From the NCBI GenBank assembly GCA_001618615.1, contig LKHB01000181.1, positions 2,210-66,209 on the forward strand: a DNA stretch of 64,000 bases, written 5' to 3'. The position numbers and the translations under genes were made by a program. The notes under the pieces are model-generated. The model ran no database searches. It was not told the origin of the DNA and was given only the letters and a program-made list of their open reading frames with translations. Positions 1 through 64,000 of this stretch are shown piece by piece (the first letter of the stretch is position 1; each line of letters opens with the position of its first letter). This stretch comes from Candidatus Fermentibacter danicus (GTDB taxonomy: Bacteria > Fermentibacterota > Fermentibacteria > Fermentibacterales > Fermentibacteraceae).

Positions 1-497
1 TCTCCTCGTAGGTGAGCTGCTGGTCCTCGCGGAGGAGGAAAGGTTCGCGGTAATGGATGGGCAGCCTGTTGATGGCCTCCTCGAGAGAGGCTCTGAGTTC
101 GCGTCTGCCGGACTCGTAGTGAGGGGTCGTGTTCACCGGGCTGGTGAGGTTTACCGAGTCCTCGGGAACCTGCATCCAGTGTGACCGCCTGCGCCATTCC
201 TTCTTCGCCAGGTTGCTCGCGATCGTGAAGATCCAGGTGACCAGCGGCCTCTCCGGGTCGTAGTGGTCACGATACTGGTGTACCCTGCAGAAGGTGACCT
301 GGAGGAGTTCCTCGGCGTCGTCCTCGTTGCCGAGCATCCTGATCAGCAGAGAATAGACGGGGCCCTGGAACCTCCTGATCACTTCCGAGAAGGCAGCCTC
401 GTCCCCCTTGCAGAGCGCGATCATCAGTTCGGAGTCCGTCCGCTCGTCCTTTACCTTCTGGCGACCCTTCACGAGTCTGACAGCCACTTCAACCTCC
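1..497 (-). CDS. ECF-type RNA polymerase sigma-70 factor. N-terminal ~165 aa are visible; the C-terminus runs past the window start.
   Basis: Seen: the reverse-strand translation ...EDDAEELLQVTFCRVHQYRDHYDPERPLVTWIFTIASNLAKKEWRRR...LPIHYREPFLLREDQQLTYEE matches sigma region 2 and region 4 (LPxxxRxxFxLxxxEGLSYEE). A GGAGG motif lies 7 nt upstream of a GTG at ~497. Not in the ORF track because the ORF is open at the window edge. Confidence 0.75.
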
Positions 498-560
498 GAC
501 GGCTGTTGTGAATGCTCTCGTGTGCATATACCGGAACCGGACGCCGTTGTTCCAGGCCGG

Positions 561-1820
561 TCATTCCAGCAGCATCGAGACGGGCATGGCGAGACTCACG
601 GCCGCGATGAGCAGAATGACCGCGATACAGACGGCGTTGTAGAACCTCCCGTTGACGTGGTCGCCCATCTGGGACCGGTCGTTGACCAGGATCAGCATGA
701 AGACGAGGACCACGGGCAGTACGATTCCGTTCACCACCTGCGACCAGAACATGACCGGCATGAACGGGACGCCCGGTATGAGAACCGCTCCGGCCCCCAG
801 AACCAGCAGCGCGGTGTACATGATGTAGAATTGCGGGGCGGAATCGAAGTCCCTGTCGACTCCGGACTCCCATCCGAACGCTTCGCAGACCGTATAGGAG
901 GTGGAGAGCGGCAGGATGCTGGCCGCGAAGACGGAAGCGTTGAGAAGGCCGAAGGCGAACAGATAGGAGCTGAGCCTTCCGGCCAGGGGTTCCAGCGCCC
1001 TGGCGGCATCCGCCGCGCTGTTCACCACGATGCCGGCCGAGTTCAGCTTGACTGCGCAGACTATCATGATGCACGATGCCACGAGGCTCACCATGATGCA
1101 TCCGAGCACGGTGTCGAGCTTCGAGTAGGCGTATTCCCCGATGGGGATGTTCTTCTCGGCCACCGAGGCCTGCTGGTAGAACTGCATCCAGGGAGCGATC
1201 GTGGTGCCCAGCAGCCCTACAGCCATGATCAGGTAGCCGCTGTCGAAGTTCAGGTCGGGTTTCACGAACGCCGTCGCGATTTCGCCCGCATCCGGCCCGA
1301 CCACGAAGAGGGTGAGCGGATAGGCGAGATAGAAGATGCAGGCCACGAGGAAGACACGCTCCACGGAGCGGTAGCTGGCCTTTGTCACCAGGAGCCATAC
1401 CAGCGCGGCGCAGACTGGTATCACCGCGACCGGCGGCAGCCCCAGGATCTCGCCGGCCGAGGCTATCCCGGCGAACTCGGCCATGATGTTGGCAAAATTC
1501 GTTACCAGGATCAGCGCCATGAGAGCGAAGGTGACCCTGACCCCGAACCGCTCCCGGATCATGTCGGAGAGACCCTTGCCGGTTACCACGCCCATCCTGT
1601 TCACCATCTCCTGCACCATCACCAGGAAGACGGTGATAGGGATCATCAGCCAGAGAAGCCGCAGACCGAACTGCGCTCCGGCCTGACTGTAGGTCGCAAG
1701 GCCGCCCGCGTCGTTGTCGACATTGGCGGTGATCATCCCGGGCCCCATGACGGCCAGGAAAACGGCTATGCGGCGGAGGATGCCCCGCCTTCTGCCTTCG
1801 GCGAGCCGCAGGGCCGTCAA
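561..1820 (-). CDS. mntH: NRAMP-family divalent metal (Mn2+/Fe2+) transporter
   Basis: 419 aa polytopic membrane protein. The N-terminal GPGMITANVDNDAGGLATYSQAGAQFG is the NRAMP signature (DPGN-like motif), and the length and hydrophobicity profile are typical of MntH. Confidence 0.9.
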   Translation of the reverse strand: MTALRLAEGRRRGILRRIAVFLAVMGPGMITANVDNDAGGLATYSQAGAQFGLRLLWLMIPITVFLVMVQEMVNRMGVVTGKGLSDMIRERFGVRVTFALMALILVTNFANIMAEFAGIASAGEILGLPPVAVIPVCAALVWLLVTKASYRSVERVFLVACIFYLAYPLTLFVVGPDAGEIATAFVKPDLNFDSGYLIMAVGLLGTTIAPWMQFYQQASVAEKNIPIGEYAYSKLDTVLGCIMVSLVASCIMIVCAVKLNSAGIVVNSAADAARALEPLAGRLSSYLFAFGLLNASVFAASILPLSTSYTVCEAFGWESGVDRDFDSAPQFYIMYTALLVLGAGAVLIPGVPFMPVMFWSQVVNGIVLPVVLVFMLILVNDRSQMGDHVNGRFYNAVCIAVILLIAAVSLAMPVSMLLE

Positions 1821-1882
1821 AACCTGCCGCTCCCGGCGGGGGAGCGGTGTGAGGCGGGGATCATGGTCCCGGCCATGCCGGC

Positions 1883-3157
1883 CTAGTCCGCCAGCCTCGC
1901 GAACCGCGGCAGCAGTTCGTCAAAGGCGTGCTCCAGCGTCACTATGCCCTCCATGCAGAAGCGGTCGTTCACCACGGGCACGGCGTGCAGCCTGAACTTC
2001 ATGAAGATGGCTGCCACCTCGTCGAGGTCGTCGTCCGGCGCGAGCGTGGCCAGCCTCCTGTTCATGAGCCCGGAAAGGGGCGTTTCCGGTGCCGATCCGA
2101 GTATGTGGCGCAGGGAGACGACCCCTGCCAGATGGCCTTCATCGCCGTCGAGGCAGTAGATGTAGCTGATGAACTTGATCTCCGCAACCTTCTCCTCGAG
2201 TATGCGCCTGGCCTCCAGGACCGTGGCCCCGGCGGGGCATGTGATGTACTCGACCGTCATGAGCGTGGCCGCGGTATCGTCCTCGGCCTGGGAGAGCTTC
2301 TCGATCCGCTCCCTCTCCTCGTCCTCCATCTCGGCCATGATGTCCTGCTGGGCGTATTCCGGCAGCAGTTCGACGAGATCGACAGCGGCTGCCGGCTCCA
2401 TCTCCTCGATGATGTCGGCTGCGGTAGCGGAGTCGAGATCCCTTATGATGGCGGCCTGCACGTCCTCCTCCGCCTCCTCCAGTACGTCCGCGAGCTGCTC
2501 GGTGTCGAAGGATCTGACCATGGCCAGGCGCTCTCCAGGATCGAGTTCCTCGATGATGTCCGCCAGCTCACCGGGGTGAAGCTGCTTGAGCTGCTCCTGG
2601 CGGAGCGTCAGCTTGACCGGCTCCCTGCCGGGCGCCGGAAGCGGCTGCACGTATTTCCAGGAGACGAGTTCGTTGTCGAGCTGCCTGTGGAATGCCGAAA
2701 CGACCCTTCTCAGGCCGCCCTCGACTCGCAGGCGCCTCGCCAGGCCCGTCATTCCGATGTCCACGTGCACCAGGAACATCCTGCCGGAGTGGACCAGAAG
2801 ATGTATGTCGTTTACACGAACCACCTTGGCCCCTTTGACGTCTACCACCTGCTTGTCCAGCAGCCCCTTCTGGAGAAGGTGCATCTCCGGGCGCGGAAGA
2901 CCAGACAGCCGCCCTGGCTGGCGCTTCAGCGCACTTCCGGAGAGCAGCGCATCGCAGAGAGCCGCATCCATCCTGATGGACACCGGCCCCTTCCTTGTAG
3001 AGAAGACAGCCGCTTCGATCTCGGGGAACTTCTCGGAGAACGATGCTACCAGATCGATCAGTCTGCCCGAGAACGCCCCATCCTCCGAACGGACTCTTCT
3101 TCCCAACAGGTCGGACATGAAGAGGAAAACGCTCCCGCCCGTCATCCCCATCGCCAT
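1883..3157 (-). CDS. Soluble MgtE N-terminal domain plus tandem CBS-domain protein with a PRC-barrel-like N-terminus and no membrane domain
   Basis: 424 aa. The acidic helical region (ELADIIEELDPGERLAMVRSFDTEQLADVLEEAEEDVQAAIIRDLD...) resembles MgtE_N. The C-terminal ~120 aa (TVEYITCPAGATVLEARRILEEKVAEIKF...LHAVPVVNDRFCMEGIVTLEHAFD) is a CBS pair. No TM segments. Immediately upstream of mntH on the same strand. An alternative start at MSDLLGRR (~3118) is possible. Confidence 0.65.
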   Translation of the reverse strand: MAMGMTGGSVFLFMSDLLGRRVRSEDGAFSGRLIDLVASFSEKFPEIEAAVFSTRKGPVSIRMDAALCDALLSGSALKRQPGRLSGLPRPEMHLLQKGLLDKQVVDVKGAKVVRVNDIHLLVHSGRMFLVHVDIGMTGLARRLRVEGGLRRVVSAFHRQLDNELVSWKYVQPLPAPGREPVKLTLRQEQLKQLHPGELADIIEELDPGERLAMVRSFDTEQLADVLEEAEEDVQAAIIRDLDSATAADIIEEMEPAAAVDLVELLPEYAQQDIMAEMEDEERERIEKLSQAEDDTAATLMTVEYITCPAGATVLEARRILEEKVAEIKFISYIYCLDGDEGHLAGVVSLRHILGSAPETPLSGLMNRRLATLAPDDDLDEVAAIFMKFRLHAVPVVNDRFCMEGIVTLEHAFDELLPRFARLAD

Positions 3158-3178
3158 CCCCGCCTCCCGTTCCCGGTC

Positions 3179-3595
3179 CTATTCGCCGATTATCTTGATC
3201 AGGACGCGCTTGCGCCGTCTGCCGTCGAACTCGCCGTAGAAGACACTCTCCCAGGGCCCCAGATCGAGTTCCCCGCCCGTTATCGCCAGGACGGCCTCCC
3301 TGCCCATGATCTGCCTCTTGAGATGGGCGTCGGCGTTGTCCTCCCCGCGGTTGTGCCTGTAGGAGGAAACCGGTTCGTGCGGAGCGAGCTTCTCCAGCCA
3401 GTCGTCGAAGTCCCTGTGCAGGCCGGGTTCGTCGTCGTTCACGAACACGCTGGCGGTTATGTGCATTGCGTTCACGAGGCAGAGCCCCTCCTTCACCCCG
3501 CTTTCCCTGACGGCGGACGAGACCTCCCGGGTGATGTTCACGAATCCTCTCCGCGAGGGGATCTCGAACCAGAGCTCCTTTCTGAGCGTCCTCAT
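3179..3595 (-). CDS. yjbQ: YjbQ/UPF0047 family protein (secondary thiamine-phosphate synthase-like)
   Basis: 138 aa. Motifs [32 protein letters not shown]...[45 protein letters not shown] are typical of the YjbQ family. Confidence 0.8.
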
Positions 3596-3605
3596 CGCTC
3601 TCCTC

Positions 3606-3926
3606 CTATTCCATCTCCGGGTCGAACAGGGAGATGCATGTCTCTATCCCGCCAGTACCTGCGGCGCTGTCCCTGATGAGCGCCACAGCGCTCTCCAGCA
3701 TTCCGGAGGCTCCGGCACGGGTTCCGCACGCACAGGCGGCCGCCACCCAGGCCCGTGCGGGCAGATCCGCAGGCCCCGTCTGCGATACGGAGAAGCCCAG
3801 GTTTCCGAGCCTGTCCCGGATCGAGTTCAGTTCGCCCCTACGGTCCTTCAGCGTCCTCGCGCCGTGGAAGCGGAGATCCGCCACCAGCACGCCTATCCAC
3901 GCCCTGGGGGAGGGCTCGCGGCTCAT
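3606..3926 (-). CDS. DUF503 (YlxP-like) small protein
   Basis: 106 aa. The pattern [41 protein letters not shown]...AWVAAACA...[10 protein letters not shown] fits the DUF503 fold family. Assignment is from memory of the family pattern only. Confidence 0.5.
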
Positions 3927-3945
3927 CTGCGGCGTTCCCGGCCCG

Positions 3946-6180
3946 TCATGCTCCGTGCTCCGGTGCGTCCCGCTTCAGGAAGAGGGCCGCGAGGGGGGGC
4001 AGGGAGAGCGATACGGAGTGAGCCATCCCGTTGCGCGGCTGCGGGTCGGATGCCGTTCCTCCGAGGTTTCCGGTTCCGCTCCCGCCGTAGGAGGATGCGT
4101 CGGAATTGAGCAGCTCCCTGTAGAAACCGCCCTCCGGCACGCCTATCCTGTACCCGTGTCTGGGTTCGGGGGTGAAGTTGAAGACGCAGATCACGCATCC
4201 GCCCCCGGAGTCCCTCCTGGCGAAGGAAACCACGGTGCTGTCCGTATCGCTGAAATCGATCCACCTGAAGCCCGCCGGATCGTGATCCAGTTCGTGCATG
4301 GCGGGTTCGCGTGACAGGAGGGAGTTCAGATCCCGGACGAGGGACCTGATCCCCCGGTGCGGGGCGTATTCGAGCAGGTGCCAGTCCAGTTGCGAATCGT
4401 GGTTCCACTCCGACCTCTGACCGAATTCGCCGCCCATGAAGAGCAGCTTCTTCCCGGGATGAGCCCACTGATAGCACAGGAGGAGTCTGAGATTGGCGAA
4501 CCTCCTCCAGTCGTCGCCGGGCATCTTCTCCAGGAGGCTCGACTTGCCGTGCACGACCTCGTCGTGGGAGAGCGGCAGTATGAAGTTCTCGCTGTAGGCG
4601 TAGAGCTGCGAGAAGGTGAGATTGTTCACGTGGTACTTCCTGTGGACGGGATCCAGCGCGAAAAAGCCGAGCGTGTCGTGCATCCAGCCCATGTTCCACT
4701 TGAAAGAGAAGCCGAGTCCTCCTCCATCCGGGGGTCTGGTCACGGAGGGCCAGGCGGTGCTCTCCTCCGCGATCGTGAAGGCGCCCGGAAACAGGCTGTG
4801 AACCCGGTCGTTCAGCATCCGGATGAAGGCGACGGCATCGAGGTTCTCCCTGCCGCCGTAGCGGTTGGGGATCCATGCGTCCCTCCCGCGCGAATAGTCG
4901 AGGTAGAGCATCGAGGCCACCGCGTCCACGCGCAGCGCATCGATGTGGAACCTGTCGAACCAGGAGATGGCCGCGGAGATCAGGAAGCCGCGGACCTCGT
5001 TCCTTCCATAGTTGAAGATGAGCGTTCCCCAGTCCGGATGCCTTCCGAGCCTCGGATCATCGTGCTCGTACAGGGCGGTGCCGTCGAACCTGGCCAGGCC
5101 GTGGGCGTCGGAGGGGAAGTGGGCCGGGGTCCAGTCGAGGATGATCCCGATTCCCGCCGCATGCGCCCTGTCCACGAAGCGGGCGAAATCCTCCGGAGAG
5201 CCCAGCCTGCTCGTTGGAGCGAAGTATCCCAGAGTCTGGTACCCCCAGGACCCGTCGAAGGGATGCTCCATCACCGGGAGCAGTTCGATGTGGGTGAAGC
5301 CCATATCCGATACGTACGGCAGGAGCGCGTCCGCGAGTTCCATCCAGCCGAGGAACGGCCGGCCGTCGTCCGGTCTGCGCCAGGAGCCGGCATGGACCTC
5401 GTAGATCGAGACCGGGGAACTGAAGCGCCCGGCGGCGGCTCTGCGGGTCATCCATTCCCCGTCGGTCCACTCGAATCCCGATGCGGATGAGACTACGGAA
5501 GCCGTGGCGGGGCGAATCTCGAACCGGGAGGCCACCGGGTCGGCCTTCTCACGGACGACCCCGTCGCATCCGAGGATCGCGAACTTGTAGAGATCGCCCT
5601 CCCGGAGCCGCGGCACGAACAGCTCCCATACGCCCGACGCCCCTCTGGGGCGCATCGGGTGCCTCCTGCGGTCCCAGGCGTTGAAGTCGCCTGTCACGCT
5701 CACCTGTCCTGCGTTGGGAGCCCAGACGGAGAAGAGCACCCCTTCCACCTCCCCGGCCTTCCAGGGCCTGCCTCCGAAGACCTGGTGCATGCGTTCGTGC
5801 CTGCCTTCGTTGAACAGGTGAAGATCGAGTTCACCGAGCTGCGGCAGGAAGCAGTAGGGGTCCTCCGTGGCCCATGTTGACCCGTCCTCCTTCTCGAAGA
5901 CGAGAAGGTAGGCGAACGGCTGTTCGGGGCCGGGGGAGGACCACACGAAGAGACCGTCGCCGTGTACCCGGGTCATCGGGCTCCCGGCGGGGGATGTGTC
6001 CGGGGAGGTGTCGGTGCGGGCGATCCATGCCCTCGTGGCCGCAGGGCAGAAGGTCCGGATCTCCAGCCTGCCGGAGGGCCCTCCGAGCGGGTGCATGCCG
6101 AGCAGGGCGAATGGATCGGCGGGCGTCGCCTGGACTATCGACCGGATCTCGGAAGCCGTCAGGACGGTCTCGGGTTGCAT
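3946..6180 (-). CDS. glgB: 1,4-alpha-glucan branching enzyme (GH13)
   Basis: Track ORF 3946..6273. Likely start at MQPETVLTASEIRSIV (~6180). Contains the N-terminal CBM48-like region, the GH13 catalytic core (HIDALRVDAVASMLY, GFSFKWNMGWMHD) and a C-terminal domain, at about 745 aa. Confidence 0.9.
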   Translation of the reverse strand: MQPETVLTASEIRSIVQATPADPFALLGMHPLGGPSGRLEIRTFCPAATRAWIARTDTSPDTSPAGSPMTRVHGDGLFVWSSPGPEQPFAYLLVFEKEDGSTWATEDPYCFLPQLGELDLHLFNEGRHERMHQVFGGRPWKAGEVEGVLFSVWAPNAGQVSVTGDFNAWDRRRHPMRPRGASGVWELFVPRLREGDLYKFAILGCDGVVREKADPVASRFEIRPATASVVSSASGFEWTDGEWMTRRAAAGRFSSPVSIYEVHAGSWRRPDDGRPFLGWMELADALLPYVSDMGFTHIELLPVMEHPFDGSWGYQTLGYFAPTSRLGSPEDFARFVDRAHAAGIGIILDWTPAHFPSDAHGLARFDGTALYEHDDPRLGRHPDWGTLIFNYGRNEVRGFLISAAISWFDRFHIDALRVDAVASMLYLDYSRGRDAWIPNRYGGRENLDAVAFIRMLNDRVHSLFPGAFTIAEESTAWPSVTRPPDGGGLGFSFKWNMGWMHDTLGFFALDPVHRKYHVNNLTFSQLYAYSENFILPLSHDEVVHGKSSLLEKMPGDDWRRFANLRLLLCYQWAHPGKKLLFMGGEFGQRSEWNHDSQLDWHLLEYAPHRGIRSLVRDLNSLLSREPAMHELDHDPAGFRWIDFSDTDSTVVSFARRDSGGGCVICVFNFTPEPRHGYRIGVPEGGFYRELLNSDASSYGGSGTGNLGGTASDPQPRNGMAHSVSLSLPPLAALFLKRDAPEHGA

Positions 6181-6497
6181 ATCCCACTTCCCCGGGGTTC
6201 GTGACCGATCGGTGCGCGGCAGGAAAGAGCCGCCCGGAACGACGAGTATAACCGGCACGGGCCCCGGGGGCACCCGCCGGTCTCCGGTTCCCGGCAGGGG
6301 AGCGGCTGCATCATCCGTTTCAGGCTCCGGCGGATCGGGAACAACAGCGTTTCGAACCCGCCGGCCGCCACGCCCGAACCGGCGGCGCCCCGGGCTGTGT
6401 ATCGTGTCAGATGCACATCCGCCCGTTACGGATTATAATGGGAGGACACAGGGCAGGTATTCGTGGAACCCGGGGAAGCCAACAAGTACGAAAGGGG

Positions 6498-7010
6498 ATG
6501 CTCGTGATCATCTACGACTATGGCGGACAGAACGATTTCGACGCCTTCGGCCTCTTTGCCGGTATAGCCGCTTTCGGAGTCGTCGCCGTGATATTGCTCG
6601 GTGTACTCTCAGCGGTGATCTTCTACCTGTTGACGATGCAGAAGGCCCTGAACCGCTGTTCCCCGGCAAACCGGACACTGGAGCCCGGTATGGTCTGGCT
6701 TCAGCTCATTCCCGTTTTCGGCATGGTCTGGAGCTTCATCGTCGTTCTGAAGACCAGCGAATCACTCGGGGCGGAGCTGCGGCACCGCAACATCCCCGGG
6801 ATGGAGAGCAGCCCGGGCAGGGGAGTCGGTCTGGCAAGCTGCATCCTGTCGGCCTGGGTCTCGCTGGTGGGGTGGATACCGTATGTGGGACAATGCCTGT
6901 CTTCCCTTCCCGGGCTGGCCGGCATTGTGTGCTGGATCGTCTACTGGGTCAGGATTTCCAGGACCGTCCGGTTGCTCGACCAGTCGCCTGCAAACGCCGG
7001 AGCGGCATGA
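6498..7010 (+). CDS. Hypothetical small polytopic membrane protein
   Basis: Track ORF 6411..7010. A plausible start is MLVIIYDYGG (~6498). Three to four hydrophobic segments. No recognisable family. Confidence 0.4.
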   Translation: MLVIIYDYGGQNDFDAFGLFAGIAAFGVVAVILLGVLSAVIFYLLTMQKALNRCSPANRTLEPGMVWLQLIPVFGMVWSFIVVLKTSESLGAELRHRNIPGMESSPGRGVGLASCILSAWVSLVGWIPYVGQCLSSLPGLAGIVCWIVYWVRISRTVRLLDQSPANAGAA

Positions 7011-7085
7011 TCAGAGGCGGATCGAGCGCAGTCGGAGCGTCTGTGCAGTCGGCCTGACGGTGGGCGGGAACCGGGAGCCGGATAT

Positions 7086-7113
7086 GAAAAGGCGGAGCGT
7101 TTGCCCCGCCTTT
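7086..7113. terminator. Candidate bidirectional intrinsic terminator between convergent genes
   Basis: Seen: AAAAGGCGG-agcgtttgcc-CCGCCTTTT, a 9-bp perfect inverted repeat flanked by an A-tract on one side and a T-tract on the other. It sits between the 3' ends of the 6498..7010 (+) and 7133..7480 (-) genes. Confidence 0.45.
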
Positions 7114-7132
7114 TCTATACCCAGGAAATCGT

Positions 7133-7480
7133 CTACGCCTGGGGCTCCCCGGACTGATCGGGCTTGAGCAGGTTGAGCTTGAAGCCAAACTGGCCGATGA
7201 GCGGCAGGGGCACGGCCTTGCCGCCGAAGCCGTTGAGGGCGCCTATGACGAGCAGCACGAGGCAGAACAGGGCCCAGAGCCATCCGATGACGGGGATGAT
7301 GCCGAGGAGCATCGCTATGAGGAGAATGATGGACTGCTGGCAGTGATAGAGCACGAACCTGTTCTCCTTGCCGGTCAGGTAGGCGATGAGAAGCCCTATC
7401 CAGGTGATGTAGGCGATTCCGGCCATCGTCTTGCCCTCGTCGATCTCCTGCTGCGTGAAAGTGTAGTTCGGATCCATCAT
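7133..7480 (-). CDS. DUF4870-like small membrane protein
   Basis: Track ORF 7133..7555. Likely start at MMDPNYTF. The pattern KTMAGIAYITWIGLLIAYLTGKENRFVLYHCQQSIILLI is typical of the DUF4870 family of two-TM proteins. Confidence 0.55.
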   Translation of the reverse strand: MMDPNYTFTQQEIDEGKTMAGIAYITWIGLLIAYLTGKENRFVLYHCQQSIILLIAMLLGIIPVIGWLWALFCLVLLVIGALNGFGGKAVPLPLIGQFGFKLNLLKPDQSGEPQA

Positions 7481-7657
7481 ACCCCTTTCGAGTCGAGCAC
7501 GGCCGAGCCGCGCCTCCCATAGCGTGCGACCCGCCCGAGCGGGACCGCCCTCCACGGAACGGGAACCAGTTACTCACGGACACGATATTGTCGTTTATGT
7601 CCGGCGTAGTGTCAACTCCACCGCAACCGGCATATAATAAGGCTTGCCGGACGAACG

Positions 7658-8155
7658 GTGAGCCCCTGCATGGCAGAGCATGAAAGGCCGGAGATGACGT
7701 ACGAAGAATCCAACCTCAAGCTGATTGCCATTTTCCATTACGTCCTGGCCGCCTTCATCGCGATGTTCTCGACGATACCCATGCTGTATCTCGGCATGGG
7801 GATATTGATCAGCCTCGCTCCAGCGGTCTTCGAATCCTCCGGCCCGTCGGCCCGGGATGTTCCTCCGGTCATTCTCGGCTTGCTCTTCGGAGCGATAGGC
7901 CTTGCCGGAACGCTGCTGGTCCTTGTTTTCGCAGCCCTCCTGTTCTTCGCGGGGCGCAATCTCCAGAAGGCCAGGCACATGGATTTCTGCACAGTCGTGG
8001 CGGCAGTGTCGTGCCTGTTCATGCCCCTGGGAACCATTCTCGGCGTTTTGACTCTCCTGGAACTGAACAAGAAGGAAGTGCGGGAGCTGTTCGACCCGCC
8101 GGCACCGGGCGGCCCTGTGCCCCCGGTTGCATCCAGCCCCCGCGTCGTTGACTGA
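7658..8155 (+). CDS. Hypothetical membrane protein (4 predicted TM, Pro-rich C-terminus)
   Basis: 165 aa hydrophobic ORF with no family recognised. Coding status is inferred from length, hydrophobic periodicity and its position between genes. Confidence 0.4.
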   Translation: MSPCMAEHERPEMTYEESNLKLIAIFHYVLAAFIAMFSTIPMLYLGMGILISLAPAVFESSGPSARDVPPVILGLLFGAIGLAGTLLVLVFAALLFFAGRNLQKARHMDFCTVVAAVSCLFMPLGTILGVLTLLELNKKEVRELFDPPAPGGPVPPVASSPRVVD

Positions 8156-8200
8156 GGAAGGGGCCGGAACTAGCTTTTCCCGACGAAGTGGAGGTCGCTG

Positions 8201-8551
8201 ATGCCCGTCCAGACCGATGGCGATCGCCGGAGCAGCCCGAGAGCCAGGGTTGACCTTGGTGTAAGCATCAACATCGAAAACACGCCGGCGATCCCGGTCA
8301 CGGCCCTCAATCTCAGCGCTTCGGGGATATACTGCGTCTCGAAGGAGCGGACGGGCGAACTCACCAGGGTCGATCTGGTCCTGAAGCTCGACGACGAATT
8401 CGTAATCCCGGCCAGAGCCGTCATCATCCGCGAGGAGGAGCTTCCGGACGGCAACTTCGGCCTGGGGATGTTCTTCACAAGCATCCTCGACGAGCACAGG
8501 GCGCTGATAGCCGAACTCGTCTCGGGGACGCGGACGGGAGACAGAGCGTGA
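8201..8551 (+). CDS. PilZ-domain protein (putative c-di-GMP receptor)
   Basis: 116 aa. The RxxxR motif (RRSSPRARV) and the D/NxSxxG motif (NLSASGIY) are the two PilZ c-di-GMP-binding signatures. Its stop overlaps the next gene's GTG start (GTGA). Confidence 0.7.
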   Translation: MPVQTDGDRRSSPRARVDLGVSINIENTPAIPVTALNLSASGIYCVSKERTGELTRVDLVLKLDDEFVIPARAVIIREEELPDGNFGLGMFFTSILDEHRALIAELVSGTRTGDRA

Positions 8552-9627
8552 AGCCCGTTCTTTTCGGCATCATCGTATCGGCCTCCCTCCCGGCCGTGGC
8601 AGCCAAGTACGCAGGGGAGTTCATGTATGTCGGCGCCGGCGCCAGGGCGCTCGGCATGGGCGGAGCCTTCTGCTCCGTAGCAGACGACGCGACTGCCGCC
8701 TACTGGAACCCTGCCGGCCTCGTCTCCCTCCCGGGGCGCGAGATTCAGCTCATGCACTCCGAGAGATTTGGAGGGCTGGTCAAGTACGATTATCTGGCCT
8801 ATGCCCAGCCCTTCGGCGGTTCCGCCATCTCGGCGAGCCTCTTCAGAACCGATGCAGGAGACATAGCCGACACGACAGGTCTGGAGTGGCTCGACACCGG
8901 GTCCGACGGCGTCGCCGGCGAAGACGGGGCGGGCGTCCCGGGAGACTCCGGCAGCGACGACTACGATCCCCTGACCAATCCGGGCGGCACGGAGAACAAC
9001 GGTCGGTGGGATCCGGGCGAGGAGCTAATTTACGACGAGGGCCGCATCTCATGGGGAAGCGCCGTCGACTACGCCCTTTATCTCTCCTGGGCCCGCCCCC
9101 TCACGGACGAACTCTCCCTGGGCGCAAGCATGAAGATCATCCAGCGCACCCTCATGGACCACAGCGCCTTCGGTGCCGGTCTGGACGCAGGGATCAGATG
9201 GACGCCCAGCGATGTCTTCGCCGCCGGGCTCAATATCCAGGACGCCGTGGGAACTCATATCTTCTGGGACACCGGCAGCAACGAGAGCGTCGTACCCACG
9301 GCAAAGCTCGGCGCCTCGACCGTATGGAGCCTCGGCAGGCTCTCCACCGTCGTGACCGTGTCGGCGGACGGCGACTTCAGGTTCGAAGGCAGGAAGTACT
9401 CCGCACAGTATCACGTCGGTGACGTCAGCCTGGACACCCACTTCGGAGCGGAGTTCCTGGTAAGGGACAGAGTCGCACTGAGGCTCGGAACCTCCGAAGG
9501 ATCCTTCACGGCCGGAGCCGGCCTCAGGATCGGGATAATGGGGCATCCCGTCAGCCTCGACTACGCCTTCCTCGGCCACGAGGATCTCGACGACACTCAC
9601 AGAATCTCGCTCGGCATAGGCATCTGA
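8548..9627 (+). CDS. FadL/PorV-like (OmpP1/FadL/TodX superfamily) outer-membrane beta-barrel protein
   Basis: 359 aa with a signal peptide. The N-terminal YVGAGARALGMGGAFCSVADDATAAYWNPAGL matches the FadL-family N-terminal hatch motif (GxGRAxxMGGAxxAxxDDAxAxxxNPAGL). A Gly/Asp-rich loop follows. The C-terminus has the alternating aromatic/hydrophobic pattern of terminal beta strands (LDYAFLGHEDLDDTHRISLGIGI). Confidence 0.65.
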   Translation: MKPVLFGIIVSASLPAVAAKYAGEFMYVGAGARALGMGGAFCSVADDATAAYWNPAGLVSLPGREIQLMHSERFGGLVKYDYLAYAQPFGGSAISASLFRTDAGDIADTTGLEWLDTGSDGVAGEDGAGVPGDSGSDDYDPLTNPGGTENNGRWDPGEELIYDEGRISWGSAVDYALYLSWARPLTDELSLGASMKIIQRTLMDHSAFGAGLDAGIRWTPSDVFAAGLNIQDAVGTHIFWDTGSNESVVPTAKLGASTVWSLGRLSTVVTVSADGDFRFEGRKYSAQYHVGDVSLDTHFGAEFLVRDRVALRLGTSEGSFTAGAGLRIGIMGHPVSLDYAFLGHEDLDDTHRISLGIGI

Positions 9628-9638
9628 CACCCTCCCGC

Positions 9639-10241
9639 ATGACGCTGAGCGAAGAACTACTCAGGAAGTCGATACATCTGGCTTCCGTGGTCATCCCCCT
9701 TACCGCCCTCCTCGTGGAGAAGACGCTGCTCGTAGTCGTCCTGGCCGTCGCCGCCCTGGCCCTCCTGCTCGTAGATTATCTCAGGCTCAGGAATCAAGGC
9801 TTCAAGGCCTTCTTCCTGTCCGCCTTCGGCGAGCTTCTCCGGAAGCACGAGAAGCAGGGCGGGATCACGGGCTCTACCATCCTGGTCGCCTCGGCCGCTC
9901 TGACGATACTCATCTACAGGCAGGAGACCGCAGTGGCGGCGCTTGTCTTCCTGAGCCTGGGCGACAGCATGGCCGCGCTGGTGGGCAGGAGATACGGGAG
10001 GGTGAAGCTCGTCTGCGGGAGGACTCTCGAAGGCAGCCTGGCGGCGCTGATAAGCTGCCTTTTCGCGAGCGCGGTCCTGCTGCTCATAAGCCCTGTCTTC
10101 CACTGGAACCTCACCCCGCCCGTGCTCATCGCCGGTTCCGTCACCGCCGTCCTGGTCGAACTGATCGACATCCCGCTCGACGACAACTTCAGGATTCCCA
10201 TCATATCGGGGCTCGTCATGGAACTCCTGATCCCCGGCTGA
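9639..10241 (+). CDS. Short-form CdsA-like membrane protein (phosphatidate cytidylyltransferase / polyprenol kinase family)
   Basis: 200 aa with 5-6 TM segments. GDSMAALVGRRYGRVKLVCGRTLEGSLAAL resembles the CTP_transf_1 signature (GDxxASxxGxxxGK...SPxKTxEG). Confidence 0.5.
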   Translation: MTLSEELLRKSIHLASVVIPLTALLVEKTLLVVVLAVAALALLLVDYLRLRNQGFKAFFLSAFGELLRKHEKQGGITGSTILVASAALTILIYRQETAVAALVFLSLGDSMAALVGRRYGRVKLVCGRTLEGSLAALISCLFASAVLLLISPVFHWNLTPPVLIAGSVTAVLVELIDIPLDDNFRIPIISGLVMELLIPG

Positions 10242-10289
10242 GCTGTGGTGGAAAGCGGCGGCCGTCCCACCCGCAGAGGCGCCTACTGG

Positions 10290-11615
10290 ATGGAAGTCTA
10301 TGGGTGCCAGATGAATGTGAGCGACTCGGAGATCATCCGGGGAATCCTGGAGAGCGCCGGATACAGGCAGGTGGACGATCCGGGTGACGCAGACGCAGTC
10401 CTGGTCGTGACCTGCGCCGTTCGTGAACACGCGGAGACGAGAGCCATAGGCAGGCTGACCCAGCTCGGAGCGGGAACCGGCGGAGAGGGGCGTCCCGTCA
10501 CGGTAGTCTGCGGATGCGTGGCCCAGGAGCACGGGAGTTCCCTGCTGGAGAACTATCCGGCCATCGACATCGTGGTCGGACCCGACAGATACCTCGAACT
10601 TCCCGATCTTATCCGGCGCGGCAGGGCCTCCGCGACCGGGTTCTCGCCCCACCACTACGAAGGGGTCGAGCCCGTCAGGAAAACCTTCCCGCGCTCCTTC
10701 GTGACCGTCATGCGAGGCTGCGACAACTTCTGCAGCTACTGCATCGTGCCTCACGTGCGGGGACGGGAGAGGAGCAGGCCCGCCGCCGACATCCTGCGCG
10801 AGGTGTCCGGGCTCGTCTCCTCGGGTTACGGGGAGATCACGCTGCTGGGCCAGAACGTGAACTCCTACCGCTCCGGGGAGCTGCGTTTTCCGGAACTCCT
10901 CGGGATGGTTTCGCGGGAGGCCCGCGGAGCCTGGGTCAGATTCGTCACCAGTCATCCCCGCGATCTCACCGATGACCTCGTGGAGACGATGTCGCGGTGC
11001 CGCAACGTCTGCCGCCAGATCCACCTGCCCGTACAGTCCGGCAGCGACCGCATCCTCTCCGCGATGAACAGGGGCTATTCGAGGGCCGGGTATCTCGACA
11101 AGATCAGGAAACTCAGGGAGGCGATGCCCGGCATCGCCCTCTCGACCGACATGATCGCGGGATTCCCCGGAGAGAGCGAGGAGGACTTCGAACTCAGCGC
11201 TTCGCTTCTCGAAGAGGTCCGGTTCGACCAGGCCTTCCTCTTCAGGTATTCGGAGAGGGCCGGCACTCCCGCCGCCTCGATGGAAGGCTCCATACCCGTC
11301 GAAGTGAGGCTCGAAAGGCTTTCGAGGCTCCAGGAGATCCAGAGATCGATAACGCGCGCCTGCTCGGCCGCGCTCTCGGGTAGAGAGATGCCGGTACTCA
11401 TCATCGGACCCGGCGCAAAGCGCGGCCTTCTGCAGACCCAGGGCCGGACGGCGGGGAACAGAGTGGTGGTGTTCGAGGGCAGGCAGGCCGAGGCGGGGAG
11501 GTTCGTACTGGCGCGCATCGGCTCGAGCGACGGCTGGACGCACTTCGCGGATCTGGTACGCCCGCTCGGGACGGAGGAGGGTTTCGAGGCGTCGGAGTCA
11601 TGGCGCGAGTGTTGA
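10290..11615 (+). CDS. miaB: tRNA-2-methylthio-N6-dimethylallyladenosine synthase
   Basis: Track ORF 10245..11615. Likely start at MEVYGCQMN. Has the MTTase N-domain, a radical SAM CxxxCxxC (CDNFCSYC) and a TRAM domain, with full-length similarity to the MiaB family. Confidence 0.9.
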   Translation: MEVYGCQMNVSDSEIIRGILESAGYRQVDDPGDADAVLVVTCAVREHAETRAIGRLTQLGAGTGGEGRPVTVVCGCVAQEHGSSLLENYPAIDIVVGPDRYLELPDLIRRGRASATGFSPHHYEGVEPVRKTFPRSFVTVMRGCDNFCSYCIVPHVRGRERSRPAADILREVSGLVSSGYGEITLLGQNVNSYRSGELRFPELLGMVSREARGAWVRFVTSHPRDLTDDLVETMSRCRNVCRQIHLPVQSGSDRILSAMNRGYSRAGYLDKIRKLREAMPGIALSTDMIAGFPGESEEDFELSASLLEEVRFDQAFLFRYSERAGTPAASMEGSIPVEVRLERLSRLQEIQRSITRACSAALSGREMPVLIIGPGAKRGLLQTQGRTAGNRVVVFEGRQAEAGRFVLARIGSSDGWTHFADLVRPLGTEEGFEASESWREC

Positions 11616-12637
11616 AACGGATCGAGAGAGCCTCCAGGAGGCTGCTCACCCGCCTCCTCAGGGGGCCGTCGCAATGTGCCGAATCCGATGCACCGCCTCC
11701 CGAGCCCTCGTCCATCCTCGTCACCAGGCCGGATTCACGGCTGGGAAACCTCGTCCTCACCCTGCCTCTCCTGGAAGGCCTCAGGAGCAGGTTCCCCGAA
11801 GCACGCCTGACGCTGCTGGCCAGCGACAGGTTCGCCGAGCTGCCCACCCTCATGGGATTCGACGTAATCCCTGTCGACAAGGCCAGGATGGCCTCGCACC
11901 CCTGGCTCTTCCCGGGGTTCGCGCGAAAGCTTCGCAAGCGTGGATTCGACTGTGCGATCGACGCTTCCCATCCGTTCGCGTTCTCACTGTCCGGGGCGCT
12001 GGTCGGCCGACTCGCGGGCGCCCGCACGAGGATAGGCTTCGCCTCGGGGGACTACGAGGGCTGGTACACCCATGCGGTCCCGGGCCTCTCGAAAAGCGAC
12101 CACGAGAGCAGGACCATCCACAGGCTGGGGTCGGTATGGCCGCGTTGGCCGGCATATTCGCCGCCACTTCTCCGCACGCCCGGACGGAGCCGATGCCGCT
12201 CCATAGGGGTCCATGTCGGGGCCAGCAGGGGGAAGGTCTATCCGCCGGACAGGTTCTCCAGGCTCGTCGCCGGGCTTGCCGGCATCGGGAGGGTCATCCT
12301 GTTCTGGGGAAGCGAAGGCGAGAGAAACCTCGCCGTCCGGCTGGCGGCGGATGCGGCCGCCTCGGGACTGCAGACCGTCACCGTGTCGGATCCGCTGTCG
12401 ATCGCGGGTCTTCTGGACTCGTTCGCCGGTCTCGATCTGCTGGTGACTGCGGACAACGGGCCCATGCACGTCGCCTACGCCCTGGGAACGCCGGTGATAG
12501 CTCTCTTCCGCGTGCAGAACCATGACAGGTTCGGGCCCCTGTCGGAGGGATCGGTCGTCCTCTACGATCCGGACGGCCCGGATCCGGAGAGAGTCATCCG
12601 CGCAGTGAAGGCTGTCCAGGCCGGGATCCGTCCCTAG
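11600..12637 (+). CDS. Glycosyltransferase family 9 (LPS heptosyltransferase, RfaF/RfaC-like)
   Basis: 345 aa. ILVTRPDSRLGNLVLTLPLLEGLRSRFPEARLTLL, the paired Rossmann layout and the C-terminal DNGPMHVAYALGTPVIALF motif are typical of GT9 heptosyltransferases. Confidence 0.8.
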   Translation: MARVLKRIERASRRLLTRLLRGPSQCAESDAPPPEPSSILVTRPDSRLGNLVLTLPLLEGLRSRFPEARLTLLASDRFAELPTLMGFDVIPVDKARMASHPWLFPGFARKLRKRGFDCAIDASHPFAFSLSGALVGRLAGARTRIGFASGDYEGWYTHAVPGLSKSDHESRTIHRLGSVWPRWPAYSPPLLRTPGRSRCRSIGVHVGASRGKVYPPDRFSRLVAGLAGIGRVILFWGSEGERNLAVRLAADAAASGLQTVTVSDPLSIAGLLDSFAGLDLLVTADNGPMHVAYALGTPVIALFRVQNHDRFGPLSEGSVVLYDPDGPDPERVIRAVKAVQAGIRP

Positions 12638-12927
12638 CCGTCCTCTTCTTCTTCTTCGTTTTCGTCGTCGTCTTCGTCGTCTTCTTCTTCCTCGTCCCGG
12701 GCGTCCGCGTCCGGTGCGCCGGCGGAGTCCGACAGTCCGTCGAGGATGTTCTTCACGGACATCTCGGTAGCCGCCAGGCGGCTGCGGAGGTCTCCTATCA
12801 GCTCCGCCGCCCGCTTCACCTTCGACTCGAGTTCGTCGAGAGGGCAGTCCTCCCTGCCGACCTCGTCCACGAGCCGGTTCAACTCCTTCATCTGCTCCTC
12901 GAAGGAAGCGCTTTTCCTCCTGCCCAT
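12634..12927 (-). CDS. xseB: Exodeoxyribonuclease VII small subunit with a poly-acidic C-terminal tail
   Basis: Track ORF 12634..13134. Likely start at MGRRKSASFEEQMKELNRLVDEVGREDCPLDELESKVKRAAELIGDLRSRLAATEMSVKNILDGL, which is the XseB helical-hairpin consensus. It is followed by DARDEEEEDDEDDDENEEEEEDG. It lies directly downstream of xseA. Confidence 0.8.
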   Translation of the reverse strand: MGRRKSASFEEQMKELNRLVDEVGREDCPLDELESKVKRAAELIGDLRSRLAATEMSVKNILDGLSDSAGAPDADARDEEEEDDEDDDENEEEEEDG

Positions 12928-12992
12928 CCCTCTCCCGTCGGCCGCGATGCCTGCGGAGCAGCGGCCTGAAGACCCGGCGGACATGGAGTCCG

Positions 12993-14399
12993 TCAGGATG
13001 CCCCGTCCATATCGACTTCTACCGCTCTCGCCGAAATGCGGCCGTCCCTCAGCCTTATGCCAACCCGATCCCCCGCCTCGACGCAGGAGGCGGAAGTCAC
13101 CAGCCGGCCTTCTCCGTCCGTGACGATGGCCCATCCCATTTCCAGCATCCTGGCGGGGTCGCGTGCTGCGACGAGGGCGGAAAGGGCATCGAGTCTGCGT
13201 CTCGACACATCGATGAGTGCCCCGCTGGCTGTTCTAAGCTGCCGGGAGCAGTCATCCAGCGACAGACCGCGCTCCGGGAACCGAACGAGGCAGCCCGGCG
13301 GCCCCAGTCTCGCAGCCATTCTTTCCAGTTCACGCCCGGCCCTCGAGGTACTCCTTCCGGAAGCGGCGCGGAGCCATGCCTCGTTCCTGTCGAGAGCGCC
13401 GGAGACGCTCCTGGAGAACATCGAAACTCCCGAGGCCAGCATCGAGGCGGCGGCTCGAATCCTGTGCCCCTCGGATCTGAGTCTGGGAAGCGATGATGCC
13501 GCCATGTCCCTCGCGGCGTCGTCGATCGACTGGGCCGCATCGGCCAGCCTGTCCACAAGGATGGAGGCCGCGTGTGTCGGGGTCTTGGCCCTCGTATGGG
13601 CGATGAAGTCCGGGAGCGTGAAGTCGACTTCGTGGCCGATGCCCGAGACTACAGGGGCGGGGAATGAAGCGATGGCCCGCCCTATGGGTTCCGAGTCGAA
13701 CCACGAGAGGTCGGTTGCTGATCCGCCGCCCCTCGTTATCACCAGGACATCCAGCGAGGGTTCCAGGGCCAGGCGCGACATGGCCTCGACCACGGTTCTC
13801 ATGGTTTCGGCGCCCTGCATCTGTGCAGGGTGGAGCAGAACCTCGAAGGGGTAGCCGCTTTCGCGCAGGGTCGTGAGAAAGTCCTCGAGAGCGGCCGAGC
13901 CGGGTGCGCTTACCAAACCTATCCTGAGGGGCAGCGCCGGGAACGGCAGGGTGCGGTTCCGCTCTGCGAGGCCCTCGCGGGTGAGTTTTGCCAGCAATTC
14001 CCTGAGGCGGGTTTCCGACGAGGCGCCGAAGCTCCCGGGATCGAAGGCCTCCACCACGAACTGGAAGCGTCCGGACTGGGGCCAGATGTCCACGCGGCCG
14101 AGTATCCGGACATCGATTCCCTCGGATGGGTCGAAGACCATCCCGGCTCTGGCGAAGTCGCGCTGCACCACGGTACGGGCGCCGGCGAAGAGTACGCAGT
14201 CTATGGAGGCCTGCGGCCGGGAGGCGGAATCCGTGTTGTCCACGAGCTGGAAGTAGGTATGTCCCCGGCTGTTCGCCTGGATTCTGCCGGCGAGCGTTCC
14301 CCTCAGCCAGATCGGGTACGGGTATACCGTCCGGAATAGCTCCCTCACTCTCGTGTTGAGTTCGAGTACGGTGAGGTCGCGGCCGGATGCGGCGGCCAA
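12993..14399 (-). CDS. xseA: Exodeoxyribonuclease VII large subunit
   Basis: 468 aa. It has an N-terminal OB-fold, a central catalytic region (ITRGGGSATDLSWFDSEPIGRAIASFPAPVVSGIGHEVD) and a C-terminal helical domain. Confidence 0.9.
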   Translation of the reverse strand: MAAASGRDLTVLELNTRVRELFRTVYPYPIWLRGTLAGRIQANSRGHTYFQLVDNTDSASRPQASIDCVLFAGARTVVQRDFARAGMVFDPSEGIDVRILGRVDIWPQSGRFQFVVEAFDPGSFGASSETRLRELLAKLTREGLAERNRTLPFPALPLRIGLVSAPGSAALEDFLTTLRESGYPFEVLLHPAQMQGAETMRTVVEAMSRLALEPSLDVLVITRGGGSATDLSWFDSEPIGRAIASFPAPVVSGIGHEVDFTLPDFIAHTRAKTPTHAASILVDRLADAAQSIDDAARDMAASSLPRLRSEGHRIRAAASMLASGVSMFSRSVSGALDRNEAWLRAASGRSTSRAGRELERMAARLGPPGCLVRFPERGLSLDDCSRQLRTASGALIDVSRRRLDALSALVAARDPARMLEMGWAIVTDGEGRLVTSASCVEAGDRVGIRLRDGRISARAVEVDMDGAS

Positions 14400-14401
14400 G
14401 G

Positions 14402-14785
14402 TCAGAATACCTTCAGATCGTAGCTTCCCCCGGTTTCGCCTATGTCGTGTATCACGATGAAGGCCGGGCCGGTGTATGGCGCAGTGAGGGTAAGGCTTTC
14501 GGAACCATCACTGTCTCCCTCGACCATCGAGAATCCCCTGGCATAGATGTAGTCCTCGTAGTAGGGAAGGCTCATGAACTCGTCGAAGTCCATGTCCCGT
14601 GAGGCGACGGTGACGTCGAAGTCGGCCGGGGGAGGGGGGCAGTCGAGTACGATCCAGTAGTCCGTCCCTTCCAGGACCGTGAGCGTGTACACGGCCGTGG
14701 CGCCCCTGCCGAGCTGGTCCGTCGAGGAGAGCAGGGGTTCGGTGGACAGAGCCAGTGTCAGGATAAGCATCTGTATCATCGACAC
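14402..14785 (-). CDS. Hypothetical small secreted protein
   Basis: 127 aa with an N-terminal signal peptide (MSMIQMLILTLALSTEP). Acidic. No family recognised. Confidence 0.4.
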   Translation of the reverse strand: MSMIQMLILTLALSTEPLLSSTDQLGRGATAVYTLTVLEGTDYWIVLDCPPPPADFDVTVASRDMDFDEFMSLPYYEDYIYARGFSMVEGDSDGSESLTLTAPYTGPAFIVIHDIGETGGSYDLKVF

Positions 14786-15141
14786 CTCCAGGTCGGGCGG
14801 GTTTCATGCAGCAGCGTCAAAATTGTGGGGTCGACCCCGCCCGGTCAACCTCATCTACACCCGGAGAGCGCTCGTTGTTCCTTTCAGCACGATGTCCGTC
14901 ATGGTGGAACGGAGATCATCGCCCCATCGGAAGGCGTGTTGCTCCCGGGGCGGGGAGTCATCCGCGGTCGAACTCCCACAAAAGAGCCGAGTAAAAGAAA
15001 GCGCGAATCATAGTGTCTTTATTAAAGAAATAAATAAAGTTAGCGACATCGCTTTTCGCCGGGTTTCTCCGGGACTGCCGCCAGGGCTTCCCGGGGTTAT
15101 CTTCCCCGGACATCCGACTGAACGAGAACTGGGGGTCCGTA

Positions 15142-16713
15142 ATGAGGGTCCGCGATCTGATAGAGCAGAAACACCGGGGACATGCAGTCGCAGCCGTCGA
15201 TACGAGGGGGCTCGTGGTCGCCCTCGAGGACGAAGCCAGGCCGGGATCGACCTACAAGGCCGTCCCTCCATGGGTGACGGAGGGCCGCGAGGTCTACAGG
15301 AGGAGTCTCATCCTTGCCCTGGACGAGGCATGCAGACGGACCTTCCCCGACTCGAAGCTATGGGTGGAGCACGCGCTCTCGCTGGGGTACAAGTGTCGTC
15401 TGGAGGAGCGGCCGGCGATGGCCGGCGCGGCGATGTGCGACCTCCTCACGGAGGCTCTCCGTGCCGTCATCTCGGAGGACATCACCTTCGAATCCTTCGA
15501 GGCTGGTAATGGAGAGGGGCCGCCGGAGCTGCTCGACTGGTGGGACGGCTCGACCAGGTTCAGGATGAATCGCCTCTGCAGGAGCACCGCCTTCGGCGCC
15601 GGCCCGGTGCTGCCCTCCACCGGGATGCTCGAACTCTTCGAGCTGCGCCCGCTGAATGCCGGCTTCGTCCTGAGGTTCCCGGGGTCCCTGGAATGGCCCG
15701 CCATCGCTCCCTGGGAGGACAGGCCCAGGCTCGCGAGAGAGTTCGACCTCGAGGAGAAGCACGGGGCGAGGATGCGCGTGAGGACCATTCACGAGCTGAA
15801 CTCCAGGATCGAGGAGGACGGCGGTCTCGAGATCGTCGCAATGAGCCACTTCTACCAGGAGTACAGGCTGACCGAGATCGTGATGGCGCTGGAGGGCATG
15901 TTCCCCCGGAAGCGCGTAGTGACCATCGCAGGGCCATCCTCCAGCGGAAAGACGACCTTCACGAAACTTCTAGGCATGTCCCTGCGCGCGCAGGGGTTCG
16001 GTGTCGAGAGCATAAGTGTCGACAACTACTTCCGGAACAGGGAGGAGACCCCCAGGGACTCCAACGGCGAAATGGACTTCGAATGCCTCGAAGCGCTGGA
16101 CACGGAACTCTTCGGCAGGCATCTGAGCGAGCTTCTGGCAGGGAAGGAGATAAGACTGCCTGTCTTCGACTTCAAGACAGGCCACAGGCTCGATGACCAG
16201 ATACCCATGCGCCTGACGCCCAACGATTTCCTGCTGATAGAAGGAATCCACGGTCTGAACGACAGCCTGACCCCGGGCGTGGATCCTTCCTGCAAGTACA
16301 GGATCTATGCCTCCGCCCTGACCCAGATGAACATCGAGAGGCTGACGCGCATGTCCACATCCGACTCCAGGCTCCTGAGGAGGATGACCAGGGACCACAG
16401 GACCAGGGGCTATTCCGCAGAGGAGACCATCGGAAAGTGGCCCAGCGTAAGGCGGGGGGAGAGGCGCCACATATTCCCGTTCCAGGAGATGGCCGACGCC
16501 ATGTTCAACTCGTCGCTTCCATACGAGCTGCCTGTGCTGAAACCCTTCGCCGAGCCGATTCTACGCTCCGTCCCCGAAGGAAGCCCCGCCTTCGACACGG
16601 CGCACAGGCTGCTCTCCGTCCTCTCTCTCGTGAAGCCGATAGACGCGTCTGTCGTCCCGAGGCTGAGCCTTCTCAGGGAGTTCATCGGAGGCCATCTCCT
16701 CGGTCAGGGGTGA
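15142..16713 (+). CDS. Uridine/nucleoside kinase (PRK/Udk) family protein with a ~270 aa N-terminal extension
   Basis: 523 aa. Walker A GPSSSGKTTFTKLLG. The downstream VDNYFRNREETPRD...LLIEGIHGLND layout is typical of uridine kinase-like P-loop kinases. The N-terminal domain is unassigned. Confidence 0.7.
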   Translation: MRVRDLIEQKHRGHAVAAVDTRGLVVALEDEARPGSTYKAVPPWVTEGREVYRRSLILALDEACRRTFPDSKLWVEHALSLGYKCRLEERPAMAGAAMCDLLTEALRAVISEDITFESFEAGNGEGPPELLDWWDGSTRFRMNRLCRSTAFGAGPVLPSTGMLELFELRPLNAGFVLRFPGSLEWPAIAPWEDRPRLAREFDLEEKHGARMRVRTIHELNSRIEEDGGLEIVAMSHFYQEYRLTEIVMALEGMFPRKRVVTIAGPSSSGKTTFTKLLGMSLRAQGFGVESISVDNYFRNREETPRDSNGEMDFECLEALDTELFGRHLSELLAGKEIRLPVFDFKTGHRLDDQIPMRLTPNDFLLIEGIHGLNDSLTPGVDPSCKYRIYASALTQMNIERLTRMSTSDSRLLRRMTRDHRTRGYSAEETIGKWPSVRRGERRHIFPFQEMADAMFNSSLPYELPVLKPFAEPILRSVPEGSPAFDTAHRLLSVLSLVKPIDASVVPRLSLLREFIGGHLLGQG

Positions 16714-17159
16714 TACCCGACCGAAAGAGGGCGAGGGCAGGCCGACCCGGACGCCTCTAGCGTCCGTGGATATAGCCTCATCGCAAGGCGGGTTGCGGCT
16801 GCCGCTCGAAATCGTGCGGAGCCTGAGGCGTCGACGCTCCTGTCCGCGGGAGCCGTTCCTTCGTATGCTTCGTCATGATGACCGCCGGGACGGCCCGGCG
16901 GTTCGGCAGTGCCCCGAAGCAGGAGGAGGCGCCCATGGCTCCCCGCCCGGCTGGATGGTTCCGCCGCGGCCCTCCGGGAGTCAGAGAGAACAGCCTCGCC
17001 GGCGCACCGGTGTATTCGGATCCCGCATCTCCGGCGGATCGTCGGATCGACCTCGCAGCCCCCTCACGAAATCGTCATCGGAAAAGCAGTGAAGATCGCA
17101 CTCGTTCGATAACTTCGTCCGGCATGGCGCAGTGTTCCGGAAGACAGCCGGGACAGGAG

Positions 17160-17663
17160 TCATCCGCGGAGCCTTCTCCTCTGGATCTCACAGGCCACCA
17201 TCGCGATCACGCTCGCTACGTTGAGGCAGTCGCGGAAGCCCGACTGAGGGAAGTGGATTACCATGTCCGACCTGTCGAGCACGGCCTTCGATATGCCGAG
17301 AGCCTCGTTGCCGAACACGAATGCGTCGGAGGGGAGGAATCCCGCATCGAGCATGGAAACGCTGCCTGCGGTCCTCTCGACGGCGATTATCCTCCTGCCC
17401 GTGGCGGATGCCCATTCCGCCGCGTCCTCCGCCCGTTCGAAACGCATCCAGGGTATGGAGTTCTGAGTCCCCCTCGCGGAGTGCGCGAGTTTCCGGTTGC
17501 CCGGCACGGCGCAGACGCCGCAGAGGAACACGGCGGATGGGTAGACGGCCTCCGCCGTCCTGAACGCCGAACCCACGTTGAAGGCGCTTCTGAAGCCGTC
17601 GAGTATGAATACCGGCGTATCGCCTGGAGAATGCAGCCTCGGGGAGGGGAGGGCTGACATGAC
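17160..17663 (-). CDS. SpoU/TrmH-family RNA 2'-O-methyltransferase (TrmL-size, ~165 aa)
   Basis: Only the C-terminal part of track ORF 17160..18242 is credible. FILDGFRSAFNVGSAFRTAEA...AVERTAGSVSMLDAGFLPSDAFVFGNEALGISKAVL...CLNVASVIAMVACEIQRR are the SPOUT motifs. The upstream part of the track ORF is antisense to comEC and was rejected. Confidence 0.7.
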   Translation of the reverse strand, partial: VMSALPSPRLHSPGDTPVFILDGFRSAFNVGSAFRTAEAVYPSAVFLCGVCAVPGNRKLAHSARGTQNSIPWMRFERAEDAAEWASATGRRIIAVERTAGSVSMLDAGFLPSDAFVFGNEALGISKAVLDRSDMVIHFPQSGFRDCLNVASVIAMVACEIQRRRLRG

Positions 17664-18951
17664 TCTGTCGGGATGGGTGTTCTGGATCACGGCATCGTAC
17701 ATCTGCGGAATATACCTCGCTCCATGCCTGCATCCGGCCTTCGGAACGGCCGTTGCCGCCGCCGGGCTCGCAGCGGCTGCATTCGGAAAACGCACCGCCG
17801 GGAGGCTGCTTCTCGCCTCGGGATTCTTCCTCCTGGCATACGAGCCTAAGGTAGCCGGAGCAGGGTCGGGCCTGCAAGCCCCGGGTCGCTCCGGAGTTTT
17901 CGAAGGCGTCGCGGAGCGGGTCACGAGGGAGGGGGCGATCCTCTCCTGCGACGGCGTGAGGATCTGGCTGAACGGCAAGTCGATCCATCTCGACACCATG
18001 GAGGGAGATTCCCTGAGGGTCCTCGGTCTCGAATCGTGGGGATCGCTCGCCGTATGCGCCCACACGGTCCGGCCGGGCTCCGGATTGTTCGCGCGTCTGC
18101 GCCGGACTGCGGTTTTGACCTGGAGGGAGAGGCTGGGGGAGGGTCCGACCTCCGCGCTGGTGGCCGCCCTGCTGTCGGGTGAGCGGTCCGGGATTTCCGA
18201 TACAGTCAGGGATCTGTTCAGGGAGACCGGGACCATCCACATCCTCTCCGTGTCGGGCTATCACGTGGCGATCGCGGGCTCGCTCGTCTATCTGCTGATG
18301 GGCGCGGCCGCCCGGAGGAGGCCGCTGCTCGCGGCCTTTCTATGCTCACTGACCACCGGCGCCTATACGCAGTTCTCGGGGGCAAGGCCGCCGGCCGTGC
18401 GCGCCACGGTGATGGCCACCGCGGCCGTATTCCTGTCCGCTCTCGGAGTGAGATCGCCGGGGACCGCCGTCTGGTCCCTGGCTGCGGCGGTTGTCCTGGC
18501 GACTTATCCGGGCGCCGCCTTCGACGCGGGCGCGCAGATGTCGTTCATCGCGGTGCTGATCCTCATCGTGTACAGATGGAGAATGGGAGGGGGGTGGACC
18601 CGGCCTCTGCAGGCCCTTCTGGCGGGCGTCTCCATAACCATCGGGCTCGCCCCGGTGCTGGTGCCGCTCTACGGCGGGCTCGCCACGGCTTCGGCGCCGG
18701 CGACGGTCGTCACGACGCCGCTGATGGCCTTCACGATGCTGACCGGCGCCCTGACTCTGCTGCCCGGGGTGTGGCATCCCGCGGCAAGGCTTACGGAATG
18801 GGCGGTCTTCCTCTGGCTGTGGATTCTCGAGTTTGCGAAGCTGCCGGTGGTGTATTTCGAGGGTTCCTTCTGGATCTGGCCGTGGCTCGCGGCGATGATC
18901 CTCATGTGGCTCGTCTCCGAGCGCAGAACCTTCCTGCGGAGGTTCCGCTGA
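17659..18951 (+). CDS. comEC: ComEC/Rec2-family DNA internalisation channel protein (competence domain only, no MBL domain)
   Basis: Track ORF 17578..18951. Likely start at MTLSGWVFWITASY. A polytopic protein with the conserved competence region (ALLSGERSGISDTVRDLFRETGTIHILSVSGYHVAIAG). Confidence 0.8.
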   Translation: MTLSGWVFWITASYICGIYLAPCLHPAFGTAVAAAGLAAAAFGKRTAGRLLLASGFFLLAYEPKVAGAGSGLQAPGRSGVFEGVAERVTREGAILSCDGVRIWLNGKSIHLDTMEGDSLRVLGLESWGSLAVCAHTVRPGSGLFARLRRTAVLTWRERLGEGPTSALVAALLSGERSGISDTVRDLFRETGTIHILSVSGYHVAIAGSLVYLLMGAAARRRPLLAAFLCSLTTGAYTQFSGARPPAVRATVMATAAVFLSALGVRSPGTAVWSLAAAVVLATYPGAAFDAGAQMSFIAVLILIVYRWRMGGGWTRPLQALLAGVSITIGLAPVLVPLYGGLATASAPATVVTTPLMAFTMLTGALTLLPGVWHPAARLTEWAVFLWLWILEFAKLPVVYFEGSFWIWPWLAAMILMWLVSERRTFLRRFR

Positions 18952-18954
18952 GGC

Positions 18955-19632
18955 TCACTGGATCAGGAACGTGATGAGCACGCTTCCGCCGTTGTCCAGC
19001 GCATCCTCCGTGTGGTCCAGTCCCAGGGCCTCCACCCTCGCGCCGAGTGGGAGATCGAGCGTCAGCGTATCGCCGGGCAGCGCGGCGGCGGCCCATCTGC
19101 CCTCGTTGGGGCTGTGCACGACCAGGACCACCAGGCCGTCATAGCCGCTCAGGTTGTCGTCCTGGACGAGCACCGTGTACCTGCCGGCCGGGAGGGAGAT
19201 GTCGCGCGCCCTGTCCATGACCCCGAGATGATAGGCGGCCGATACCGTCATGCTGGGTGTGAGCTGGGGGATGAACGGAAGGAACCTGACCGAATCCACG
19301 GAGGTGGGAGTCGTCGCCACCACGAGGACCGAGTCCGTAAAACCGGGATCGGGGTGCCATGTGACGCTGCGCCCGGTCGCCGTGGGCTCTCCGGTTTCCG
19401 AGAAGCGGCCCGCGGAGCATGTCCACACGGCCGATCCGCCGTCCGGCATCAGCGTGGAGAGGTATGTGGTGCCCGATCCGGAGGCATCGATCGAGGCTAT
19501 GATCCCGGAATCGTCCGATCGCTGTCCGAAGCTCTCGGACACAATCCAGACGCCCAGGGCCAGGATGGGGATGACGAAGGGGAGGGATATGGCGAGGAAT
19601 GATCTGATCCTGTTCGAGGTTCTGCTTCTCAT
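18955..19632 (-). CDS. Hypothetical secreted or membrane-anchored protein
   Basis: Track ORF 18955..19905. Likely start at MRSRTSNRIRSFLAISLPFVIPILALGVWIV (signal anchor). Composition suggests a beta-rich domain. No family recognised. Confidence 0.4.
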   Translation of the reverse strand: MRSRTSNRIRSFLAISLPFVIPILALGVWIVSESFGQRSDDSGIIASIDASGSGTTYLSTLMPDGGSAVWTCSAGRFSETGEPTATGRSVTWHPDPGFTDSVLVVATTPTSVDSVRFLPFIPQLTPSMTVSAAYHLGVMDRARDISLPAGRYTVLVQDDNLSGYDGLVVLVVHSPNEGRWAAAALPGDTLTLDLPLGARVEALGLDHTEDALDNGGSVLITFLIQ

Positions 19633-20196
19633 CTCGTCCTCCCGCAGGCGGTCCGGCGCGCCCCGAGGATGAGGCGCGCGGCCTCCGCAAGGTCGCCGGC
19701 GCGGAAATCCGGCTCGGATTCCGGCCCGCACAGCCTGGACTGCACGGCCCCCCTGCCGGTCATCACGAGTATGGTCGTGAGCCCGGTTCTGCGGCCCAGC
19801 TCCATGTCGCTCACGGCGTCTCCTACGAGCCATCCGCCGGGCGGCAGGCCCAGTTCGCGCCTGGATGCGTCCACGAGACCCGTCGCGGGCTTTCTGCACG
19901 AGCATCCCTCATCGGGTCTGTGCGGGCAGCAGTAGACTCCGGAGAGCCTTCCTCCCAGGGCCCTTATCCTCTCGGACATGAGCGCGTTGATCTCCTCGAC
20001 GACGGAGGCTTCGACGAGCCCCCTCCCGATGCCGGACTGGTTGGTGACCACTATCACGGGATGCCCGGCCGTCGAGAGCGATGCGGCCGCCTCCAGGGAG
20101 CCGGGGATGGGTATCCAGGCATCGACCGACCTGACGTAGGCCGGGACGTTCTCGTTTATCACCCCGTCCCTGTCCAGGAAGACCGGTTCGAGCACG
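19629..20196 (-). CDS. gmhB: D-glycero-beta-D-manno-heptose-1,7-bisphosphate 7-phosphatase (HAD-IIIA)
   Basis: The motifs FLDRDGVIN, VVTNQSGIGRG and the Zn-binding CCPHRPDEGCSCRKP are GmhB hallmarks. The start is probably a GTG near 20196 (VLEPVFLDRDG). Confidence 0.8.
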
Positions 20197-21132
20197 TCAG
20201 CGGATCCTCCCGCGATGATACTCGACAAGCTCCGAGAGCCCGTCCTCGAAGCTGATGACTGGCTTCCATCCGAGGTCTTCGGCCGCAAGCCCGGCGTCGA
20301 GGGATATCTTCAGTATCTCCTCGGGCAGGGCGGGCCCCTGTTCTGGAAGGAGATCGGTGCCGACGAAGCGCCTTATCAGCGAGTCCAGTTCCTTCACCGA
20401 CCTTCCCCTTCCCCAGCCGATGTTGAAGATGCGTCCGGAGATGCGGTGGTTGCCGATATCCATGGCCAGGAGGTTCGCACGCGCGATATCCCTGACGTGG
20501 ACGTAATCCCGGAGTTGCTCCCCGTCGCCGTTGATCCTCGGACGCCTGTTCTCCAGGTATGCCAGGCTGAAGATCGCCGTTACACCAGCCTCGCCGTGGG
20601 GATTCTGCCTCGGTCCGTAGACGTTCGGATACCTCAGGACGACATAGTCGAGCCCGTACAGGTGCCTGTAGAGGAAGAGGTAGTGTTCGACGGTATGCTT
20701 GCTTATGCCGTAGTGGCAGATGGGGTTCACGGGATGGTCCTCCCTGACGGGGATCGAGGAGGGCTCGCCGTAGACCGCTCCGCCGGTCGATGCGTAGACG
20801 ACCCGCTTCACCCCTCCATCCCTTGCGGCTTCGAGGAGGGAGATCGTTCCGAGGATGTTGACGTCCGCGTCGAAGAGGGGTTCCCTCACCGATCTGCGGA
20901 CGTCCATCTGGGCGGCGTGATGACACAGGATGTCGAATCCACCCGTGCGTACCGCTTCTGCGGCCTCGGGGCTCCTGATGTCCATCTCCAGGAACGAGGC
21001 GCGAGGGTTCAGGTTCTCCCTGAAGCCGGTGGAGAGGTTGTCCATTACGTGCACTTCATGGCCGTTCTCGACGAGGAGATCGGCTACATTGGAGCCGATG
21101 AAGCCGGCCCCGCCGGTTACGAGTATTCTCAT
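20197..21132 (-). CDS. NAD-dependent epimerase/dehydratase (GalE/extended SDR family), possibly a nucleotide-sugar epimerase of the heptose or LPS pathway
   Basis: 311 aa. MRILVTGGAGFIGSN Rossmann motif and the YxxxK catalytic motif (HYGISKH). Confidence 0.85.
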   Translation of the reverse strand: MRILVTGGAGFIGSNVADLLVENGHEVHVMDNLSTGFRENLNPRASFLEMDIRSPEAAEAVRTGGFDILCHHAAQMDVRRSVREPLFDADVNILGTISLLEAARDGGVKRVVYASTGGAVYGEPSSIPVREDHPVNPICHYGISKHTVEHYLFLYRHLYGLDYVVLRYPNVYGPRQNPHGEAGVTAIFSLAYLENRRPRINGDGEQLRDYVHVRDIARANLLAMDIGNHRISGRIFNIGWGRGRSVKELDSLIRRFVGTDLLPEQGPALPEEILKISLDAGLAAEDLGWKPVISFEDGLSELVEYHRGRIR

Positions 21133-21227
21133 TCAGAGTCCTCCGATGTCGTTACCGCTTCGACGACGCCCGGGCCGCTGGTTGTGGACAGACGCGAGCG
21201 GGCATAGTCATCATACTGCGTCGGGAG

Positions 21228-22241
21228 GTGTCGATGAAAGTACTGGTCTTGTGCGGAGGGCGGTCCGTCGAGAGGGAAATCTCGATGGAGTCGTCCCGTT
21301 TCGTGCTGGAGGCACTGTCGAAGGCCGGGCATTCGACCGTCACCGCGGTCATCGGCCATGACGGCGTCTGGACGGTCGACGGGGGGCGGGCGACGATCGA
21401 CGCGTCCTCTCCCAGATGGCTGCTCATGCGCGAGGGAGCCGAGGTCCCCTTCGACGTGCTCTTCCCGGTTCTTCACGGTACATTCGGCGAGGACGGCACC
21501 GTCCAGGGCCTCTGCGAGATGGCCTCATGGCCCTGTGCGGGGGCCGGGGTGATGGCTTCCGCCGTGGGCATGAACAAGATCGTCCTCAAGAGGCTCGCCG
21601 CGGGCGCCGGCATCCCCGTGGTCCCGTGGATGGAGCTGATGCGCGGCGCGGAATCGCCTTCTCCCTCGGCGATGCTGGACAGCCTAGGGCTTCCGGTGTT
21701 CGTGAAGCCGGCGCGACTCGGATCGAGCGTGGGGATATCGAGGGTCGACAGCGAATCCGACCTGGCCGGCGCTCTGGAACTGGCCTTCGGGCATGACGAA
21801 CTCGTCCTCGTGGAGAAGGCGGTTCCTTCTCCGAGGGAGATCGAGATCGGCGTGATAGGAACGGGCACGGCCGTCCACACCACGGTTCCCGGCGAGATCG
21901 AGCCCGGCAGGAGCTGGTACGACTTCGAGGCCAAGTACGCATGCAAAGGTTCCAGACTGACGATTCCGGCGTCCCTCGATCCGGAGACTGCCGCGGAGGC
22001 GCGGGACCATGCCGCCGCCGTCTTCCGCCTCCTGGGAGGCAGGGGATTCGCCAGGGTGGATTTTCTTCTCGGTGAGAGCGGTCTGTTCCTCAACGAGATC
22101 AACACGATTCCAGGTTTCACGGCCATCAGCATGTTCCCGAAGCTCTGGGAGGCCTCGGGGCTGGATTCCACCGGACTGATGGACGCCATAATCTCGGAGG
22201 CGCTTTCGAGGCCCGCGACCGGGCTCTGGGAGGAGCGGTGA
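21228..22241 (+). CDS. ddl: D-alanine--D-alanine ligase
   Basis: 337 aa. MKVLVLCGGRSVEREISMESS, the ATP-grasp motifs and the C-terminal EINTIPGFT. Confidence 0.9.
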   Translation: MSMKVLVLCGGRSVEREISMESSRFVLEALSKAGHSTVTAVIGHDGVWTVDGGRATIDASSPRWLLMREGAEVPFDVLFPVLHGTFGEDGTVQGLCEMASWPCAGAGVMASAVGMNKIVLKRLAAGAGIPVVPWMELMRGAESPSPSAMLDSLGLPVFVKPARLGSSVGISRVDSESDLAGALELAFGHDELVLVEKAVPSPREIEIGVIGTGTAVHTTVPGEIEPGRSWYDFEAKYACKGSRLTIPASLDPETAAEARDHAAAVFRLLGGRGFARVDFLLGESGLFLNEINTIPGFTAISMFPKLWEASGLDSTGLMDAIISEALSRPATGLWEER

Positions 22242-23275
22242 GCCGGTTCAGGGTCGATCTGAGAAGCGACACCGTCAGCGTCCCCTCCCTGGGCATGCGC
22301 AATGCCATGGCCCATGCCGACGTGGGCGACGATGTGTTCGGAGAGGACCCCACGGTGAACGCCCTCGAGGAGAGGGTCGCCAGGATGCTGGGCTTCGAGC
22401 GGGCCGTCTTCATGCCCAGCGGGACGATGTCCAACGGCGTAGCCGTCCGGGTGCTGGCCGAGCCCGGCGACGAGGTGATCTGCGGAAGCAGAAGTCATGT
22501 CTACATCTACGAGGGAGCGCAGGCTGCGCTGAACGCGGGGATACAGCTCCACAGGATCGACGAGAGGCCGGAAGGTCTTCCCGATCCCGCGGATATGGAC
22601 TCCGCCCTGGCCAGGTCGGACGACATACACTTCGCGCCCCGGAGGCTGATCTGCCTGGAGAACACGCACAACACCCTCGGAGGCAGGGTGATCCCACGGG
22701 AAAGGCTCGATGCCGTCAAAACAGTGGCAGAGGCGCACGGCGCAAGACTGTTCCTCGACGGCGCCCGGCTGTGGCATGCAGCAGTGGCCCTCCGGTGCGA
22801 CATAGCGGAACTGTGCGAGGGATTCTCGATGGTGACGGTCTGCTTTTCCAAGGGGCTGGGCTGTCCCGTGGGCTCCGTGCTCGCGGGAGGCGCGGAGAAT
22901 GTCGACAGGGCGCGATGGTTCCGCAAGCGGCACGGCGGCGGCATGAGGCAGGCCGGGATCCTGGCCGCGGCCTGCCATTATGCTCTCGATCACAATCTGA
23001 AGAGGCTGGAGAGGACTCATACCTGGGCGAAGACTCTCGCCAGGGCCGCCGCCGCATCTCCCATACTCGAGGCCGATCCCGAAAACGTCGAGAGCAACAT
23101 CGTACTGGTGCGCTCCCCGGGCATAAGCTCGGAATCGGTCGTCGCCACGCTGGGCACGCTGGGCATCGGCTGTCTCACGATGGGTCCATCGAGTCTGAGG
23201 CTCGTGACACATCTCTCACTTGCGGACAGGGATGTCAGGTACGCTGCGGATATCCTGGCCACATTCGGAGGATAG
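22238..23275 (+). CDS. ltaE: Low-specificity L-threonine aldolase (PLP-dependent)
   Basis: 345 aa. PSGTMSNGVAV, and the PLP-lysine motif CFSKGLGCPVGSVLAG is typical of threonine aldolases. Confidence 0.8.
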   Translation: MSRFRVDLRSDTVSVPSLGMRNAMAHADVGDDVFGEDPTVNALEERVARMLGFERAVFMPSGTMSNGVAVRVLAEPGDEVICGSRSHVYIYEGAQAALNAGIQLHRIDERPEGLPDPADMDSALARSDDIHFAPRRLICLENTHNTLGGRVIPRERLDAVKTVAEAHGARLFLDGARLWHAAVALRCDIAELCEGFSMVTVCFSKGLGCPVGSVLAGGAENVDRARWFRKRHGGGMRQAGILAAACHYALDHNLKRLERTHTWAKTLARAAAASPILEADPENVESNIVLVRSPGISSESVVATLGTLGIGCLTMGPSSLRLVTHLSLADRDVRYAADILATFGG

Positions 23276-24187
23276 ATGAGGGTCGGAGTAATAGGAGTGG
23301 GCCATCTCGGCTACCATCATGCCAGGATACTGCGATCGCTCGCTTCGGAGGTGACGGTTTTCGACGCCAGGGAGGCCAGGACCGCGGAGGTCGCCTCGGA
23401 ACTGGGCGTCGCGGCCGCTTCCTCCGCATCCGAGCTGCTTTCCAGGGTGGACGCCGTGGTGGTAGCTTCGGACACGGTCACCCACCACGACGTCGTTATG
23501 CAGGCTCTTGCCGCCGGGTGCCACACGCTGGTCGAGAAGCCGATCGCCTCGGATTCCATCCAGGCCGCCCGTCTCGCATCGGAAGCCGAAAGGCTCGGTC
23601 GCGTGCTCGCCGTCGGCCACGTGGAGCGCTTCAACCCCGCCGTCGTCGCGGCCGGGGCGCTGATCGACTCGCCCATGTTCGTGGAGGCACACAGGCTCGC
23701 GCCCTTCAAGCACAGAGGGATCGACGTGTCGGTGGTCATGGATCTCATGATCCACGACATCGATCTGGTGCTCTCGTTCGTCAGATCGCCGGTCAGCGAG
23801 GTTCACGCCTCGGGCGTCGCCGTCCTCACCGACAAGGTCGACATCGCCAGCGCACGCGTGATGTTCGCCAACGGGGCCGTCGCCAACCTGACCGCCAGCC
23901 GCATCTCACGGGAACCGATGAGGAAGCTGCGCTTCTTCCAGCAGAGGGGCTACGTGTCGATAGATTTCGCCGGAAGAACCGTGGAGGCGTTGAAGGTGGA
24001 CGGCGAATCCATTCGCCCTGTTCCGGTCGTCGTCACCGATGCCGATCCCCTGACCTGCGAGCTGCAGGATTTCCTGTCGGCCTGCGGGGGAGGGGGGCGA
24101 CCGCTCGTCGGAGCCGCGGAGGGGGTCCGCGCCATAAGGGCCGCCGAACTCATAACCTCCAGGATGACGACCGCCGGATCGGCCTGA
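23276..24187 (+). CDS. Gfo/Idh/MocA-family NAD(P)-dependent oxidoreductase
   Basis: 303 aa. MRVGVIGVGHLGYHHARIL Rossmann and the EKP motif (LVEKPIA). Its stop overlaps the lpxB ATG (TGATG). Confidence 0.8.
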   Translation: MRVGVIGVGHLGYHHARILRSLASEVTVFDAREARTAEVASELGVAAASSASELLSRVDAVVVASDTVTHHDVVMQALAAGCHTLVEKPIASDSIQAARLASEAERLGRVLAVGHVERFNPAVVAAGALIDSPMFVEAHRLAPFKHRGIDVSVVMDLMIHDIDLVLSFVRSPVSEVHASGVAVLTDKVDIASARVMFANGAVANLTASRISREPMRKLRFFQQRGYVSIDFAGRTVEALKVDGESIRPVPVVVTDADPLTCELQDFLSACGGGGRPLVGAAEGVRAIRAAELITSRMTTAGSA

Positions 24188-25284
24188 TGCTCCTTTTCGT
24201 CTCTGCGGGCGAGCCATCGGGCGATCTCAGGGCGGCCGAGCTCTGCAGGGAGCTGTCCGCCAGGTCTCCCGGCATCGGTTTCTTCGGGCTGGGCGGGGAT
24301 GACATGGAAGCCTCGGGTGTGGACCTCTCGGCTCATCTCGAGGAATTCTCGGTGATGGGATTCTCCTCCGTGCTGAAATCGCTAGGCAGGATACTCTCAC
24401 TCGAGAAGCGGCTCAGGAGGGAGTGCCTCGAACGCAGGCCGGATGCGGTGCTGCTCGTGGACTATCCCGGCTTCAATCTCAGAATGGCGCGCTGGGCGTC
24501 CCGCAGGGGATTCCCCGTAGTCTACCACATCTCCCCCCAGTTCTGGGCCTGGGGCGGCTGGCGGGCGCGAGGCATGGCCAGGCATGTCGATCTCGTCACG
24601 ACGCTGTTCGAGTTCGAGGCCGGCTTCCATGCCGCTCTGGAGGTCGATGCCGTCTGGTGCGGACACCCTCTGGTCGAGTCGATCCCCCGTCCCTCGCCCG
24701 GCGGCGGGGATATCGCACTCCTGCCGGGCAGCCGGCCGGACGAGGTCGAGAGGCTCATGGAGCCGATGCTGGGGTGCGTGGAACTCCTCAGGCGCGCCGG
24801 AGACCGGCGGGAGGCTGTGGTGGCGGTTTCGAGAACCGTACCCGGGGCGCTCTACTCGAAGGCCTCCGCCCTGGGCTGCAGGCTCGTGGAGGGCACGTCG
24901 GCGGCGCTTTCGAGCGCCAGGGCGGCTCTGGTCTGCTCGGGCACGGCCACGCTCGAAGCCTCCCTGCACGGAGTACCGTTCGTGCTGATGTACAGGACAT
25001 CCCCATTGAACTACGGTATAGCCAGGCTGCTCGTTCGCGGCGTGGACAGGATCTGTCTCGCCAGCATCGCATCCGGCAGGACCGTCGCCCCGGAGCTCAT
25101 CCAGGGTGATGCCACCGCGGAAAAGGCGTTCGATGCGGTGCTTCCGCTTCTGGGCGACACACGCGAGCGGCGGGATGCATTGGAGGCCGCAGGCGCCGTA
25201 CGCGATGCGCTGGGGCCTCCCGGAGCGGCCGGGAGGGCGGCGGAAGCCATCCTCAGGAAGCTGCAGGAGATGAACGTTGTCTGA
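24187..25284 (+). CDS. lpxB: Lipid-A-disaccharide synthase
   Basis: The C-terminal part of track ORF 22771..25284 starting at MLLFVSAGEPSGD (the LpxB N-terminal signature). GT-B fold with PGSR and related motifs. The upstream part of that track ORF is an out-of-frame artefact. Confidence 0.85.
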   Translation: MLLFVSAGEPSGDLRAAELCRELSARSPGIGFFGLGGDDMEASGVDLSAHLEEFSVMGFSSVLKSLGRILSLEKRLRRECLERRPDAVLLVDYPGFNLRMARWASRRGFPVVYHISPQFWAWGGWRARGMARHVDLVTTLFEFEAGFHAALEVDAVWCGHPLVESIPRPSPGGGDIALLPGSRPDEVERLMEPMLGCVELLRRAGDRREAVVAVSRTVPGALYSKASALGCRLVEGTSAALSSARAALVCSGTATLEASLHGVPFVLMYRTSPLNYGIARLLVRGVDRICLASIASGRTVAPELIQGDATAEKAFDAVLPLLGDTRERRDALEAAGAVRDALGPPGAAGRAAEAILRKLQEMNVV

Positions 25285-27121
25285 CCTGGTTTCGAAGGAT
25301 CGCGGTTTCGCCGGCCTGATCCTGCTCAGGCTCCTCATGGCGAGCTGGAGGGTGGACTACAGGAGGCCTCCGGGCGGGCGGACGGGCAGGCCCAGGGGCA
25401 GGCCGGTGCTCTACTGTCTCTGGCATGCGCGGCAGCTTCCCCTGATGCTCAGCCACAGGCGCGAAGGCATCACGACCCTGATAAGCCTGCACAGGGACGG
25501 CGACTATGTAGCGAAGGTCGCCAAGCTCCTTGGCTTCTCCGTGGTACGCGGTTCGAGCACCAGAGGTGGAGCAGCGGCTCTCAAGCGCATGGCGTCCGTC
25601 CTCAGGTCCGGTACGGATTGCGCGATAACCCCCGACGGTCCACGCGGGCCCGCCTTCAAGGCGAAACCCGGGCTGGTCCTGATATCCAGGCTGGGGCGAA
25701 GGCCTGCGGTTCCCATCGCAGCCTCCGGCTGCCCCGCCCTGGTATTCGGCTCCTGGGACTCCTTCCGCCTGCCGCTTCCCTTCGCACGCATGACGATTGT
25801 CGAGGGCAGGCCCATCCCTCCATCTCCTCCCCGGATGACCCCGGAACAGGCCGCACTCCATGTCGAACGCGAGATGGCAAGGGTCACGGGGATGGCGGAT
25901 TTCCTAGCCTGCACTCAGGGCAGACTGTTCGAGAGGGTCGCAGGCGCGGCCGGCAGGATGCTGGGCTTCGCCGCACAGGCGGCGCTGATTGGAAGACCCG
26001 GGAACGAGAGGCTCGAAAGGCGCGGAATCGTCCCGTCGAGAAGCGACAGACCGGTCGTGCTGCACGGATCGTCGGCGGGGGAGGTCAACGGCATTCTCCC
26101 GCTCGCCGGGCACCTCGCCTCCCGCGGCCTTCCCGTCCATCTCACATGCTTCACCCCGGCGGGCAGGGAGGCTGTTTCGAGATCGGGCCTCCCGGGGTCG
26201 TTCCTCCCCCTCGACTCGCCCGTGTTCGTGGAGAGATTCCTGGAATCGACGGCCCCCCGGGCGCTCGTGATAGCGGAGACGGAGATATGGCCCAACCTCC
26301 TCATGGGCGCCCTTCTCAGATCGGTGCCCTGCATCGCGGTGAACGCCAGGCTCTCGGAATCCAGCCTGAGGAACTACCGGCTGCTCGCCGGCCGTCGGAT
26401 CGGCAGGCTTTTGTCGTGCTTCTGCGCGATCCAGTGCCGGACTCCTGGAGATGCTGAGAGGTTCGAGTCCCTCGGCGTCGATCCTTCCGTGATCGAAGTC
26501 ACGGGCGACACCAAGGCCCTGCGCGATCCCGGTGATCCCCCCGCCGGATGGTCGTCGAGGTTTTCGGGCTGCGGCCCGGTTATTGTCGCAGGATCGACGA
26601 GGCCCGGCGAGGAGAGGGCCGTAGCCCTCGCTTCACGGAAGGCCGGTCTCTTCCCGGTGATAGCGCCGAGGCATCTCGAGAGGCTCGGAGAAGTGGCCGA
26701 CCTGCTCCGCTCCGAGGGTTTACGCACGAAGCTCTGGTCCGAGGGCGGACCCGCCTCCGGCGGTGACTGCATCCTGTTGGACGAGAGAGGGATACTCGCC
26801 CGTCTCTACGGTTGTGCGGATGTTGCGTTCGTGGGCGGCACCATCGCCCCCTTCGGAGGGCACAACGTCATGGAGCCGCTCCTCAGAGGCGTCCCGGTCG
26901 TCGTCGGACCCAGTCACGGGAGTTTCGAGGCGCTCGTCCAGGAAGGCGTAAGGATCGGGGCGGTGCGGGTAGCCGACGAGGACGGTCTAGCGGACGCATT
27001 CCACGCAATGGCCTCGTGCGGGCTCGATCGCTCGATCATAAGAAGTCTCGGAGCCTCCGGCGGCAGAGAGGCGCTCGACAGGTTCGTCGCGGCTCTGGCC
27101 CTCGCGGGGATCGTGATCTGA
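25277..27121 (+). CDS. waaA: Fusion protein: N-terminal DUF374 (lysophospholipid acyltransferase-like) domain plus 3-deoxy-D-manno-octulosonic-acid (Kdo) transferase
   Basis: 614 aa. Residues ~1-200 (LYCLWHARQLPLML...ITPDGPRGPAFKAKPGLVLIS) resemble DUF374. Residues ~230-614 form a KdtA GT-B domain (VLHGSSAGEVNGILPL..., ...GGHNVMEPLLRGVPVVVGP). Confidence 0.8.
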   Translation: MSDLVSKDRGFAGLILLRLLMASWRVDYRRPPGGRTGRPRGRPVLYCLWHARQLPLMLSHRREGITTLISLHRDGDYVAKVAKLLGFSVVRGSSTRGGAAALKRMASVLRSGTDCAITPDGPRGPAFKAKPGLVLISRLGRRPAVPIAASGCPALVFGSWDSFRLPLPFARMTIVEGRPIPPSPPRMTPEQAALHVEREMARVTGMADFLACTQGRLFERVAGAAGRMLGFAAQAALIGRPGNERLERRGIVPSRSDRPVVLHGSSAGEVNGILPLAGHLASRGLPVHLTCFTPAGREAVSRSGLPGSFLPLDSPVFVERFLESTAPRALVIAETEIWPNLLMGALLRSVPCIAVNARLSESSLRNYRLLAGRRIGRLLSCFCAIQCRTPGDAERFESLGVDPSVIEVTGDTKALRDPGDPPAGWSSRFSGCGPVIVAGSTRPGEERAVALASRKAGLFPVIAPRHLERLGEVADLLRSEGLRTKLWSEGGPASGGDCILLDERGILARLYGCADVAFVGGTIAPFGGHNVMEPLLRGVPVVVGPSHGSFEALVQEGVRIGAVRVADEDGLADAFHAMASCGLDRSIIRSLGASGGREALDRFVAALALAGIVI

Positions 27122-27123
27122 AC

Positions 27124-28212
27124 ATGAAAAGACCCGATCTGGTCTTCAGGAGCATCGCAGAGCGGCGCGGGGGGTGGCGTTTCGCCGGGATGGCCCTCAG
27201 CCCCGCCGGGGCGGTCTTCGGGCTCGCCGCAAACCTCAGGAGGAGGGCGTATTCGCTGGGGCTCGGCCGGAAGCTGCGCGCCTGCGTTCCCGTGGTGAGC
27301 GTGGGGAACATCGAAGTGGGCGGCATAGGCAAGACCCCGGTCACGGTATGGCTGGCCAGGAGGCTGGTCAGCGCCGGGTTCGAGATCGCGGTGGCGGCGA
27401 GGGATCTCAACCGGCGGTCGGGTCCGCCTCTGAACGCATCCCTAGGGGCCTGGTCTTCAGATTCCCCTCCCTCCGACGAAGTCCTGATGCTGGCGAAACA
27501 GCTTCCCGGCTGCAGCGTGTTCGCCGGGCCCTCGAAGGCCCAGGCGGCCGTCAGGGCCGCGGCGGAAGTCTCGCCCGACCTGGTCCTGGTGGACGACGGG
27601 TTCCAGCATCTCACGCTGCACCGGGACATGGACATAGTCGTGCTGGACTTCGAACATCCGCTTGGAACCGGAGGCGTCATCCCCGCCGGCACTCTGAGGG
27701 AGTTCCCCTCGGCGCTGTCCGCCGCCGACTGCTTCTGGGTGAACCGGGTGCCGGCCGGACGCTCTCCGGAATGGCTCACGAGGACTCTCTCGCTGTTCTC
27801 CACCAGGGCGTCCGTCGTGAACAGCCGTCCGGTGCCGGTCGCGCTCGAGATGCCCGGAGGCGGCAGCGTCGATCCGAAGGGTCTCAGGGTGGTGGCTTTC
27901 TGCGGGATAGGCCAACCCTCCTCCTTCCGCACGACACTGGCGGAGGCGGGATGCGAGACCGTGCATTTCCAGGACTTCCCCGATCACCACGTCTTCACCG
28001 TGGCGGAGCTGGTAGCCCTGGAGGAGAAGAGGAAGGCCCTGAAGGCGGACCTGCTGGTGACGACCGAGAAGGATGCGGTCAAGCTGGGCGAACCGGGAAT
28101 CAGGCTTAACATCTGCGCACTCAGGATCGAACTGGACGTTTGGGGCGGATCGGACAGATTGCTGGAAGACATCGCCGGACTGGTCCGGGAAGGCGGGAAG
28201 CGTGAACCGTAG
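27124..28212 (+). CDS. lpxK: Tetraacyldisaccharide 4'-kinase
   Basis: Internal start MKRPDL of track ORF 26812..28212. GNIEVGGIGKTP matches the LpxK P-loop signature. Confidence 0.85.
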   Translation: MKRPDLVFRSIAERRGGWRFAGMALSPAGAVFGLAANLRRRAYSLGLGRKLRACVPVVSVGNIEVGGIGKTPVTVWLARRLVSAGFEIAVAARDLNRRSGPPLNASLGAWSSDSPPSDEVLMLAKQLPGCSVFAGPSKAQAAVRAAAEVSPDLVLVDDGFQHLTLHRDMDIVVLDFEHPLGTGGVIPAGTLREFPSALSAADCFWVNRVPAGRSPEWLTRTLSLFSTRASVVNSRPVPVALEMPGGGSVDPKGLRVVAFCGIGQPSSFRTTLAEAGCETVHFQDFPDHHVFTVAELVALEEKRKALKADLLVTTEKDAVKLGEPGIRLNICALRIELDVWGGSDRLLEDIAGLVREGGKREP

Positions 28213-29785
28213 ATGCGACGTGCTCGTGATAGGGGGAGGGCTGGCCGGCATGGCCTGTGCGCTGGAGCTGCCCTCCTCCATGAAGGTCATACTGATGAGC
28301 AAGATCGAGCTTCCTACGGGAAGCACGAGCCTGGCGCAGGGAGGGATCGCCGCACCGGTAGGAAGCGACGACAGCACCGAACTCCACCTCCAGGACACGA
28401 TCAAGGCCGGCGGAGGAATGGTCGATATCAACGCCGCGAGGGAAATAATCTCCCGCGGTCCCGATCTGATCCGAAAGCTCGCGGGCTGGGGCATACAGCT
28501 CGAGGGCGCCGGCGGCGGGACGGGCTCCATGGAGGGCGGGCACAGCAGGCGAAGGATCCTGCACTACCTCGACAGGACCGGGCGATGGATAAGCGAAGGC
28601 CTCATAGGGGCATGCCGGTCCAGGGAGAACATCGAGATCATGGAGGGGGCCTTCGCCATAAACCTCATCACAGCCTCGCGCGAGGAACTCTCCCTGGCAT
28701 CGGGACATGGTGACAGGTGTCTGGGGGCGTATGTCCTGGTCGACGGCGAGGTTCATACCGTACTCGCTTCGGAGACCGTCATAGCCACCGGCGGCGCCGG
28801 GAAGGTGTACCGCTACACGTCCAACGACGACTGGGCCACGGGAGACGGCATAGCGATGGCCTGGCGCGCCGGACTGACAGTCCGCAACATGGAGTTCTAC
28901 CAGTTCCATCCCACCTGCCTCTATCACAAGGACAGGCGGAACTTCCTGATCACCGAGGCTCTCAGGGGAGAGGGGGCCATGCTCCTGAACCTGGACGGCG
29001 AGAGGTTCATGGATCGTTTCGATCCCGTGCGGATGGAGCTGGCTCCGAGGGATGTCGTAGCCAGGGCGATAGATTCCGAGATGAAGCGTCTGGGACACGA
29101 CCATGTCGTTCTGGACGCCAGGGCGCTCGGCAGGAAGGCGCTGGAGGAGAGATTCCCGGAGGTCACGGAGGGTGTGATGTCAGTAGGCATCTGCCCGTGG
29201 GAAGAGCCGATACCCGTCGTGCCCGCGGCGCATTACTGCGTCGGAGGGGTGGTGGCGGGTATCGACGGCTCCACCTCCATGAAGGGGCTCCGAGTCATAG
29301 GCGAGGCTGCCTCTACCGGCCTGCACGGCGCCAACAGGCTGGGCAGCAACAGCCTTCTCGAGGCCGGCGTGATGGGGATCGAGGCGGCCCGTTCGACGAC
29401 GGGTTCGATCGACCCGCTGCCGGCCGGGCTCTCGGTCCGCGACTGGTACTTCGGCAGGGCCAGGCCTCTGAGCGAGAGCGTCCTGATAGACCACGACTGG
29501 GCTGCGGTCAGGAGCACCATGTGGGACTACGTTGGGATAATCCGCACGGACCGCAGGCTCACCCGCGCCCTGCGCATCCTGGACGTCATCTCCCGGGAGG
29601 TCGAGGAGGACTACTGGTCGCTTCTGCCGCAGATGGATCTCCTCGAGCTGAGGAACCTCTGCGACGTGGCCGGGATCATCGTCAGGTCCGCCATCCTGCG
29701 GCGCGAGAGCCGCGGGCTGCATTACAACCTCGACTGTCCGGAGACCGTTCCACCGGGCAGGGACACTCTGATGACGAGGAACTAG
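28202..29785 (+). CDS. nadB: L-aspartate oxidase
   Basis: Starts with GTG as VNRRCDVLVIGGGLAGM (FAD dinucleotide fold). Succinate dehydrogenase/fumarate reductase flavoprotein family with the RHSRR-type motifs. Overlaps the lpxK 3' end by ~11 nt. Confidence 0.9.
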   Translation: MNRRCDVLVIGGGLAGMACALELPSSMKVILMSKIELPTGSTSLAQGGIAAPVGSDDSTELHLQDTIKAGGGMVDINAAREIISRGPDLIRKLAGWGIQLEGAGGGTGSMEGGHSRRRILHYLDRTGRWISEGLIGACRSRENIEIMEGAFAINLITASREELSLASGHGDRCLGAYVLVDGEVHTVLASETVIATGGAGKVYRYTSNDDWATGDGIAMAWRAGLTVRNMEFYQFHPTCLYHKDRRNFLITEALRGEGAMLLNLDGERFMDRFDPVRMELAPRDVVARAIDSEMKRLGHDHVVLDARALGRKALEERFPEVTEGVMSVGICPWEEPIPVVPAAHYCVGGVVAGIDGSTSMKGLRVIGEAASTGLHGANRLGSNSLLEAGVMGIEAARSTTGSIDPLPAGLSVRDWYFGRARPLSESVLIDHDWAAVRSTMWDYVGIIRTDRRLTRALRILDVISREVEEDYWSLLPQMDLLELRNLCDVAGIIVRSAILRRESRGLHYNLDCPETVPPGRDTLMTRN

Positions 29786-29787
29786 GC

Positions 29788-30315
29788 GTGAACCGGAGGA
29801 GGCTTTCCGGCGCCCTTCCCGCCGTAGCCGCCGCGGCGGCCCTGGCTGCAGGATGCGCCTCCACTCCGGTCTATACCGGGGGCGGGATCGACTGCAGGGG
29901 AGCCGCCTGGTCCGCCGGGGTGTCCTCCTCCGCAGGCGCCCCGGTCTCTGCAGACGACAACCGGATGATGGACATCATCGAAGCCTGGATCGGGACTCCC
30001 TACAGGTACGGCGGAGAGACGAAGAACGGCGTGGACTGCTCGGGCTTCACCCAGGCCGTGTTCCGCGAGATGGGTGTTTCGATCCCCCGGACCGCCAGCA
30101 CGCAGGCGGAGGCTGCGGAAAAGGTGCAGCCGGGGGATCTCAGGTTCGGAGACATCATCTTCTTCAACACTTCCGGCGGAGGCATTTCCCACTGCGGCAT
30201 CTACATAGGTGACGGGTTCTTCGTACATGCCTCCGCGAGAAGGGGAGTCGTGCGCCAGTCCCTTGCGAACCCGTACTACTTCAGCAGAATAGTGAGCGCG
30301 GGAAGGTTCCTCTGA
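29788..30315 (+). CDS. NlpC/P60-family lipoprotein (peptidoglycan endopeptidase)
   Basis: C-terminal part of track ORF 28717..30315. GTG start, lipoprotein signal (LAAGCAS). Catalytic Cys and His are in context (YRYGGETKNGVDCSGFTQAVF ... HCGIYIGDGFFVHAS). Confidence 0.8.
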   Translation: MNRRRLSGALPAVAAAAALAAGCASTPVYTGGGIDCRGAAWSAGVSSSAGAPVSADDNRMMDIIEAWIGTPYRYGGETKNGVDCSGFTQAVFREMGVSIPRTASTQAEAAEKVQPGDLRFGDIIFFNTSGGGISHCGIYIGDGFFVHASARRGVVRQSLANPYYFSRIVSAGRFL

Positions 30316-30344
30316 TCCGCCCCGCGGCCTGTCGTCACCAGGAG

Positions 30345-31100
30345 TTACGGCAGGCGCGACCCGGGACCCTCGAGGCAGAACCGCACGGCCATCAGCCTGA
30401 GTTCGCTCGGGGCCGAGGCGTCCTGGAGCAGCCTCGTCCAGAGTCTGTTCGCCAGGTAGGAGTCTCCGGTTACCATGTATGCGATGGCGGCGGCTGCGAG
30501 GGCCTCGGCCTGCGGGGCATCGGTGGCGATCGCAGTCTCGAGCCTCCTGCGCGCGGCGAGCACGTCGTCGTTCTCCCAGTCGATGAGCCCGAGCAGGAGG
30601 GCCGCCCTCGGCTTCGACGAGACGGGTTCGAGCAGCTCCCTGGCGGAGTCCGCCCGACCTCGCTCCAGCATCAGGAGAGCCAGGTCGTAACGGGGGATGG
30701 ACCAGCCAGGATCGGCCTCGACGGCCTCCATGAGCTCCCTGCCTGAAGCTTCGTCGTCTCCCGCCTCGTGCAGCGCGGTGGCCGTTCTCACGTGCCGTGC
30801 CGCCGTCAGCCTGGAATCCAGCTCCGCCCTCATCGAAGGGTCGATCGGAAGCCGGACCTTCGTGCCCGGCCGAAGGGCGGCATCCGGCCGGTGGCCGGAC
30901 ATGATTGCAAGCGCCTCGTGACCCTCGCCCCGGTCGGCATCCAGGAGGGCCCAGGCGAGGAATCTCCAGGAATCGCCCTCCTGCCATTCGTATTCGCTGG
31001 TCCTGTCGCCTGTGACAGTCAGCACGGCAGGGGGAGCGGACTCGCGGGGCCCGCACGACACGGCCGCAAGGGCGGGGAGAACCAGCCATAGCTTCTTCAT
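30345..31100 (-). CDS. Lipoprotein with TPR-like helical repeats
   Basis: Internal start MKKLWLVLPALAAVSCG (lipobox) of track ORF 30345..31556, followed by repeated helical-hairpin segments. Its start overlaps the dusB stop (ATGA). Confidence 0.5.
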   Translation of the reverse strand: MKKLWLVLPALAAVSCGPRESAPPAVLTVTGDRTSEYEWQEGDSWRFLAWALLDADRGEGHEALAIMSGHRPDAALRPGTKVRLPIDPSMRAELDSRLTAARHVRTATALHEAGDDEASGRELMEAVEADPGWSIPRYDLALLMLERGRADSARELLEPVSSKPRAALLLGLIDWENDDVLAARRRLETAIATDAPQAEALAAAAIAYMVTGDSYLANRLWTRLLQDASAPSELRLMAVRFCLEGPGSRLP

Positions 31101-32056
31101 GCAGTCTCCATGATCTTTGAAGCCTCCTCGAGCACTCCGGCCACGTCCGATTCGGATTCCACTCCCACCGCGAGCGACCGCAGCGAGGCGGCACCCTTGA
31201 AGCCCTTCAGGTATCTGACGAGCTGCCCCCTGAACATATGGAACACGAACGGCGCCGGAACATCCAGCATGGAAAGCCTCAGATGCTCCATCACCGTCTC
31301 CCGGAACTCCCCGGCGGCAGGCTGGATTGACCCCAGGCCCGCCAGCTCCCGGAAGAACCAGGGTCGCCCGATGGCACCCCTTCCGATGAGCAGCCCCGAC
31401 GCTCCTGTCTCGTCCCTCATCCGCAGGGCGGCGGAAGGGCTGGTGGAGTCTCCGTTGGCCACGACGGGAATGGGTGAGGCGCCTGCGATCGCTGTGATCC
31501 CGGCTGTTCTGACCGGACCGTCGAACATGTCGCTCCTGAAGCGTCCATGGACGCAAAGGGCCGAAGCCCCCCTCGATGCCGCAAGCGCTCCGATGTCGTC
31601 GGGGACGGGGTTTTCAGGATCCCAGCCGAGCCTGATCTTGAGGGTCACGGGGAGCCCGCCCGCTCCTGCCGAGGTGGCGGATACGACGTCGAGCAGTCTG
31701 GGGATGTCCCTGAGGAGCGCCGCGCCGGAACGGCTGGCCAGAACCTTGCGGACGGGGCAGCCGGCATTGATGTCGATGAAGTCGAATCCCATCCTGGATA
31801 CGATCGAGGCCGCCCTCTCGAATGCCTCGGGCTCCGCGCCGTAGAGCTGAACGCCGATGGGCTTCTCCTCCTCCCTGAAGGCGAGCAGGCGGCAGGAACC
31901 GGAGTTCCTCCTCGAAAGGCCCTGGACGCTTACCATCTCGGTCACGACGGCCGTGGCCCCATGCCTCCTCGCTATCGTCCTGAAGGCGGAGTCCGTAAAG
32001 CCGGCCATGGGTGCGAGCGTGAAACCGCGAGCGTACCCCTCGGGCGCCGGTGTCAT
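31097..32056 (-). CDS. dusB: tRNA-dihydrouridine synthase
   Basis: Likely start at MTPAPEGYARGFTLAPMAGFTDSAFR. TIM-barrel Dus motifs including GCPVRKV. Roughly 320 aa. Confidence 0.85.
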   Translation of the reverse strand: MTPAPEGYARGFTLAPMAGFTDSAFRTIARRHGATAVVTEMVSVQGLSRRNSGSCRLLAFREEEKPIGVQLYGAEPEAFERAASIVSRMGFDFIDINAGCPVRKVLASRSGAALLRDIPRLLDVVSATSAGAGGLPVTLKIRLGWDPENPVPDDIGALAASRGASALCVHGRFRSDMFDGPVRTAGITAIAGASPIPVVANGDSTSPSAALRMRDETGASGLLIGRGAIGRPWFFRELAGLGSIQPAAGEFRETVMEHLRLSMLDVPAPFVFHMFRGQLVRYLKGFKGAASLRSLAVGVESESDVAGVLEEASKIMETA

Positions 32057-32937
32057 TCCCGGCCTTCTCCATGGACGGACAGGCCGGCATATGCCGCGGC
32101 GGCGTCGAAGGAACTCCTGACGAGAGGACCGGAGGCCACGGCGGCGAATCCTGCGGCCAGAGCCTCCGAGCGCCACTGGTCGAACTCCGCCGGCGTCACG
32201 AACCTGTCCACCGGCTGGTGGTTTCGGGTCGGCTGGAGGTACTGGCCCAGTGTGAGCATGGTTACGCCCGCGCTCCTCAGGTCCGCCAGAGTCGATCTGA
32301 TGTCCTCGGCGCTCTCGCCGAGCCCCAGCATGATCCCGCTTTTGGTGGGAATCCCCGGCTGGATGCGTCGGAAGGTCGAAAGCAGGTCCAGGGAAGTCCT
32401 GTAGGAAGCCCCGGGGCGGAGCGCCGGGAAGAGCCTCTCGACTGTCTCTACGTTATGGTTGAAGACGTCGGGGCGGGCCTCGCCTACGATCGACAGACTC
32501 CTGCCGCAGCCCTTGAAGTCCGGCGTCAGTACCTCCACCTTCGTCGAAGGGGATCGCTTCCGTATGGCCGCTATCGTGTCGGCGAAAATGGATGCTCCGC
32601 CGTCCGCCAGGTCGTCCCTGGTGACGGACGTGACTACTGCGTACTTCAGGCCGAGGGCTTCGACGGCCGAAGCCACCCTCTCCGGTTCGTCCGGCGGGGG
32701 AGGGGGAACGGGGCCCGACGCCTTCCGCACGGCGCAGTAGGCGCATCGTCTCGTGCAGGTATCGCCGAGGATCAGGAACGTCGCCGTCCCGTTCTCGAAG
32801 CAGCGCCCCTGGTTCGGGCAGGCGGCCTCCCTGCAGACAGTATGCAGCCCCGCCCCGTCTATGAGGCTCCGGACCCTGGCCGCCTCCACTCCTCCCAGAG
32901 TGACGGACCGGAGCCATTCCGGCTTCCCGCACTTCAT
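32053..32937 (-). CDS. lipA: Lipoyl synthase (radical SAM)
   Basis: CPNQGRCF is the auxiliary-cluster Cys motif and CTRRCAYC is the radical SAM motif. Likely start at MKCGKPEW. Confidence 0.9.
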   Translation of the reverse strand: MKCGKPEWLRSVTLGGVEAARVRSLIDGAGLHTVCREAACPNQGRCFENGTATFLILGDTCTRRCAYCAVRKASGPVPPPPPDEPERVASAVEALGLKYAVVTSVTRDDLADGGASIFADTIAAIRKRSPSTKVEVLTPDFKGCGRSLSIVGEARPDVFNHNVETVERLFPALRPGASYRTSLDLLSTFRRIQPGIPTKSGIMLGLGESAEDIRSTLADLRSAGVTMLTLGQYLQPTRNHQPVDRFVTPAEFDQWRSEALAAGFAAVASGPLVRSSFDAAAAYAGLSVHGEGRE

Positions 32938-33019
32938 CGCTCCGGTCTCCCTTCCTGGTCGATCGCCCGGTGTGCCGCAAACGGTCGTCCACAGTCCCAT
33001 GCGGGGGCCGTCGTAATCT

Positions 33020-33832
33020 TCATGCCCATGCAGCGGCCTCCAGCCTGAAGGAGGACTCCAGTCGTGAGAGTTCGCACGAGTCGAGCCCGTATTCGTCCAT
33101 CTCCACAGGCTCTTCGCCCAGCGCCCGGGAGAAGGCCCGGTGGACCGGCTCCCTCAGCGATTCCGGCGTTATCCCGGGGTCGAAGTCCGCGAGCCCGCGC
33201 ACGGTTCCCGACAGTATGGCGCGCACGGCCTCCCTGGACCCGGGGTCGGTCCCCGGGAGGAAGTCCGCGAGGCGGACCTGATCGTTTCTCACGATCATGG
33301 AGCCATGTTCGAGGAATGCTCCATGGCGGCGGGCCTGGGCGCTGCCGACGACCTTGGCACCCCCGATGGTCACCTCCATCCTGCCGTGGGAGGTGAAGCA
33401 CGGATTGGCAGGCATCCTGGGATGGAGCGAATGCCTGTCCGCCCTGGCCAGCACGGCGGGAAGACCCATCGATGCAAGCGCATCGGCGAGCGCGGAACCG
33501 GTCCAAGCGAGGGCCTCCTCTATTCCGCACTTTGCGAGGAAGTGGTCCGGACAGGCTGCAATGCAGTAGGTGAGTTCGGATTCGTGCCAGACCGCCCTGC
33601 CGCCGGTAGGCCTCCGAACCGCTCCGATCCCGCCGGCCCGGAGCCTCTCCGCGCAGATCTCCCTGGACGGGTCCTGCAGCCTGCCGATGGACACGCAGGC
33701 CGGTTCCCAAAGGTATGTGCGCAGGGCGAAGCCTGTCTCGCCCCGCTCCGCCATCGACAGGAGCAGGGAATCGACCGCCATGTTCCTCGGTCCGTCCGAT
33801 GCGCCCGATCTGAGCTGAACAGAATGTGCCAT
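33020..33832 (-). CDS. Lipoate-protein ligase / octanoyltransferase family protein (BPL_LplA_LipB catalytic domain; LplA/LipM-like)
   Basis: About 270 aa from MAHSVQLRS. LRTYLWEPACVSIGRLQD...RRPTGGRAVWHESELTYCIA fits the LplA/LipB catalytic-domain pattern. Adjacent to lipA. Confidence 0.7.
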   Translation of the reverse strand: MAHSVQLRSGASDGPRNMAVDSLLLSMAERGETGFALRTYLWEPACVSIGRLQDPSREICAERLRAGGIGAVRRPTGGRAVWHESELTYCIAACPDHFLAKCGIEEALAWTGSALADALASMGLPAVLARADRHSLHPRMPANPCFTSHGRMEVTIGGAKVVGSAQARRHGAFLEHGSMIVRNDQVRLADFLPGTDPGSREAVRAILSGTVRGLADFDPGITPESLREPVHRAFSRALGEEPVEMDEYGLDSCELSRLESSFRLEAAAWA

Positions 33833-33919
33833 GTCATACTCCAGGCCCGACCGGCAGCGTGGAACCGTTGTCATCGGGGAGGGTATCAGATAGATTGATC
33901 GCCAGAACACGGAGGTCCA

Positions 33920-34825
33920 ATGAGACGAATCCTGCCGGTGGCTCTGTTCGCCTGCCTCACGGCTCGCGCCGATGACGGAATATACCGGGACGCGGGCGCT
34001 TCGGCCTTCCAGTTCCTGAAGGTCGAAGTCTCCGCCCGCGCGGCCGCTCTGGGCGGGACGGTACTGCTGAACTCGGGCCCCCTTTCAGGGATGTCGTGCC
34101 CTTCAGGGCTGGCAGGGGTGGACGGCCTCACCCTCACGGCCTGCCATGCCGGCTATCTGGGCTCCGCCACTCAGAATGCGGCGGCCCTGACCTGGGGCGG
34201 AGGGCGATTCCGATTCTCCGCCGGCATCAGCACCATTTCCGCCGGCGGTCTCGAATATCGCGGGGACGTGCCTACCTCCGAGCCTCTCGGAACCTTCGAC
34301 TATCTCGACCTCGCCGTATCCGGAGCCGCGGCGGTGAGGCTCGGTGCGGTGGATGCCGGTCTGGGCGCCAAGATCATCCACGAGGAGATCTGGGATACGG
34401 ACGACTGGGGCATGGCTGTCGACGCATCCGCGGCCTTCCATCCGACAGGCTGGCTCGACATCGCACTGGCGGTCCAGAACGTGGGGCCTTCGGTCGATTT
34501 CGGCGAGAGGCCCGGTTACAGGATGCCCATGACCTGGAGGACGGGCGCCAGGGTCACCCCGGTCCTCCCTCTGGCCGGTCCGGTCTCGGTCTCCGCCGAG
34601 ATGTGCAAGCCCATAGACAACGAGGTCTCGGGCGGAGCGGGAGTCGAACTCAATCCGGTCGGCTGGCTCGATCTCAGAACCGGTTACAGGTTCGGTAGCG
34701 ATTCCCAGGATCTCACCGCAGGGCTCGGGCTCTCATACGGCGGGTGGGCACTCGATTACGCCTGGATTCCCGGCGCGCTCTCCCTCGGGGACGTACACCG
34801 GATCGTCCTCACAACCCGGCTCTGA
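33920..34825 (+). CDS. FadL/PorV-like outer-membrane beta-barrel protein (paralog of 8548..9627)
   Basis: 301 aa with a signal peptide (MRRILPVALFACLTARA) and no N-terminal hatch motif, unlike its paralog. It has the same C-terminal architecture (GLSYGGWALDYAWIPGALSLGDVHRIVLTTRL versus LDYAFLGHEDLDDTHRISLGIGI). Confidence 0.6.
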   Translation: MRRILPVALFACLTARADDGIYRDAGASAFQFLKVEVSARAAALGGTVLLNSGPLSGMSCPSGLAGVDGLTLTACHAGYLGSATQNAAALTWGGGRFRFSAGISTISAGGLEYRGDVPTSEPLGTFDYLDLAVSGAAAVRLGAVDAGLGAKIIHEEIWDTDDWGMAVDASAAFHPTGWLDIALAVQNVGPSVDFGERPGYRMPMTWRTGARVTPVLPLAGPVSVSAEMCKPIDNEVSGGAGVELNPVGWLDLRTGYRFGSDSQDLTAGLGLSYGGWALDYAWIPGALSLGDVHRIVLTTRL

Positions 34826-34842
34826 CCCCCGGAGACGCTTCC

Positions 34843-35568
34843 ATGATAGTATTGGTCACGAACGACGACGGCATAGACGCGCCCGGGCTGGAAGCCCTCG
34901 CCTCCGCCCTGTCGGAAGACTGGGACGCCTATGTCGTCGCTCCATCCGGTCACTGCAGCGGCACGGGGCATGCGCTGACCCTGTACCGCGACCTGTCCGT
35001 GGAGAAGCGCGGCGATCGTTCCTGGTGCGTCGGCGGGACTCCGGCGGACTGCGTCAAGCTCGCCATTGGAGAGCTCCTCGGGGTCCGTCCGGACGTGGTC
35101 GTGTCGGGGATCAATCCGGGGCCCAACATGGCCAACAACGTGCATTATTCCGGCACCATAGCGGCCGCGAGCGAAGCCGCGTTCTGGAACATTCCATCGA
35201 TAGCCGTCAGCTCCGGTTCGCAGACCCCCCGGCACCTGGGCTGCACCGGCTCCTATGTCCGAAAACTCCTGCTGGCGGGCGTCCACCGGCTCATCCCCCG
35301 GTCCTGCGTTCTCAGCCTCAACATACCCGACCTGCCTCTCCGGGAACTCGGACAGCCGGTCTGGACGAGGACCGCCCGGTTTTCGGCCGATGCGCCCTTC
35401 ATCGTGCTCGATCCCGGACGCTCCTACAGGTACGGCAGGATGCCCGATCCTACCCTGACGGATCCCTCCGGAACCGACGTGGAGGCCCTCAAGGCGGGCC
35501 TCGTGAGCGCAACGCTGCTGGGGCTCGACCGCAGCCTCCCCGGATTCGACCTCCCGCCCATCGGATAG
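34843..35568 (+). CDS. surE: 5'/3'-nucleotidase
   Basis: MIVLVTNDDGIDAPGL is the SurE N-terminal signature. The rest matches full length. Confidence 0.9.
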   Translation: MIVLVTNDDGIDAPGLEALASALSEDWDAYVVAPSGHCSGTGHALTLYRDLSVEKRGDRSWCVGGTPADCVKLAIGELLGVRPDVVVSGINPGPNMANNVHYSGTIAAASEAAFWNIPSIAVSSGSQTPRHLGCTGSYVRKLLLAGVHRLIPRSCVLSLNIPDLPLRELGQPVWTRTARFSADAPFIVLDPGRSYRYGRMPDPTLTDPSGTDVEALKAGLVSATLLGLDRSLPGFDLPPIG

Positions 35569-35570
35569 CC

Positions 35571-37355
35571 GTGGCCTCCGCTCTGGCCGCGGCGCTGCTG
35601 GTCTCGTCCGGCCCGGACGCCATCTTCCTGGATCACCGGGCCTCGGTGGACCTGATCCGCAGCCCGGATCTCCTCGCCGTGGAAGTCTCGGACGAGACGA
35701 TCATCCCCCTGAACGCCTCCGGAGTGGCCCGGTTCTCGTCCCTCTCCGTCCCGTACGACCGTTCGATGGAGACTGTCATGGTCGTGAAGGCCGAGATCCA
35801 TCCAGTCCGTCCGGGTCGCCCGGAGGCCGAGGCCCGGGTGACGGAGAGGCCCAGGCCGGGACTTGCCGCATCCGGCCGGCTGGAGAGCAATTTCAGGGAG
35901 CTGGTGATCGAGTTCACAGGGGTGGAGACGGGGGACACCCTCTTCATCACGACCCGTCGCGAGATCGAAAGGCTTCCGCTCGTCGACGCCTACAGCTACT
36001 CGTTCTTCTCCCAGTCCACGGACAGCATCGCGTCGAGCTGCTTCTCGGTCCGGTGGCCCGCCGGAGCGCCGCTGCTGATCGCAGGGCCGCCGCCTTCGAC
36101 GGATTACGAGGCCGGCGGCGTGAGACATCTGCAATGGCCCTGCGGTCCGATGCCGGCGCTGCCCCCGCTTCCTCTGGGAGTACCGGTGGAGATGGAGGCC
36201 CGGCGCGTGATCATCGCCTCGCACCCGCCGGAGGAGCTGGGGGCGCTGCTCTGTCCCGTTCTGGACCCGGGCGGCGCCGGTGGAGCCGAAGAGGCCGCCC
36301 TGTCCATGGTGATAGACTCCGTCGGGCGTGATCCGGATTCCCTCAGGGCCTGGGTGGCGAGGAGCATCTCCTTTCTCGGCGCAGGCATCGGGGCGCATCC
36401 GGGGTTCACCCCCAGGACCCCTCTGCAGACGCTCCAGGACAGGTGCGGAGTCTGCAGGGACAAGTCCGTCCTCCTCACCGCACTGCTGAGGGAGGCAGGG
36501 AGCCGGGCGTGGCTCGGGCTGACCAGGGTCTCGCATCCTCTCGACGAGCTCTGCGGGATCAGGGATTTCGACCACATGGTCGTTCTGCTCGAGAGGGACG
36601 GGGCGATCGATATCCTCGACCCTTCCACGGCCGGCCACTCCACTCCCGCAGGGTACGCCCTGCGGGGCCTCCCCGTGCTGCCCGTCGCGCCATGGTGCAG
36701 GGGGTACGAGACGGTCCCCTCCGAAGGATGCGACACCCTGTCCATCCGGATGTCGCTGGGCTTCTCGTCCGGGCTGGACAGCCTCTCGGGAGGTTTCGAG
36801 GCCGGATTCACTGGGGCGGTGGACGAACTCTGGAGGGACATGCTCTCCAGGGTGGATGTGGAAGCTTGGCCCGAAATGCTGGAAGCCCTCTTCGGAGCTT
36901 CTCCATCCAGCGCCCTCCGTATCGTGGGCGATCCCCACGATCCCCTGTCGGCCGTCTCCGTGGAGGGTACGATCACCATCCCCTCCCGCCTGATCGGGGA
37001 CGGGGACACCTCGGCTATGATCCTCCCCGGGCTGGTCGACGTGAACAGGGCGGGCTCCAGGATCGCCGCCCTTCTCCTCGCCGGAGAGGGATCGAGCGGA
37101 CGGGCCGAGGGTACGGATACGCCGATGATCGAACTTCTGGACGCCGCCATCTGCATCCCGGAGGGATTCGCTCCATCCCTGCCGGAACCGGCTTCGGCCG
37201 AGGGTCATGAGGTCTCCGTGCGGATCGAGGGAGACTCGCTGAGATGGTCTGAATCCTGCGATCTCGGAAACCACGCTGTCTCCCGGCTCAGGAGAACGGC
37301 GCTGGCCAGATGCGCCGGCTCGCCTCGCGGCATCCTCCTGACGGAGGAAAGATGA
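35571..37355 (+). CDS. Large secreted protein with a transglutaminase-like cysteine-protease core
   Basis: Track ORF 35025..37355. A GTG start directly after the surE stop gives a signal peptide (VASALAAALLVSSGP). DRCGVCRDKSVLLTALLREAG...DHMVVLLERDGAIDILD is a Cys/His/Asp transglutaminase-like core. Confidence 0.55.
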   Translation: MASALAAALLVSSGPDAIFLDHRASVDLIRSPDLLAVEVSDETIIPLNASGVARFSSLSVPYDRSMETVMVVKAEIHPVRPGRPEAEARVTERPRPGLAASGRLESNFRELVIEFTGVETGDTLFITTRREIERLPLVDAYSYSFFSQSTDSIASSCFSVRWPAGAPLLIAGPPPSTDYEAGGVRHLQWPCGPMPALPPLPLGVPVEMEARRVIIASHPPEELGALLCPVLDPGGAGGAEEAALSMVIDSVGRDPDSLRAWVARSISFLGAGIGAHPGFTPRTPLQTLQDRCGVCRDKSVLLTALLREAGSRAWLGLTRVSHPLDELCGIRDFDHMVVLLERDGAIDILDPSTAGHSTPAGYALRGLPVLPVAPWCRGYETVPSEGCDTLSIRMSLGFSSGLDSLSGGFEAGFTGAVDELWRDMLSRVDVEAWPEMLEALFGASPSSALRIVGDPHDPLSAVSVEGTITIPSRLIGDGDTSAMILPGLVDVNRAGSRIAALLLAGEGSSGRAEGTDTPMIELLDAAICIPEGFAPSLPEPASAEGHEVSVRIEGDSLRWSESCDLGNHAVSRLRRTALARCAGSPRGILLTEER

Positions 37356-38839
37356 CGGGCCTTGTCCTCGCCTCGCTGCTGCCGTCCGCAGTCGCCTCCG
37401 CGTCCTTCCTCGGCATGGAGCTGTCCATGAGGGATGAGGTTCTGGTGACGGAGCTTACGGTGGACGGCTACCCCGGGAGGCGGTATCCCGTCCCGTTCGA
37501 TCCCGCCTTCATGGACGCCGAACTCGAAGAGGCCTGGGTGGCTTCTCCGACCGGAGGCAGGATCGACGTGCCCGCCTGGGCCGTCGATACCCTCAGCGTA
37601 GTGTCCGGCATGCCCTCGGCCCTGGTCGTGGCATTCCCTGGAGCGATGGGGGAGGGCGGCTTCCTCCGCGCCACGGTCACGGACAGGAGTTCCGCCTGGA
37701 GCCGTGGCGCATGGTTCGACTTCACCGCCCCGGAGTGGCCCGACAGCGTCCGGATAGTCTTCAGGGACTCCGGCCGTGAGCCGGTCTGGTCCGGAGAGGG
37801 ATACGAATTTTCCATGGACGGCCGGGACGCCGTCTTCACCGCCGGACCATCGGCGGGGCGCCTGTCGGTCTCGTGCTTCACCGACTGGGACGACCTGTAC
37901 GAATTCCTGCGGACCTCGTTCGACGAGGCCGCGAACGCGCCCGTGCCCTCCTCCGTCAGGGGGGCCGCGATCGAAGCCGCCGCCTCCGGCGCCGACGGGA
38001 CGATGATCGCAGCCAGGCTGCGGACCATTCTGTGCAACAGCTTCAGGTTGAAGAGCGCCGGGCATCCGGCGTCCCTCCTGGAGGTCGATCCCCTCGAAAC
38101 CCTCATGAGAACGAGGTCGGCCGACAGACTGGAGATGGCCCTGGTGGCGGTCTCGATCCTCGAGGCGATGGACATGGACGCCGAACTCCTCTTCGGCGCC
38201 GCAGACAGGGCGGAGGTGCCGATCCCGTCGGACTGGGACAGGCCTCTCGTTTCCATCGCCCTGGCTGACGGGCGAGTGCTGCTCATCGATCCATCGGCAT
38301 ATCTGAACAGCGCGTTCCATGTCCCCGACAGGGAGTCGATGGACATCCTGGGGCCGGGCTGCGGCAGGCCGCTCGAACCTCCGGCCGGCGGCCCCGAGGA
38401 CTTCTGGAGGGAGACATGGACTGTCGCCCCGGACGGATCGTTCGCGCTCGAAGTACTCACCGGCGGATCGGCCGATTCCCTTCTCAGGCACAGGCTGGCG
38501 GGACTGGACGGGCCCTCCGCGTCCGCCTCGCTGGCCCTCTGGCTTCTCCAGGGCGGGGGACCGGCCGCGATCGAGAGCCTCGAGACCACCGATCTGTTCG
38601 ACCTCTCCACCCCGGCTTCCCTCTGCGCCTGCGGACGGCTTCCCGACATCGTCGCTCCGGGTTCGCAGATTCTGCTCCCCAGGCTGCCGGTGCGCCAGGA
38701 GAACGGGACACAGAGGATCTGGAACCTGCCGGCGAGGATCGCGGCCTTCTCCCGGGGTCTGTCCTTGTCGGGCGGCGGTTTCTCGCTCGAGGAGGTCGAT
38801 GGTGGACCGGCCTGTCCGGCTGCTCTCTTCGAAATGTAA
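37352..38839 (+). CDS. Paralogous large secreted protein (transglutaminase-like family, catalytic Cys apparently absent)
   Basis: Starts at MTGLVLASLLPSAVASASF (signal) and overlaps the preceding gene by 4 nt. Similar size and composition, with the homologous region around LEMALVAVSILEAMDMDAELLFGAAD...LLIDPSAY. No CxxC-type nucleophile is seen at the corresponding place. Confidence 0.45.
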   Translation: MTGLVLASLLPSAVASASFLGMELSMRDEVLVTELTVDGYPGRRYPVPFDPAFMDAELEEAWVASPTGGRIDVPAWAVDTLSVVSGMPSALVVAFPGAMGEGGFLRATVTDRSSAWSRGAWFDFTAPEWPDSVRIVFRDSGREPVWSGEGYEFSMDGRDAVFTAGPSAGRLSVSCFTDWDDLYEFLRTSFDEAANAPVPSSVRGAAIEAAASGADGTMIAARLRTILCNSFRLKSAGHPASLLEVDPLETLMRTRSADRLEMALVAVSILEAMDMDAELLFGAADRAEVPIPSDWDRPLVSIALADGRVLLIDPSAYLNSAFHVPDRESMDILGPGCGRPLEPPAGGPEDFWRETWTVAPDGSFALEVLTGGSADSLLRHRLAGLDGPSASASLALWLLQGGGPAAIESLETTDLFDLSTPASLCACGRLPDIVAPGSQILLPRLPVRQENGTQRIWNLPARIAAFSRGLSLSGGGFSLEEVDGGPACPAALFEM

Positions 38840-38974
38840 GGACTTCAGCCTGCTTCGCCCGGGATCCGTTACCCTCCGCAGCGGTTCTTCGTCATCTTCC
38901 AGCCATCGCCCGGCTGCGCGCCGGCCGGGATCGGAGGCCCGACGGAACGCCCCATGTGAGGGAAGGATGATTCT

Positions 38975-40630
38975 GTGACTGAAATGGAGAGGGAAGTGCG
39001 GGAAGAGGGACCGGCGGCGCTCGGTTCCATCCAGCAGGAAGGCGGGAAGGTCGCCCGGGCCGCCGGCATGATGGGCATCCTCACCCTAGTCAGCAGGCTT
39101 CTGGGGCTTGCGAGGGACATCGGTCAGGCGGCGGTTCTGGGGACGGGCATCGCCGCAGACGCCTTCACGCTCGCATTCGTGATCCCCAACATCCTTCGGA
39201 GGCTGTTCGGCGAATCCACCGTCAGCGCGGCTCTCGTGCCCACCCTCACCTCGACTCTCGTCGACAAGGGCAGGGCGGAGGGCTCCAGGCTGGGGTCCAG
39301 AATCGTCACCTTCACCGTCGTCTGCCTCACCGTCATCACCATAGCGGGCATCCTCGCAGCCCCTCTGCTGGTAAGACTCTTCGCCCCCGGCTTCGAGGGC
39401 GAGCCGGGCAAGACCCTTCTGGCGACCAGACTTCTCCGGTTTATGTTCCCCTACATCCTCTTCGTCGGCACAGCCGCCGTGGTGATGGGGATTCTGAACA
39501 GCGCCAGACACTTCCTCACGCCCACACTGGGGCCGATCCTCTTCAACATCTCCGCTCTCTGCGGCCTTTTCGCGCTGCCGTTGCTCTGGCGTCCGGATGA
39601 ACCCGTCTGGCCGTATTCGGCGGGCATCCTGGCGGGCGGGGCGGCACAGCTCCTGGTTCAGCTCCCGGCTCTCCGCAGGAACGGCTTCTCCATCCGCCCG
39701 GACTTCTCCTTCGGAGATCCGGCGCTCAAGACGGTTCTGCGTCTCGCCGTGCCGGCGCTTGTGGGTCTCGTAGCCGCGGAGTTCAACATCCTGGTGGACC
39801 AGATGGTGGCATCGGTCCTGGAGGAGGGCAGCGTGGCCGCCCTCTCCTACGGGAACAGGATCATGCAGTTCCCGCTGGGCATCTTCGCAGTGGCCGCAGC
39901 CACCGCGCTGCTGCCGACGCTAAGCCGCCAGGCCGCGCTGAACAGGCTCGAAGAGGCCAGGAAGACCCTGGGCTATGCCACTCTGGGGCTGGCCGCGCTG
40001 CTCCTGCCGGCGACCATATTCATCACGGCGCTGGGCCGTGAAACCATCACGGTGCTCCTGGCCAGGGGCGCCTTCGGAGCGGATTCGGTCGATCTCACCA
40101 CGGCGGCTCTGATCTATTACTCCCTCGGCCTCCTGTTCTACGGCGGAGTGAAGATCACCGCACCGGTGTTCTACGCCATGAAGGACACGCATACCCCCGC
40201 CATGATCGGCATGGCCAGCATGGGGCTGAACATCGTGCTCAACGTCCTGCTGTCCCTGCTGTTCATCCGGACGGGCTGGGAGAGGCCCCTGGCGGGAGTC
40301 GCGCTGGCGACGAGCCTTTCGTCGGCGGCCAATCTCGTGGCCTTACGGATAGCCATGAGGAGAAGGCTGGGGCGTGGAGGAGGAGCGCCCGTGCGCGCAT
40401 GGGCGGCAACCCTTCCGGCGTCCGCCGCCTGCCTCGGACTCCTCGTCCTGTTGAAGCCGCGGGTGGCGGGGATGTGTTCCGGAGGTTTCCTCCCGGGCCT
40501 GATTGCGCTCGGGGTCGCCGCCGTCTCTTCGATGGCCTGTTTCCTGATCGTCTTCGCTCTCGCTGGAGGCGCCGGGGTCGCAACGCTGAGGAGGTTCGTC
40601 TTCCGCCGTGGACGGGAAGACCTCTCTTGA
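38975..40630 (+). CDS. murJ: Lipid II flippase MurJ (MviN)
   Basis: 551 aa with ~14 TM segments. LGLARDIGQAAVLGTGIAADAFTLAFVIPNILRRLFGESTVSAALVP is the MurJ N-terminal consensus. An alternative start is MMGILT (~39068). Confidence 0.9.
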   Translation: MTEMEREVREEGPAALGSIQQEGGKVARAAGMMGILTLVSRLLGLARDIGQAAVLGTGIAADAFTLAFVIPNILRRLFGESTVSAALVPTLTSTLVDKGRAEGSRLGSRIVTFTVVCLTVITIAGILAAPLLVRLFAPGFEGEPGKTLLATRLLRFMFPYILFVGTAAVVMGILNSARHFLTPTLGPILFNISALCGLFALPLLWRPDEPVWPYSAGILAGGAAQLLVQLPALRRNGFSIRPDFSFGDPALKTVLRLAVPALVGLVAAEFNILVDQMVASVLEEGSVAALSYGNRIMQFPLGIFAVAAATALLPTLSRQAALNRLEEARKTLGYATLGLAALLLPATIFITALGRETITVLLARGAFGADSVDLTTAALIYYSLGLLFYGGVKITAPVFYAMKDTHTPAMIGMASMGLNIVLNVLLSLLFIRTGWERPLAGVALATSLSSAANLVALRIAMRRRLGRGGGAPVRAWAATLPASAACLGLLVLLKPRVAGMCSGGFLPGLIALGVAAVSSMACFLIVFALAGGAGVATLRRFVFRRGREDLS

Positions 40631-42494
40631 GGCCGCAGTAGAAGGCGCCCCGCATCTGCCAGGGGTCTACCGCTTCGTGGACGCCTCGGGCCGTATCCTC
40701 TACATCGGCAAAGCTATAGACATAAGCAGGAGGCTCCGGGGCCACCTCTCGAACCCCGGCGACGAGAGGCACAGGATCATCCTCGAGAAGTCCTGCTCGG
40801 TGGAGTGGACCGTCACCCGTTCCGAGCTGGAGGCGCTCGTCCTCGAAGCCGACCTGATAAGGATACACAAGCCGCCACTCAATGTCCGGCTCAGGCAGGA
40901 CCAGCGCTATCCCTACCTCGAACTGACGATGGACGAGGAACTGCCGCGCCTGCTGGTGACACGGAAGATCGACCCGTCCAGAGATATCCCGCGATTCGGA
41001 CCCTACCCCGACGCCCGCACCCTCAGAGCGCTGGTCGAGTTCCTTCAGGAGGCCTTTCCCCTCCGGAGGTGCCGCACTCCCCGTCCATCCGGCGCACCCG
41101 GAAGGAGCTGCCTCCTGGGCCAGATCTCCAGGTGCCCGGCCCCGTGCGTCAATGGAACCGCAGGGTACTCGGAGAATGTCTCTTCGGTGCTCAGGGTGCT
41201 GAAGGGCGACTGGGAGGGCGCCAGGCGCGGCATCTCCGACCTCATGGAGGAGTGCGCCGCCTCGATGAGGTACGAGGAGGCGGCGCGCTGGAGGAACCTG
41301 CTGACCAGACTGGATTCCCTCGGATGGCCCGCGCCGGAGGCGGTCAGGGATCGTGTGAGCAGGGACATAGCGGCAGTCAGGGAGAACTGGGGCATCATCC
41401 TGCAGATGAGGTCGGGTCGTTTCACCGGAGTGGTGAGGCTGCCCTTCGAGAGCAGGTGGAAGCTGGCCGCAGTCCCGGAGAGGCTCTCGGTCCTTATTCG
41501 AACATACTACGCGGAAACCGGCGACATCCCCCGGGAGGTCGTGGCTATGGAACCTCCCTCCGATGCCGGCGTGCTGGAGGAGTGGCTGAAGGGGAGGCGT
41601 GGAAGCGCCGTCAGCCTGATCTCGCCGGTGCGCGGCGCCATGAGGGAACTCGTCGAGGTGGCCCTGAAGGACCTGGAGCACTTCCTGGCGAGGCTGGAGT
41701 GGAAGAGGCCGGGAGGCAGGAGGGAAAGGACGGAGGCCGCCCTGGAGGGGCTTGCCGACATGCTCGGCCTGCCCGCCCCACCGCGCTGGATGGTGGCGCT
41801 GGATGCCTCGACGATCCAGGGTTCTTTCCCCGTGGCCGCCCTGGTGAGCTTCCGGGACGGGAGGCCGGACAAGGCGGGGTACAGGCGTTTCTCGATGGAC
41901 GCGGAGATAGGCAGGAACGATCCGGCGATGATAGCGGACGCGGTGAGGAGATATCTGGCCGGAGCCGGGGAGGGGGAGATCCCCTCGCTCTTCCTCATCG
42001 ACGGAGGAATCACACAGCTCCGGGCCGCGATCGGGGCGGCGGGCGACGTCGCTCTGCGAACGCTCTTCGTGGCGATCGCCGAAAAGGAGGAGACGCTGCT
42101 CTGCGGGAATGAGGAGAGAAAGATATCGAGGCCTGTCGACGAGCCTCCCATGAGGCTTCTCATCGCGATGAGGGACGAGGCTCACCGCTTTGTCCTCCAC
42201 TACCACAGGACCAGCCGTTCGAGAGGGGAGATGAGATCCGTGCTCGACGACATTCCGGGGATAGGTCCGGCCCTGCGCGGGCTTCTCCTGTCCACCTTCG
42301 GAAGCGTCGACAGGCTGCGGGCGGCGACGGAGGAGGACCTGGGCAAGATCCCGGGCATAGGAAAAACCAGGGCTGCGCTGCTCAGGAGGTATCTCGATGA
42401 CTGGGAGAGACCGGAACAGGTTCGGCTCGGTGCCGAAGGAGATGCACAGGGACGAGAGGGGCTGGGTGATCAACCCGTTCGATCATCTCGCTGA
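40608..42494 (+). CDS. uvrC: Excinuclease ABC subunit C
   Basis: 628 aa with a GIY-YIG domain (PGVYRFVDASGRILYIGKAIDISRRLRGH). The UvrBC-interacting region, RNaseH-like endonuclease domain and HhH2 C-terminus are all present. Confidence 0.9.
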   Translation: MDGKTSLEAAVEGAPHLPGVYRFVDASGRILYIGKAIDISRRLRGHLSNPGDERHRIILEKSCSVEWTVTRSELEALVLEADLIRIHKPPLNVRLRQDQRYPYLELTMDEELPRLLVTRKIDPSRDIPRFGPYPDARTLRALVEFLQEAFPLRRCRTPRPSGAPGRSCLLGQISRCPAPCVNGTAGYSENVSSVLRVLKGDWEGARRGISDLMEECAASMRYEEAARWRNLLTRLDSLGWPAPEAVRDRVSRDIAAVRENWGIILQMRSGRFTGVVRLPFESRWKLAAVPERLSVLIRTYYAETGDIPREVVAMEPPSDAGVLEEWLKGRRGSAVSLISPVRGAMRELVEVALKDLEHFLARLEWKRPGGRRERTEAALEGLADMLGLPAPPRWMVALDASTIQGSFPVAALVSFRDGRPDKAGYRRFSMDAEIGRNDPAMIADAVRRYLAGAGEGEIPSLFLIDGGITQLRAAIGAAGDVALRTLFVAIAEKEETLLCGNEERKISRPVDEPPMRLLIAMRDEAHRFVLHYHRTSRSRGEMRSVLDDIPGIGPALRGLLLSTFGSVDRLRAATEEDLGKIPGIGKTRAALLRRYLDDWERPEQVRLGAEGDAQGREGLGDQPVRSSR

Positions 42495-42783
42495 TCCCAC
42501 GGCGGTTACGCACTGCCACGCATTCTCCATAGAGCCCGGATGCAGGCGCGGCGGCCACGTCCACGAGGGTCGCGACGAGCAGGTGGCCGTGCTCGGCGGC
42601 ACCGTCGCCATCGTGGACATGGAGACTGGGCACGAGGAGATGATGTCTCCGTCGAGCGACCGCCTGCTGGTGATACCGCCCGGAGTTCCCCACGTCTTCG
42701 AGAACAGGTCCGGTGTAACCGCAGTGGCGCTCTGCTTCAGCTCGGGCCCGGACTTCAGCGGGGACGCCGGGCCGCGTCTCTGA
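42442..42783 (+). CDS. Cupin-domain protein
   Basis: The pattern HCHAFSIEPGCRRGGHVHEGRDEQVAVLGGTVAI...PPGVPHVFEN is a cupin two-motif signature (G(X)5HXH...PxGxxH). The start is uncertain (track 42397; MHRDERGW 42442) and overlaps the uvrC 3' end. Confidence 0.55.
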   Translation: MHRDERGWVINPFDHLADPTAVTHCHAFSIEPGCRRGGHVHEGRDEQVAVLGGTVAIVDMETGHEEMMSPSSDRLLVIPPGVPHVFENRSGVTAVALCFSSGPDFSGDAGPRL

Positions 42784-42886
42784 AATCCGCCTTATCCACC
42801 CCGGCCTTCCTCTTTTGTAGATTCCACAGACCGCCCTGCGACCGATCCGGGCTCGCGGGCGAAACGCACAAACCACGGGAGGAAAC

Positions 42887-43388
42887 CATGAGCAGCACTC
42901 TGGACGATCTCAAGGAAGCCTTCGCGGGCGAATCGCAGGCCAACAGGAAGTATCTCGCATTCGCGCGGAAAGCGGAGCAGGACGGCCACCCGCAGGCCGC
43001 GAGGCTCTTCAGGGCCGTGGCCGAAGCCGAAACCGTGCATGCCCTTTCGCACCTCCGCGCCATGGGCGGCATCGGCGGGACGGCCGACAACCTGAAGAAT
43101 GCGGTTGACGGCGAGGTTTACGAGTTCAAGAGCATGTATCCGCCCATGATCGAACGCGCGAAGGCTGCGGGAGAGAAGCAGGCCCTCAGGTCGTTCGAGT
43201 TCGCAAAGGCCGTCGAGGAAATCCATGCCGGTCTCTACCAGAAGATGCTGGATGGCCTGGGCGGATCGGATGCCGAGCAGTATCCCTACTTCGTCTGCCC
43301 CGTGTGCGGTCATACGGCCGAGCGCGGCGCTCCCGACACCTGCCCGATCTGCGGCGCGAAGGGATCGAGCTACATCAGGATCGACTAG
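42887..43388 (+). CDS. rbr: Rubrerythrin (ferritin-like diiron domain plus C-terminal rubredoxin-like Cys4)
   Basis: 166 aa from MSSTLDDLKEAFAGESQANRKYLAFARKAE (the diiron four-helix-bundle ExxH motifs) ending in CPVCGHTAERGAPDTCPICGAKG. A GGGAGG RBS precedes the ATG. Confidence 0.85.
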
Positions 43389-43391
43389 GCG

Positions 43392-43425
43392 CCGCCGGCT
43401 GGCCGGCTCGTCGTCTCTTGTCCAT
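43392..43425 (+). terminator. Candidate intrinsic terminator downstream of rbr
   Basis: Seen: the GC-rich palindrome GCCGG-ctgg-CCGGC followed by TCGTCGTCTCTTGTCC (T-rich). A weak call. Confidence 0.3.
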
Positions 43426-43445
43426 ACTATGCCTGCGTTAACAAA

Positions 43446-43531
43446 CGCCGGGGTGGTGGAACGGCAGACACAACGGACTTAAAATCCGTCGGCCCGAGGC
43501 CGTGAGGGTTCGAATCCCTCTCCCGGCACCA
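43446..43531 (+). tRNA. tRNA-Leu, anticodon TAA, type II (long variable arm), CCA encoded
   Basis: Seen: acceptor stem GCCGGGG pairing with TCCCGGC (one G-U pair), D-arm GTGGAACGGCAGAC, anticodon stem ACGGA/TCCGT with loop CTTAAAA (anticodon UAA), variable-arm hairpin CGGCCCGAGGCCG, T-arm GAGGGTTCGAATCCCTC, and 3' ACCA. Confidence 0.8.
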
Positions 43532-43545
43532 TCCATGGAGGAGTC

Positions 43546-45270
43546 TTGCAGGCGATCCGGGTTCTCAGCGACGAGGTGGTCAACCTCATCTCCGCCGGCG
43601 AGGTGGTCGAGCGGCCGTCATCCATCGTGAAGGAGCTGGTCGAGAACTCGATCGATGCAGGAGCCTCGTCCGTGGAGGTGGAGATCGAGAGGGGGGGCCG
43701 GCAGTCGATAACCGTAAGGGACGACGGTTCCGGGATGTCGCGGCACGACCTGCTCCTCTCGGTGCAGAGGCATGCGACCAGCAAGATCGCCAGGGCTTCG
43801 GACCTGGAGAGCATGACCACGCTCGGATTCCGGGGCGAGGCCCTGCCCAGCATCGCAGCCGTGACCCACATGTCCATCGTCACATCCGACGGAGCCGGGG
43901 CCTGGAGGCTTACGATAGACGGAGGCGTACTCGGAGGGGTCGAACCGGCCGCGAGGACCAGGGGCACGACCATCGTGGCGTCGGGCGTATTCTTCAACCA
44001 GCCCGCGAGGAGGAAGTTCCTCAGGTCGGAGAAGACCGAGGAGTCGTGGATCATCCGTCATCTCGAGGCGCTGGCCTTCTCGAGGCTGGATGTGTCCATC
44101 TCTCTCACGAGCGACGGACGGAGAGTCTTCTCCATACCCGCCGGCACGCTCGAATCCCGCGTCATAACCAGATTCCAGCTTCCCCGTGGAACCGGAGCCG
44201 TCACCGGGCTGGCCTCGGACGGCGCGAGGAGCGCTCGGATACTCCTCTTCCCCGAGAGGCGCACCTCCTCCAGACAGAACTGGTACACCGTGCTCAACGG
44301 CAGGCCTGTTTCGATCAGGGCCGTGGGATATGTCCTCGAGAGCATGCTGGGCGGGCCTTCCGGGTTTCCCCTTTGCGTCTGCAGCCTCGAACTATCCCCG
44401 GGAGACTACGACGTGAACGTACACCCCGCGAAGCTGGAGGCCAGGATGCGCGTGCCTTCGATGATCCAGGCCCTCGTCGCATCGGCGGTCGAGGATGCGA
44501 CGGGCCGCAGGACGGAGGAGGTGCGCGGGAGCCTGACGGCTGCCGGTGGTAACCTGAATGCCGGTGGCGGGGGTGGCTGGAGCCTGACGGCCGTCGGGAG
44601 CGCAGGCGGATCGGCCCTCGGGAAGGAATCCGGCTATCCGGTTTCGTCGAGTCTCTTCGAGACTGCATTCGAGCTTCAGTCCCCCGGTGGTGTGCTTCGA
44701 AAGGAAGCGTCCCCGCCTCCTTCAGCCGCCATCTATCAGGTGGGCAGGAGCTACCTGGTCTCGGCCATGGCAGGGGGGATCGTGATAGTAGACCCTCACG
44801 CCGCGCACGAGAGAATCCTCTTCGAGAGCATCAGGAAGGGCCCCTCCGGCCGTCCGGGGCAGCAGCGCCTGCTCCTGCCGGAGCGGCTCGACCTCGATCC
44901 GGCCTCTCTCGAACAGCTCGGGCTCTATTCCGACATGATAGCCGAGGCCGGCTTCGACATACAGGAATCGGGGGGGCGCCTCATGCTCTGCGCGGTTCCC
45001 GAGGGGGTCAGGCACGGGGTGGAGGCGGTACACGAGATTCTGGCCTCCCTGTCGGACCCCTCCAGGGCCTCTCTCCCTCCACAGGACCAGATCGCGGCCG
45101 CTGCAGCCTGCGCCGGAGCGGTCAAGCTCGGCGACAGCCTCGATCCAGTCCAGGCCGCCGAACTCCTGGACATGCTGTTCGCAACGAAGGATCCCTTCCA
45201 TTGCCCGCACGGAAGGCCAACACTCATCGAGATTTCTTACGACGAGCTGGCCAGGAGGTTCGGCAGATGA
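43546..45270 (+). CDS. mutL: DNA mismatch repair protein MutL
   Basis: 574 aa with a TTG start. GHKL ATPase N-terminus (LISAGEVVERPSSIVKELVENSIDAGAS...VRDDGSGM). The C-terminal dimerisation domain contains DQHAAHERI-like and CPHGRP motifs (endonuclease-type MutL). Confidence 0.9.
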   Translation: MQAIRVLSDEVVNLISAGEVVERPSSIVKELVENSIDAGASSVEVEIERGGRQSITVRDDGSGMSRHDLLLSVQRHATSKIARASDLESMTTLGFRGEALPSIAAVTHMSIVTSDGAGAWRLTIDGGVLGGVEPAARTRGTTIVASGVFFNQPARRKFLRSEKTEESWIIRHLEALAFSRLDVSISLTSDGRRVFSIPAGTLESRVITRFQLPRGTGAVTGLASDGARSARILLFPERRTSSRQNWYTVLNGRPVSIRAVGYVLESMLGGPSGFPLCVCSLELSPGDYDVNVHPAKLEARMRVPSMIQALVASAVEDATGRRTEEVRGSLTAAGGNLNAGGGGGWSLTAVGSAGGSALGKESGYPVSSSLFETAFELQSPGGVLRKEASPPPSAAIYQVGRSYLVSAMAGGIVIVDPHAAHERILFESIRKGPSGRPGQQRLLLPERLDLDPASLEQLGLYSDMIAEAGFDIQESGGRLMLCAVPEGVRHGVEAVHEILASLSDPSRASLPPQDQIAAAAACAGAVKLGDSLDPVQAAELLDMLFATKDPFHCPHGRPTLIEISYDELARRFGR

Positions 45271-46223
45271 TCCGCCTTCCTCCCGTGCCGGTGATAACAG
45301 GTTGCACTGCAACCGGGAAGACCGCTCTCGCACTGGCTCTCGCCCGGGACTACCCGATAGAGGTGATCAGCGCCGACTCCCGTCAGGTCTACAGATACAT
45401 GGACATAGGCACGGCCAAGCCCGGCAGGGCGGAAACGGCGGCGCTGCCCCACCATCTGATCGACATCGCAGACCCGGACGGCTGCTTTTCCGCCGGCTCG
45501 TTCGCGCGGGAGGCCGCCCGGCTCATCCTCGAGATCTCCGCAAGGGGAGCCGTGCCTGTGATCGTCGGTGGAACCGGCCTCTACATCCGGGCACTGACCG
45601 GACCTTTCGACGACCTGCCTCCCGCACATCCCGCCCTCCGCACGGTTCTCTCCGCCTGCGAAGCATCCTCTGCGGGCTTTCTGCGCAGGTTTCTGGCGAG
45701 GCTGGACCCGGTTTCCTCTAAAACCATCGGGGCCGGTGACGCGGTCAGAACGCTCAGGGCCCTGGAGATAACCATTCTGTCGGGACGCCGTGCATCCGTC
45801 CTCAGAACCGGTGCTGGACGAAGAAGCGGGTTCACCTTCCGCATCGCGAGGATAGAGATTCCCGGAGCCGCGCTCCGGGCGAGGATATCCCTGCGGGTGA
45901 ACAGGATGATGGAGGACGGACTGGAGGCGGAAGTCGGACGCCTGCTCGCGATGGGCTACGGGCGGGGCTGCGCGCCGGGAAGGACGATAGGATACAGGGA
46001 GGTGCTCGATTCCATCGACGCCGGCCGGTCTTCCGAGGAGACCACGACAGCGATCGTGAACGGGACATGGCGCTTTTCGAGGAGGCAGAGGAACATGCTC
46101 GGCAGGCTTCCCGCGGATCTCGTTTCCGACGGAGGAGATCCGGCATCTCTCGGTCCCGCCCTTTTCGAGGGATGGGATCGATCATTCGCGGATGGAGGGA
46201 CTGGCAGTGCAGAAGGCAGTTGA
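45267..46223 (+). CDS. miaA: tRNA dimethylallyltransferase
   Basis: Internal start MIRLPPVPVITGCTATGKTALALALA (P-loop) of track ORF 45201..46223. DSRQVYRYMDIGTAKP is MiaA-typical. Overlaps the mutL stop by 4 nt. Confidence 0.85.
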   Translation: MIRLPPVPVITGCTATGKTALALALARDYPIEVISADSRQVYRYMDIGTAKPGRAETAALPHHLIDIADPDGCFSAGSFAREAARLILEISARGAVPVIVGGTGLYIRALTGPFDDLPPAHPALRTVLSACEASSAGFLRRFLARLDPVSSKTIGAGDAVRTLRALEITILSGRRASVLRTGAGRRSGFTFRIARIEIPGAALRARISLRVNRMMEDGLEAEVGRLLAMGYGRGCAPGRTIGYREVLDSIDAGRSSEETTTAIVNGTWRFSRRQRNMLGRLPADLVSDGGDPASLGPALFEGWDRSFADGGTGSAEGS

Positions 46224-47499
46224 ACCGCTTTCCGAGCATATCCCGCTCGAAGAGGTGAAGATCGAGGAGATCGACTCCCTCGATCCGCCCGAAGGCTGGA
46301 GCCCGGAGTCTCCCGGGGTCGAACCCGTGCCTCCTCCGATTCTCATCGAGGAGGAGGGCAGATTCTCGCTTCTGATCAACCACGACTCCTTCTGGCGGGC
46401 CAGAGCGGCCGGCATGCTCTCGATCAGGGCCATGGTCGTGAGGAATCCCATACACGTCCCGATCGCTCACAAGTCGGTGAAGAACAGCCTGGAGGAGGCG
46501 CTCCTCTTCGACGGCCTGCTCCGGATGTCCATCGTCCCCAACAGGAGCAGGCTTGCGGAGCTGCTGAACTTCTCCAGAGCCCGGATCACACAGGTGCTCA
46601 ACGTCCTGAAGCTGCCCCTCCAGATCAGGCGCGAACTGCTGATCACCGAGAACATCAGCGAGTTCCACCTCCGCCCCCTCATCAAGATGGACGACGAGAA
46701 GCGTCAACTGGCCTCGTTCCGCAAGCTGATCGCCGACGGGCTGACCGGGAGGCAGATGGCCCTGTTCGCGGCCTCCGGAGAGGAACCGGTCGAGGAGGCA
46801 CAGACGGACCTCGAAAGAATTATGTCGGAGCCTGTGCTGGTTACGCCCGAGCCTCCCTCCGGGGAAGCCCCGCGGAAACCGGTTTCAGCTATGGAAACTC
46901 CCCCTGAAGATGAGGAGGTCGCCGCCCCGGCGTCCGCGCCGGAGGCTGATCCGGCCGCCGGAGAACACGCCGCGAAGAAGACCCAGGGGCAGCAGGAGAA
47001 GACCAGGCAGCCCAGATCCGCTCAGAGGGCGGACTCCGGGAAGGAGGACACGCCGCCCTCCACGGCCGAGAGAGCCCTGTTCATGAGGGCGAAGGGTCTG
47101 CTCGATATCCTGGGCACGCTGCGGGACAAGGGCTGGGAGGAGAAGGCCGCCAGGAACGGAGCGACACGCGAGGAACTCGTCTTCCTGGAGGGAGTATCCC
47201 TTCTTCGCAGGGGGCTTTACGAGCGAGCTGCCGAAACCCTCATCAACGCCTCGCACCTGTCCCGCGACAATGCCGCCGTCTTCTTCTTCCTCGGAAGGAG
47301 CTACAACCTCATGGAAAAGCTGTCGAACGCCGAGGAGTATCTCCGGATGGCCTGCGAGCACGTGCCGGACGATCCCGACATCCTTTCCGAACTGGCCATC
47401 GTCCTGGAGAAGCAGAAACGGTACACGGAAGCGTCGAGCTTCTACAGGAGGGCTTCCGCCCTCCGGAACCCCTCCCAGCCCAGGAGCCGGCGCCAGTGA
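46192..47499 (+). CDS. ParB-like HTH protein with a degenerate ParB/Srx N-domain and a C-terminal TPR region
   Basis: 435 aa. NRSRLAELLNFSRARITQVLNVLKLPLQIRREL matches the ParB HTH and LKLP box. The upstream LINHDSFWRARAAGMLSIRAMVV aligns to the ParB GERRxRAA arginine-patch region but is diverged. A low-complexity Pro/Glu/Ala linker follows, then TPR-like repeats (FFFLGRSYNLMEKLSNAEEYLRMACEHVPDDPDILSELAIVLEKQKRYTEASSFYRRA). Confidence 0.55.
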   Translation: MEGLAVQKAVEPLSEHIPLEEVKIEEIDSLDPPEGWSPESPGVEPVPPPILIEEEGRFSLLINHDSFWRARAAGMLSIRAMVVRNPIHVPIAHKSVKNSLEEALLFDGLLRMSIVPNRSRLAELLNFSRARITQVLNVLKLPLQIRRELLITENISEFHLRPLIKMDDEKRQLASFRKLIADGLTGRQMALFAASGEEPVEEAQTDLERIMSEPVLVTPEPPSGEAPRKPVSAMETPPEDEEVAAPASAPEADPAAGEHAAKKTQGQQEKTRQPRSAQRADSGKEDTPPSTAERALFMRAKGLLDILGTLRDKGWEEKAARNGATREELVFLEGVSLLRRGLYERAAETLINASHLSRDNAAVFFFLGRSYNLMEKLSNAEEYLRMACEHVPDDPDILSELAIVLEKQKRYTEASSFYRRASALRNPSQPRSRRQ

Positions 47500-49088
47500 G
47501 ATCGAGGGACGCCTCGCTCTTCGTCATGTCTCTGATCCTCGCCGCCGGATGCGCCCGCATAGTGGCTCCGTCGGGAGGCCCGGAGGACAAATCCCCGCCT
47601 TCGGTGGTCTCGGTTTCTCCGCCTCCCTCGGCCGGGGTGCCGGAACTGGACAGAATCACGATATCATGGGACGAGAGGCTTCAGCAGAGCACCATCGAGG
47701 CGCAGCTCTTCCCGCGTATCCCGGCCAGGATCGGCAGTTCGCAGAGATCGATTACGATCTCGCTCGAAGAGCCTCTCGGAGCCCGCACACTGCTCGTCCA
47801 CATCCCGTCATCCCTCTCCGACCAGCATGGCAACGAACTGGGCGCGACGCTCGACTTCGCCTACAGCGGTCTGGACACGCTGCCTTCGGGGGTCATCAGG
47901 ATATCGACGGCCAGGCAGGGCGGAACCGTGTTCGGCGCGGAGGTGCGGGTCGAAGTCACCGACGAGTCGAATGAACTCGTGCGCAGGACGACTCCGGACT
48001 CGACAGGCATCGCTTTCGCGGGCTGGCTTCCCGGAGGCGGCTACTCCGTCCTCTGCTACGAGGATCTGGACAGGAGCATGACGTGGGAGCGCGACATGGA
48101 AGCAGGTGCCGAGACCACCCTGGTCCTTCCGGCGGCCGACACGCTCACCCTCGATATGGTTCTGACCGTCGTGGACACCGTCGGCCCCAGGCTCGTATCG
48201 GTGACTTCCCTGGACGCATTCCATCTTCAGGTGGATTTCAACGAACAGCCCGCCATCCCGGCGGCCCCCGGAGCGTCGTTCTCGCTGAGCGACCCCTCGG
48301 GAGCCCGGATCGGGATACTCGGATGCTGGGGGTCCGGCGCCCGTGACGCCAGATCGCTGATACTGGCCACCGGGGCTCTTCCGGCCGGACTCTGCATACT
48401 CCGGACGGACGGAACCATAGAGGATCTTCTCGGCAACGCCTCCGATCCGGACTCGATCGAATTCACCGCCGTCGATTCCGTCGCGACCGACTCTCTCAGA
48501 CTGCAATCCATGTACCCGCCGCCGGGCGCGACGGAGGTGTCCGCCTCGACGATCATCGCCTTCTCCTTCTCGGACTGGGTCGATTACGATTCGCTTCTGA
48601 CCAGATTCAGCCTGTCCAGGGTGCTGGACGGCTCGAAAGTCGAGGGCACGCTCACCGCCAGGGATTCGAGATCGTTCGAGTTCGCACCCCTGCACGACCT
48701 GATGGGCGAGGAGCAGTACAGAGTCGAAATCCTGTCCGGCCTCGAATCCCCTTCCGGTGACACTCTCCAGACGACGGGCTGGGCCTTCGTAGCCGCCTGG
48801 GGCGACGAACCCGGCTCGATCGAGGGAGTCGTCAGAGGGGGCGGGGCGAACATCGTGATAGGTGTAACGGCCGCCGGCTCCAGCGGCGATTCCTTTTCTT
48901 TCGGAATCCGGAGCGGTCCGTTCGTTCTCGAGGGCATCCCTGCAGGCAGGTACACCGTATCGGCCTGGACGGACAGGAACGGCAACGGCGTCTGGGATCC
49001 CGGAGAGCCCTACGGAAACTGTCCCGGGGTCGTGCTGGTGAACCCGGGCATAGCCACGACGGGGGTGGCGATTGAGATTCTCCCCTGA
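47496..49088 (+). CDS. Lipoprotein with bacterial Ig-like (SbsA/Big-type) domains
   Basis: 530 aa with a lipobox (LILAAGCAR). PSVVSVSPPPSAG is the typical start of SbsA-type Ig-like domains. A beta-rich repeat organisation follows. Confidence 0.5.
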   Translation: MRSRDASLFVMSLILAAGCARIVAPSGGPEDKSPPSVVSVSPPPSAGVPELDRITISWDERLQQSTIEAQLFPRIPARIGSSQRSITISLEEPLGARTLLVHIPSSLSDQHGNELGATLDFAYSGLDTLPSGVIRISTARQGGTVFGAEVRVEVTDESNELVRRTTPDSTGIAFAGWLPGGGYSVLCYEDLDRSMTWERDMEAGAETTLVLPAADTLTLDMVLTVVDTVGPRLVSVTSLDAFHLQVDFNEQPAIPAAPGASFSLSDPSGARIGILGCWGSGARDARSLILATGALPAGLCILRTDGTIEDLLGNASDPDSIEFTAVDSVATDSLRLQSMYPPPGATEVSASTIIAFSFSDWVDYDSLLTRFSLSRVLDGSKVEGTLTARDSRSFEFAPLHDLMGEEQYRVEILSGLESPSGDTLQTTGWAFVAAWGDEPGSIEGVVRGGGANIVIGVTAAGSSGDSFSFGIRSGPFVLEGIPAGRYTVSAWTDRNGNGVWDPGEPYGNCPGVVLVNPGIATTGVAIEILP

Positions 49089-49884
49089 GGAAGCCATCGA
49101 CAGAGGCCTCTGCACGAGCTGCGGGAGGTGCTCCGCCGTCTGTCCCTCGGGCGCGGCGTCCGGCGGCGCCGGAGTTCCTCCGGCCTTCGATCTCCGCAGG
49201 TGCATCTCCTGTGGACACTGCTCCGCCTTCTGCCCCGTGGACGCCTTCCATTCCGGAAGCCTGCCGGGATCTTCCGCCGCATGCGGCATCGATCCGCTGC
49301 TTGAGCTCTATTCCGGCAGGAGATCGGTGAGGGTGTTCGCGCCGGTGGAGGTGACGGAGGCCGAAAGGGCGAAGATGCTGTCCGTGATCGGCTACTGCCC
49401 CACGGGCGTCAACAGGTGCGGGATCGTCGTGCGCGCGTTCGGAGGGGCGGAGGCCGGGTCACTCCACGAGAGCGTCAGAAGGGCGCTGCGGCCGTTCTGG
49501 AAGATCGGCCCGCTCCGGCTGATCGGAGCCGTCTCCGGGTATGGGGCGGTTCTGCGGCGCTTCATGAAAGGGGAGGACCTGATATTCAGGCAGGCTCCGC
49601 TGGTGCTTTTCTTCTTCACCCCGCGGAGGAACCCCACTTCGGCGGAAGACGGCGTGATAGCCGCGTCCATGGTCATGACGGCCGCGTGCTCCATGGGGTT
49701 CGGCTCCTTCTGGAACGGGGTGGCCAGGATCCTCTACCACATCACGCCTTCGTGGAGAAGGCTGGCCGGGGCGCCCCGTGGGTCCAGACTCTGCGCCGTG
49801 CTGTGCCTGGGCAGACCCGCCTTCGAGTCCAGACCGCTGCCGCCGAGAGAGTGGACGCTTCTGGACGGAAGCGGAAGGCCGTAA
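49072..49884 (+). CDS. Nitroreductase-family protein with an N-terminal 2x[4Fe-4S] ferredoxin domain
   Basis: 270 aa. Two Cys clusters, CTSCGRCSAVCP and CISCGHCSAFCP. The downstream RRSVRVFAPVEVTEAERAKML is the nitroreductase FMN-binding fold start (RRSxR). Confidence 0.65.
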   Translation: MRFSPEEAIDRGLCTSCGRCSAVCPSGAASGGAGVPPAFDLRRCISCGHCSAFCPVDAFHSGSLPGSSAACGIDPLLELYSGRRSVRVFAPVEVTEAERAKMLSVIGYCPTGVNRCGIVVRAFGGAEAGSLHESVRRALRPFWKIGPLRLIGAVSGYGAVLRRFMKGEDLIFRQAPLVLFFFTPRRNPTSAEDGVIAASMVMTAACSMGFGSFWNGVARILYHITPSWRRLAGAPRGSRLCAVLCLGRPAFESRPLPPREWTLLDGSGRP

Positions 49885-49893
49885 CCGGCCGGA

Positions 49894-50832
49894 CTAGTCG
49901 AGGGGCACCGCTGAGAAGGGCATGGGGGAGTGGAGATCCTCGCGCCACGTCTCGGGACGGTAGAACCCCCGGTGTCCCAGCAGCCTCGTTACAGAAGAGA
50001 GAGCCATGTCCATCCGGCTTATCCTGAGCCGGCCCGACGCGCTCCGGAGCGAGCCCAGATCGGCCAGCGCTCCGTCCACGACGAAACCGAGCCCGGCCGA
50101 GGGGATGCCCTCGAATGAGATCGTGGAGAGTCTCTCATCGACACGGGCGCCCTCGGGAATCATTCCTCCAGGCCAGGCTGCGGCGTACATCCCTCCGAGC
50201 CGTATGCCCACATACTTCTTCACCGCCTCCTGAGCCCCGGTGAGGGCGGGCCCCCAGGAGTCGGCGCCCATCCCCATGAAGCTGCGGTGCCTGGCCGAGT
50301 GGTTCCCGATGCAGTATCCGCGGTCGAGCAGGAAATTGAACTTCTGTTCGATGTATTCCTGCTGTCCGAAGGGGATCTTGTCGAAGGATATGAAGAACAC
50401 GGCGCCACGTCCGAAGTCGGGGTGCGAGTCGCAGAACTCCTCCAGGATGCCTACCGCGCACCGGGGGTCGATCTCGAGAGAGCCGTCCGGTCTCCTCAGA
50501 TAATTGAACTGGCTCTGCCATCCGTCGTCGAACGTGATCATGACCGGACTCCTCCCCGCGGGGAGTCTGACGAGGCCGTTCGACAAATCTTCGGGCGTGA
50601 TCAGGAAGAAGCCTTCGCTCTCGAGCTGCTCGAGGTCGTTCCTGAATCGCCGTGCGCTCACCGAAAGCTCCCCGCCGGTGTCGATCGAATGGTAGCAGAG
50701 AACGGGGAACCTGTCGGATCCCTCGGGGAGCGGAGGAGGAGGAGGCGTATCCGGCGGTTCGCACGAATAGACCCCGGGCGGCGTCCCCGCCAGAGCGGCC
50801 AGTGCGGCCAGCAGGCATGCGAACGAGGTCAC
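49894..50832 (-). CDS. Polysaccharide deacetylase (NodB homology domain, CE4), secreted
   Basis: C-terminal 313 aa of track ORF 49894..51561, from GTG (VTSFACLLAALAALAG, signal). MITFDDGWQS and GNHSARH are CE4 motifs 1 and 2. Its GTG start overlaps the upstream gene's TGA (GTGA). Confidence 0.75.
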   Translation of the reverse strand: MTSFACLLAALAALAGTPPGVYSCEPPDTPPPPPLPEGSDRFPVLCYHSIDTGGELSVSARRFRNDLEQLESEGFFLITPEDLSNGLVRLPAGRSPVMITFDDGWQSQFNYLRRPDGSLEIDPRCAVGILEEFCDSHPDFGRGAVFFISFDKIPFGQQEYIEQKFNFLLDRGYCIGNHSARHRSFMGMGADSWGPALTGAQEAVKKYVGIRLGGMYAAAWPGGMIPEGARVDERLSTISFEGIPSAGLGFVVDGALADLGSLRSASGRLRISRMDMALSSVTRLLGHRGFYRPETWREDLHSPMPFSAVPLD

Positions 50833-51542
50833 GGCCGGCTCAGGGGGACTACCGTGAAACGGTCGAGCACGGCGCTGGTCCATGCGTCCACGAAGACACC
50901 GGTCTGTCCCATGACCGGGACGGTGGTCCGGACGACCTGCAGGAGCTGTCCGTTCACGGAGAAATCGACATAGTTGCCATGTATCTCGGCGGTCAGGACG
51001 ACCCGTTCCGGATCGAACGGAAGCAGCCTGCTCGATTCGAACGGATCGAGACCCATAACGGGAGTCCAGAGGCCGCCCAGACATCTCTGCACGGTGTACT
51101 GGCCTCGGGAGTTGACACCGGCCATCAGAAAGGTGTCGTAGTCCTCGGCCCTGAGTATCAGCCCCAGTACGGAGTGGGGCCTGGAGCGGTCCACCTCGAA
51201 CACCGCCTCCACCAATCCGTCCCTGAGGAGCGAGGCCGTCGACAGCAGGACTGCGGCATCGTGCGAGGCGGAATTGTCGATGTGCAACCCGCCGTGATAG
51301 ATCTCGAAACGGCAGCCGGGTCCGAACGGCGCATCGAGGATGTTGTCGAAGGTGCAGTTGAGAAGTGTATCCTCCGCGGTCGGCGGTGTCGCGGCGGGGG
51401 AGGAGTCGGACGAGGAAGACTCGCGCCCGACGAGCGGACCTGCGAAAAAGCCCGCAGTCTGCGGAGAACCGCAGGATGCGAGCAGGACAACCAGGGGGAG
51501 GGAGGCGAGGATGACGGCAGGGGGCTTGTCGAAGAGTCGCAT
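50829..51542 (-). CDS. Hypothetical lipoprotein
   Basis: Internal start MRLFDKPPAVILASLPLVVLLASCGS (a lipobox) of track ORF 50829..52196. About 238 aa. No family recognised. Confidence 0.5.
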   Translation of the reverse strand: MRLFDKPPAVILASLPLVVLLASCGSPQTAGFFAGPLVGRESSSSDSSPAATPPTAEDTLLNCTFDNILDAPFGPGCRFEIYHGGLHIDNSASHDAAVLLSTASLLRDGLVEAVFEVDRSRPHSVLGLILRAEDYDTFLMAGVNSRGQYTVQRCLGGLWTPVMGLDPFESSRLLPFDPERVVLTAEIHGNYVDFSVNGQLLQVVRTTVPVMGQTGVFVDAWTSAVLDRFTVVPLSRP

Positions 51543-52410
51543 CGAAACCTTTCCCCGCCATTCCGGGCGGTCTGGATGGATCAGGCGCGAAGTTAAGACA
51601 CTCATCCTCACCTGTCCAGTACTTCTTGCAGCCGCCTGCGGCGGCGGGGGCGGCGATCCCGATCCGGTGACACCGGAAAACATAACTGAATCCTCTATCC
51701 AGCCGGGCGCTCCGGCCGTGTTCATGGTGAGCGCCGCGCCGCCGGACACGATGCCTCTATTCTGGAGCGTTCCAGGTCCCGTCGGCGAGGTCAGGCCACG
51801 GGTTTCGCCCGGCGACGAGGTCGAGGCCGGCGACACCCTGGCCACCGGCAGGGACTCCATGTCGATGATGGAGCTCGAACGCTCGCGGATGGCCCTTGCC
51901 ATTGCACAGGCCCGTTTCGACGTCTCGCCGGGCGACACCTCCCTCGCCGTGATCCTTGCGGAAGAGTCAGCCAGGTGCGCCGCGCTGGATTCCGCATCGC
52001 GCCTGGTCCTCACGGCCCCCGTGGCCGGCCTGGTCGTCTCCGTCCCACGGCCGGTCCCGGGCGGGCCTGTGGTTCTGATCCTGACCGGGATCGACAGCCT
52101 TGTCGCCCTGACGCCGCCGCCGGGCGCCGGAATGCTGAGATGGCCGGAATCGGCCGGTCCGCTCCGGCTCGTGGAAATCGGCGACGGTTGCGCCATATAT
52201 TCCGGCCTGCCGACGGACAGCCTGTTCGCCTTCCCGGGATCGTTCTCCGTCCCCAGGCAGGCGCTGAGGACTTCCGGGCTCGAGAGCTATCTGGTGCTGG
52301 AGGATGGTGACAGCCTCGCAATCGAGGTGCTCTGCACGACGGGTTCGACTCTGACGGTCACCGGGGCTCTCCCGGCGGATTCGCGAATACGGGTCTGGGC
52401 CGGTCCGTGA
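51511..52410 (+). CDS. Short lipoprotein related to RND/HlyD periplasmic adaptor proteins (biotin-lipoyl-like and beta-barrel segments only); start uncertain
   Basis: Track ORF 51340..52410. Lipobox TLILTCPVLLAAACGG. GEVRPRVSPGDEVEAGDTLAT is a lipoyl-like hairpin. The C-terminal SVPRQALRTSGLESYLVLEDGDSLAIEV...TVTGALPADSRIRV resembles the adaptor beta-barrel and MP domains. There is no ATG/GTG/TTG between the upstream stop and the lipobox other than Met at 51511, which overlaps the divergent lipoprotein gene. Confidence 0.4.
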   Translation: MTAGGLSKSRIETFPRHSGRSGWIRREVKTLILTCPVLLAAACGGGGGDPDPVTPENITESSIQPGAPAVFMVSAAPPDTMPLFWSVPGPVGEVRPRVSPGDEVEAGDTLATGRDSMSMMELERSRMALAIAQARFDVSPGDTSLAVILAEESARCAALDSASRLVLTAPVAGLVVSVPRPVPGGPVVLILTGIDSLVALTPPPGAGMLRWPESAGPLRLVEIGDGCAIYSGLPTDSLFAFPGSFSVPRQALRTSGLESYLVLEDGDSLAIEVLCTTGSTLTVTGALPADSRIRVWAGP

Positions 52411-52445
52411 CCGGTGCAGGCTGCTGACTGAGGGGGAGGTGTTTC

Positions 52446-53699
52446 ATGCGTTCTGACCGCGGCGGATTCTCCCTGGAGGCGGGTTTCGACTTCCCCGGGA
52501 TTTCCCGGCAGGCGCTGGAAGCGTTCGGCGAATGGAGGAGGGCCGGCAGGCTGGGCTTCATGCAACTGCCCTTCGAAAGGGAATATGAGGCCATGTGTCT
52601 CGAAACGGCGAAGTCCTTCGACGGGCTGGTCGACGACGTGGTGCTGGATGGAATAGGCGGCTCGGCCCTCGGCGCCAGATGTCTGCTGTCCGCCCTCGCC
52701 GCCGGGCCGGACGCCCGCCCGGGGATCCATGTGATCGATTCGCCCGACCCTTTCACTGTCTCCCGCATCAAGGAGTCCTGCGATCCCGCGAGGACGCTCC
52801 TGCTCGTGATCACGAAGTCGGGTTCCACCGCCGAGACCATGTCGCTGTTCCTGTCCTTCCACGACTGGCTGCCGGAGGATCTCCGTGATTCGAGGATCGT
52901 CACCGTCACCGATCCCGCCAGGGGAGACCTCAGGCGGCTCTCGACGGACAGAGGCTGGCCTTCGCTTCCGGTACCCCCTTCGGTCGGAGGCAGATACAGC
53001 GTCCTGTCCCCGGTCGGGCTTCTTCCCGCGGCTCTGGCCGGCATCGATACCTCCGCTCTGCTGGACGGAGCCGCCTCCAGCGTGGAGGACTTCGACTCGG
53101 ACGCTCCAGGAAGCCTTGCCGGAAGGCTTGCGGCGTGCTGGCTGTCGCACTTCGTCACCCATCCGGTGCACGTCTTCTTCGTTTACTGCGACAGGCTTTA
53201 CGACACCGCGCTATGGTTCTCCCAGCTCTGGGCGGAGAGCCTCGGGAAAACCTCTCCCGACGGATCGGGAGGCATCGGGCAGACTCCGCTGGCCTGCCGG
53301 GGGCCGGCCGATCAGCATTCGCTCGTCCAGCTCTTCATGGAGGGCCCGTCCGACAAGTTCTTCACCTTCCTCGAGGTGGGCGGGCCATCGGAGCCACTTC
53401 CCGGCGGCTTCCAGGGATATCCATCGATAGAGTGGCTGGAGGGGAGGACCCTGAGCGAGCTCCGGTCGGCTGAGGCTTTCGCGACCGCATCCGCCCTGGA
53501 GGAGAAGGGCCTGCCGGTTTGCAGACTCTCGATCGACCGTTCCCCGGACGCCTTCGACATGGGCAGGCTGCTCTGCACGATCGAGATCGCCACGGTTCTC
53601 ACGGGACTCTCACTGGGCATCGATCCACTGGACCAGCCCGGGGTTGAGCGTGGCAAATATTTGACGTTCAAGCAAATGGGCAGGCCGGGCTGGAATTGA
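52446..53699 (+). CDS. pgi: Glucose-6-phosphate isomerase (short bacterial/archaeal-type PGI)
   Basis: 417 aa. DGIGGSALGAR, ITKSGSTAET and GGRYSVLSPVGLLPAALAGID are SIS-domain PGI signatures. Confidence 0.85.
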   Translation: MRSDRGGFSLEAGFDFPGISRQALEAFGEWRRAGRLGFMQLPFEREYEAMCLETAKSFDGLVDDVVLDGIGGSALGARCLLSALAAGPDARPGIHVIDSPDPFTVSRIKESCDPARTLLLVITKSGSTAETMSLFLSFHDWLPEDLRDSRIVTVTDPARGDLRRLSTDRGWPSLPVPPSVGGRYSVLSPVGLLPAALAGIDTSALLDGAASSVEDFDSDAPGSLAGRLAACWLSHFVTHPVHVFFVYCDRLYDTALWFSQLWAESLGKTSPDGSGGIGQTPLACRGPADQHSLVQLFMEGPSDKFFTFLEVGGPSEPLPGGFQGYPSIEWLEGRTLSELRSAEAFATASALEEKGLPVCRLSIDRSPDAFDMGRLLCTIEIATVLTGLSLGIDPLDQPGVERGKYLTFKQMGRPGWN

Positions 53700-54961
53700 C
53701 CACGATCCCGCTCCTCCTGGCGGCGCTGGCCTCCTTCGAGCCTTCCCCGATCGACCTGCTCGAGACGGAACTCCTCCTGGAATGGTCCGAACTCCCGTTC
53801 ATGGCTGCGGACGATTCGAGGATTCTCATCGACGGCCACCCTCGAATGCTGCTCCCGGGCGGTGTCCCTCTCCCCGCCTGGGGCTCCTTCGAATCGGTTT
53901 CCGTCAGGAGTCCTCTGGAAGCCGGCGTATGGGGGGGCGGAGGATGGACGATGGAGTTCGCCGTGCCGGAGATTCCCGACAGCAGCTACAGGAGCATGGC
54001 CGGCCTGATGGAGAGCACAGTCGGAAGGAACAGGTATGCCGGACTCCTCCAGAGGCCTCTCCCGATGGGGCTGGGGTTCGGAGCAGCCCTCGGGCGGGAG
54101 GACACGCTCTCTACACAGCTCCTGAGCCTCGTCCGTAAGCCGTTTTCACTCGACGGATTCCTGTGGCAGGGCTCGGGCATCCCCGACGGATACGCCGCCC
54201 GTGCCTCGTTCGCCCCCGGCAGGCCCGATCTCGAAGTATCCTGCGGCATCGTTTCGCCTTCCGGGGGCGTCACTTACGCCGAACCATCGCTCTCCGCCGC
54301 CTTCGGCAGCGGCAGTCTCCGCATGGAGGCCGCAGCCGGAGCTTCCGCATGGGATTCGATAGCTCATGTCGAGGCTCATCTGAAGGCCTCGGCCGGATTC
54401 GGGGGGACGATCCTGGTGGCGAGAGGGGATCTGTCCGGCGATCCCGATGACGCGGAAGCCGTTGGCATGGCGGGAGTCCTGCAGACGATACCCTCGGGAC
54501 CGGTTCTGGGCGTGGCCCTCACCGGCGCGGGGGAATCCGGGGGCGGATTGCTCGCCACGGCCTCATGGGGTCCGGTCGGAGCAGAAGCGTACTACCGGGA
54601 CGGCGCCTTCACCTCGGGAATCCACCTGAGATGGCCCTCCTGGCTATCGGCCTCGGCCTTCCGGTCGGACAGCCTGCTGCGTGCCGCGATGACGGTATTC
54701 CCCGGGTTCGCCTACGGCAGGAACGGCAGGATCAACATCGGTGGAAGAATGACGGCCACGCGCACCGGAGAGGACGATCCGACGGAGGAGATCCGCGCCG
54801 ACTTCTGCACCGCGTTTTCGCTCGGAGGGTTCTCGCTCGTTGGAGCAGTGGAGGACATATTCGACGACGGAGACCGGAGGATTGCCTATGGCATCGTCTG
54901 GAGGTTCTCCGATCCGCCTGCATGGCGGCCCGCCGATCCCGGGGAGGAGCGAGGAAGATGA
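53696..54961 (+). CDS. Hypothetical Gly/Ala/Ser-rich secreted protein
   Basis: 421 aa with a weak N-terminal signal. No family recognised. Overlaps pgi (4 nt) and purN (4 nt), suggesting co-translation. Confidence 0.4.
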   Translation: MTTIPLLLAALASFEPSPIDLLETELLLEWSELPFMAADDSRILIDGHPRMLLPGGVPLPAWGSFESVSVRSPLEAGVWGGGGWTMEFAVPEIPDSSYRSMAGLMESTVGRNRYAGLLQRPLPMGLGFGAALGREDTLSTQLLSLVRKPFSLDGFLWQGSGIPDGYAARASFAPGRPDLEVSCGIVSPSGGVTYAEPSLSAAFGSGSLRMEAAAGASAWDSIAHVEAHLKASAGFGGTILVARGDLSGDPDDAEAVGMAGVLQTIPSGPVLGVALTGAGESGGGLLATASWGPVGAEAYYRDGAFTSGIHLRWPSWLSASAFRSDSLLRAAMTVFPGFAYGRNGRINIGGRMTATRTGEDDPTEEIRADFCTAFSLGGFSLVGAVEDIFDDGDRRIAYGIVWRFSDPPAWRPADPGEERGR

Positions 54962-55599
54962 GCGGCAGAAGGATAGCGGTGCTGGCCTCCGGAAGGGGCA
55001 GCAACTTCGAGGCTCTCTGCACCGCCGACCTGGGAGACGCATCGGTGGTGCTGCTCGCCACAGACAACCCGAAGGCGGAGGCATTGATAAAGGCGAAGCG
55101 TCTCGGGATAGAGAAGGCGGTTTTCGATCCGGGGGCCGCACGCGGTGCATCCCCGGCCGGAATGGAGGCTTCCATCGCGGCTCTTCTCGAGGACAGGGGG
55201 ATCGATCTGGTCTGTCTGGCCGGCTTCATGAGGATATTGAAGGGGCCTCTCCTGGACAGGTTCGAGGGCAGGATACTGAACATCCATCCATCCCTGCTGC
55301 CCTCGTTCCCCGGGCTGGATGCACAGGCCAGGGCTCTCGAGTACGGCGTGAGGATCACCGGCTGCACCGTTCATTACGTGGACGCCGGTACGGATACCGG
55401 CCCGGTCGTGCTCCAGGCGGCCGTCCCGGTACTCGGGACCGATACGGTGGAGTCGCTCTCCCGCCGCATACTCAGGGAGGAACACCGGATATACCCGCTT
55501 GCAGTCCGGCTCCACTGCGAGGGGAGCATCCGCCTCGACGGGAGGACCGTCCATTTCCACGGGACGGACGGTATTCCAGGCCCGCTCGCTTCGTTATGA
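54958..55599 (+). CDS. purN: Phosphoribosylglycinamide formyltransferase
   Basis: Internal start MSGRRIAVLASGRGSNFEAL of track ORF 54565..55599. NIHPSLLPSFPG is the PurN active-site motif. Confidence 0.9.
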   Translation: MSGRRIAVLASGRGSNFEALCTADLGDASVVLLATDNPKAEALIKAKRLGIEKAVFDPGAARGASPAGMEASIAALLEDRGIDLVCLAGFMRILKGPLLDRFEGRILNIHPSLLPSFPGLDAQARALEYGVRITGCTVHYVDAGTDTGPVVLQAAVPVLGTDTVESLSRRILREEHRIYPLAVRLHCEGSIRLDGRTVHFHGTDGIPGPLASL

Positions 55600-55635
55600 T
55601 ACTCTGTTGCGAAAACATGGTCCGGAGGTAGCCCG

Positions 55636-56565
55636 ATGCTCGTCTGGAGCCTTGCATGGCTCATGGTTTTCTCGACGTCGTCCGATCCCGATCCGGGACC
55701 GGCCGGGATTCCGCTTTCAGTCGGAGACGCGCGGCTGCACCCCTCGAGGATGTCCCTCTCCTGCTACCCTGGCGAAACCCTCTCCCTGTCCACCCCGGAC
55801 AGTTGCTCCTGGGCGTTTTCCGGAGGCGAGCCCGCTTCCTGTTCCGGTACCTCCGCCTCCTGGACGGCTCCCAGGAGACACGGCGTGGTCAGGCTCTCCC
55901 TGTCTTCGCGGGATGCGGTTCAGGAATACGCCCTGATCATCCTTGTCGATGCGTCCAGATGGAGGACCACGACCCTGAACTCATATCCGATCGGCCTCTA
56001 TGGCGACGGAAACTCGAGGCGCGACAATCCGGCCGCCTTCATCGAGATGCGTCAGGCCGACGCCGGCGTCAGGCTCTCAAGCCATTTCACCCTGGGCGAG
56101 TTCCTCGGCCACACGGAAGGCTGTTATCCGCAATACCTCGCACTGGATCTGAGGCTGGTCGACAAGCTCGAAACACTGCTCTCCTCTCTCGGGGAGTCGT
56201 ACCCCGAACCGCTCGACATCCACGTGTTCAGCGGATTCAGGTCTCCGGAATACAACAGCTCCATCGGCAACGAGACGGACTTCAGCGCCCATCTCTACGG
56301 CACCGCAGCGGACATCTGGGTAGAGAGCTTTCCGCCCAACAACCTGATGGACGACGTGGACAGGAACAAGAGGATCGACATAGGCGACGGGAGCTTCATA
56401 GTCGATCTGACCAGGCGGATCGAGGCCTCCGGTTCCGTTCCCGTCGGCGGGGCGTCGGCCTACAGATGGACTCCGCAACACGGTCCGTTCGTACACATCG
56501 ACGTCCGGGGAAGGCCCGCGAGCTGGCAGACCCAGCTCAACCTCGTCCCGGATCCGGTCATCTAG
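55636..56565 (+). CDS. Peptidase M15A / DUF882 family (MepK/YcbK-like murein endopeptidase)
   Basis: 309 aa. HFTLGEF...SGFRSPEYNSSIG...SAHLYGTAADIW...HID give the Zn-binding His/Asp/His arrangement of LAS/M15 enzymes. Confidence 0.7.
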   Translation: MLVWSLAWLMVFSTSSDPDPGPAGIPLSVGDARLHPSRMSLSCYPGETLSLSTPDSCSWAFSGGEPASCSGTSASWTAPRRHGVVRLSLSSRDAVQEYALIILVDASRWRTTTLNSYPIGLYGDGNSRRDNPAAFIEMRQADAGVRLSSHFTLGEFLGHTEGCYPQYLALDLRLVDKLETLLSSLGESYPEPLDIHVFSGFRSPEYNSSIGNETDFSAHLYGTAADIWVESFPPNNLMDDVDRNKRIDIGDGSFIVDLTRRIEASGSVPVGGASAYRWTPQHGPFVHIDVRGRPASWQTQLNLVPDPVI

Positions 56566-56576
56566 GAAGGAACCCC

Positions 56577-57356
56577 TTGAAAACACTCAGCGGATCCGCG
56601 GCCGTCCTCGGCTGTTGTCTGGCGGCGAGCCTCGCCGCATTGCTCGTGATGGCCATGATGCTGAGGGCGGAGCGCTCCGGGGCGTCGAAGGTTCTGGACG
56701 ATGCCAGAGCCTCGATAGCTCTCATGGACACCATCCTCTCCGCAGATTCCACGCTCGGCGCCTGCAGGGACTCCATGGAGTACTACCGGGGCCGCACCGT
56801 CTCACTGGAGGCACGGATCGCCGCGGACAGCATTGCATCGGTCTTCCCCGGCTACTACCTGATCATCGATACCGGCCAGAACAGGTTCCATCTCCGCATG
56901 GGCGATCTCCTGGTGAGGTCCGGATACTGCGGCACCGGGAAGGGCTGGACCTCCAACGTAACGGGCGAGACCTGGGATTTCAGCACTCCGAGAGGTCTGA
57001 GGCACGTACTAGGCAACGGGACTAATCCATACTGGTTCAGGCCGGACTGGTTCTGGCTGGAGCAGAATGCCGCTCCTCCGGATCCCGACCAGGTGGTCAC
57101 GATCCCGCAGGATCTCTCCTACGAAGAACAGATCGCCTACTACAACGACTCCCTGACGGCCGGGGAGAGGTTCTATGTCCGGCAGGTGCCCGGGGCGCTT
57201 GGCTCCTACAAGGTCGACCTGGGCGGAGGCGTGCTGCTGCACTACGGCACGGGGAGGGGCGGCAACGTCAGCCATGGATGCATCAGGCTCAGCAGCGCCG
57301 ATCTCGAGGCAATCTACAGGACTCTTCCCATCGGCGCGCCGGTTCTGATCTACTGA
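56577..57356 (+). CDS. L,D-transpeptidase (YkuD domain)
   Basis: C-terminal part of track ORF 55656..57356, from TTG (LKTLSGSAAVLGCCLAASLAALLV, signal) with a GGAAGGA RBS. The catalytic motif SHGCIRLSSAD lies near the C-terminus. Confidence 0.75.
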   Translation: MKTLSGSAAVLGCCLAASLAALLVMAMMLRAERSGASKVLDDARASIALMDTILSADSTLGACRDSMEYYRGRTVSLEARIAADSIASVFPGYYLIIDTGQNRFHLRMGDLLVRSGYCGTGKGWTSNVTGETWDFSTPRGLRHVLGNGTNPYWFRPDWFWLEQNAAPPDPDQVVTIPQDLSYEEQIAYYNDSLTAGERFYVRQVPGALGSYKVDLGGGVLLHYGTGRGGNVSHGCIRLSSADLEAIYRTLPIGAPVLIY

Positions 57357-57369
57357 TGCGGAGGTTCAC

Positions 57370-58638
57370 ATGACCAGATCCGCGGCCGCGCCCGGCAGAA
57401 TCCCGGGCTCCAGGTTCGCCCCGCTCATAGGCGCCCTTGCCGCGCTGGTCGTGACGGCCGTCGTCATCGTCGCGATAAGGGCCGGTGGAGGCGGGGGGCC
57501 GGCGGACGGCGACGAGAACGCCGAGATGGGGGCGGTCACAGTCGAGGCCATCCCCGACTCCGTCAGGGACGAGATCCCGAATACATGGTCCCAGCCCAGG
57601 AACGACCCGTCCGGAACCGGAGTCTGGGGGCCGGATGTCGGTTCGCCCATGGACACCCTGTGGAGAATCCATACCGGCATGGAGTTCTTCGCAGCCCCCG
57701 CCCTCTGCGGCGGGACCCTCTATTTCGGAGGGAACGACGGCGTCTTCATGGCCGTCTCGGCCGCCGACGGCTCGCGGCTATGGGCGTTCGGAACGTCCTG
57801 CGGCCTGAACGGAGAGGCTGCAGTAAGCGACAGTGCAGTGTTCTTCTGCGGCCAGGACGGATATGTCTACTCGCTGGACCGCGCATCGGGCTCGCTCCGC
57901 TGGAAGGCGGGACTGGGATACCACATCTTCGCATCGGTGGGGCTCCTCTGCGATACCATCCTCGTCACCGGCAACTCCGAGGGCTCGATTGCGGCGCTGT
58001 CGGCTGCGAGCGGCGATCTGCTCTGGTCCGCATCGCCGGGCGGCGTGATACTCGGTCCTGCTCTTGCAGACACGATTGCTGTATTCACCTCGGAGGACGG
58101 GATCGCGTGCGCCTACGGCGCCGGCGGGAACGAGCTCTGGAGGAGGGATTTCTCCGCGCAGGCCTCCGCTCCTTCGATAGGAGGCTCTTCAGTCTATATC
58201 GGCTTCTCGGACGGAGTCGTGAGAAGGATCGACCTCGCTTCGGGAACGGTCGTGTGGGAAACCGACCTGGTGCACCAACCCGTCCGCACCGTCATTTCCA
58301 GACCCGTCCTCTCAGGGGGCAGAGTCTTCGCAGGCACGTGCGACAGCCGGGTGGTCTGCCTGTCCGAAGAGGACGGCTCCCTGCAGTGGGACACTCCCCT
58401 GGAGAACTGGGTCCAGCTTCCTCCCGCGGTCGGGGCGGCCTCGCTCTATGTCTGCTCCGACGACCAGCGTTTTCATGTGCTCGACGTCGAGACGGGCGAG
58501 ATCCGGTTCAGCATCGAGATGGGCGGCTATTCGGGAACGGCGCCCATACTCGCCAACGGTACGGTCTATTTCGGAACCGCTTCGGGCGACTTCTTCGCCT
58601 TCCGCGGAACCCTGGCCGACGACGGGGAAGAGCCCTGA
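57370..58638 (+). CDS. PQQ-like beta-propeller repeat protein (BamB-like)
   Basis: 422 aa with a signal anchor. Repeated tGxxxWxx motifs: GSRLWAF, SLRWKAG, LLWSAS, NELWRRD, VVWETD, SLQWDT. Confidence 0.7.
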   Translation: MTRSAAAPGRIPGSRFAPLIGALAALVVTAVVIVAIRAGGGGGPADGDENAEMGAVTVEAIPDSVRDEIPNTWSQPRNDPSGTGVWGPDVGSPMDTLWRIHTGMEFFAAPALCGGTLYFGGNDGVFMAVSAADGSRLWAFGTSCGLNGEAAVSDSAVFFCGQDGYVYSLDRASGSLRWKAGLGYHIFASVGLLCDTILVTGNSEGSIAALSAASGDLLWSASPGGVILGPALADTIAVFTSEDGIACAYGAGGNELWRRDFSAQASAPSIGGSSVYIGFSDGVVRRIDLASGTVVWETDLVHQPVRTVISRPVLSGGRVFAGTCDSRVVCLSEEDGSLQWDTPLENWVQLPPAVGAASLYVCSDDQRFHVLDVETGEIRFSIEMGGYSGTAPILANGTVYFGTASGDFFAFRGTLADDGEEP

Positions 58639-59519
58639 TGACCCGGGAGGAGGGGAGGATACACGCCGGATACGCCGTTATCGCGGGAGCCGCCAACTCC
58701 GGCAAGTCCTCTCTCTTCAACTATTTGGTAGGCAAGAACATATCCCCGGTCACTCCGGGCCGGGGCACGACGCGGGTGCCGCTCTCCGGGATCTGCCACA
58801 GGGCGGGGGATGACTGCCAGGTATGCCTGATCGACACGCCGCCTCTCGCATCGGCCGTCAACCTGAACCTGCTGGACTGGATGGATGCGGCATGCCTGCT
58901 GGTGGATGCGACCCGTCTCGGCGAGGAGCTTTCCTCCCCCGAGGCATCCGAGCTGTTCAGGCGTTTCGAGGGCAGGCCGGTCGTGCTGGGCCTGACCCAT
59001 GTGGACAGATTCGATGCCTCCCTCTGGCGTGCGCTTCTCAACCAGGCCGGTCTCATGCGGGAGTTCCCGTACGCCGTAGCCATGTGTCCGCCGCGGGGGA
59101 CGGGTGCAGCGGAGATGCTCGACGCCCTGGTCCGGCTGCTCCCCATGAGAAGGAGGCTCTTTCCGGACGGCTGCATCACCCTCCATTCCGAGCGCTTCCT
59201 CGTGTCGGAACTCATCAGGACGGAACTGTTCCACGTCCTCCCGGAGGAGATAGCCACCTCCACGGCCGTCCAGATCGAGGAGTACTCCCTCCGGGATTCC
59301 AAGACCTACATCAGGGCCAATCTCCTGGTATCCAGGCATTCCTTCAAGGGCATCGTGATAGGGCGCAGAGGGCAGACACTCCAGAAGATAACGGACTCCG
59401 CCTCCAGGGGAGCCGGCGACCTGCTCGGCAAGGTCGTCCTGCCCGACCTCTGGGTGAAGGTCCGGGAGTCGTGGCCCGACAACCGTCACGACCTGCTCGA
59501 GCTGGGCTATGTCATCTGA
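58638..59519 (+). CDS. era: GTPase Era
   Basis: C-terminal part of track ORF 57585..59519, from MTREEGRIHAGYAVIAGAANSGKSSLFN (G1). DTPP (G3) is present. The C-terminal KH domain ends ...WVKVRESWPDNRHDLLELGY. Overlaps the previous stop (TGATG). Confidence 0.85.
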   Translation: MTREEGRIHAGYAVIAGAANSGKSSLFNYLVGKNISPVTPGRGTTRVPLSGICHRAGDDCQVCLIDTPPLASAVNLNLLDWMDAACLLVDATRLGEELSSPEASELFRRFEGRPVVLGLTHVDRFDASLWRALLNQAGLMREFPYAVAMCPPRGTGAAEMLDALVRLLPMRRRLFPDGCITLHSERFLVSELIRTELFHVLPEEIATSTAVQIEEYSLRDSKTYIRANLLVSRHSFKGIVIGRRGQTLQKITDSASRGAGDLLGKVVLPDLWVKVRESWPDNRHDLLELGYVI

Positions 59520-60231
59520 CGCCTGCCGGATCAGCCTCGAGCAGTTCGAGGGCCCTCTCGACCTTCTGCTCTATCTGATCAAGCGCGATGAGCTGGACAT
59601 AAGAGAGGTGCCCATGGCAAGAGTAGCCTCGCAATACCTCGACTACATCCGGGAGGCCGAGGAACTCGACCTCGACATAGCGAGCGAATACCTGGTCATG
59701 GCGGCGACCCTCGCCAGCATCAAGAGCCGCGCCCTCCTCCCGTCCAGATCGGTGGAGGTCGAGGAGGATCCGGGCCGTGCCCTGATGCGCCAGCTCGTTC
59801 TGTACCGCGCCTTCAAGGAGGTCGCGGCGGAGCTCCGGGAGAGCGAGGAGATCTGGCGCAACGCGTTCCCTTCGGCGGGGGAGAGGGAGAGATGGGTTAC
59901 GGACGCACCCAGGACGACCTCGCCGGGGGAGGTGACCCTGCTGGATCTGATCGAGGCGATGGACTCCCTCTCGGCCGTGCCCGAGGAGCCCGTCCAGAAA
60001 TACAGGAGGCCAGAACTGAAGATCAGCGAGTGTATCGAGATGATATCCACCAGACTGAGGCACGGGCGGGGAACCAGTTTCAGGGATCTCGTCGGCGCGA
60101 CCCTCGACAGGCGCATCATCGTGGCCTTCTTCATCACCTTGCTGGAGCTCTCCAGACAGGGGCTGGTCACCTTCACCCAGCCTGTCCCGTTCGGTGAACT
60201 CGTACTCGTCAGGTCCGAAGGCTGGGTGTGA
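59509..60231 (+). CDS. scpA: Segregation and condensation protein A
   Basis: 240 aa. LEQFEGPLDLLLYLIKRDELDI is the ScpA N-terminal consensus. Confidence 0.85.
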   Translation: MSSDACRISLEQFEGPLDLLLYLIKRDELDIREVPMARVASQYLDYIREAEELDLDIASEYLVMAATLASIKSRALLPSRSVEVEEDPGRALMRQLVLYRAFKEVAAELRESEEIWRNAFPSAGERERWVTDAPRTTSPGEVTLLDLIEAMDSLSAVPEEPVQKYRRPELKISECIEMISTRLRHGRGTSFRDLVGATLDRRIIVAFFITLLELSRQGLVTFTQPVPFGELVLVRSEGWV

Positions 60232-60232
60232 A

Positions 60233-60811
60233 ATGCTGGATGTGACAGCGCGCATCGTCGAGGGCCTCCTGTTCGCCTCCGACCGTCCGCTGAGCCTCGA
60301 CGAGATCTGCGACCTGACAGGTTCCGGACCGGAAACCGTCACCGGGGCGCTGGAGAGGATTCAGGCCGCGCTGGAGGAGGAGGGCCACGCGATGATCCTC
60401 CAGGAGGCCGCCGGATCCTGGCGCATGGTGACCGATCCCGGAGTCGGGTCTTCCGTGGCCCAGCTCTTCGAGGACAGGAGGCCGGGAAGACTCAGTCGCG
60501 CCGCAGTGGAGGCCCTGGCCGTGATCGCATACAACCAGCCCTGCACCAGAGCAGCCATCGAGGCCATCAGGGGCGTGAACTGCGACAGCGCGCTGAAATC
60601 CCTGCTGGAGCGCGGGCTGATCAGGATCAGCGGGAGACAGGAGACGCCGGGAAGACCGCTCACCTATTCCACGACCGAGGGATTCCTGAATTATTTCGGA
60701 CTGAACGACATCGACCACCTTCCCCGCAAGAGGGAGATCGAGGAGCTGATAGGCTCCGGAGGGGATGGGGAGGGGGATGCCCCGAGTGAAACCGACCTCT
60801 TCGGCTCATAG
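60233..60811 (+). CDS. scpB: Segregation and condensation protein B
   Basis: Internal start MLDVTARIVEGLLFASDRPLSLDEI of track ORF 60194..60811. Tandem winged-helix ScpB motifs (AYNQPCTRAAIEAIRGVN). Confidence 0.85.
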   Translation: MLDVTARIVEGLLFASDRPLSLDEICDLTGSGPETVTGALERIQAALEEEGHAMILQEAAGSWRMVTDPGVGSSVAQLFEDRRPGRLSRAAVEALAVIAYNQPCTRAAIEAIRGVNCDSALKSLLERGLIRISGRQETPGRPLTYSTTEGFLNYFGLNDIDHLPRKREIEELIGSGGDGEGDAPSETDLFGS

Positions 60812-60842
60812 CGCACCCGGAGGAGATGAGCGGCCGGGCGGG

Positions 60843-61556
60843 ATGAGGCTGAACCGCTTCCTCGCAAGGGCGGGAGTGGGCTCCAGGAGAACCTGCGACG
60901 ACCTGATCAGGCAGGGGCTCGTGACGGTGAATGGAAGACGCCCCGAGTCCCTGGGCGTGCAGGTCTCACCGGGCGACAGGGTGGAGTATGCCGGAAGGAG
61001 GATCGTCCTTCCCGATGTTTCGATCTATGCCTGGAACAAGCCCATCGGGGTCGAGACGAGCATGGCGGACAGGAGCGGCAGGCTGAAGGCCCTGCTCGAG
61101 AGGCTGACGCCCGGCTGCGTGCCGGTCGGCAGGCTGGACATCAACACCGGCGGACTGCTCATCCTGACGAACGACGGCGACCTGACCAACAGGCTGACCC
61201 ATCCCAGATGGGGGGTGGAGCGCGAGTACGTCCTCACCCTGGCCGGGGACATCCCGGGCGGCGTGCTGGGCAGGCTTCGCTCAGGCATCTCGATTGGTCC
61301 CGGTCCGCTCTGCCGGCCCGTATCCGTTGCGCCGCTGGGAGCCAGGCGCCTCTCCGTCGTCCTGTCGAGCGGGAGATACCACGAAGTGAGGCGCATGGCG
61401 GCCGCAGCCGGCCTGACTCTCGCCTCGCTGGAGCGGACGCGGTTCGGCCCGGTCACGATAGGCGATCTCCCCAGGGGCGGGCACCGGAACCTGTCCCGCA
61501 AGGAGGCAGGTATGCTCTACTCCCTCGTTGGCCTCGAACCCCCGGGGTCTCATTGA
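60843..61556 (+). CDS. rluB: Pseudouridine synthase, RsuA/RluB family (N-terminal S4 domain)
   Basis: Internal start MRLNRFLARAGVGSRRTCDDLIRQGLVTVNG (S4) of track ORF 60765..61556. The catalytic Asp lies in GRLDINTGGLLILTNDG. Confidence 0.8.
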   Translation: MRLNRFLARAGVGSRRTCDDLIRQGLVTVNGRRPESLGVQVSPGDRVEYAGRRIVLPDVSIYAWNKPIGVETSMADRSGRLKALLERLTPGCVPVGRLDINTGGLLILTNDGDLTNRLTHPRWGVEREYVLTLAGDIPGGVLGRLRSGISIGPGPLCRPVSVAPLGARRLSVVLSSGRYHEVRRMAAAAGLTLASLERTRFGPVTIGDLPRGGHRNLSRKEAGMLYSLVGLEPPGSH

Positions 61557-61617
61557 CGGCGGAGCCCTGCGGGGAGATAATTCTCCTCTATGCGTAAAAG
61601 AGGGGACGTGACCTTGT

Positions 61618-62292
61618 CTGCCTGATCTGATCGCCATCGACGGGCCCGCGGGTTCGGGCAAGAGCACGACAGCGCGACTCTGCGCCGGCGTGCTGGGATT
61701 CGACTACCTGGACACGGGCGCGATGTACAGGATGGCTGCTCTCCTCTGCGCTCGGAATGGCTGCGGATCTGACGGCGGGGCTCTCGCCGCGCTGATCGAA
61801 TCTCACTCGATATCGCTGCATAATGGAGAGGCGTTCCTCGATGGCGAGAACGTCTCGGCCTGCATCCGCACGCCGGCGATAAGCGAAGCGGCCAGTCTCC
61901 TGTCGGCGCTGTCCGGGGTCAGGCGGGCCATGGTCCTCAAGCAGCGCGAATTCGCATCCGGGCGCGATCTCGTAGCCGAAGGCCGTGACATGGGCACGGT
62001 CGTGTTTCCCGACGCCTCACTCAAGGTCTACGTGATAGCCGATCTGGCAGTGAGGGCCGTGAGGAGGCTGCGCGACCAGGGTCCGGGCTCCGCGGGGGAG
62101 GAGGACTTCGCCTCAGTGGTTCTCTCCCTCATTAAGAGGGACCGGAGGGACCGGGAACGCTCCGACAGCCCCCTGAGGCCTGCGCCGGACGCCGTCCTCC
62201 TGGACACCAGCCTCATGACGGTAGCCGAACAGGTGGAAAAGGTGGTCTCGCTTTACGAGGCAGTTCGCGGGAGGCGCAGGGATGTTGTCTAG
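61618..62292 (+). CDS. cmk: Cytidylate kinase; start upstream of the track ORF (non-canonical or CTG start likely)
   Basis: Track ORF 61690..62292 begins after the P-loop. The same frame stays open from 61612 and encodes LIAIDGPAGSGKSTTARL (Cmk P-loop) using CTG codons at 61618 and 61627, with no ATG/GTG/TTG. The rest is Cmk-like (DTGAMYR...). Confidence 0.75.
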   Translation: MPDLIAIDGPAGSGKSTTARLCAGVLGFDYLDTGAMYRMAALLCARNGCGSDGGALAALIESHSISLHNGEAFLDGENVSACIRTPAISEAASLLSALSGVRRAMVLKQREFASGRDLVAEGRDMGTVVFPDASLKVYVIADLAVRAVRRLRDQGPGSAGEEDFASVVLSLIKRDRRDRERSDSPLRPAPDAVLLDTSLMTVAEQVEKVVSLYEAVRGRRRDVV

Positions 62293-62929
62293 GCGCAGGT
62301 ACATGCCCTCCCTCCAAAGGTACGGCCACCTCGTGATCAAGGCGGTCTTCGGACTGAGGGTGACCGGGGTCGAGAAGGTTCCCAGAACCGGCGGACTCCT
62401 GATGGCGAGCAACCACATCTCCGAACTCGATCCGCCCGTTCTGGGGAGCTGCATACCCCGGATTGTCCACTTCATGGCGAAGAGCGAGCTTTTCCGTGGC
62501 AGGGCCGCAACATGGTTCTTCGCCCGCCTCAATGCTTTTCCGGTGGATCGGAAAAGGATCGACAGGGCCTCCCTGCGCACCGCCGAGTCCATCCTGCTCT
62601 CGCAGGGCGCCCTTCTCATGTTCCCCGAGGGCACTCGCAGCCATGACGGCCGGGCCCTCAGACCCAAGCCCGGAATCGGGATGCTCGTTCAGAGAACCGG
62701 AGTGCCCGTGCTGCCGATATTCATCCACGGCACCGACAGGCCGCTGGGGGCCGTCCTGAGGCGGCCGCGCTTCTCGGTCTCACTGGGTGACCCGATCGCC
62801 CCTGAGGAGATGACGGACGCCGCCGGAGACGGCGGATTCGCTTCGATAGCCGAATTGATAATGGAGAGGATACTGGAAACGGGAGCCAAGGCTGGCCTCG
62901 CAGCAGAGGCCGAGAGGAGTGCGAATTGA
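62282..62929 (+). CDS. plsC: 1-acyl-sn-glycerol-3-phosphate acyltransferase
   Basis: 215 aa. NHISELDPP (HX4D motif), FPEGTRS and a short proline box. Confidence 0.8.
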   Translation: MLSRRRYMPSLQRYGHLVIKAVFGLRVTGVEKVPRTGGLLMASNHISELDPPVLGSCIPRIVHFMAKSELFRGRAATWFFARLNAFPVDRKRIDRASLRTAESILLSQGALLMFPEGTRSHDGRALRPKPGIGMLVQRTGVPVLPIFIHGTDRPLGAVLRRPRFSVSLGDPIAPEEMTDAAGDGGFASIAELIMERILETGAKAGLAAEAERSAN

Positions 62930-64000
62930 GCGAAAAGGAGTACTGCGTCGGACTTACGCCGGAGGAGATCGAAAGGATCGAGGGATTCGAGTACTCTCCG
63001 GAAGAAAGGCGTCAGCTCGAGGAATCCTATAACGGCACCATCACGACTACGGAGGTCCGGGTAGGCACGATCCTGTCCGGCACGATACTCCAGAGGGTCG
63101 GCAACGAGGTCGTCGTTGACATCGGATACAAGAGCGAGGGCGTCATCCCGCTGTCCGAGTTCCGGGAGGACGAGGAGATAGTCCCCGGGCAGCAGGTGGA
63201 CGTCTATATCGAGACTCTCGAAGACCAGGACGGCAGGGTCAGCGTCTCCAAGGAGAAGGCCCACTTCCACCGCGTCTGGGCGGACATCAAGGCCGCCTAC
63301 GACAACGGCACCATCCTCGAGGGCACCGTTCTCAAGAGGATCAAGGGCGGTCTCGTCGTGCGCATCATGGGCGTGGACGCATTCCTGCCCGGTTCACAGG
63401 TCGCGCTCAGGCAGGTTCCCAACCTCGAGAAGTTCATCAACCAGAAGCTCGAGTTCCGCGTGATAAAGCTGAACAAGAGGCGCAGGAACATCGTGGTGAG
63501 CAGGCGCCAGGTCCTCGAGGAGGCGCGGTCGGAGTTGAAGGAGAAGCTGATAAAGGAACTCGAGGAGGATCAGGTGCGCACCGGCGTCGTGAAGAACATC
63601 ACGGATTTCGGCGCATTCGTGGACCTCGGCGGAATCGACGGCCTCCTCCACATAACCGACATGAGCTGGGGCAGGGTTCGCCATCCCAGCCAGCTCGTGA
63701 ACATCGGCGACGAGATAGAGGTAAAGGTGCTCAAGTTCGACCGCGACCGCGAGCGCATTTCTCTGGGTCTGAAGCAGTTGCAGCCCTTCCCCTGGGAGGG
63801 CGTCGGCGAGAGGTATCCCAAGGGCTCGGTCGTCAGCGGCAAGGTCGCCAGCATAACCGACTACGGCGCCTTCATCGAGCTCGAACCCGGCGTGGAGGGA
63901 CTCATCCACGTCTCGGAGATGTCTTGGACCAAGCAGGTCAGGCATCCCTCCAAGATCCTCAGCGTGGGGGACGATCTCGAGGCCGTAGTGCTGAACGTGA
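62926..64000 (+). CDS. rpsA: 30S ribosomal protein S1 (N-terminal ~358 aa; continues beyond the window end)
   Basis: TTG start overlapping the plsC stop (TTGA). Repeated S1 OB-fold domains (GTVLKRIKGGLVVRIMGVDAFLPGSQV..., GVVKNITDFGAFVDLGGIDGLLHITDMSW..., GKVASITDYGAFIELEPGVEGLIHVSEMSW). The cmk-then-rpsA order is conserved in many bacteria. Confidence 0.9.
   Translation, partial: MSEKEYCVGLTPEEIERIEGFEYSPEERRQLEESYNGTITTTEVRVGTILSGTILQRVGNEVVVDIGYKSEGVIPLSEFREDEEIVPGQQVDVYIETLEDQDGRVSVSKEKAHFHRVWADIKAAYDNGTILEGTVLKRIKGGLVVRIMGVDAFLPGSQVALRQVPNLEKFINQKLEFRVIKLNKRRRNIVVSRRQVLEEARSELKEKLIKELEEDQVRTGVVKNITDFGAFVDLGGIDGLLHITDMSWGRVRHPSQLVNIGDEIEVKVLKFDRDRERISLGLKQLQPFPWEGVGERYPKGSVVSGKVASITDYGAFIELEPGVEGLIHVSEMSWTKQVRHPSKILSVGDDLEAVVLNV

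Follow-up and report, generated by a model that had tools for sequence, protein, structure and literature searches.

A soluble MgtE-like protein encoded beside a predicted NRMT-type magnesium transporter in Candidatus Fermentibacter danicus

A gene pair consisting of an MgtE-like gene and nrmT was described by Shin et al. (2014, PLoS Genet, PMC4072509), who proposed feedback regulation. In that study the NrmT of C. acetobutylicum rescues Mg2+-transport-deficient B. subtilis without its partner, B. subtilis was rescued no better when the A. capsulatum partner was co-expressed, and the A. capsulatum NRMT seemed to favour Mn over Mg. The transporter EleNRMT of Eggerthella lenta (7QIA/7QIC; Ramanadane et al. 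2022, PMC8806188) also transports alone, in proteoliposomes. Characterised NRMT relatives import Mg2+ (and Mn2+) in a proton-independent manner, and EleNRMT itself also moves Mn2+; the EleNRMT paper does not deal with a partner protein. Rescue by NrmT without a partner, together with transport by EleNRMT alone, indicates that the partner is accessory and not catalytic. A third point of comparison is MgtE of Thermus thermophilus (TtMgtE; 2YVX/2YVY/5X9G), whose N domain and CBS pair have the same fold as the protein considered here (Foldseek E ~1e-18, TMt ~0.7).

The window is the whole stretch of 64,000 nucleotides of Candidatus Fermentibacter danicus DNA that was analysed. As judged from sequence, there is good support for assigning positions 3157 to 561 to the two-gene 'mgtE-like / nrmT' module. 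The genes are ordered as in the operons of Shin et al. (C. acetobutylicum Ca_c0685 and A. capsulatum ACP2976-ACP2977), and the regulatory hypothesis is shared as well; both the pair and the idea of feedback regulation are already published (PMC4072509). Like the A. capsulatum pair, the Fermentibacter pair lacks an upstream M-box, an element that is common in such operons but not obligatory. However, its partner differs from the earlier examples in its length of ~420 aa, its N-terminal tandem PRC barrel and its substituted Mg2+-ligand positions. What is new relative to the 2014 study is the tandem PRC barrel, the loss of ligands in one subclade, and the promoter-like motif belonging to an adjacent ECF sigma gene. 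The pair and its spacer are arranged as follows.

561 to 1820, minus strand: NRMT-type SLC11 gene, TTG start, 419 aa (Pfam and PDB matches; same start in the public gene call)
1821 to 1882, minus strand: 62-nt spacer between partner and NRMT genes, with a GGGAG Shine-Dalgarno sequence (1834 to 1830) within a 7-bp hairpin (1846 to 1828)
1883 to 3157, minus strand: MgtE-like partner gene, ATG start, 424 aa, stop codon at 1885 to 1883 (ORF list; public gene calls on this genome)

The transporter gene

The transporter is a member of the LeuT-type SLC11/Nramp family (Pfam PF01566, E=1.4e-98, profile positions 1-356 of 357), and the original prediction took it for the Mn2+ transporter mntH. The sequence comparisons contradict this. 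Its best relative in the PDB is EleNRMT (7qia_A, 324.5 bits, E=9.4e-96), whereas all other SLC11 structures (MntH/DMT) score at most 85.7 bits. Against the NCBIfam MntH model NF001923 it reaches 127 bits where the cut-off is 430, and against TIGR01197 it reaches 72.7 where the cut-off is 272.5.

The residues that define NRMT in EleNRMT are D55, G58 in place of Asn, T224, the replacement of Met by Ala and of His by Trp, E133 and Q379 (PMC8806188). In the Fermentibacter protein alpha1 carries D37-A-G-G40, aligned to N-D-A-G-G of EleNRMT (D55, G58), and alpha6 carries T206-T-I-A209-P-W211, identical to TTIAPW of EleNRMT. E115 of alpha3 and Q361 of alpha10 correspond to E133 and Q379 and are nearly invariant (alignment A3). 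The canonical motifs DPGN (alpha1) and A-x-x-M-P-H (alpha6) are absent. By alignment, the binding- and coupling-site signature is identical to that of EleNRMT, and the assignment of the product to the Nramp-related Mg2+ transporters (NRMT), an outgroup of SLC11, is well supported. The earlier placement of the partner gene 62 nt upstream on the same strand is correct in gap and strand, although the downstream gene is NRMT and not mntH. Because the transporter is not MntH, the arrangement also cannot stand in for MntR/Fur in controlling manganese uptake, as had been proposed. This is a trap for annotation: Nramp-family genes with DAGG and TTIAPW are magnesium transporters, not MntH, and an MgtE_N-CBS neighbour is a reliable marker of the NRMT class.

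The partner protein and its ligand positions

The open reading frame from 3157 to 1883, the Pfam matches and the public gene call agree on a soluble protein of 424 aa with an MgtE_N domain and a CBS pair, as first described. Candidatus Fermentibacter daniensis has a 'CBS domain-containing protein' that is 100% identical to it, and public assemblies contain the same gene call. Its architecture is PRC-PRC-MgtE_N-CBS-CBS (AF2 model, pLDDT 80.3), divided as follows.

2933 to 3130, minus strand: first PRC barrel (residues ~10-75)
2642 to 2875, minus strand: second PRC barrel and two short helices (residues ~95-172; alignment A1, conservation and fold)
2282 to 2599, minus strand: acidic MgtE_N helical domain (residues 187-292; Pfam PF03448 E=6.7e-22, Foldseek)
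1937 to 2281, minus strand: CBS pair (residues 293-407; Pfam CBS, two stretches)
1886 to 1936, minus strand: C-terminal helix (residues 408-424; AF2 helix 408-423, alignments to TtMgtE)

The Pfam match to MgtE_N covers residues 193-290, and the two CBS domains are matched with E=3.3e-17. The MgtE_N domain contains 33 Asp/Glu against 7 Lys/Arg in 106 aa, and in Foldseek it matches cytosolic domains of MgtE (2oux, 2yvy, 8gps; TMt ~0.7). The predicted lack of a membrane domain holds: the maximum Kyte-Doolittle mean over 19 residues is 1.22, the PF01769 pore domain is not detected by the Pfam scan, and no pore domain is hidden in the gene. The C-terminus lies ~11 residues past the equivalent of TtMgtE D250, at the onset of the MgtE plug helix, so that in the alignment the C-terminal helix represents only the first turns of that helix. 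Consistent with this truncation, TIGR00400 is matched only at profile positions 24-248 of 450 (119 against a cut-off of 232.75). In contrast to MgtE, the partner therefore lacks the 5-TM pore, has a truncated plug helix and carries an additional tandem PRC barrel. No DNA- or RNA-binding domain is found in it by Pfam, NCBIfam or fold.

The N-terminus, originally called PRC-barrel-like, is better described as a predicted tandem PRC barrel. PF05239 gives 18.1 bits on this protein, where the gathering score is 21.2, and the same model matches 6 of 11 homologous N-termini at E<0.01 (best 2.4e-9); the modelled N-terminal module has a PRC-barrel fold. A profile search of this module against PDB sequences gave only a marginal, uninformative match. 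The second PRC-barrel region and MgtE_N are the best-conserved portions of the partner. In the former, conservation reaches 95% or more at 21 of 78 positions, with the motif DKQ[IV]VD..GAKV.RVND ... VD.G..GL.RRL. Some partners appeared to lack the PRC part in short tblastn matches; these are in fact ORFs of 413-440 aa with PRC-like N-termini. No mention of a PRC barrel together with MgtE was found in the searchable literature. CdpB1/CdpB2 of Archaeoglobus fulgidus (8QZO, 8ONW), whose entry title names a heterodimeric complex, resemble the module in fold only, with 16% identity and unrelated biology.

The same module is found on full-length MgtE proteins (~595-656 aa; P0233, P0266, P0211), which are collinear with the partner over its whole 420 aa. 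Unlike the partner, these have five C-terminal hydrophobic segments, and of five proteins that were scanned all but P0250 have a match to PF01769. They keep D91, D92, E166, D247 and D250. Some are encoded directly upstream of NRMT (L164, L169) and some are not beside NRMT. The latter weaken the idea that the PRC barrels are an NRMT-specific docking module, and the module does not appear to be a dedicated NRMT-docking device. From these alignments it is well supported that the partner is a soluble homologue of the entire cytoplasmic part of the PRC-bearing MgtE subfamily, without the pore. A neighbour-joining tree of close homologues, which separated the two forms, suggested a simple path of evolution from the full-length to the soluble protein, but diverse sampling did not separate them. 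In the diverse sample neither form is monophyletic (0/30 and 3/30 bootstraps), and no direction is claimed.

The original prediction described the MgtE parts as those that sense Mg2+ and adenine nucleotides, and this is borne out only in part. Residues of the TtMgtE ATP site are known, including Y170 and R187, which contact the phosphates (PMC5529423). By mapping of that site, both are retained in the CBS pair as the invariant Tyr332 and Arg350. At the other positions of the site the stacking Phe is replaced by Leu and the ribose-binding Asp by His. TtMgtE D91, D92, E166, D226, D247 and D250 correspond to A256, A257, K328, R389, H410 and D413, and thus five of the six acidic positions examined in the regulatory Mg2+ cluster (Mg4/Mg5/Mg7) are substituted. 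D413 alone is kept, and H410-x-x-D413 stands in place of D247-x-x-D250. With these substitutions, sensing of Mg2+ in the manner of MgtE cannot simply be assumed.

A comparison with the 112 closest homologues had suggested loss of the MgtE Mg2+ ligands across the whole family of NRMT partners, and this was rejected. Among 124 verified NRMT-adjacent partners, an acidic residue is kept at the positions of D91, D92, E166, D247 and D250 in 71-94%, and in this sample the loss is confined to the Fermentibacter subclade. Mg2+ at an MgtE-type acidic cluster, modulated by adenine nucleotide, is a plausible ligand for most NRMT partners. Because the Mg2+ ligands are lost and the Phe and Asp of the ATP site are changed, the ligand of the Fermentibacter partner is genuinely uncertain. 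More likely in this subclade is nucleotide sensing or another metal site, for example H410/D413.

Conservation of the pair and possible roles of the partner

The gene pair proves to be widely conserved in relatives, as the original prediction required. An NRMT homologue lies downstream on the same strand at 73 of 80 partner loci from many phyla, and is directly adjacent at 71 of these 73. Of the seven remaining loci, three are contig ends and four are not (L029, L048, L057, L059). At one partner locus without NRMT, a CNNM/CorC gene occurs two genes downstream. In all 73 NRMT neighbours the fourth residue of the alpha1 motif is Gly, not Asn, and the alpha6 Met is absent from all 71 whose match covers that motif. 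Conversely, a partner is present at 71 of 80 metagenomic NRMT loci, with at most 716 nt of upstream sequence at each of the nine others. This two-way conservation across many phyla strongly backs a functional link between partner and NRMT. In several lineages the partner stop and NRMT start codons overlap or abut, which suggests coupled expression. No natural fusions of the two were found among the matches listed, and the overlapping genes are in different frames. Of 27 related loci scanned for riboswitches, three have an M-box immediately upstream of the pair and none has a Mn riboswitch. These M-boxes, the acidic positions kept by most partners and the full-length PRC-bearing MgtE proteins connect the pair with Mg2+.

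Regulation of the transporter by the partner in trans had been proposed at the level of either activity or expression. The functional link is upheld by the conservation of the pair, but regulation of expression is unlikely since no nucleic-acid-binding domain is detected. The explanation that is favoured, with some reservation, is that the transporter is an NRMT and that the partner is its post-translational regulatory subunit. The soluble partner would act after translation as a detachable subunit, binding a cytosolic ligand and shifting its conformation or oligomeric state as the cytosolic domain of MgtE does. In this way it would tune cation uptake by NRMT, providing feedback control. No direct physical interaction between the two is reported in the literature searched. 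A more specific version, tentative and less likely than not, is that a pore-less MgtE has been reused as a detachable gating subunit of NRMT, an unrelated transporter of LeuT fold, and that in the Fermentibacter subclade its ligand has changed from Mg2+ at the MgtE-type cluster to adenine nucleotide and/or a metal at the H410-x-x-D413 site. If the partner does gate NRMT, the sensor domain of one channel would regulate a transporter of a different fold. A switch of ligand in this subclade, if true, would tie Mg2+ uptake to the energy state of the cell instead of free Mg2+.

Alternatively, the acidic MgtE_N domain may bind Mg2+ or Mn2+ leaving NRMT and hand on or buffer the metal with no gating, a role of chaperone or buffer that Shin et al. 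(2014, PMC4072509) named as an alternative. The composition of the domain (33 acidic to 7 basic residues in 106 aa) agrees with this, and the signals of co-expression are the same as for a regulatory subunit. However, a CBS pair with invariant Tyr and Arg and the architecture of a gating domain point to signalling, and most of the specific metal ligands are missing from the Fermentibacter subclade. Mg2+ is present at millimolar levels in the cytosol and is not known to need a chaperone. This role is considered improbable.

There is a similarly small chance that the partner is an obligate structural subunit, needed by the NRMT of the Fermentibacter clade for folding, stability or activity. Near-universal co-occurrence in both directions and the overlap of the genes in some lineages would be expected in that case. 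However, C. acetobutylicum NrmT complements Mg2+-transport-deficient B. subtilis without a partner (PMC4072509), and EleNRMT transports alone (PMC8806188), with the same binding-site signature as the Fermentibacter protein.

It is no more probable that the partner regulates some other protein, for example as a pore-less dominant regulator that forms mixed dimers with a full-length MgtE encoded elsewhere, and that its adjacency to NRMT reflects common Mg2+-responsive expression. The cytosolic domains of MgtE dimerise (PMC10200709), the partner is homologous over its full length to the cytoplasmic part of PRC-bearing MgtE proteins found both beside NRMT and elsewhere, and the single locus with CNNM/CorC two genes downstream and no NRMT would fit such a target. 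The linkage is nonetheless very tight to NRMT specifically, across phyla, and no MgtE pore gene was found in the neighbourhood examined.

The comparative results make the partner's function easier to test. Three natural states can be compared: full-length PRC-bearing MgtE alone, the same protein beside NRMT, and the pore-less partner beside NRMT. A further resource for comparison is the subclade that has replaced the Mg2+ ligands and kept the nucleotide-contacting residues.

Flanking genes and signals

The genes on either side of the pair are co-directional with it. These genes and the motif upstream of the sigma gene are as follows.

1 to 487, minus strand: ECF sigma-70 family gene, GTG start at 487, GGAGG ribosome-binding site 5 nt before it; runs off the window (197 aa in full)
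527 to 554, minus strand: promoter-like motif of ECF type, TGGAAC-N17-GTATA, ahead of the sigma gene
3179 to 3595, minus strand: YjbQ/UPF0047 (ORF, Pfam)
3606 to 3926, minus strand: DUF503 (ORF, Pfam)
3946 to 6180 or 6273, minus strand: glgB (ORF, Pfam)

Riboswitches and Fur boxes are not found: a Rfam scan of positions 1 to 8000 gives no match at E<=1, neither yybP-ykoY nor M-box, and there is no match to a Fur box at three or fewer mismatches. The hairpin around the Shine-Dalgarno sequence was considered as a regulatory element and rejected, since it folds no better than shuffled sequences (z=-0.81) and it is not conserved in either L001 or L081, the two closest relatives. A search of the minus strand from 1 to 3700, which is a weak test, showed neither sigma-70 promoters nor intrinsic terminators in the intergenic stretches.

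The ECF sigma gene is present as predicted, with a gap from NRMT of 73 nt and not ~60 nt. The 163 residues inside the window score 59.8 against the ECF model TIGR02937 (cut-off 42.9), and the full 197-aa product in public assemblies has Sigma70_r2 and r4 regions. L001 and L081 share both boxes of the promoter-like motif with the window and differ in the spacer. The shorter pattern GGAAC-N16-18-GTATA has one match in the 64-kb window (553 to 527), where 0.02 are expected by chance; among 170 loci TGGAAC-N17-GTATA occurs only at this place upstream of the sigma gene, in relatives. Of 160 loci, only L001 and L081 have the sigma gene next to NRMT. Adjacency this restricted and a conserved promoter-like motif of its own make the sigma gene most likely a separate unit and not part of the same transcript, as had been thought possible. 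It lies outside the partner-NRMT module and is probably auto-regulated.

The co-directional, closely spaced genes, the lack of a terminator-like site between NRMT and the sigma gene, and the apparent preference of the A. capsulatum NRMT for Mn (PMC4072509) would suit a stand-alone Mg2+/nucleotide sensor that controls MntH expression, possibly in one transcript with the ECF sigma factor, but this is very improbable given the NRMT signature of the transporter, a partner with no detected nucleic-acid-binding domain, a sigma gene with such limited adjacency and its own motif, and the negative searches for yybP-ykoY and a Fur box.

On the other side, upstream of the pair, glgB, DUF503 and YjbQ/UPF0047 lie with gaps of 10-21 nt. 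Only L001 shares this order, and these genes are context outside the conserved module.

Identity of the transporter and gene layout

The transporter gene of the window was labelled mntH in the original prediction, and that label does not hold. Its product belongs to the Nramp family (Pfam, E=1.4e-98) and scores 127 bits against the NCBIfam MntH model, for which the cut-off is 430. Its best relative among all PDB sequences is 7qia_A (324.5 bits), and every canonical Nramp or DMT stays at <=86 bits. The 7QIA structure is that of EleNRMT, an Nramp-related Mg2+ transporter (NRMT) from Eggerthella lenta (PMC8806188). The window transporter carries D37 and G40 in alpha1 (DAGG, rather than DPGN) and T206, A209 and W211 in alpha6 (TTIAPW, rather than A..MPH); E115 and Q361 are also present. 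All of the residues named as distinguishing NRMTs in PMC8806188 are found, and the protein is an NRMT, not MntH.

Genes and promoter-like motif around the pair (window coordinates)
3179-6273, minus strand: glgB, a DUF503 gene and a YjbQ/UPF0047 gene, co-directional and upstream of the partner gene, with gaps of 10-21 nt
3157..1883, minus strand: partner gene, ORF of 424 aa
1820..561, minus strand: NRMT gene, ORF of 419 aa with a TTG start, after a 62-nt gap from the partner gene
554..527, minus strand: TGGAAC-N17-GTATA motif, within the 73 nt that separate the NRMT and ECF sigma genes
GTG start at 487, extending past the window edge, minus strand: ECF sigma gene, with GGAGG ahead of the start, 73 nt after the NRMT gene

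An identical 424-aa protein occurs in public assemblies annotated as Candidatus Fermentibacter daniensis, where the gene calls are exactly these genes. The locus L001, one of the two closest relatives, has the same glgB / DUF503 / YjbQ order before the partner gene. Together with the short gaps, this order raises the possibility that a promoter ahead of glgB drives the partner-NRMT module. The NRMT gene's GGGAG Shine-Dalgarno lies inside a 7-bp hairpin (CGCUCCC / GGGAGCG, window 1828-1846, minus strand). This hairpin folds no better than shuffled sequences (z=-0.81), and neither L001 nor L081, the other close relative, conserves it.

The soluble partner and its linkage to NRMT

As originally described, the partner is a soluble protein that joins MgtE_N and a CBS pair to a PRC N-terminus. 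Pfam places MgtE_N at residues 193-290 (E=6.7e-22), plus two CBS domains; by its fold, the N-terminal region forms two PRC barrels in tandem. The NCBIfam full-length mgtE model matches its cytoplasmic part only (profile 24-248 of 450), with a score under the cut-off. Its nearest relatives of known structure, by sequence and by fold (AF2 model, pLDDT 80), are 2oux, 2yvy and 8gps, all cytosolic domains of MgtE. No hydrophobic segment was found in the partner, and the protein stops ~11 residues past the position of D250 in Thermus thermophilus MgtE (TtMgtE), so that it has no pore. The second PRC barrel and the N domain are its best conserved parts.

The predicted conservation of the gene pair is borne out in both directions. 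A partner profile run against one genome per species gave 80 loci from many phyla. An NRMT homologue lies downstream on the same strand in 73 of these, directly adjacent in 71, with a DEAD-box helicase gene between partner and NRMT in the other two loci. Three of the seven loci lacking a downstream NRMT are contig ends and four are real absences. The fourth alpha1 position is Gly in every one of the 73 NRMT neighbours; the match extends over the alpha6 motif in 71 of them, and the alpha6 Met is lacking from all 71. Conversely, the partner is present in 71/80 metagenome NRMT loci, and in each of the nine others the upstream sequence is <=716 nt. The linkage is thus tight and reciprocal. Hits that appeared short proved to be ORFs of 413-440 aa with PRC-like N-termini. 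In L017, L033, L039, L072 and L081 the partner stop overlaps or abuts the NRMT start (e.g. TGATG in L081, positions 1-300), which suggests translational coupling in some lineages.

Several loci depart from the common arrangement. The helicase insertion is seen in one lineage (L005 7912-9234, L007 7260-8546, L008 3322-4200). In the metagenome loci L106 and L113 the partner gene comes after NRMT instead of before it and points towards it from the other strand (convergent). In a Bacillota MAG (L048 5977-9328), a PRC-MgtE_N-CBS gene that has no NRMT neighbour is followed by DUF502 and then by a CNNM/CorC-type transporter gene (PF01595 + CBS + CorC_HlyC), another Mg2+-related family.

Candidate ligands and role of the partner

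The pair itself is already known. Shin et al. [quoted passage not shown] For the partner they speculated on cytoplasmic feedback regulation or a role as metal chaperone. The regulation in trans put forward in the original prediction is thus a published hypothesis; the original prediction applied it to a transporter mislabelled MntH. No later paper resolving the function of the partner was found, nor any in which PRC barrel and MgtE are both mentioned; the comparative details given here sharpen that question.

The partner is probably an accessory regulatory subunit. It would sense a cytosolic ligand and adjust the cation uptake by NRMT at the post-translational level, much as the cytosolic domain of MgtE acts on its own pore in cis. 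Less probably, it is a metal chaperone or buffer, the other role raised by Shin et al. It could also be an obligate subunit; NrmT functions without the partner in B. subtilis (PMC4072509). Control of expression, also part of the original prediction, is an unlikely further alternative. The riboswitch or Fur site considered there did not appear: window 1..8000 gave no Rfam hit, and no Fur box was found with up to 3 mismatches. A Mg2+ riboswitch does occur in some relatives, an M-box lying directly upstream of the pair in 3/27 scanned loci; no manganese riboswitch was seen in the scanned loci.

For an accessory regulatory subunit, the ligand may differ between lineages. The ligand residues of the MgtE regulatory sites Mg4/5/7 (PMC10200709) align cleanly across the partner family. 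The positions of TtMgtE D91, D92, E166, D247 and D250 are acidic in 71-94% of 124 verified NRMT-adjacent partners, which supports Mg2+ sensing by the family at large; L036 holds one of the pairs that retain these ligands. The window partner has A256, A257, K328, R389 and H410 at ligand positions and keeps D413 alone; as aligned, these ligands are lost only in its subclade. MgtE and most NRMT partners show D-x-x-D here; this subclade instead carries H410-x-x-D413, potentially a new site for metal or a contact surface. The motif is conserved in the subclade, is followed by LLP and sits on the C-terminal helix (residues 408-424, window 1886-1936). A Tyr and an Arg contact the ATP phosphates in TtMgtE (PMC5529423), and their counterparts, Y332 and R350, are invariant among the 112 closest homologues. 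Other ATP-site positions have changed in the window partner, with Leu for the stacking Phe and His for the ribose-binding Asp. Judged from these alignments, the ATP-contacting residues are better kept than the Mg2+ ligands in the subclade, and what the window partner senses is more likely a nucleotide, or a ligand at a new His/Asp site, than Mg2+ at the canonical cluster.

The tandem-PRC module also occurs outside NRMT partners. Its profile, searched against 1.84 billion representatives, found 1123 proteins at E <=1e-10, most of 405-455 aa. Among the 150 top matches, eight reach 595-656 aa and have an additional five hydrophobic segments; a scan of five of these long proteins recovered the MgtE pore domain PF01769 in four. 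The eight are full-length MgtE channels of the PRC type.

PRC-bearing full-length MgtE-type proteins
P0211, P0215, P0233, P0246, P0249, P0250, P0253, P0266; loci L164-L170

They retain the MgtE Mg2+-ligand residues that are replaced in the window partner. The soluble partner thus corresponds to a PRC-MgtE subfamily minus the pore; rough trees gave no firm count of pore losses. A less likely reading is that the partner acts on a different transporter, for instance MgtE, rather than on its NRMT neighbour. An Nramp-family gene lies directly downstream in two of the four full-length cases with readable context (L164; L169/L170), and in L165 and L167/L168 the channel gene is not upstream of one. 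Of the two Nramp-family neighbours, one bears the NRMT signature; the second (L169 5833-7071, also L170) has GVGASG in place of the NRMT NDAGG, and so lacks the alpha1 Asp, a residue reported to be universal among SLC11 proteins; alpha6 TTLAPW is kept.

The ECF sigma gene

Whether the ECF sigma gene shares the NRMT transcript had been left uncertain, and a separate unit is now favoured. Of 160 loci, just the two closest relatives have it after NRMT. The TGGAAC and GTATA boxes are invariant between the window, L001 and L081, with a variable spacer, and the motif is absent from all other loci. GGAAC-N16-18-GTATA has one match in the 64-kb window (553..527), with 0.02 expected by chance. The motif looks like an ECF-type promoter, probably auto-regulated. 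No terminator-like site was found between NRMT and the sigma gene, so read-through could still occur. Past the left edge of the window (L161 13261-14587), the sigma gene is followed with a 4-nt overlap by a 150-aa ORF that has no Pfam hit, possibly an anti-sigma factor, and next by a gene for a 289-aa PDZ-domain protein. The three genes most likely form a unit of their own.

Follow-up and report, generated by a model that had tools for sequence, protein, structure and literature searches.

Adaptors of the PilZ family, whether stand-alone or of the YcgR type, bind their partners in a c-di-GMP-dependent manner, the partner being the MotA stator for MotI/DgrA of B. subtilis and YcgR of E. coli, and CheR1 for MapZ (PA4608) of P. 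aeruginosa. In a second set of described systems, the Alg44–AlgE, BcsA–BcsC and PelD–PelBC export operons and the LapD/LapG adhesin switch, the c-di-GMP receptor resides in the inner membrane within the machine itself, and what is exported is polysaccharide or an adhesin of the type I pathway. Little is understood of the post-transcriptional regulation of type IX secretion and surface attachment. In Bacteroidota, the genes porU and porV are adjacent. PorV (LptO; F. johnsoniae, 6H3I/8GL6; P. gingivalis, PMC5562754) is a FadL-fold barrel with an N-terminal plug that bears an NPA motif. A nucleotide-signaling precedent for the type IX system is the response regulator PorX, a pGpG-binding protein that cleaves oligonucleotides, whether linear or cyclic (PMC9757075), and classical c-di-GMP signaling parts have been reported missing from the model species P. 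gingivalis (PMC10101095).

In the stretch of DNA analyzed here, 64 kb from Candidatus Fermentibacter danicus (hereafter, the window), the gene for a putative PilZ receptor overlaps the gene for an outer-membrane β-barrel of the PorV type. The receptor resembles the known adaptors in having a single PilZ β-barrel, both c-di-GMP-binding motifs and a C-terminal helix, and MotI (5VX6) is the closest of them by sequence and by fold; it differs from them in having no YcgR-N/PilZN domain and in being encoded beside an outer-membrane sorting barrel rather than among flagellar or chemotaxis genes. As in the export operons and the Lap switch, a c-di-GMP receptor is co-encoded with an outer-membrane component, but in the present case the receptor is small and soluble, and its outer-membrane partner is a candidate component of the type IX pathway. 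An earlier note on this DNA had held that such a pairing is not a described module, and we likewise found no description of a PilZ–barrel pair in the literature on PilZ, PorV, c-di-GMP, T9SS and Fermentibacteria.

Results

Both open reading frames lie on the forward strand, at 8201–8551 and 8548–9627, and both are of coding-type composition (GC3 = 0.80). The first, the PilZ gene, begins with ATG, is preceded at a distance of 6 nt by a Shine–Dalgarno-like GGAGG (8190–8194) and encodes 116 amino acids; the second, the barrel gene, begins with GTG and encodes 359 amino acids. The junction reads gacagagcGTGAagccc, and the stop codon of the PilZ gene, TGA (8549–8551), falls within the GTGA (8548–8551) that opens the barrel gene. 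The overlap to which the earlier note drew attention can be read directly from the sequence, and it is a typical layout for translational coupling. Within the PilZ coding region, 6 nt ahead of the barrel GTG at 8548, is a second Shine–Dalgarno-like sequence, GGGAGA (8536–8541, forward strand). A scan for promoters and terminators revealed no terminator between the two genes; the sites that it found are at the level of consensus only, as is true of the match to a promoter at 7609–7638, ahead of the gene for a 165-amino-acid membrane protein.

The product of the upstream gene is a stand-alone, single-domain PilZ protein in which all the canonical c-di-GMP-contacting residues are intact, and it is predicted to be a cytoplasmic c-di-GMP receptor. 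It matches Pfam PF07238 with 37.6 bits (gathering cut-off, 22.5) and spans positions 1–100 of the 102 of the profile. The RxxxR motif (8228–8242, forward strand) is R10-S-S-P-R14, and the [D/N]xSxxG motif (8309–8326, forward strand) is N37-L-S-A-S-G42. Both arginines are invariant in all 25 aligned homologues, which include two Eisenbacteria-type proteins (L006 and L032), and N37, S39 and G42 are invariant in the same 25 of 25. An AlphaFold2 model (pLDDT 76.4) has six strands followed by a C-terminal helix (residues 97–108), and the top matches to it in a Foldseek search of the PDB are all PilZ domains (MotI/DgrA 5vx6, Alg44, YcgR, BcsA and MapZ; TM 0.6–0.7); the sole match by sequence in the PDB is YpfA/MotI (E = 3e-8). 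No signal peptide, transmembrane segment or hydrophobic segment was seen in the protein (maximum KD19, 1.13). The assignment that had been made by eye, a lone PilZ domain with both motifs, is thus borne out by the profile and by the alignment.

The product of the downstream gene belongs, by profile matches and by its modeled fold, to the PorV/PorQ family and not to the FadL family. It begins with a predicted signal peptide (residues 1–19, nt 8548–8604, forward strand) that ends in AVAA ahead of KY, and it contains the hatch motif NPAG (nt 8707–8718, forward strand) in the context YWNPAG (residues 52–57). Among homologues W53, N54 and P55 are invariant and A56 is nearly so, in keeping with the FadL-type N-terminal hatch that had been noticed at the outset; we observe that the NPA motif is common to FadL and to PorV-family proteins and does not discriminate between them. 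The protein passes the NCBIfam model for the PorV/PorQ subfamily (NF033709; 99 bits, cut-off 90). It falls below the cut-offs of other models, namely PorV2 (NF052325, a putative type IX sorting system protein; 160.6 versus 325, the best-scoring model), PorQ (NF033711; 48.5 versus 220), PorV (NF033710; 28.5 versus 250, and Pfam PF19572; 15.3 versus 27), UPF0164 (PF03687, treponemal FadL-like proteins; 19.5 versus 21.4) and Toluene_X (PF03349, FadL/TodX; 14.4 versus 29.7 bits, E = 0.014). Many homologues of the barrel carry a precomputed match to UPF0164.

With an AlphaFold2 model of the barrel (pLDDT 85.2, pTM 0.77), the top matches in a fold search were the PorV chains 8gl6_F (E = 2.9e-12) and 6h3i_F, at TM 0.64–0.66; TbuX was second by E-value, and FadL, TodX and TbuX reached TM 0.46–0.54. 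A profile search of the PDB returned PorV as its sole match (E = 5.6e-8) and no chain of the FadL family. The barrel thus shares with the FadL, TodX and TbuX channels a 14-stranded barrel, a hatch and the NPA motif, but the HMM, the sequence profile and the ranking of folds all place PorV ahead, and an assignment to FadL was rejected. Of the description "FadL/PorV-like" that had been given to this protein, the second half stands and the first does not. It nevertheless differs from solved PorV, to which it is 15–16% identical, in failing the PorV, PorQ and PorV2 equivalog models and in a lineage-specific acidic insertion, rich in Asp and Gly, that is predicted to form a loop of the barrel (8875–9042, forward strand; residues about 110–165). 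Fermentibacteria have a long form of the insertion, and other phyla a short one or none (alignment columns 150–200); it was modeled at low pLDDT (50–66).

The barrel gene lies directly 3' of the PilZ gene in 34 of the 34 assessable metagenome loci that contain this PilZ, down to a PilZ identity of 44%, and because it does so in every one of them the adjacency exceeds chance. The called gap between the genes is −4 to +15 nt in 29 of these loci; the larger negative gaps of the other five are artefacts, the barrel reading frame having been called from a start too far upstream. The gap of −4 nt is found also in L088, L089 and L094, is −1 in L091–L093, and is 0 to +15 nt in most others. Because this tight spacing is conserved in all loci, the co-expression that had been suggested for the two genes is plausible.

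All Fermentibacteria loci have the pair, even at a barrel identity as low as 61%, and so do four loci outside that group (L006, L129, L032 and L011), two of which are labeled Eisenbacteria. Within Fermentibacteria synteny extends over the entire block from GlgB to XseA (GlgB...PilZ–barrel–kinase–MiaB–XseAB–PRK), and conservation there is for that reason weak evidence when taken alone. Outside it the upstream flank is different: the gene 5' of the pair is RNase R in L006 and L129, as against the membrane-protein/GlgB block of Fermentibacteria. The four outside loci are the only independent support for the pair, and they may represent one lineage. In other organisms, PilZ proteins of this subfamily, recognizable by the motif LNLSASGIYC, occur without a barrel and are encoded beside HIT-family and other genes (L124–L126), and the Eisenbacteria PilZ scores higher against these barrel-less proteins than against the PilZ of Fermentibacteria. 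Judging from the protein sequences, the pairs of Eisenbacteria and Fermentibacteria may have arisen by independent recruitment of PilZ.

In 15 loci of other FCB phyla, from Eisenbacteria-like, Bacteroidota, Coatesbacteria, Poribacteria and Gemmatimonadota genomes, orthologues of the barrel lie immediately 3' of a gene for a PorU-type sortase, as PorV does. No porU was found next to the barrel in the window or in any Fermentibacteria locus, and PilZ holds that position instead. In Eisenbacteria the PilZ-linked and the PorU-linked barrels have the same SLT/LysM gene downstream and are therefore positional orthologues; the barrel of the window is orthologous to the PorU-adjacent barrels of other phyla. 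Most barrel-bearing phyla have no PilZ beside the barrel. When we scanned 76 short open reading frames (60–300 amino acids) located just 5' of the barrel, PilZ was the most frequent Pfam family, with six matches, and no hidden PilZ came to light in other phyla beyond these six, which were already known. Proteins of about 99 amino acids encoded between PorU and the barrel in four loci (L007, L012, L013 and L016) were considered as cryptic PilZ domains and rejected, for they match no Pfam, NCBIfam or PilZ HMM. By eye, they look to be a separate charged, probably helical family with an EAMRLS motif.

The three small membrane proteins encoded upstream, to which the earlier note had called attention, are indeed hydrophobic and without a family above threshold, but they are not constant partners of the pair. 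Two of them are encoded at 6411–7010 on the forward strand and at 7133–7555 on the reverse strand. The third, a polytopic protein of 165 amino acids (7658–8155, forward strand; maximum hydropathy 2.62; no Pfam or NCBIfam match), lies 45 nt 5' of PilZ. A homologue of it is found directly 5' of PilZ in 20 loci (19 by automatic count, together with L111, in which it overlaps an extended PilZ call) and is absent from 23; among the Fermentibacteria loci, about half have one. We therefore rejected it as an obligate partner and count it as an optional third gene of the cluster.

On the downstream side, 11 nt after the barrel gene, lies a gene for a 200-amino-acid membrane protein of the SEC59/DGK1/VTE5 ("dolichol/polyprenol kinase") family (9639–10241, forward strand). 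The protein itself has no Pfam or NCBIfam match; close homologues are so named by their sources, and distant ones carry PF01148. All Fermentibacteria loci long enough to show it have this gene 3' of the barrel, and in Zixibacteria, Gemmatimonadota, Ignavibacteria and Calditrichia loci it lies at a distance of about 0–3 kb from the barrel. It is followed after 3 nt by the gene for the tRNA methylthiotransferase MiaB (10245–11615, forward strand; TIGR01574, 417 versus 355), a conserved neighbor that is syntenic in L001–L005 and that is also adjacent to the barrel in an Eisenbacteria locus (L131). The end of miaB is overlapped by a gene for a GT9 heptosyltransferase-type (LPS core) glycosyltransferase (11600–12637, forward strand; PF01075, 77.7 bits), which is present in L001 and L002 and not in L003 or L005. 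The genes that neighbor the pair in the window are housekeeping genes. A second PorV/PorQ-family barrel, of 301 amino acids, is encoded far away in the window (33920–34825, forward strand) with no PilZ linked to it; it scores 94.6 against the cut-off of 90 for NF033709 and 55.1 against 220 for PorQ, and it matches the HMM of the first barrel with E = 4e-13.

Pfam and NCBIfam scans found no PorU, SprA/Sov, PorK–N or C-terminal sorting domain in the 64-kb window. Nor were GGDEF or HD-GYP-type motifs found there by regular expression, a search that does not cover EAL; EAL domains were absent from the main open reading frames of the window, as scanned with Pfam. In the flanks of about 10 kb on each side, precomputed Pfam listings contain no type IX core gene, no C-terminal sorting domain and no GGDEF domain, apart from one FlgD_ig protein that is encoded just outside the window (in L132). 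In L001, L003 and L005, at a distance of about 7 kb, there is a gene for an M1 peptidase with a Por_Secre_tail, a type IX cargo in this lineage. This cargo, the FlgD_ig protein and the second PorV/PorQ barrel are indirect signs that the core type IX genes may be present in the genome.

Discussion

The PilZ and barrel genes are best explained as a conserved and probably translationally coupled two-gene unit. We further propose, tentatively and with a little less than half of our belief, that the PilZ protein of this unit acts in PorV-dependent surface sorting. A PorV-type barrel would serve, as in the type IX secretion and sorting pathway, as a FadL-fold shuttle that collects proteins with a C-terminal sorting domain at the translocon and delivers them to the PorU sortase to be attached to the cell surface, and the survival of the pair through rearrangements in two candidate phyla suggests that PilZ may act in the same process. 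The two proteins lie in different compartments and PilZ cannot contact PorV directly, so that the operon link would serve co-expression and not the formation of a complex. In its most likely form, PilZ would be a c-di-GMP-dependent adaptor that binds a part of the sorting pathway located in the cytoplasm or the inner membrane, candidate targets being a PorL/M-type proton-driven motor, by analogy to the action of YcgR and MotI on MotA, or the supply of lipid anchors. Secreted enzymes and adhesins would then be displayed on the surface in step with the c-di-GMP state of the cell. It is because of this separation of compartments that the link between c-di-GMP and secretion is one that we infer: the idea, already voiced in the earlier note, that the pair ties c-di-GMP to envelope transport or secretion is plausible, and the window and its flanks add no core type IX gene to it.

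The same observations might be explained by a neutral neighborhood, in which the genes are co-transcribed only because they belong to an old, compact housekeeping block and the target of PilZ is unrelated (motility, polysaccharide synthesis or metabolism). The synteny of the entire Fermentibacteria block, the occurrence of this PilZ subfamily beside other genes, the many phyla in which the barrel has no PilZ neighbor and the lack of any other type IX or c-di-GMP gene near the pair are all in keeping with such a view. We nonetheless consider it somewhat unlikely, for the pair persists next to different upstream genes and down to low PilZ identity in every assessable locus, its spacing is 0–50 nt in every case, and the stop/start overlap with its internal Shine–Dalgarno site implies coupled expression. 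Were the unit instead concerned with the biogenesis of envelope lipid or LPS, PilZ would regulate an inner-membrane enzyme or membrane protein, such as the polyprenol kinase or the 165-amino-acid protein, and the barrel would handle lipid or LPS at the outer membrane. LptO is, after all, a name once given to PorV. The recurrence of the kinase-family gene near the barrel in Fermentibacteria and elsewhere, the GT9 gene downstream, the presence of KdtA in the window and of LapA and LapB 3' of the barrel in L131, and the placement of the 165-amino-acid protein ahead of PilZ in about half of the loci lend this idea some weight; yet both the kinase gene and the 165-amino-acid protein are absent from the Eisenbacteria PilZ–barrel loci, leaving the barrel as the only constant partner of PilZ, and 15 loci link the barrel family to the PorU sortase, all of which makes this idea decidedly improbable.

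Very improbable, in our estimate, is that the barrel imports hydrophobic compounds in the manner of FadL, their uptake, or the metabolism downstream of it, being adjusted by PilZ. Its FadL-like fold, its conserved hatch and its weak Toluene_X match would suit an importer, but that match is far below the cut-off, PorV is the better match by both profile and fold, the orthologues are adjacent to PorU, and no genes for fatty-acid or aromatic catabolism were found near the pair in the window.

A more specific form of the proposal that PilZ acts in PorV-dependent sorting is that the stand-alone PilZ serves type IX secretion and sorting in Fermentibacteria and some Eisenbacteria as a dedicated c-di-GMP switch, which we regard as quite unlikely as matters stand. 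Such a switch might be a brake or clutch, in the manner of YcgR and MotI, on the PorL/M (GldL/M) motor, or a gate for the hand-over of cargo to the attachment complex. If this were true, PilZ would be the first second-messenger receptor wired directly to type IX secretion.

The barrel family fails the current equivalog models even though PorU is its partner in many phyla other than Bacteroidota, and its recognition should be useful for annotation. The host is very common in metagenomes from sewage and anaerobic digesters (the PlsC-type acyltransferase and the Nramp protein of the window each occur in about 250 collection blocks), and surface-displayed hydrolases in these settings are of applied interest. 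That c-di-GMP and PorV-dependent surface sorting are functionally linked is plausible, and such a link would extend to another secretion pathway the logic of a receptor joined to an outer-membrane component that is known from alginate, cellulose, Pel and Lap. The PilZ–PorV pair thus hints at an undescribed connection between c-di-GMP and the sorting of proteins to the cell surface, and as a conserved operon in uncultured phyla of the FCB group it offers a concrete, testable candidate for a system in which a second messenger controls the display of proteins on the surface.

Overlapping Genes for a PilZ Protein and an Outer-Membrane Barrel

The earlier note had described plus-strand ORFs at 8201–8551 and 8548–9627 that overlap in a GTGA, and both the positions and the overlap were borne out: at 8548–8551 the GTG start codon of the second gene overlaps the TGA stop codon of the first, the TGA being made up of the last two bases of the GTG and the base that follows. 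The first ORF (116 amino acids, ATG start) has GGAGG placed 6 nt upstream of its ATG, and GGGAGA at 8536–8541, within that gene, is correctly spaced for the start of the second (359 amino acids). Third-position GC is 0.80 in the two ORFs, as in real genes (sequence GC, 64%). As judged from the nucleotide sequence, the two genes are shown to constitute a translationally coupled operon for a predicted c-di-GMP receptor and a PorV-type shuttle.

The product of the upstream gene scored 37.6 bits against the Pfam PilZ model (cut-off 22.5), with the whole domain covered. The motifs RxxxR (R10, R14) and NxSxxG (N37, S39, G42) are invariant in an alignment of 25 homologues, including two from Eisenbacteria-type loci at 26–28% identity. 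An AlphaFold2 model (pLDDT 76) has six strands and a C-terminal helix; its top fold matches in the PDB are all PilZ domains (MotI/DgrA, Alg44, YcgR, BcsA, MapZ, and MrkH), and many of its matches are structures with c-di-GMP bound. The sole sequence match in the PDB is YpfA/MotI of B. subtilis. A scan of the protein also revealed neither a signal peptide nor a membrane segment, and all of the tests applied agree in predicting a soluble cytoplasmic c-di-GMP receptor.

The barrel has a signal peptide (residues 1–19, ending in AVAA before KY), followed by a highly conserved segment (KYAGEF...GARALGMGGAF...YWNPAG) in which the NPA motif of the FadL superfamily is present, as the earlier note had recognized. 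That note had left the barrel as FadL/PorV-like. All Pfam scores fell below threshold (UPF0164, 19.5 against 21.4; PorV, 15.3 against 27; Toluene_X, 14.4 against 29.7), and NCBIfam scores were under the equivalog cut-offs for PorV2 (160.6 against 325), PorQ (48.5 against 220), and PorV (28.5 against 250), but the protein passed the PorV/PorQ subfamily model NF033709 (99 against 90). The best fold matches of its AlphaFold2 model (pLDDT 85.2, pTM 0.77) are PorV chains from SprA-PorV translocon structures (8gl6_F and 6h3i_F; TM 0.64–0.66), with TbuX, TodX, and FadL ranking after them (TM 0.46–0.54), and a profile of 74 homologues searched against the whole PDB matched PorV alone (E = 5.6e-8). The subfamily, fold, and profile matches therefore resolve the ambiguity toward a predicted member of the PorV/PorQ family. 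The modeled fold is FadL-like, and membership of the FadL family is ruled out by the Toluene_X score, the lead of PorV in the fold search, and the PorV-only profile match.

An acidic, Asp/Gly-rich insertion in the barrel (DTGSDGVAGEDGAGVPGDSGSDDYDP...; 8875–9042, residues about 110–165) is predicted to form a loop, although the model has low confidence there. Its length is greatest in Fermentibacteria; some phyla have a shorter version and others lack it. The loop could serve to bind calcium or to contact cargo.

Conservation of the Pair

The adjacency described in the earlier note recurs widely. PilZ lies directly upstream of the barrel gene in every Fermentibacteria locus, down to 61% barrel identity. 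In the reverse test, the PilZ alignment was used to search metagenomes and yielded 41 loci, 36 of them at 44% identity or more. The barrel gene directly followed PilZ in 34 of these 36, and the other two end at a contig edge. Of the 34, 29 have a called gap of −4 to +15 nt; larger negative values in the remaining five reflect mechanically called barrel ORFs that begin too far upstream. Outside Fermentibacteria, PilZ occupies the same position in four loci, possibly of one lineage: L006 and L129 (two genomes), L032, and L011 (L006 and L032 are labeled Eisenbacteria; L011, uncultured bacterium). RNase R lies upstream of the pair in L006 and L129, as against a block of membrane-protein genes and GlgB in Fermentibacteria. 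The barrel is the sole constant partner of this PilZ.

Downstream of the pair outside Fermentibacteria is a convergent SLT/LysM transglycosylase gene, which also follows PorU-linked barrels (L007, L012, L016) and an unpartnered one (L130); these barrels are therefore, on gene order, positional orthologues, with PilZ in the slot held in sister lineages by PorU and a 99-amino-acid protein. In a neighbor-joining tree the PilZ-linked, PorU-linked, and unpartnered barrels of these loci form one superclade. Among 76 short ORFs (60–300 amino acids, which excludes large PorU-type genes) lying directly upstream of barrels in the other loci, Pfam detected PilZ in six only, and it was the most frequent family.

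In other organisms, of low GC, PilZ proteins of the same LNLSASGIYC subfamily adjoin HIT-family and unrelated genes and no barrel (L124, 3998–4366; L125, 905–1801; L126, 572–1437). In similarity to the Eisenbacteria PilZ proteins these equal or exceed those of Fermentibacteria, and the Fermentibacteria and Eisenbacteria pairs may represent one ancient pairing or else two separate recruitments. The order in L124 and L125 is HIT-family, PilZ, DUF-like (~172–175 amino acids), membrane protein; a second, weaker PilZ directly follows the first in L125 and L126.

The Barrel and Its Neighbors in Other Phyla

A barrel scan of one genome per species gave 80 loci in the FCB group. Directly upstream in 15 of them is the gene of a large C25 sortase of the PorU type (two of these sortases, at 428.8 and 421.4, pass the PorU equivalog cut-off of 420); Eisenbacteria-like, Bacteroidota, Coatesbacteria, Poribacteria, and Gemmatimonadota genomes, among others, are represented. 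This arrangement argues that the family is the PorV partner of PorU beyond Bacteroidota too. Eisenbacteria-like loci carry between the two genes a conserved protein of ~95–100 amino acids, helical by eye, with a shared EAMRLS motif and no family in Pfam or NCBIfam (L007, 7644–7943; L016, 5540–5839; L012, 2512–2796; L013, 4415–4720; L015, about 5580–5792). Downstream of the barrel there, a conserved protein of 431–442 amino acids and no known family precedes the SLT/LysM gene.

In the window the barrel gene is followed by a 200-amino-acid membrane protein gene (9639–10241, plus strand) of the SEC59/DGK1/VTE5 ("dolichol/polyprenol kinase") family, as judged from homologue names. Such genes lie within 0–3 kb of PorV-type barrels in Zixibacteria, Gemmatimonadota, Ignavibacteria, and Calditrichia (L017, L022, L023, L030, L055, L056, and L067, the last from Gemmatimonadota and directly downstream) and are absent from the Eisenbacteria PilZ loci; the kinase-barrel association spans a wider range than the PilZ-barrel association. 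Upstream of PilZ, a 165-amino-acid membrane protein occurs in about half of Fermentibacteria loci. A small membrane protein at 7133–7555 (minus strand), single copy here, occurs as tandem copies in many Fermentibacteria relatives (loci with it include L005, L009, L106, and L111–L118); its homologues match MamF_MmsF weakly in L001 and faintly in L133.

Genomic Context

The rest of the window is housekeeping (Nramp, MgtE-N/CBS, GlgB, MiaB, GT9, XseAB, PRK, ComEC, Ddl, KdtA, Dus, MurJ, UvrC, MutL, BamB-like, ScpAB, and Cmk), and a search of it for type IX core genes, C-terminal sorting domain proteins, and the GGDEF motif found none. Use of type IX sorting by the lineage is indicated indirectly by a Por_Secre_tail M1 peptidase, which three relatives carry at a distance of about 7 kb, a FlgD_ig protein just past the window, and a second, distant PorV/PorQ-family barrel at 33920–34825 (plus strand, 301 amino acids; NF033709, 94.6 against 90; PorQ, 55 against 220), which may be a PorQ-like paralogue.

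On either side of the second barrel lie the genes of an LplA/B-type ligase (33020–33910, minus strand) and of a 776-amino-acid DUF3857/transglutaminase-like protein (35025–37355). In relatives the peptidase gene and a ferredoxin gene lie between a PRK-family gene and comEC (L001, 18037–20883); neither is present at 16713–17578 of the window, where there is only an ORF of no family (16875–17657) overlapping the comEC start. In L132, of the same species, the stretch 15265–20648 (about 5–10 kb past the 3' end of the window) carries the FlgD_ig protein (539 amino acids) and, after it, a VWA/DUF58 (Bat-like) cluster. A 614-amino-acid protein (25277–27121, plus strand) with DUF374 (residues 60–126) and a Kdo-transferase N-terminal domain (residues 247–414) appears to be a KdtA fusion. 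A 424-amino-acid protein (1883–3157, minus strand) has MgtE_N and CBS and no match for the MgtE membrane domain; its L003 and L005 counterparts carry that domain together with the other two.

Close homologues of three searched proteins in a large protein collection are named Candidatus Fermentibacter, Fermentibacteria, Aegiribacteria, or Sabulitectum. One metagenome contig, of 831,891 bp, contains a 100% identical locus, and assemblies from sewage and digesters that carry these proteins number in the hundreds.

A Possible Role in Type IX Secretion

Because the Fermentibacteria region is syntenic as a whole, conservation of the pair there is by itself weak evidence, and this synteny, together with the barrel-less loci of the same PilZ subfamily, speaks for a neutral neighborhood; retention of the pair in L006 and L129 despite a different upstream gene argues the other way, and we consider mere adjacency rather unlikely. 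A genuine functional link between PilZ and barrel is our tentative preference, and what probability remains lies with envelope-lipid or FadL-type readings. From the retention of the pair through rearrangement we tentatively infer that receptor and barrel serve one pathway. The earlier note's suggestion that the pair joins c-di-GMP signaling to envelope transport or secretion is thus supported in part, and sharpened in that the barrel is PorV-type and, elsewhere, probably PorU's partner.

MotI, the closest solved relative of this PilZ, and YcgR bind the MotA stator. PilZ would be unable to reach the outer membrane, and the most economical model would make it a c-di-GMP-dependent adaptor on a cytoplasmic face of the type IX system. 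By analogy with MotI and YcgR, the PorL/M motor would be the obvious candidate target, with lipid-anchor supply as an alternative.

Nucleotide signaling already touches type IX secretion, in that PorX binds pGpG (PMC9757075); a literature search found no description of a PilZ link to this pathway. The pair itself is robust and open to testing, whereas its function is read from the genomic surroundings of the genes in organisms that are uncultured. Placing the gene of a c-di-GMP receptor beside that of an outer-membrane export component is a known design, not reported before in this pathway.

Follow-up and report, generated by a model that had tools for sequence, protein, structure and literature searches.

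GnnA carries out the first step in turning the usual lipid A sugar into a 3-amino sugar. Lipid A whose position-3 acyl chains are amide-linked has greater chemical robustness, and the known cases stimulate TLR4 less and have been linked to cationic peptide resistance. The GnnA of Acidithiobacillus ferrooxidans was reportedly the subject of studies by Sweet et al. in 2004 and Manissorn et al. in 2020. A UDP-GlcNAc 3-dehydrogenase is also present in archaea, where it serves acetamido-sugar synthesis for surface glycans and not lipid A. Unlinked gnnA and gnnB genes have been documented in Mesorhizobium loti. With UDP-GlcNAc as substrate, the A. ferrooxidans enzyme forms the 3-oxo sugar by oxidation (PMC11446377), and for Flavobacteriaceae such as C. 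canimorsus, gnnA and gnnB have been reported along with a GlcN3N hybrid lipid A (PMC3342949). The lipid A of Granulibacter bethesdensis has been shown to contain GlcN3N, and the putative gnnA of this organism shares 44% identity with its A. ferrooxidans counterpart (PMC8036547).

Candidatus Fermentibacter daniensis is an uncultured anaerobic-digester bacterium, to which the genome paper on the organism ascribes a diderm envelope with LPS (PMC5030696). We analyzed a 64-kb stretch of its DNA, here called the window, which encodes a 303-aa Gfo/Idh/MocA oxidoreductase directly upstream of lpxB. Our analyses favor, with a probability of roughly 0.7, that this protein is a GnnA orthologue, that is, an NAD+-dependent UDP-GlcNAc 3-dehydrogenase, whose gene shares a transcript with lpxB, and is translationally coupled to it, in a lipid A/Kdo operon.

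The gnnA-like gene and its operon

The gnnA-like gene is an ORF with an ATG start at positions 23276 to 24187 of the plus strand. It has a GC3 of 0.82, the kind of value usual for real genes of this window, which has 65% GC. The TAG stop of the upstream threonine aldolase gene (23273 to 23275) abuts the ATG, and a Shine-Dalgarno-like GGAGG motif, read from the sequence, lies 4 nt 5′ of it on the same strand (23267 to 23271). At the other end, the TGA of the gnnA-like gene (24185 to 24187) and the ATG of lpxB (24187 to 24189) overlap by one base, forming a TGATG stop/start junction on the plus strand (24185 to 24189) that points to translational coupling. The same gnnA/lpxB junction is found in relatives, with 4-nt overlaps in loci L005, L006, L089 and L090. 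The identical protein and gene order have been called independently on many assemblies (328 indexed blocks, on contigs up to hundreds of kb). In public annotation the 303-aa protein is named only "Gfo/Idh/MocA family oxidoreductase." Two further ORFs that run through this region, 21473 to 23212 on the minus strand and 22771 to 25284 on the plus strand, were rejected as genes and are regarded as high-GC shadow or read-through frames.

The operon has the order ddl–ltaE–gnnA-like–lpxB–DUF374::kdtA–lpxK–nadB, all on the plus strand. The co-directional block begins with ddl, encoding a D-Ala-D-Ala ligase (21234 to 22241; Pfam Dala_Dala_lig_N/C; the public call L001 7959-8966 maps here), which is followed by an ltaE-like gene for a PLP-dependent L-(allo)-threonine aldolase of fold type I (22238 to 23275; Pfam Beta_elim_lyase, E 1e-96; NCBIfam GntG-family aldolase). 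Downstream of the gnnA-like gene, lpxB (24187 to 25284) encodes a lipid-A-disaccharide synthase of 365 aa that matches Pfam LpxB (E 7e-70) and TIGR00215 (234.3 bits versus a cut-off of 190.25). The next gene, whose start overlaps the end of lpxB by 8 nt, is a DUF374::kdtA fusion of 614 aa joining DUF374 to a Kdo transferase (25277 to 27121). Its product matches Pfam DUF374 (residues 60 to 126) and Glycos_transf_N (residues 247 to 414) as well as the NCBIfam Kdo transferase models, the latter with scores below their cut-offs, and on public contigs the gene has been called in the same way. It is followed by lpxK, encoding a tetraacyldisaccharide 4′-kinase of 362 aa (27124 to 28212; P-loop GGIGKTP in the translation; PF02606 on the called gene L001 13849-14937), and by nadB, encoding an L-aspartate oxidase (28202 to 29785; Pfam FAD_binding_2 and Succ_DH_flav_C; the public call L001 14927-16510 maps here), which overlaps the end of lpxK by 11 nt. 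The genes ddl and nadB are operon neighbors and not lipid A genes. LPS core genes, namely a GT9 heptosyltransferase, an HAD phosphatase and an epimerase, are also present in the window, and lpxA is absent from this stretch. A first-pass annotation of this DNA had proposed the 303-aa Gfo/Idh/MocA ORF with its TGATG overlap onto lpxB and a lipid A/Kdo cluster of lpxB, DUF374::kdtA and lpxK. The former is borne out by the coordinates, the Pfam assignment and GC3, and the latter by the Pfam and TIGR00215 matches and the public gene calls.

Relationship of the 303-aa protein to GnnA

The 303-aa protein matches the Pfam families GFO_IDH_MocA (E 2e-24) and GFO_IDH_MocA_C3. In a phmmer search of the PDB, its top match was the A. 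ferrooxidans GnnA (7BVJ/7BVK), with 209.6 bits and an E value of 6e-61; the two proteins are 40 to 42% identical over their full length. The next Gfo/Idh/MocA match in this search scored 66 bits. An AF2 model of the protein, with a pLDDT of 91.7, was compared with the PDB by Foldseek. The top matches were five GnnA chains (TM 0.92, rmsd 1.9 to 2.5 Å, E 1e-35), and the match after these had an E value of 2e-23 and 20% identity.

The best NCBIfam match was NF040723, an archaeal equivalog model for UDP-GlcNAc 3-dehydrogenase, with 174.7 bits and residues 1 to 290 aligned to positions 1 to 294 of the 302-position model. The cut-off of 450 was missed by the 303-aa protein and also by the genuine A. 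ferrooxidans GnnA used as a control (160.3 bits), and neither bacterial sequence matched another 3-dehydrogenase model. Similarly, the inositol dehydrogenase model iolG (TIGR04380) gave ∼97 bits for the 303-aa protein and 99.4 bits for genuine GnnA, with the cut-off of 355 not reached. When GnnA was weighed against inositol and glucose-fructose dehydrogenases, as proposed with the initial GnnA assignment, the comparison came down on the side of GnnA: the best characterized and solved homolog is the A. ferrooxidans enzyme, and the HMM score pattern is the same as that of genuine GnnA.

The sequence motifs fit this assignment. In the N-terminal Rossmann NAD site, the motif G7-x-G9-x-x-G12 and D30 are present and invariant in the alignment. 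E87-K88-P89 and D156-L-M-I-H160 (D156xxxH160) are likewise present in the 303-aa protein. An EKP lysine and a D-x-x-x-H histidine are typical of Gfo/Idh/MocA enzymes. More specifically, of the 52 positions with ≥93% conservation among 84 family members, the protein retains 51, with G7/G9/G12, D30, E87-K88-P89 and D156/H160 among them. In a neighbor-joining tree, in which clustering mostly follows the phylum given in each sequence record, the window protein falls with Cloacimonadota and Bacteroidota, inside the family and far from the outgroups. The 303-aa protein is thus a member of the GnnA group, and its chemistry would be that of the characterized A. ferrooxidans enzyme.

Genomic context and the partner aminotransferase

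For context counts we used 82 listed related loci from more than 10 phyla. In 44 of them the gnnA homolog is linked to lpxA and/or lpxB, in agreement with the earlier statement that such genes often sit among lpx genes. The order ltaE–gnnA–lpxB–DUF374::kdtA–lpxK recurs unchanged in four further Fermentibacteria lineages, with proteins 52 to 58% identical to the window protein, and a candidate Eisenbacteria locus (L021) reads lpxD–...–lpxA–gnnA–lpxB–DUF374–kdtA–lpxK–nadB. In many other phyla, the gnnA homolog lies between lpxA (or lpxI) and lpxB, within the core bamA–skp–lpxD–lpxA cluster. In other phyla, clustering of all ORFs within 5 kb of gnnA recovered only lpxA, lpxB, lpxI, lpxK, DUF374/kdtA, msbA-like, bamA and skp, together with lineage-specific housekeeping genes.

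These arrangements bear on whether the protein might be a 3-dehydrogenase for UDP-GlcNAc, or a related UDP-sugar, that feeds another glycan, for example a 2,3-diacetamido sugar of an O-antigen, core or surface-layer glycan. Its best HMM match is to the enzyme of archaea, which make no lipid A; ∼24 listed relatives with ample flanks (mostly Bacteroidota, Ignavibacteria and Cloacimonadota) have no lpx linkage, and the LPS core genes of the window would be in keeping with such a role. We nevertheless consider it unlikely, given the translational coupling to lpxB in an arrangement that is conserved across the phylum and the fact that in many phyla the gene is flanked by lpxA (or lpxI) on one side and lpxB on the other. 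Moreover, no diacetamido-pathway glycosyltransferase, acetyltransferase or aminotransferase was found beside the gnnA-like gene.

A GnnA would be expected to act with GnnB, a DegT-family aminotransferase. Such a gene is adjacent to the gnnA homolog in 10 of the 82 listed loci, and three gnnA-adjacent ORFs scanned with NCBIfam are DegT-family sugar aminotransferases. All DegT-adjacent loci among those listed belong to the Proteobacteria/Desulfobacterota/Nitrospirota part of the tree, where the characterized enzyme is also placed, and none of the listed FCB, PVC, Acidobacteriota or Gemmatimonadota loci has an adjacent DegT. We searched for GnnB by tblastn with 11 DegT sequences from gnnA-adjacent genes in other phyla and an ArnB probe, an approximate sequence that was used as a detector only and that recovered DegT ORFs. 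With these probes no GnnB/DegT homolog was found in the 64-kb window, nor did ∼13 kb of further flanking sequence (∼6 to 7 kb on each side) contain one, ∼77 kb being covered in all. The sole tblastn signal in the window came from the threonine aldolase gene and was weak, at the level of the shared fold (E 1e-4 over 145 aa). A scan of a species-level genome collection yielded 80 loci from other phyla and no Fermentibacteria locus among the matches listed, and the supplementary tables of a Fermentibacteria MAG paper gave no matches in the gnnB search.

It could be asked whether a GnnA-like dehydrogenase operates here with an aminotransferase other than a DegT-type GnnB, in the extreme case the co-translated threonine-aldolase-family enzyme, or whether the 3-keto sugar has another fate. 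Beyond the missing DegT neighbors in the listed FCB, PVC, Acidobacteriota and Gemmatimonadota loci, this reading draws on the position of the upstream PLP gene: in each of the five Fermentibacteria lineages that were compared, it lies directly 5′ of gnnA, and its stop either abuts or overlaps the gnnA start. This adjacency is weak evidence, however, because the same operon carries the unrelated ddl and nadB, and among the loci compared the threonine aldolase accompanies gnnA only in Fermentibacteria. The enzyme itself is a canonical L-(allo)-threonine aldolase, as the first-pass annotation had suspected in preferring this identity to GnnB: its Pfam family is Beta_elim_lyase and not DegT/DnrJ/EryC1, it scores 361 bits against the NCBIfam GntG-family aldolase model (cut-off 230), and its best PDB matches are the L-allo-threonine aldolases 3WGB (268 bits) and 1JG8 (254 bits). 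On the strength of these PDB matches and the curated model, we rejected it as a GnnB substitute in our main reading. In addition, gnnA and gnnB are unlinked in M. loti, C. canimorsus is reported to have both, and no alternative aminotransferase recurs beside gnnA in other phyla. We thus hold a partner other than a DegT-type GnnB, or another fate of the 3-keto sugar, to be improbable. Its broader form, in which the whole FCB/PVC/Acidobacteriota/Gemmatimonadota branch, including Fermentibacteria, uses a non-GnnB partner (in Fermentibacteria the threonine-aldolase-family enzyme) or employs the 3-keto sugar in some other way during lipid A assembly, is very unlikely.

Finally, a generic Gfo/Idh/MocA sugar or inositol dehydrogenase that sits in the operon by chance would fit the generic public annotation and the unrelated functions mixed in the operon (ddl, ltaE, nadB), but it is hardly credible in view of the iolG score far under its cut-off, the ≤66 bits of inositol, glucose-fructose and anhydrofructose enzymes in the PDB search, a Foldseek E value to GnnA that is ∼12 orders of magnitude better than any other, and the lpxA/lpxB linkage that recurs across phyla.

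Predicted pathway and comparison with known systems

With the protein taken as a GnnA orthologue, the predicted first step would be oxidation of UDP-GlcNAc at its 3-OH, giving UDP-3-oxo-GlcNAc, with the lysine of EKP and the histidine of D-x-x-x-H as catalytic residues. A putative GnnB-type (DegT) PLP aminotransferase, encoded elsewhere, would then convert the keto sugar to UDP-GlcNAc3N, and LpxA, LpxC and LpxD would acylate this analog. LpxB, LpxK and KdtA, the products of the genes directly downstream, would build from it a lipid A carrying amide-linked acyl chains at position 3 of one or both sugars. Because the gnnB search covered only ∼77 kb of the genome, we go no further than to infer that the lipid A of Fermentibacter contains GlcN3N, either throughout or as a GlcN3N–GlcN hybrid. 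As there is no adjacent DegT in the listed loci of the FCB/PVC/Acidobacteriota/Gemmatimonadota branch, the functional equivalence of this branch rests on sequence conservation together with the Flavobacteriaceae report.

If the GnnA reading is true, the position-3 acyl chains of Fermentibacteria lipid A are amide-linked, and the location of the gene within the core lipid A cluster suggests the same for many other phyla that have received little study. The assignment as GnnA also improves on the generic public annotation. The enzyme family and the pathway have been known since 2004, and our result widens their distribution without adding new biology.

Among known systems, the archaeal UDP-GlcNAc 3-dehydrogenase (NF040723) has the same predicted reaction as the window protein, which scores far below the equivalog cut-off of that model. 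IolG, 1,5-anhydrofructose reductase and scyllo-inositol dehydrogenase share with it the two-domain fold and the EKP plus D-x-x-x-H framework, but its identity to IolG and other sugar-acting Gfo/Idh/MocA enzymes is only 15 to 25%, and the motifs of the GnnA group (GH-ERFNP, R140, R147, DLMIHD, N204/T206/S208-R209 and R216/R219) are missing from the outgroups. M. loti and G. bethesdensis differ from Fermentibacter in that their lipid A has been characterized chemically and candidates for gnnB have been located. Both have a putative gnnA at the same level of identity to the A. ferrooxidans enzyme and without an adjacent gnnB, and both make GlcN3N lipid A. Unlike the proteobacterial-type clusters of Proteobacteria, Desulfobacterota and Nitrospirota, in which a DegT of GnnB type lies beside the gnnA homolog, the Fermentibacter gene has no adjacent DegT, and the window protein belongs to the FCB-type branch while the characterized A. 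ferrooxidans GnnA lies in a different branch of the family. Across this divide, the two proteins share their size (∼300 aa), the GxGxxG motif with D30, EKP and DLMIHD, and in both organisms the gene is found in a lipid A cluster beside lpxB.

Genomic setting of the gnnA-like gene

The window (GC 65%), assigned to Candidatus Fermentibacter daniensis of the candidate phylum Hyd24-12 (Fermentibacteria) through exact protein matches with named public assemblies, encodes a 303-aa Gfo/Idh/MocA protein at 23276–24187 (+), with an ATG start 4 bases past a GGAGG and a GC3 of 0.82, as in the other real genes of the window. The stop of the upstream gene (23273–23275) directly abuts this start, and the TGA (24185–24187) overlaps the ATG of lpxB (24187–24189) by a single base. 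All genes of the block lie on the forward strand, beginning with ddl (21234–22241) and a threonine-aldolase-type PLP enzyme (22238–23275) and continuing past the gnnA-like gene with lpxB (24187–25284; TIGR00215 passed), a DUF374::Kdo transferase fusion (25277–27121), lpxK (27124–28212) and nadB (28202–29785). Lipid A genes here share a mixed operon (21234–30315) with genes for an NlpC/P60 peptidase and a threonine aldolase as well as ddl and nadB; the gnnA-like gene is co-expressed with lpxB, kdtA and lpxK. The first-pass annotation had described a 303-aa ORF overlapping the lpxB start, which the ORF and stop/start coordinates bear out in every detail, and had placed it within a lipid A/Kdo cluster; lpxB, DUF374::kdtA and lpxK are indeed all found directly downstream.

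Three long ORFs that overlap real genes in another frame or strand, at 21473–23212 (−; 579 aa), 22771–25284 (+; 837 aa) and 27036–27932 (−; 298 aa), are high-GC shadow ORFs and not genes. Other LPS-related genes near the operon, at 11600–12637 (+), 19629–20195 (−) and 20197–21132 (−), encode a GT9 (heptosyltransferase-type) glycosyltransferase, a HAD "Hydrolase_like" phosphatase and a NAD-dependent epimerase. The phosphatase and epimerase genes diverge from the lipid A operon and may serve heptose or core biosynthesis.

Four further Fermentibacteria lineages (loci L005, L006, L089 and L090), among them Ca. Aegiribacteria MLS_C, encode proteins 52–58% identical to the window protein. The order ddl, aldolase, gnnA-like, lpxB, DUF374::kdtA, lpxK, nadB, NlpC/P60 is retained in all four, with a 4-nt overlap at the gnnA-like/lpxB junction. 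DUF374 and the Kdo transferase make up a single 614-aa protein with DUF374 at the N-terminus, and each of the five Fermentibacteria lineages examined keeps this fusion; relatives in Gemmatimonadota, Eisenbacteria and Nitrospira have a separate DUF374 ORF, located between lpxB and either kdtA or lpxK. The association, fused or adjacent, suggests that DUF374 takes part in assembling lipid A or Kdo. Outside Fermentibacteria, nadB comes directly after lpxK in a candidate Eisenbacteria locus (L021) and slightly downstream of it in L069, so the lpxK–nadB linkage is older than the Fermentibacteria phylum.

Identity of the window protein

A search of all PDB sequences matched the window protein best, over its full length, to 7bvj/7bvk (209.6 bits, E 6e-61), labeled in Foldseek as [quoted passage not shown] The second-best Gfo/Idh/MocA protein scored 66 bits and inositol dehydrogenases 40–47 bits. 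Modeled with AlphaFold2 (pLDDT 91.7), the window protein matched 7BVJ/7BVK in Foldseek with a TM of 0.92, an rmsd of 1.9–2.5 Å and an E of 1e-35, and the structure ranked after GnnA reached 2e-23 at 20% identity. The top NCBIfam model was the archaeal UDP-GlcNAc 3-dehydrogenase equivalog (174.7 bits), under its 450 cut-off because of the model's archaeal scope; the iolG model scored 97 bits. The characterized A. ferrooxidans GnnA, run as a control, gave 160.3 and 99.4 bits, respectively, and the window protein thus behaves as a true bacterial GnnA.

The NAD motif (G7, G9, G12, D30), E87-K88-P89 and D156-x-x-x-H160 are all kept. Specifically, the window protein retains 51 of the 52 positions conserved at ≥93% among 84 family sequences, compared with 43 in the characterized enzyme and 20–30 in two outgroups. 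The window protein is a GnnA family member with intact cofactor site and catalytic motifs. These data support the earlier GnnA interpretation, including over inositol or sugar dehydrogenases, and better the public annotation, "Gfo/Idh/MocA family oxidoreductase."

Related loci and the proposed partner aminotransferase

The GnnA-like family comprises 1858 representatives (50% identity level) with E 1e-30 or better. Scanning species-representative genomes revealed at least 80 related loci at 36–51% identity, those listed coming from Cloacimonadota, Ignavibacteria, Bacteroidota, Acidobacteriota, Gemmatimonadota, Eisenbacteria, Verrucomicrobiota, Planctomycetota, Omnitrophota, Nitrospirota, Desulfobacterota, and Alpha- and Gammaproteobacteria. 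Among the matches listed, probing of ORFs placed lpxA and/or lpxB next to the gnnA homologue in 44 of 82 loci, which verifies the first-pass statement that such genes are often embedded among lpx genes. The most complete cluster, in L021, reads lpxD, lpxA, gnnA, lpxB, DUF374, kdtA, lpxK, nadB; bamA and skp are found upstream in other phyla. In Acidobacteriota, Nitrospira and some Verrucomicrobiota, lpxI intervenes to give lpxA-lpxI-gnnA(-lpxB) (L009, L025, L032, L037, L041, L042, L044, L047, L049, L057, L064 and others), with LpxI_N and LpxI_C domains borne out by Pfam in one representative. In a neighbor-joining tree, sequences clustered largely by recorded phylum, and the window protein grouped with those of Cloacimonadota and Bacteroidota, distant from the outgroups.

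The upstream PLP enzyme was considered as GnnB and rejected. It matches 3WGB (268 bits) and the T. maritima enzyme (254 bits), passes the GntG-family aldolase model and is a canonical L-(allo)-threonine aldolase, as anticipated earlier; among the loci listed, it adjoins the gnnA-like gene only in Fermentibacteria. Neither a DegT homologue nor lpxA was found in the 64-kb window or ∼13 kb of added flank. Among the 82 loci listed, a GnnB-type DegT aminotransferase directly adjoins the gnnA homologue in 10, and the three scanned with NCBIfam are DegT-family sugar aminotransferases. All 10 belong to the branch of the characterized enzyme (Proteobacteria, Desulfobacterota, Nitrospirota); the listed loci of the FCB, PVC, Acidobacteriota and Gemmatimonadota branch have none, though many lie between lpxA and lpxB. 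In the flavobacterium C. canimorsus, where gnnA and gnnB have been identified and the lipid A genes are for the most part scattered, the lipid A is a GlcN3N–GlcN hybrid (PMC3342949). The lack of an adjoining DegT gene in the FCB-type branch does not refute the GnnA reading.

In one Cloacimonadota locus (L011), the gnnA homologue is followed by asnS and, as judged from the sequence by eye, a 406-aa class I/II aminotransferase-like ORF (12425–13642), and preceded by a threonine-dehydrogenase-like epimerase-family gene. This arrangement was not seen on like inspection of the other Cloacimonadota locus, L007, and is probably coincidence.

Proposed pathway and known systems

With the A. ferrooxidans enzyme as model (PMC11446377; Sweet et al. 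2004, through a citing paper), the window protein would oxidize C3 of UDP-GlcNAc. The keto sugar would next be converted to UDP-GlcNAc3N by an aminotransferase whose gene lies elsewhere, and then be acylated by LpxA, LpxC and LpxD; LpxB, LpxK and KdtA would finish a lipid A that carries amide-linked chains at position 3. LpxA selectivity would decide between a fully diamino and a hybrid backbone.

Two alternatives accept the 3-dehydrogenase activity. The product could feed another glycan, which is unlikely; about equally unlikely is a GnnA-like enzyme with a non-DegT partner or another fate of the keto sugar. A generic sugar or inositol dehydrogenase is highly improbable given the PDB ranking.

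GlcN3N lipid A in Ca. F. daniensis, the final step of this reasoning, would be an ordinary extension, to an uncultured phylum, of a pathway known since 2004, and the finding hints that lipid A of the GlcN3N type may be widespread across many phyla that have received little study. In Granulibacter bethesdensis, where GlcN3N lipid A is chemically established, the putative gnnA was named at 44% identity (PMC8036547), a level matched by the 42% identity of the window protein to A. ferrooxidans GnnA.
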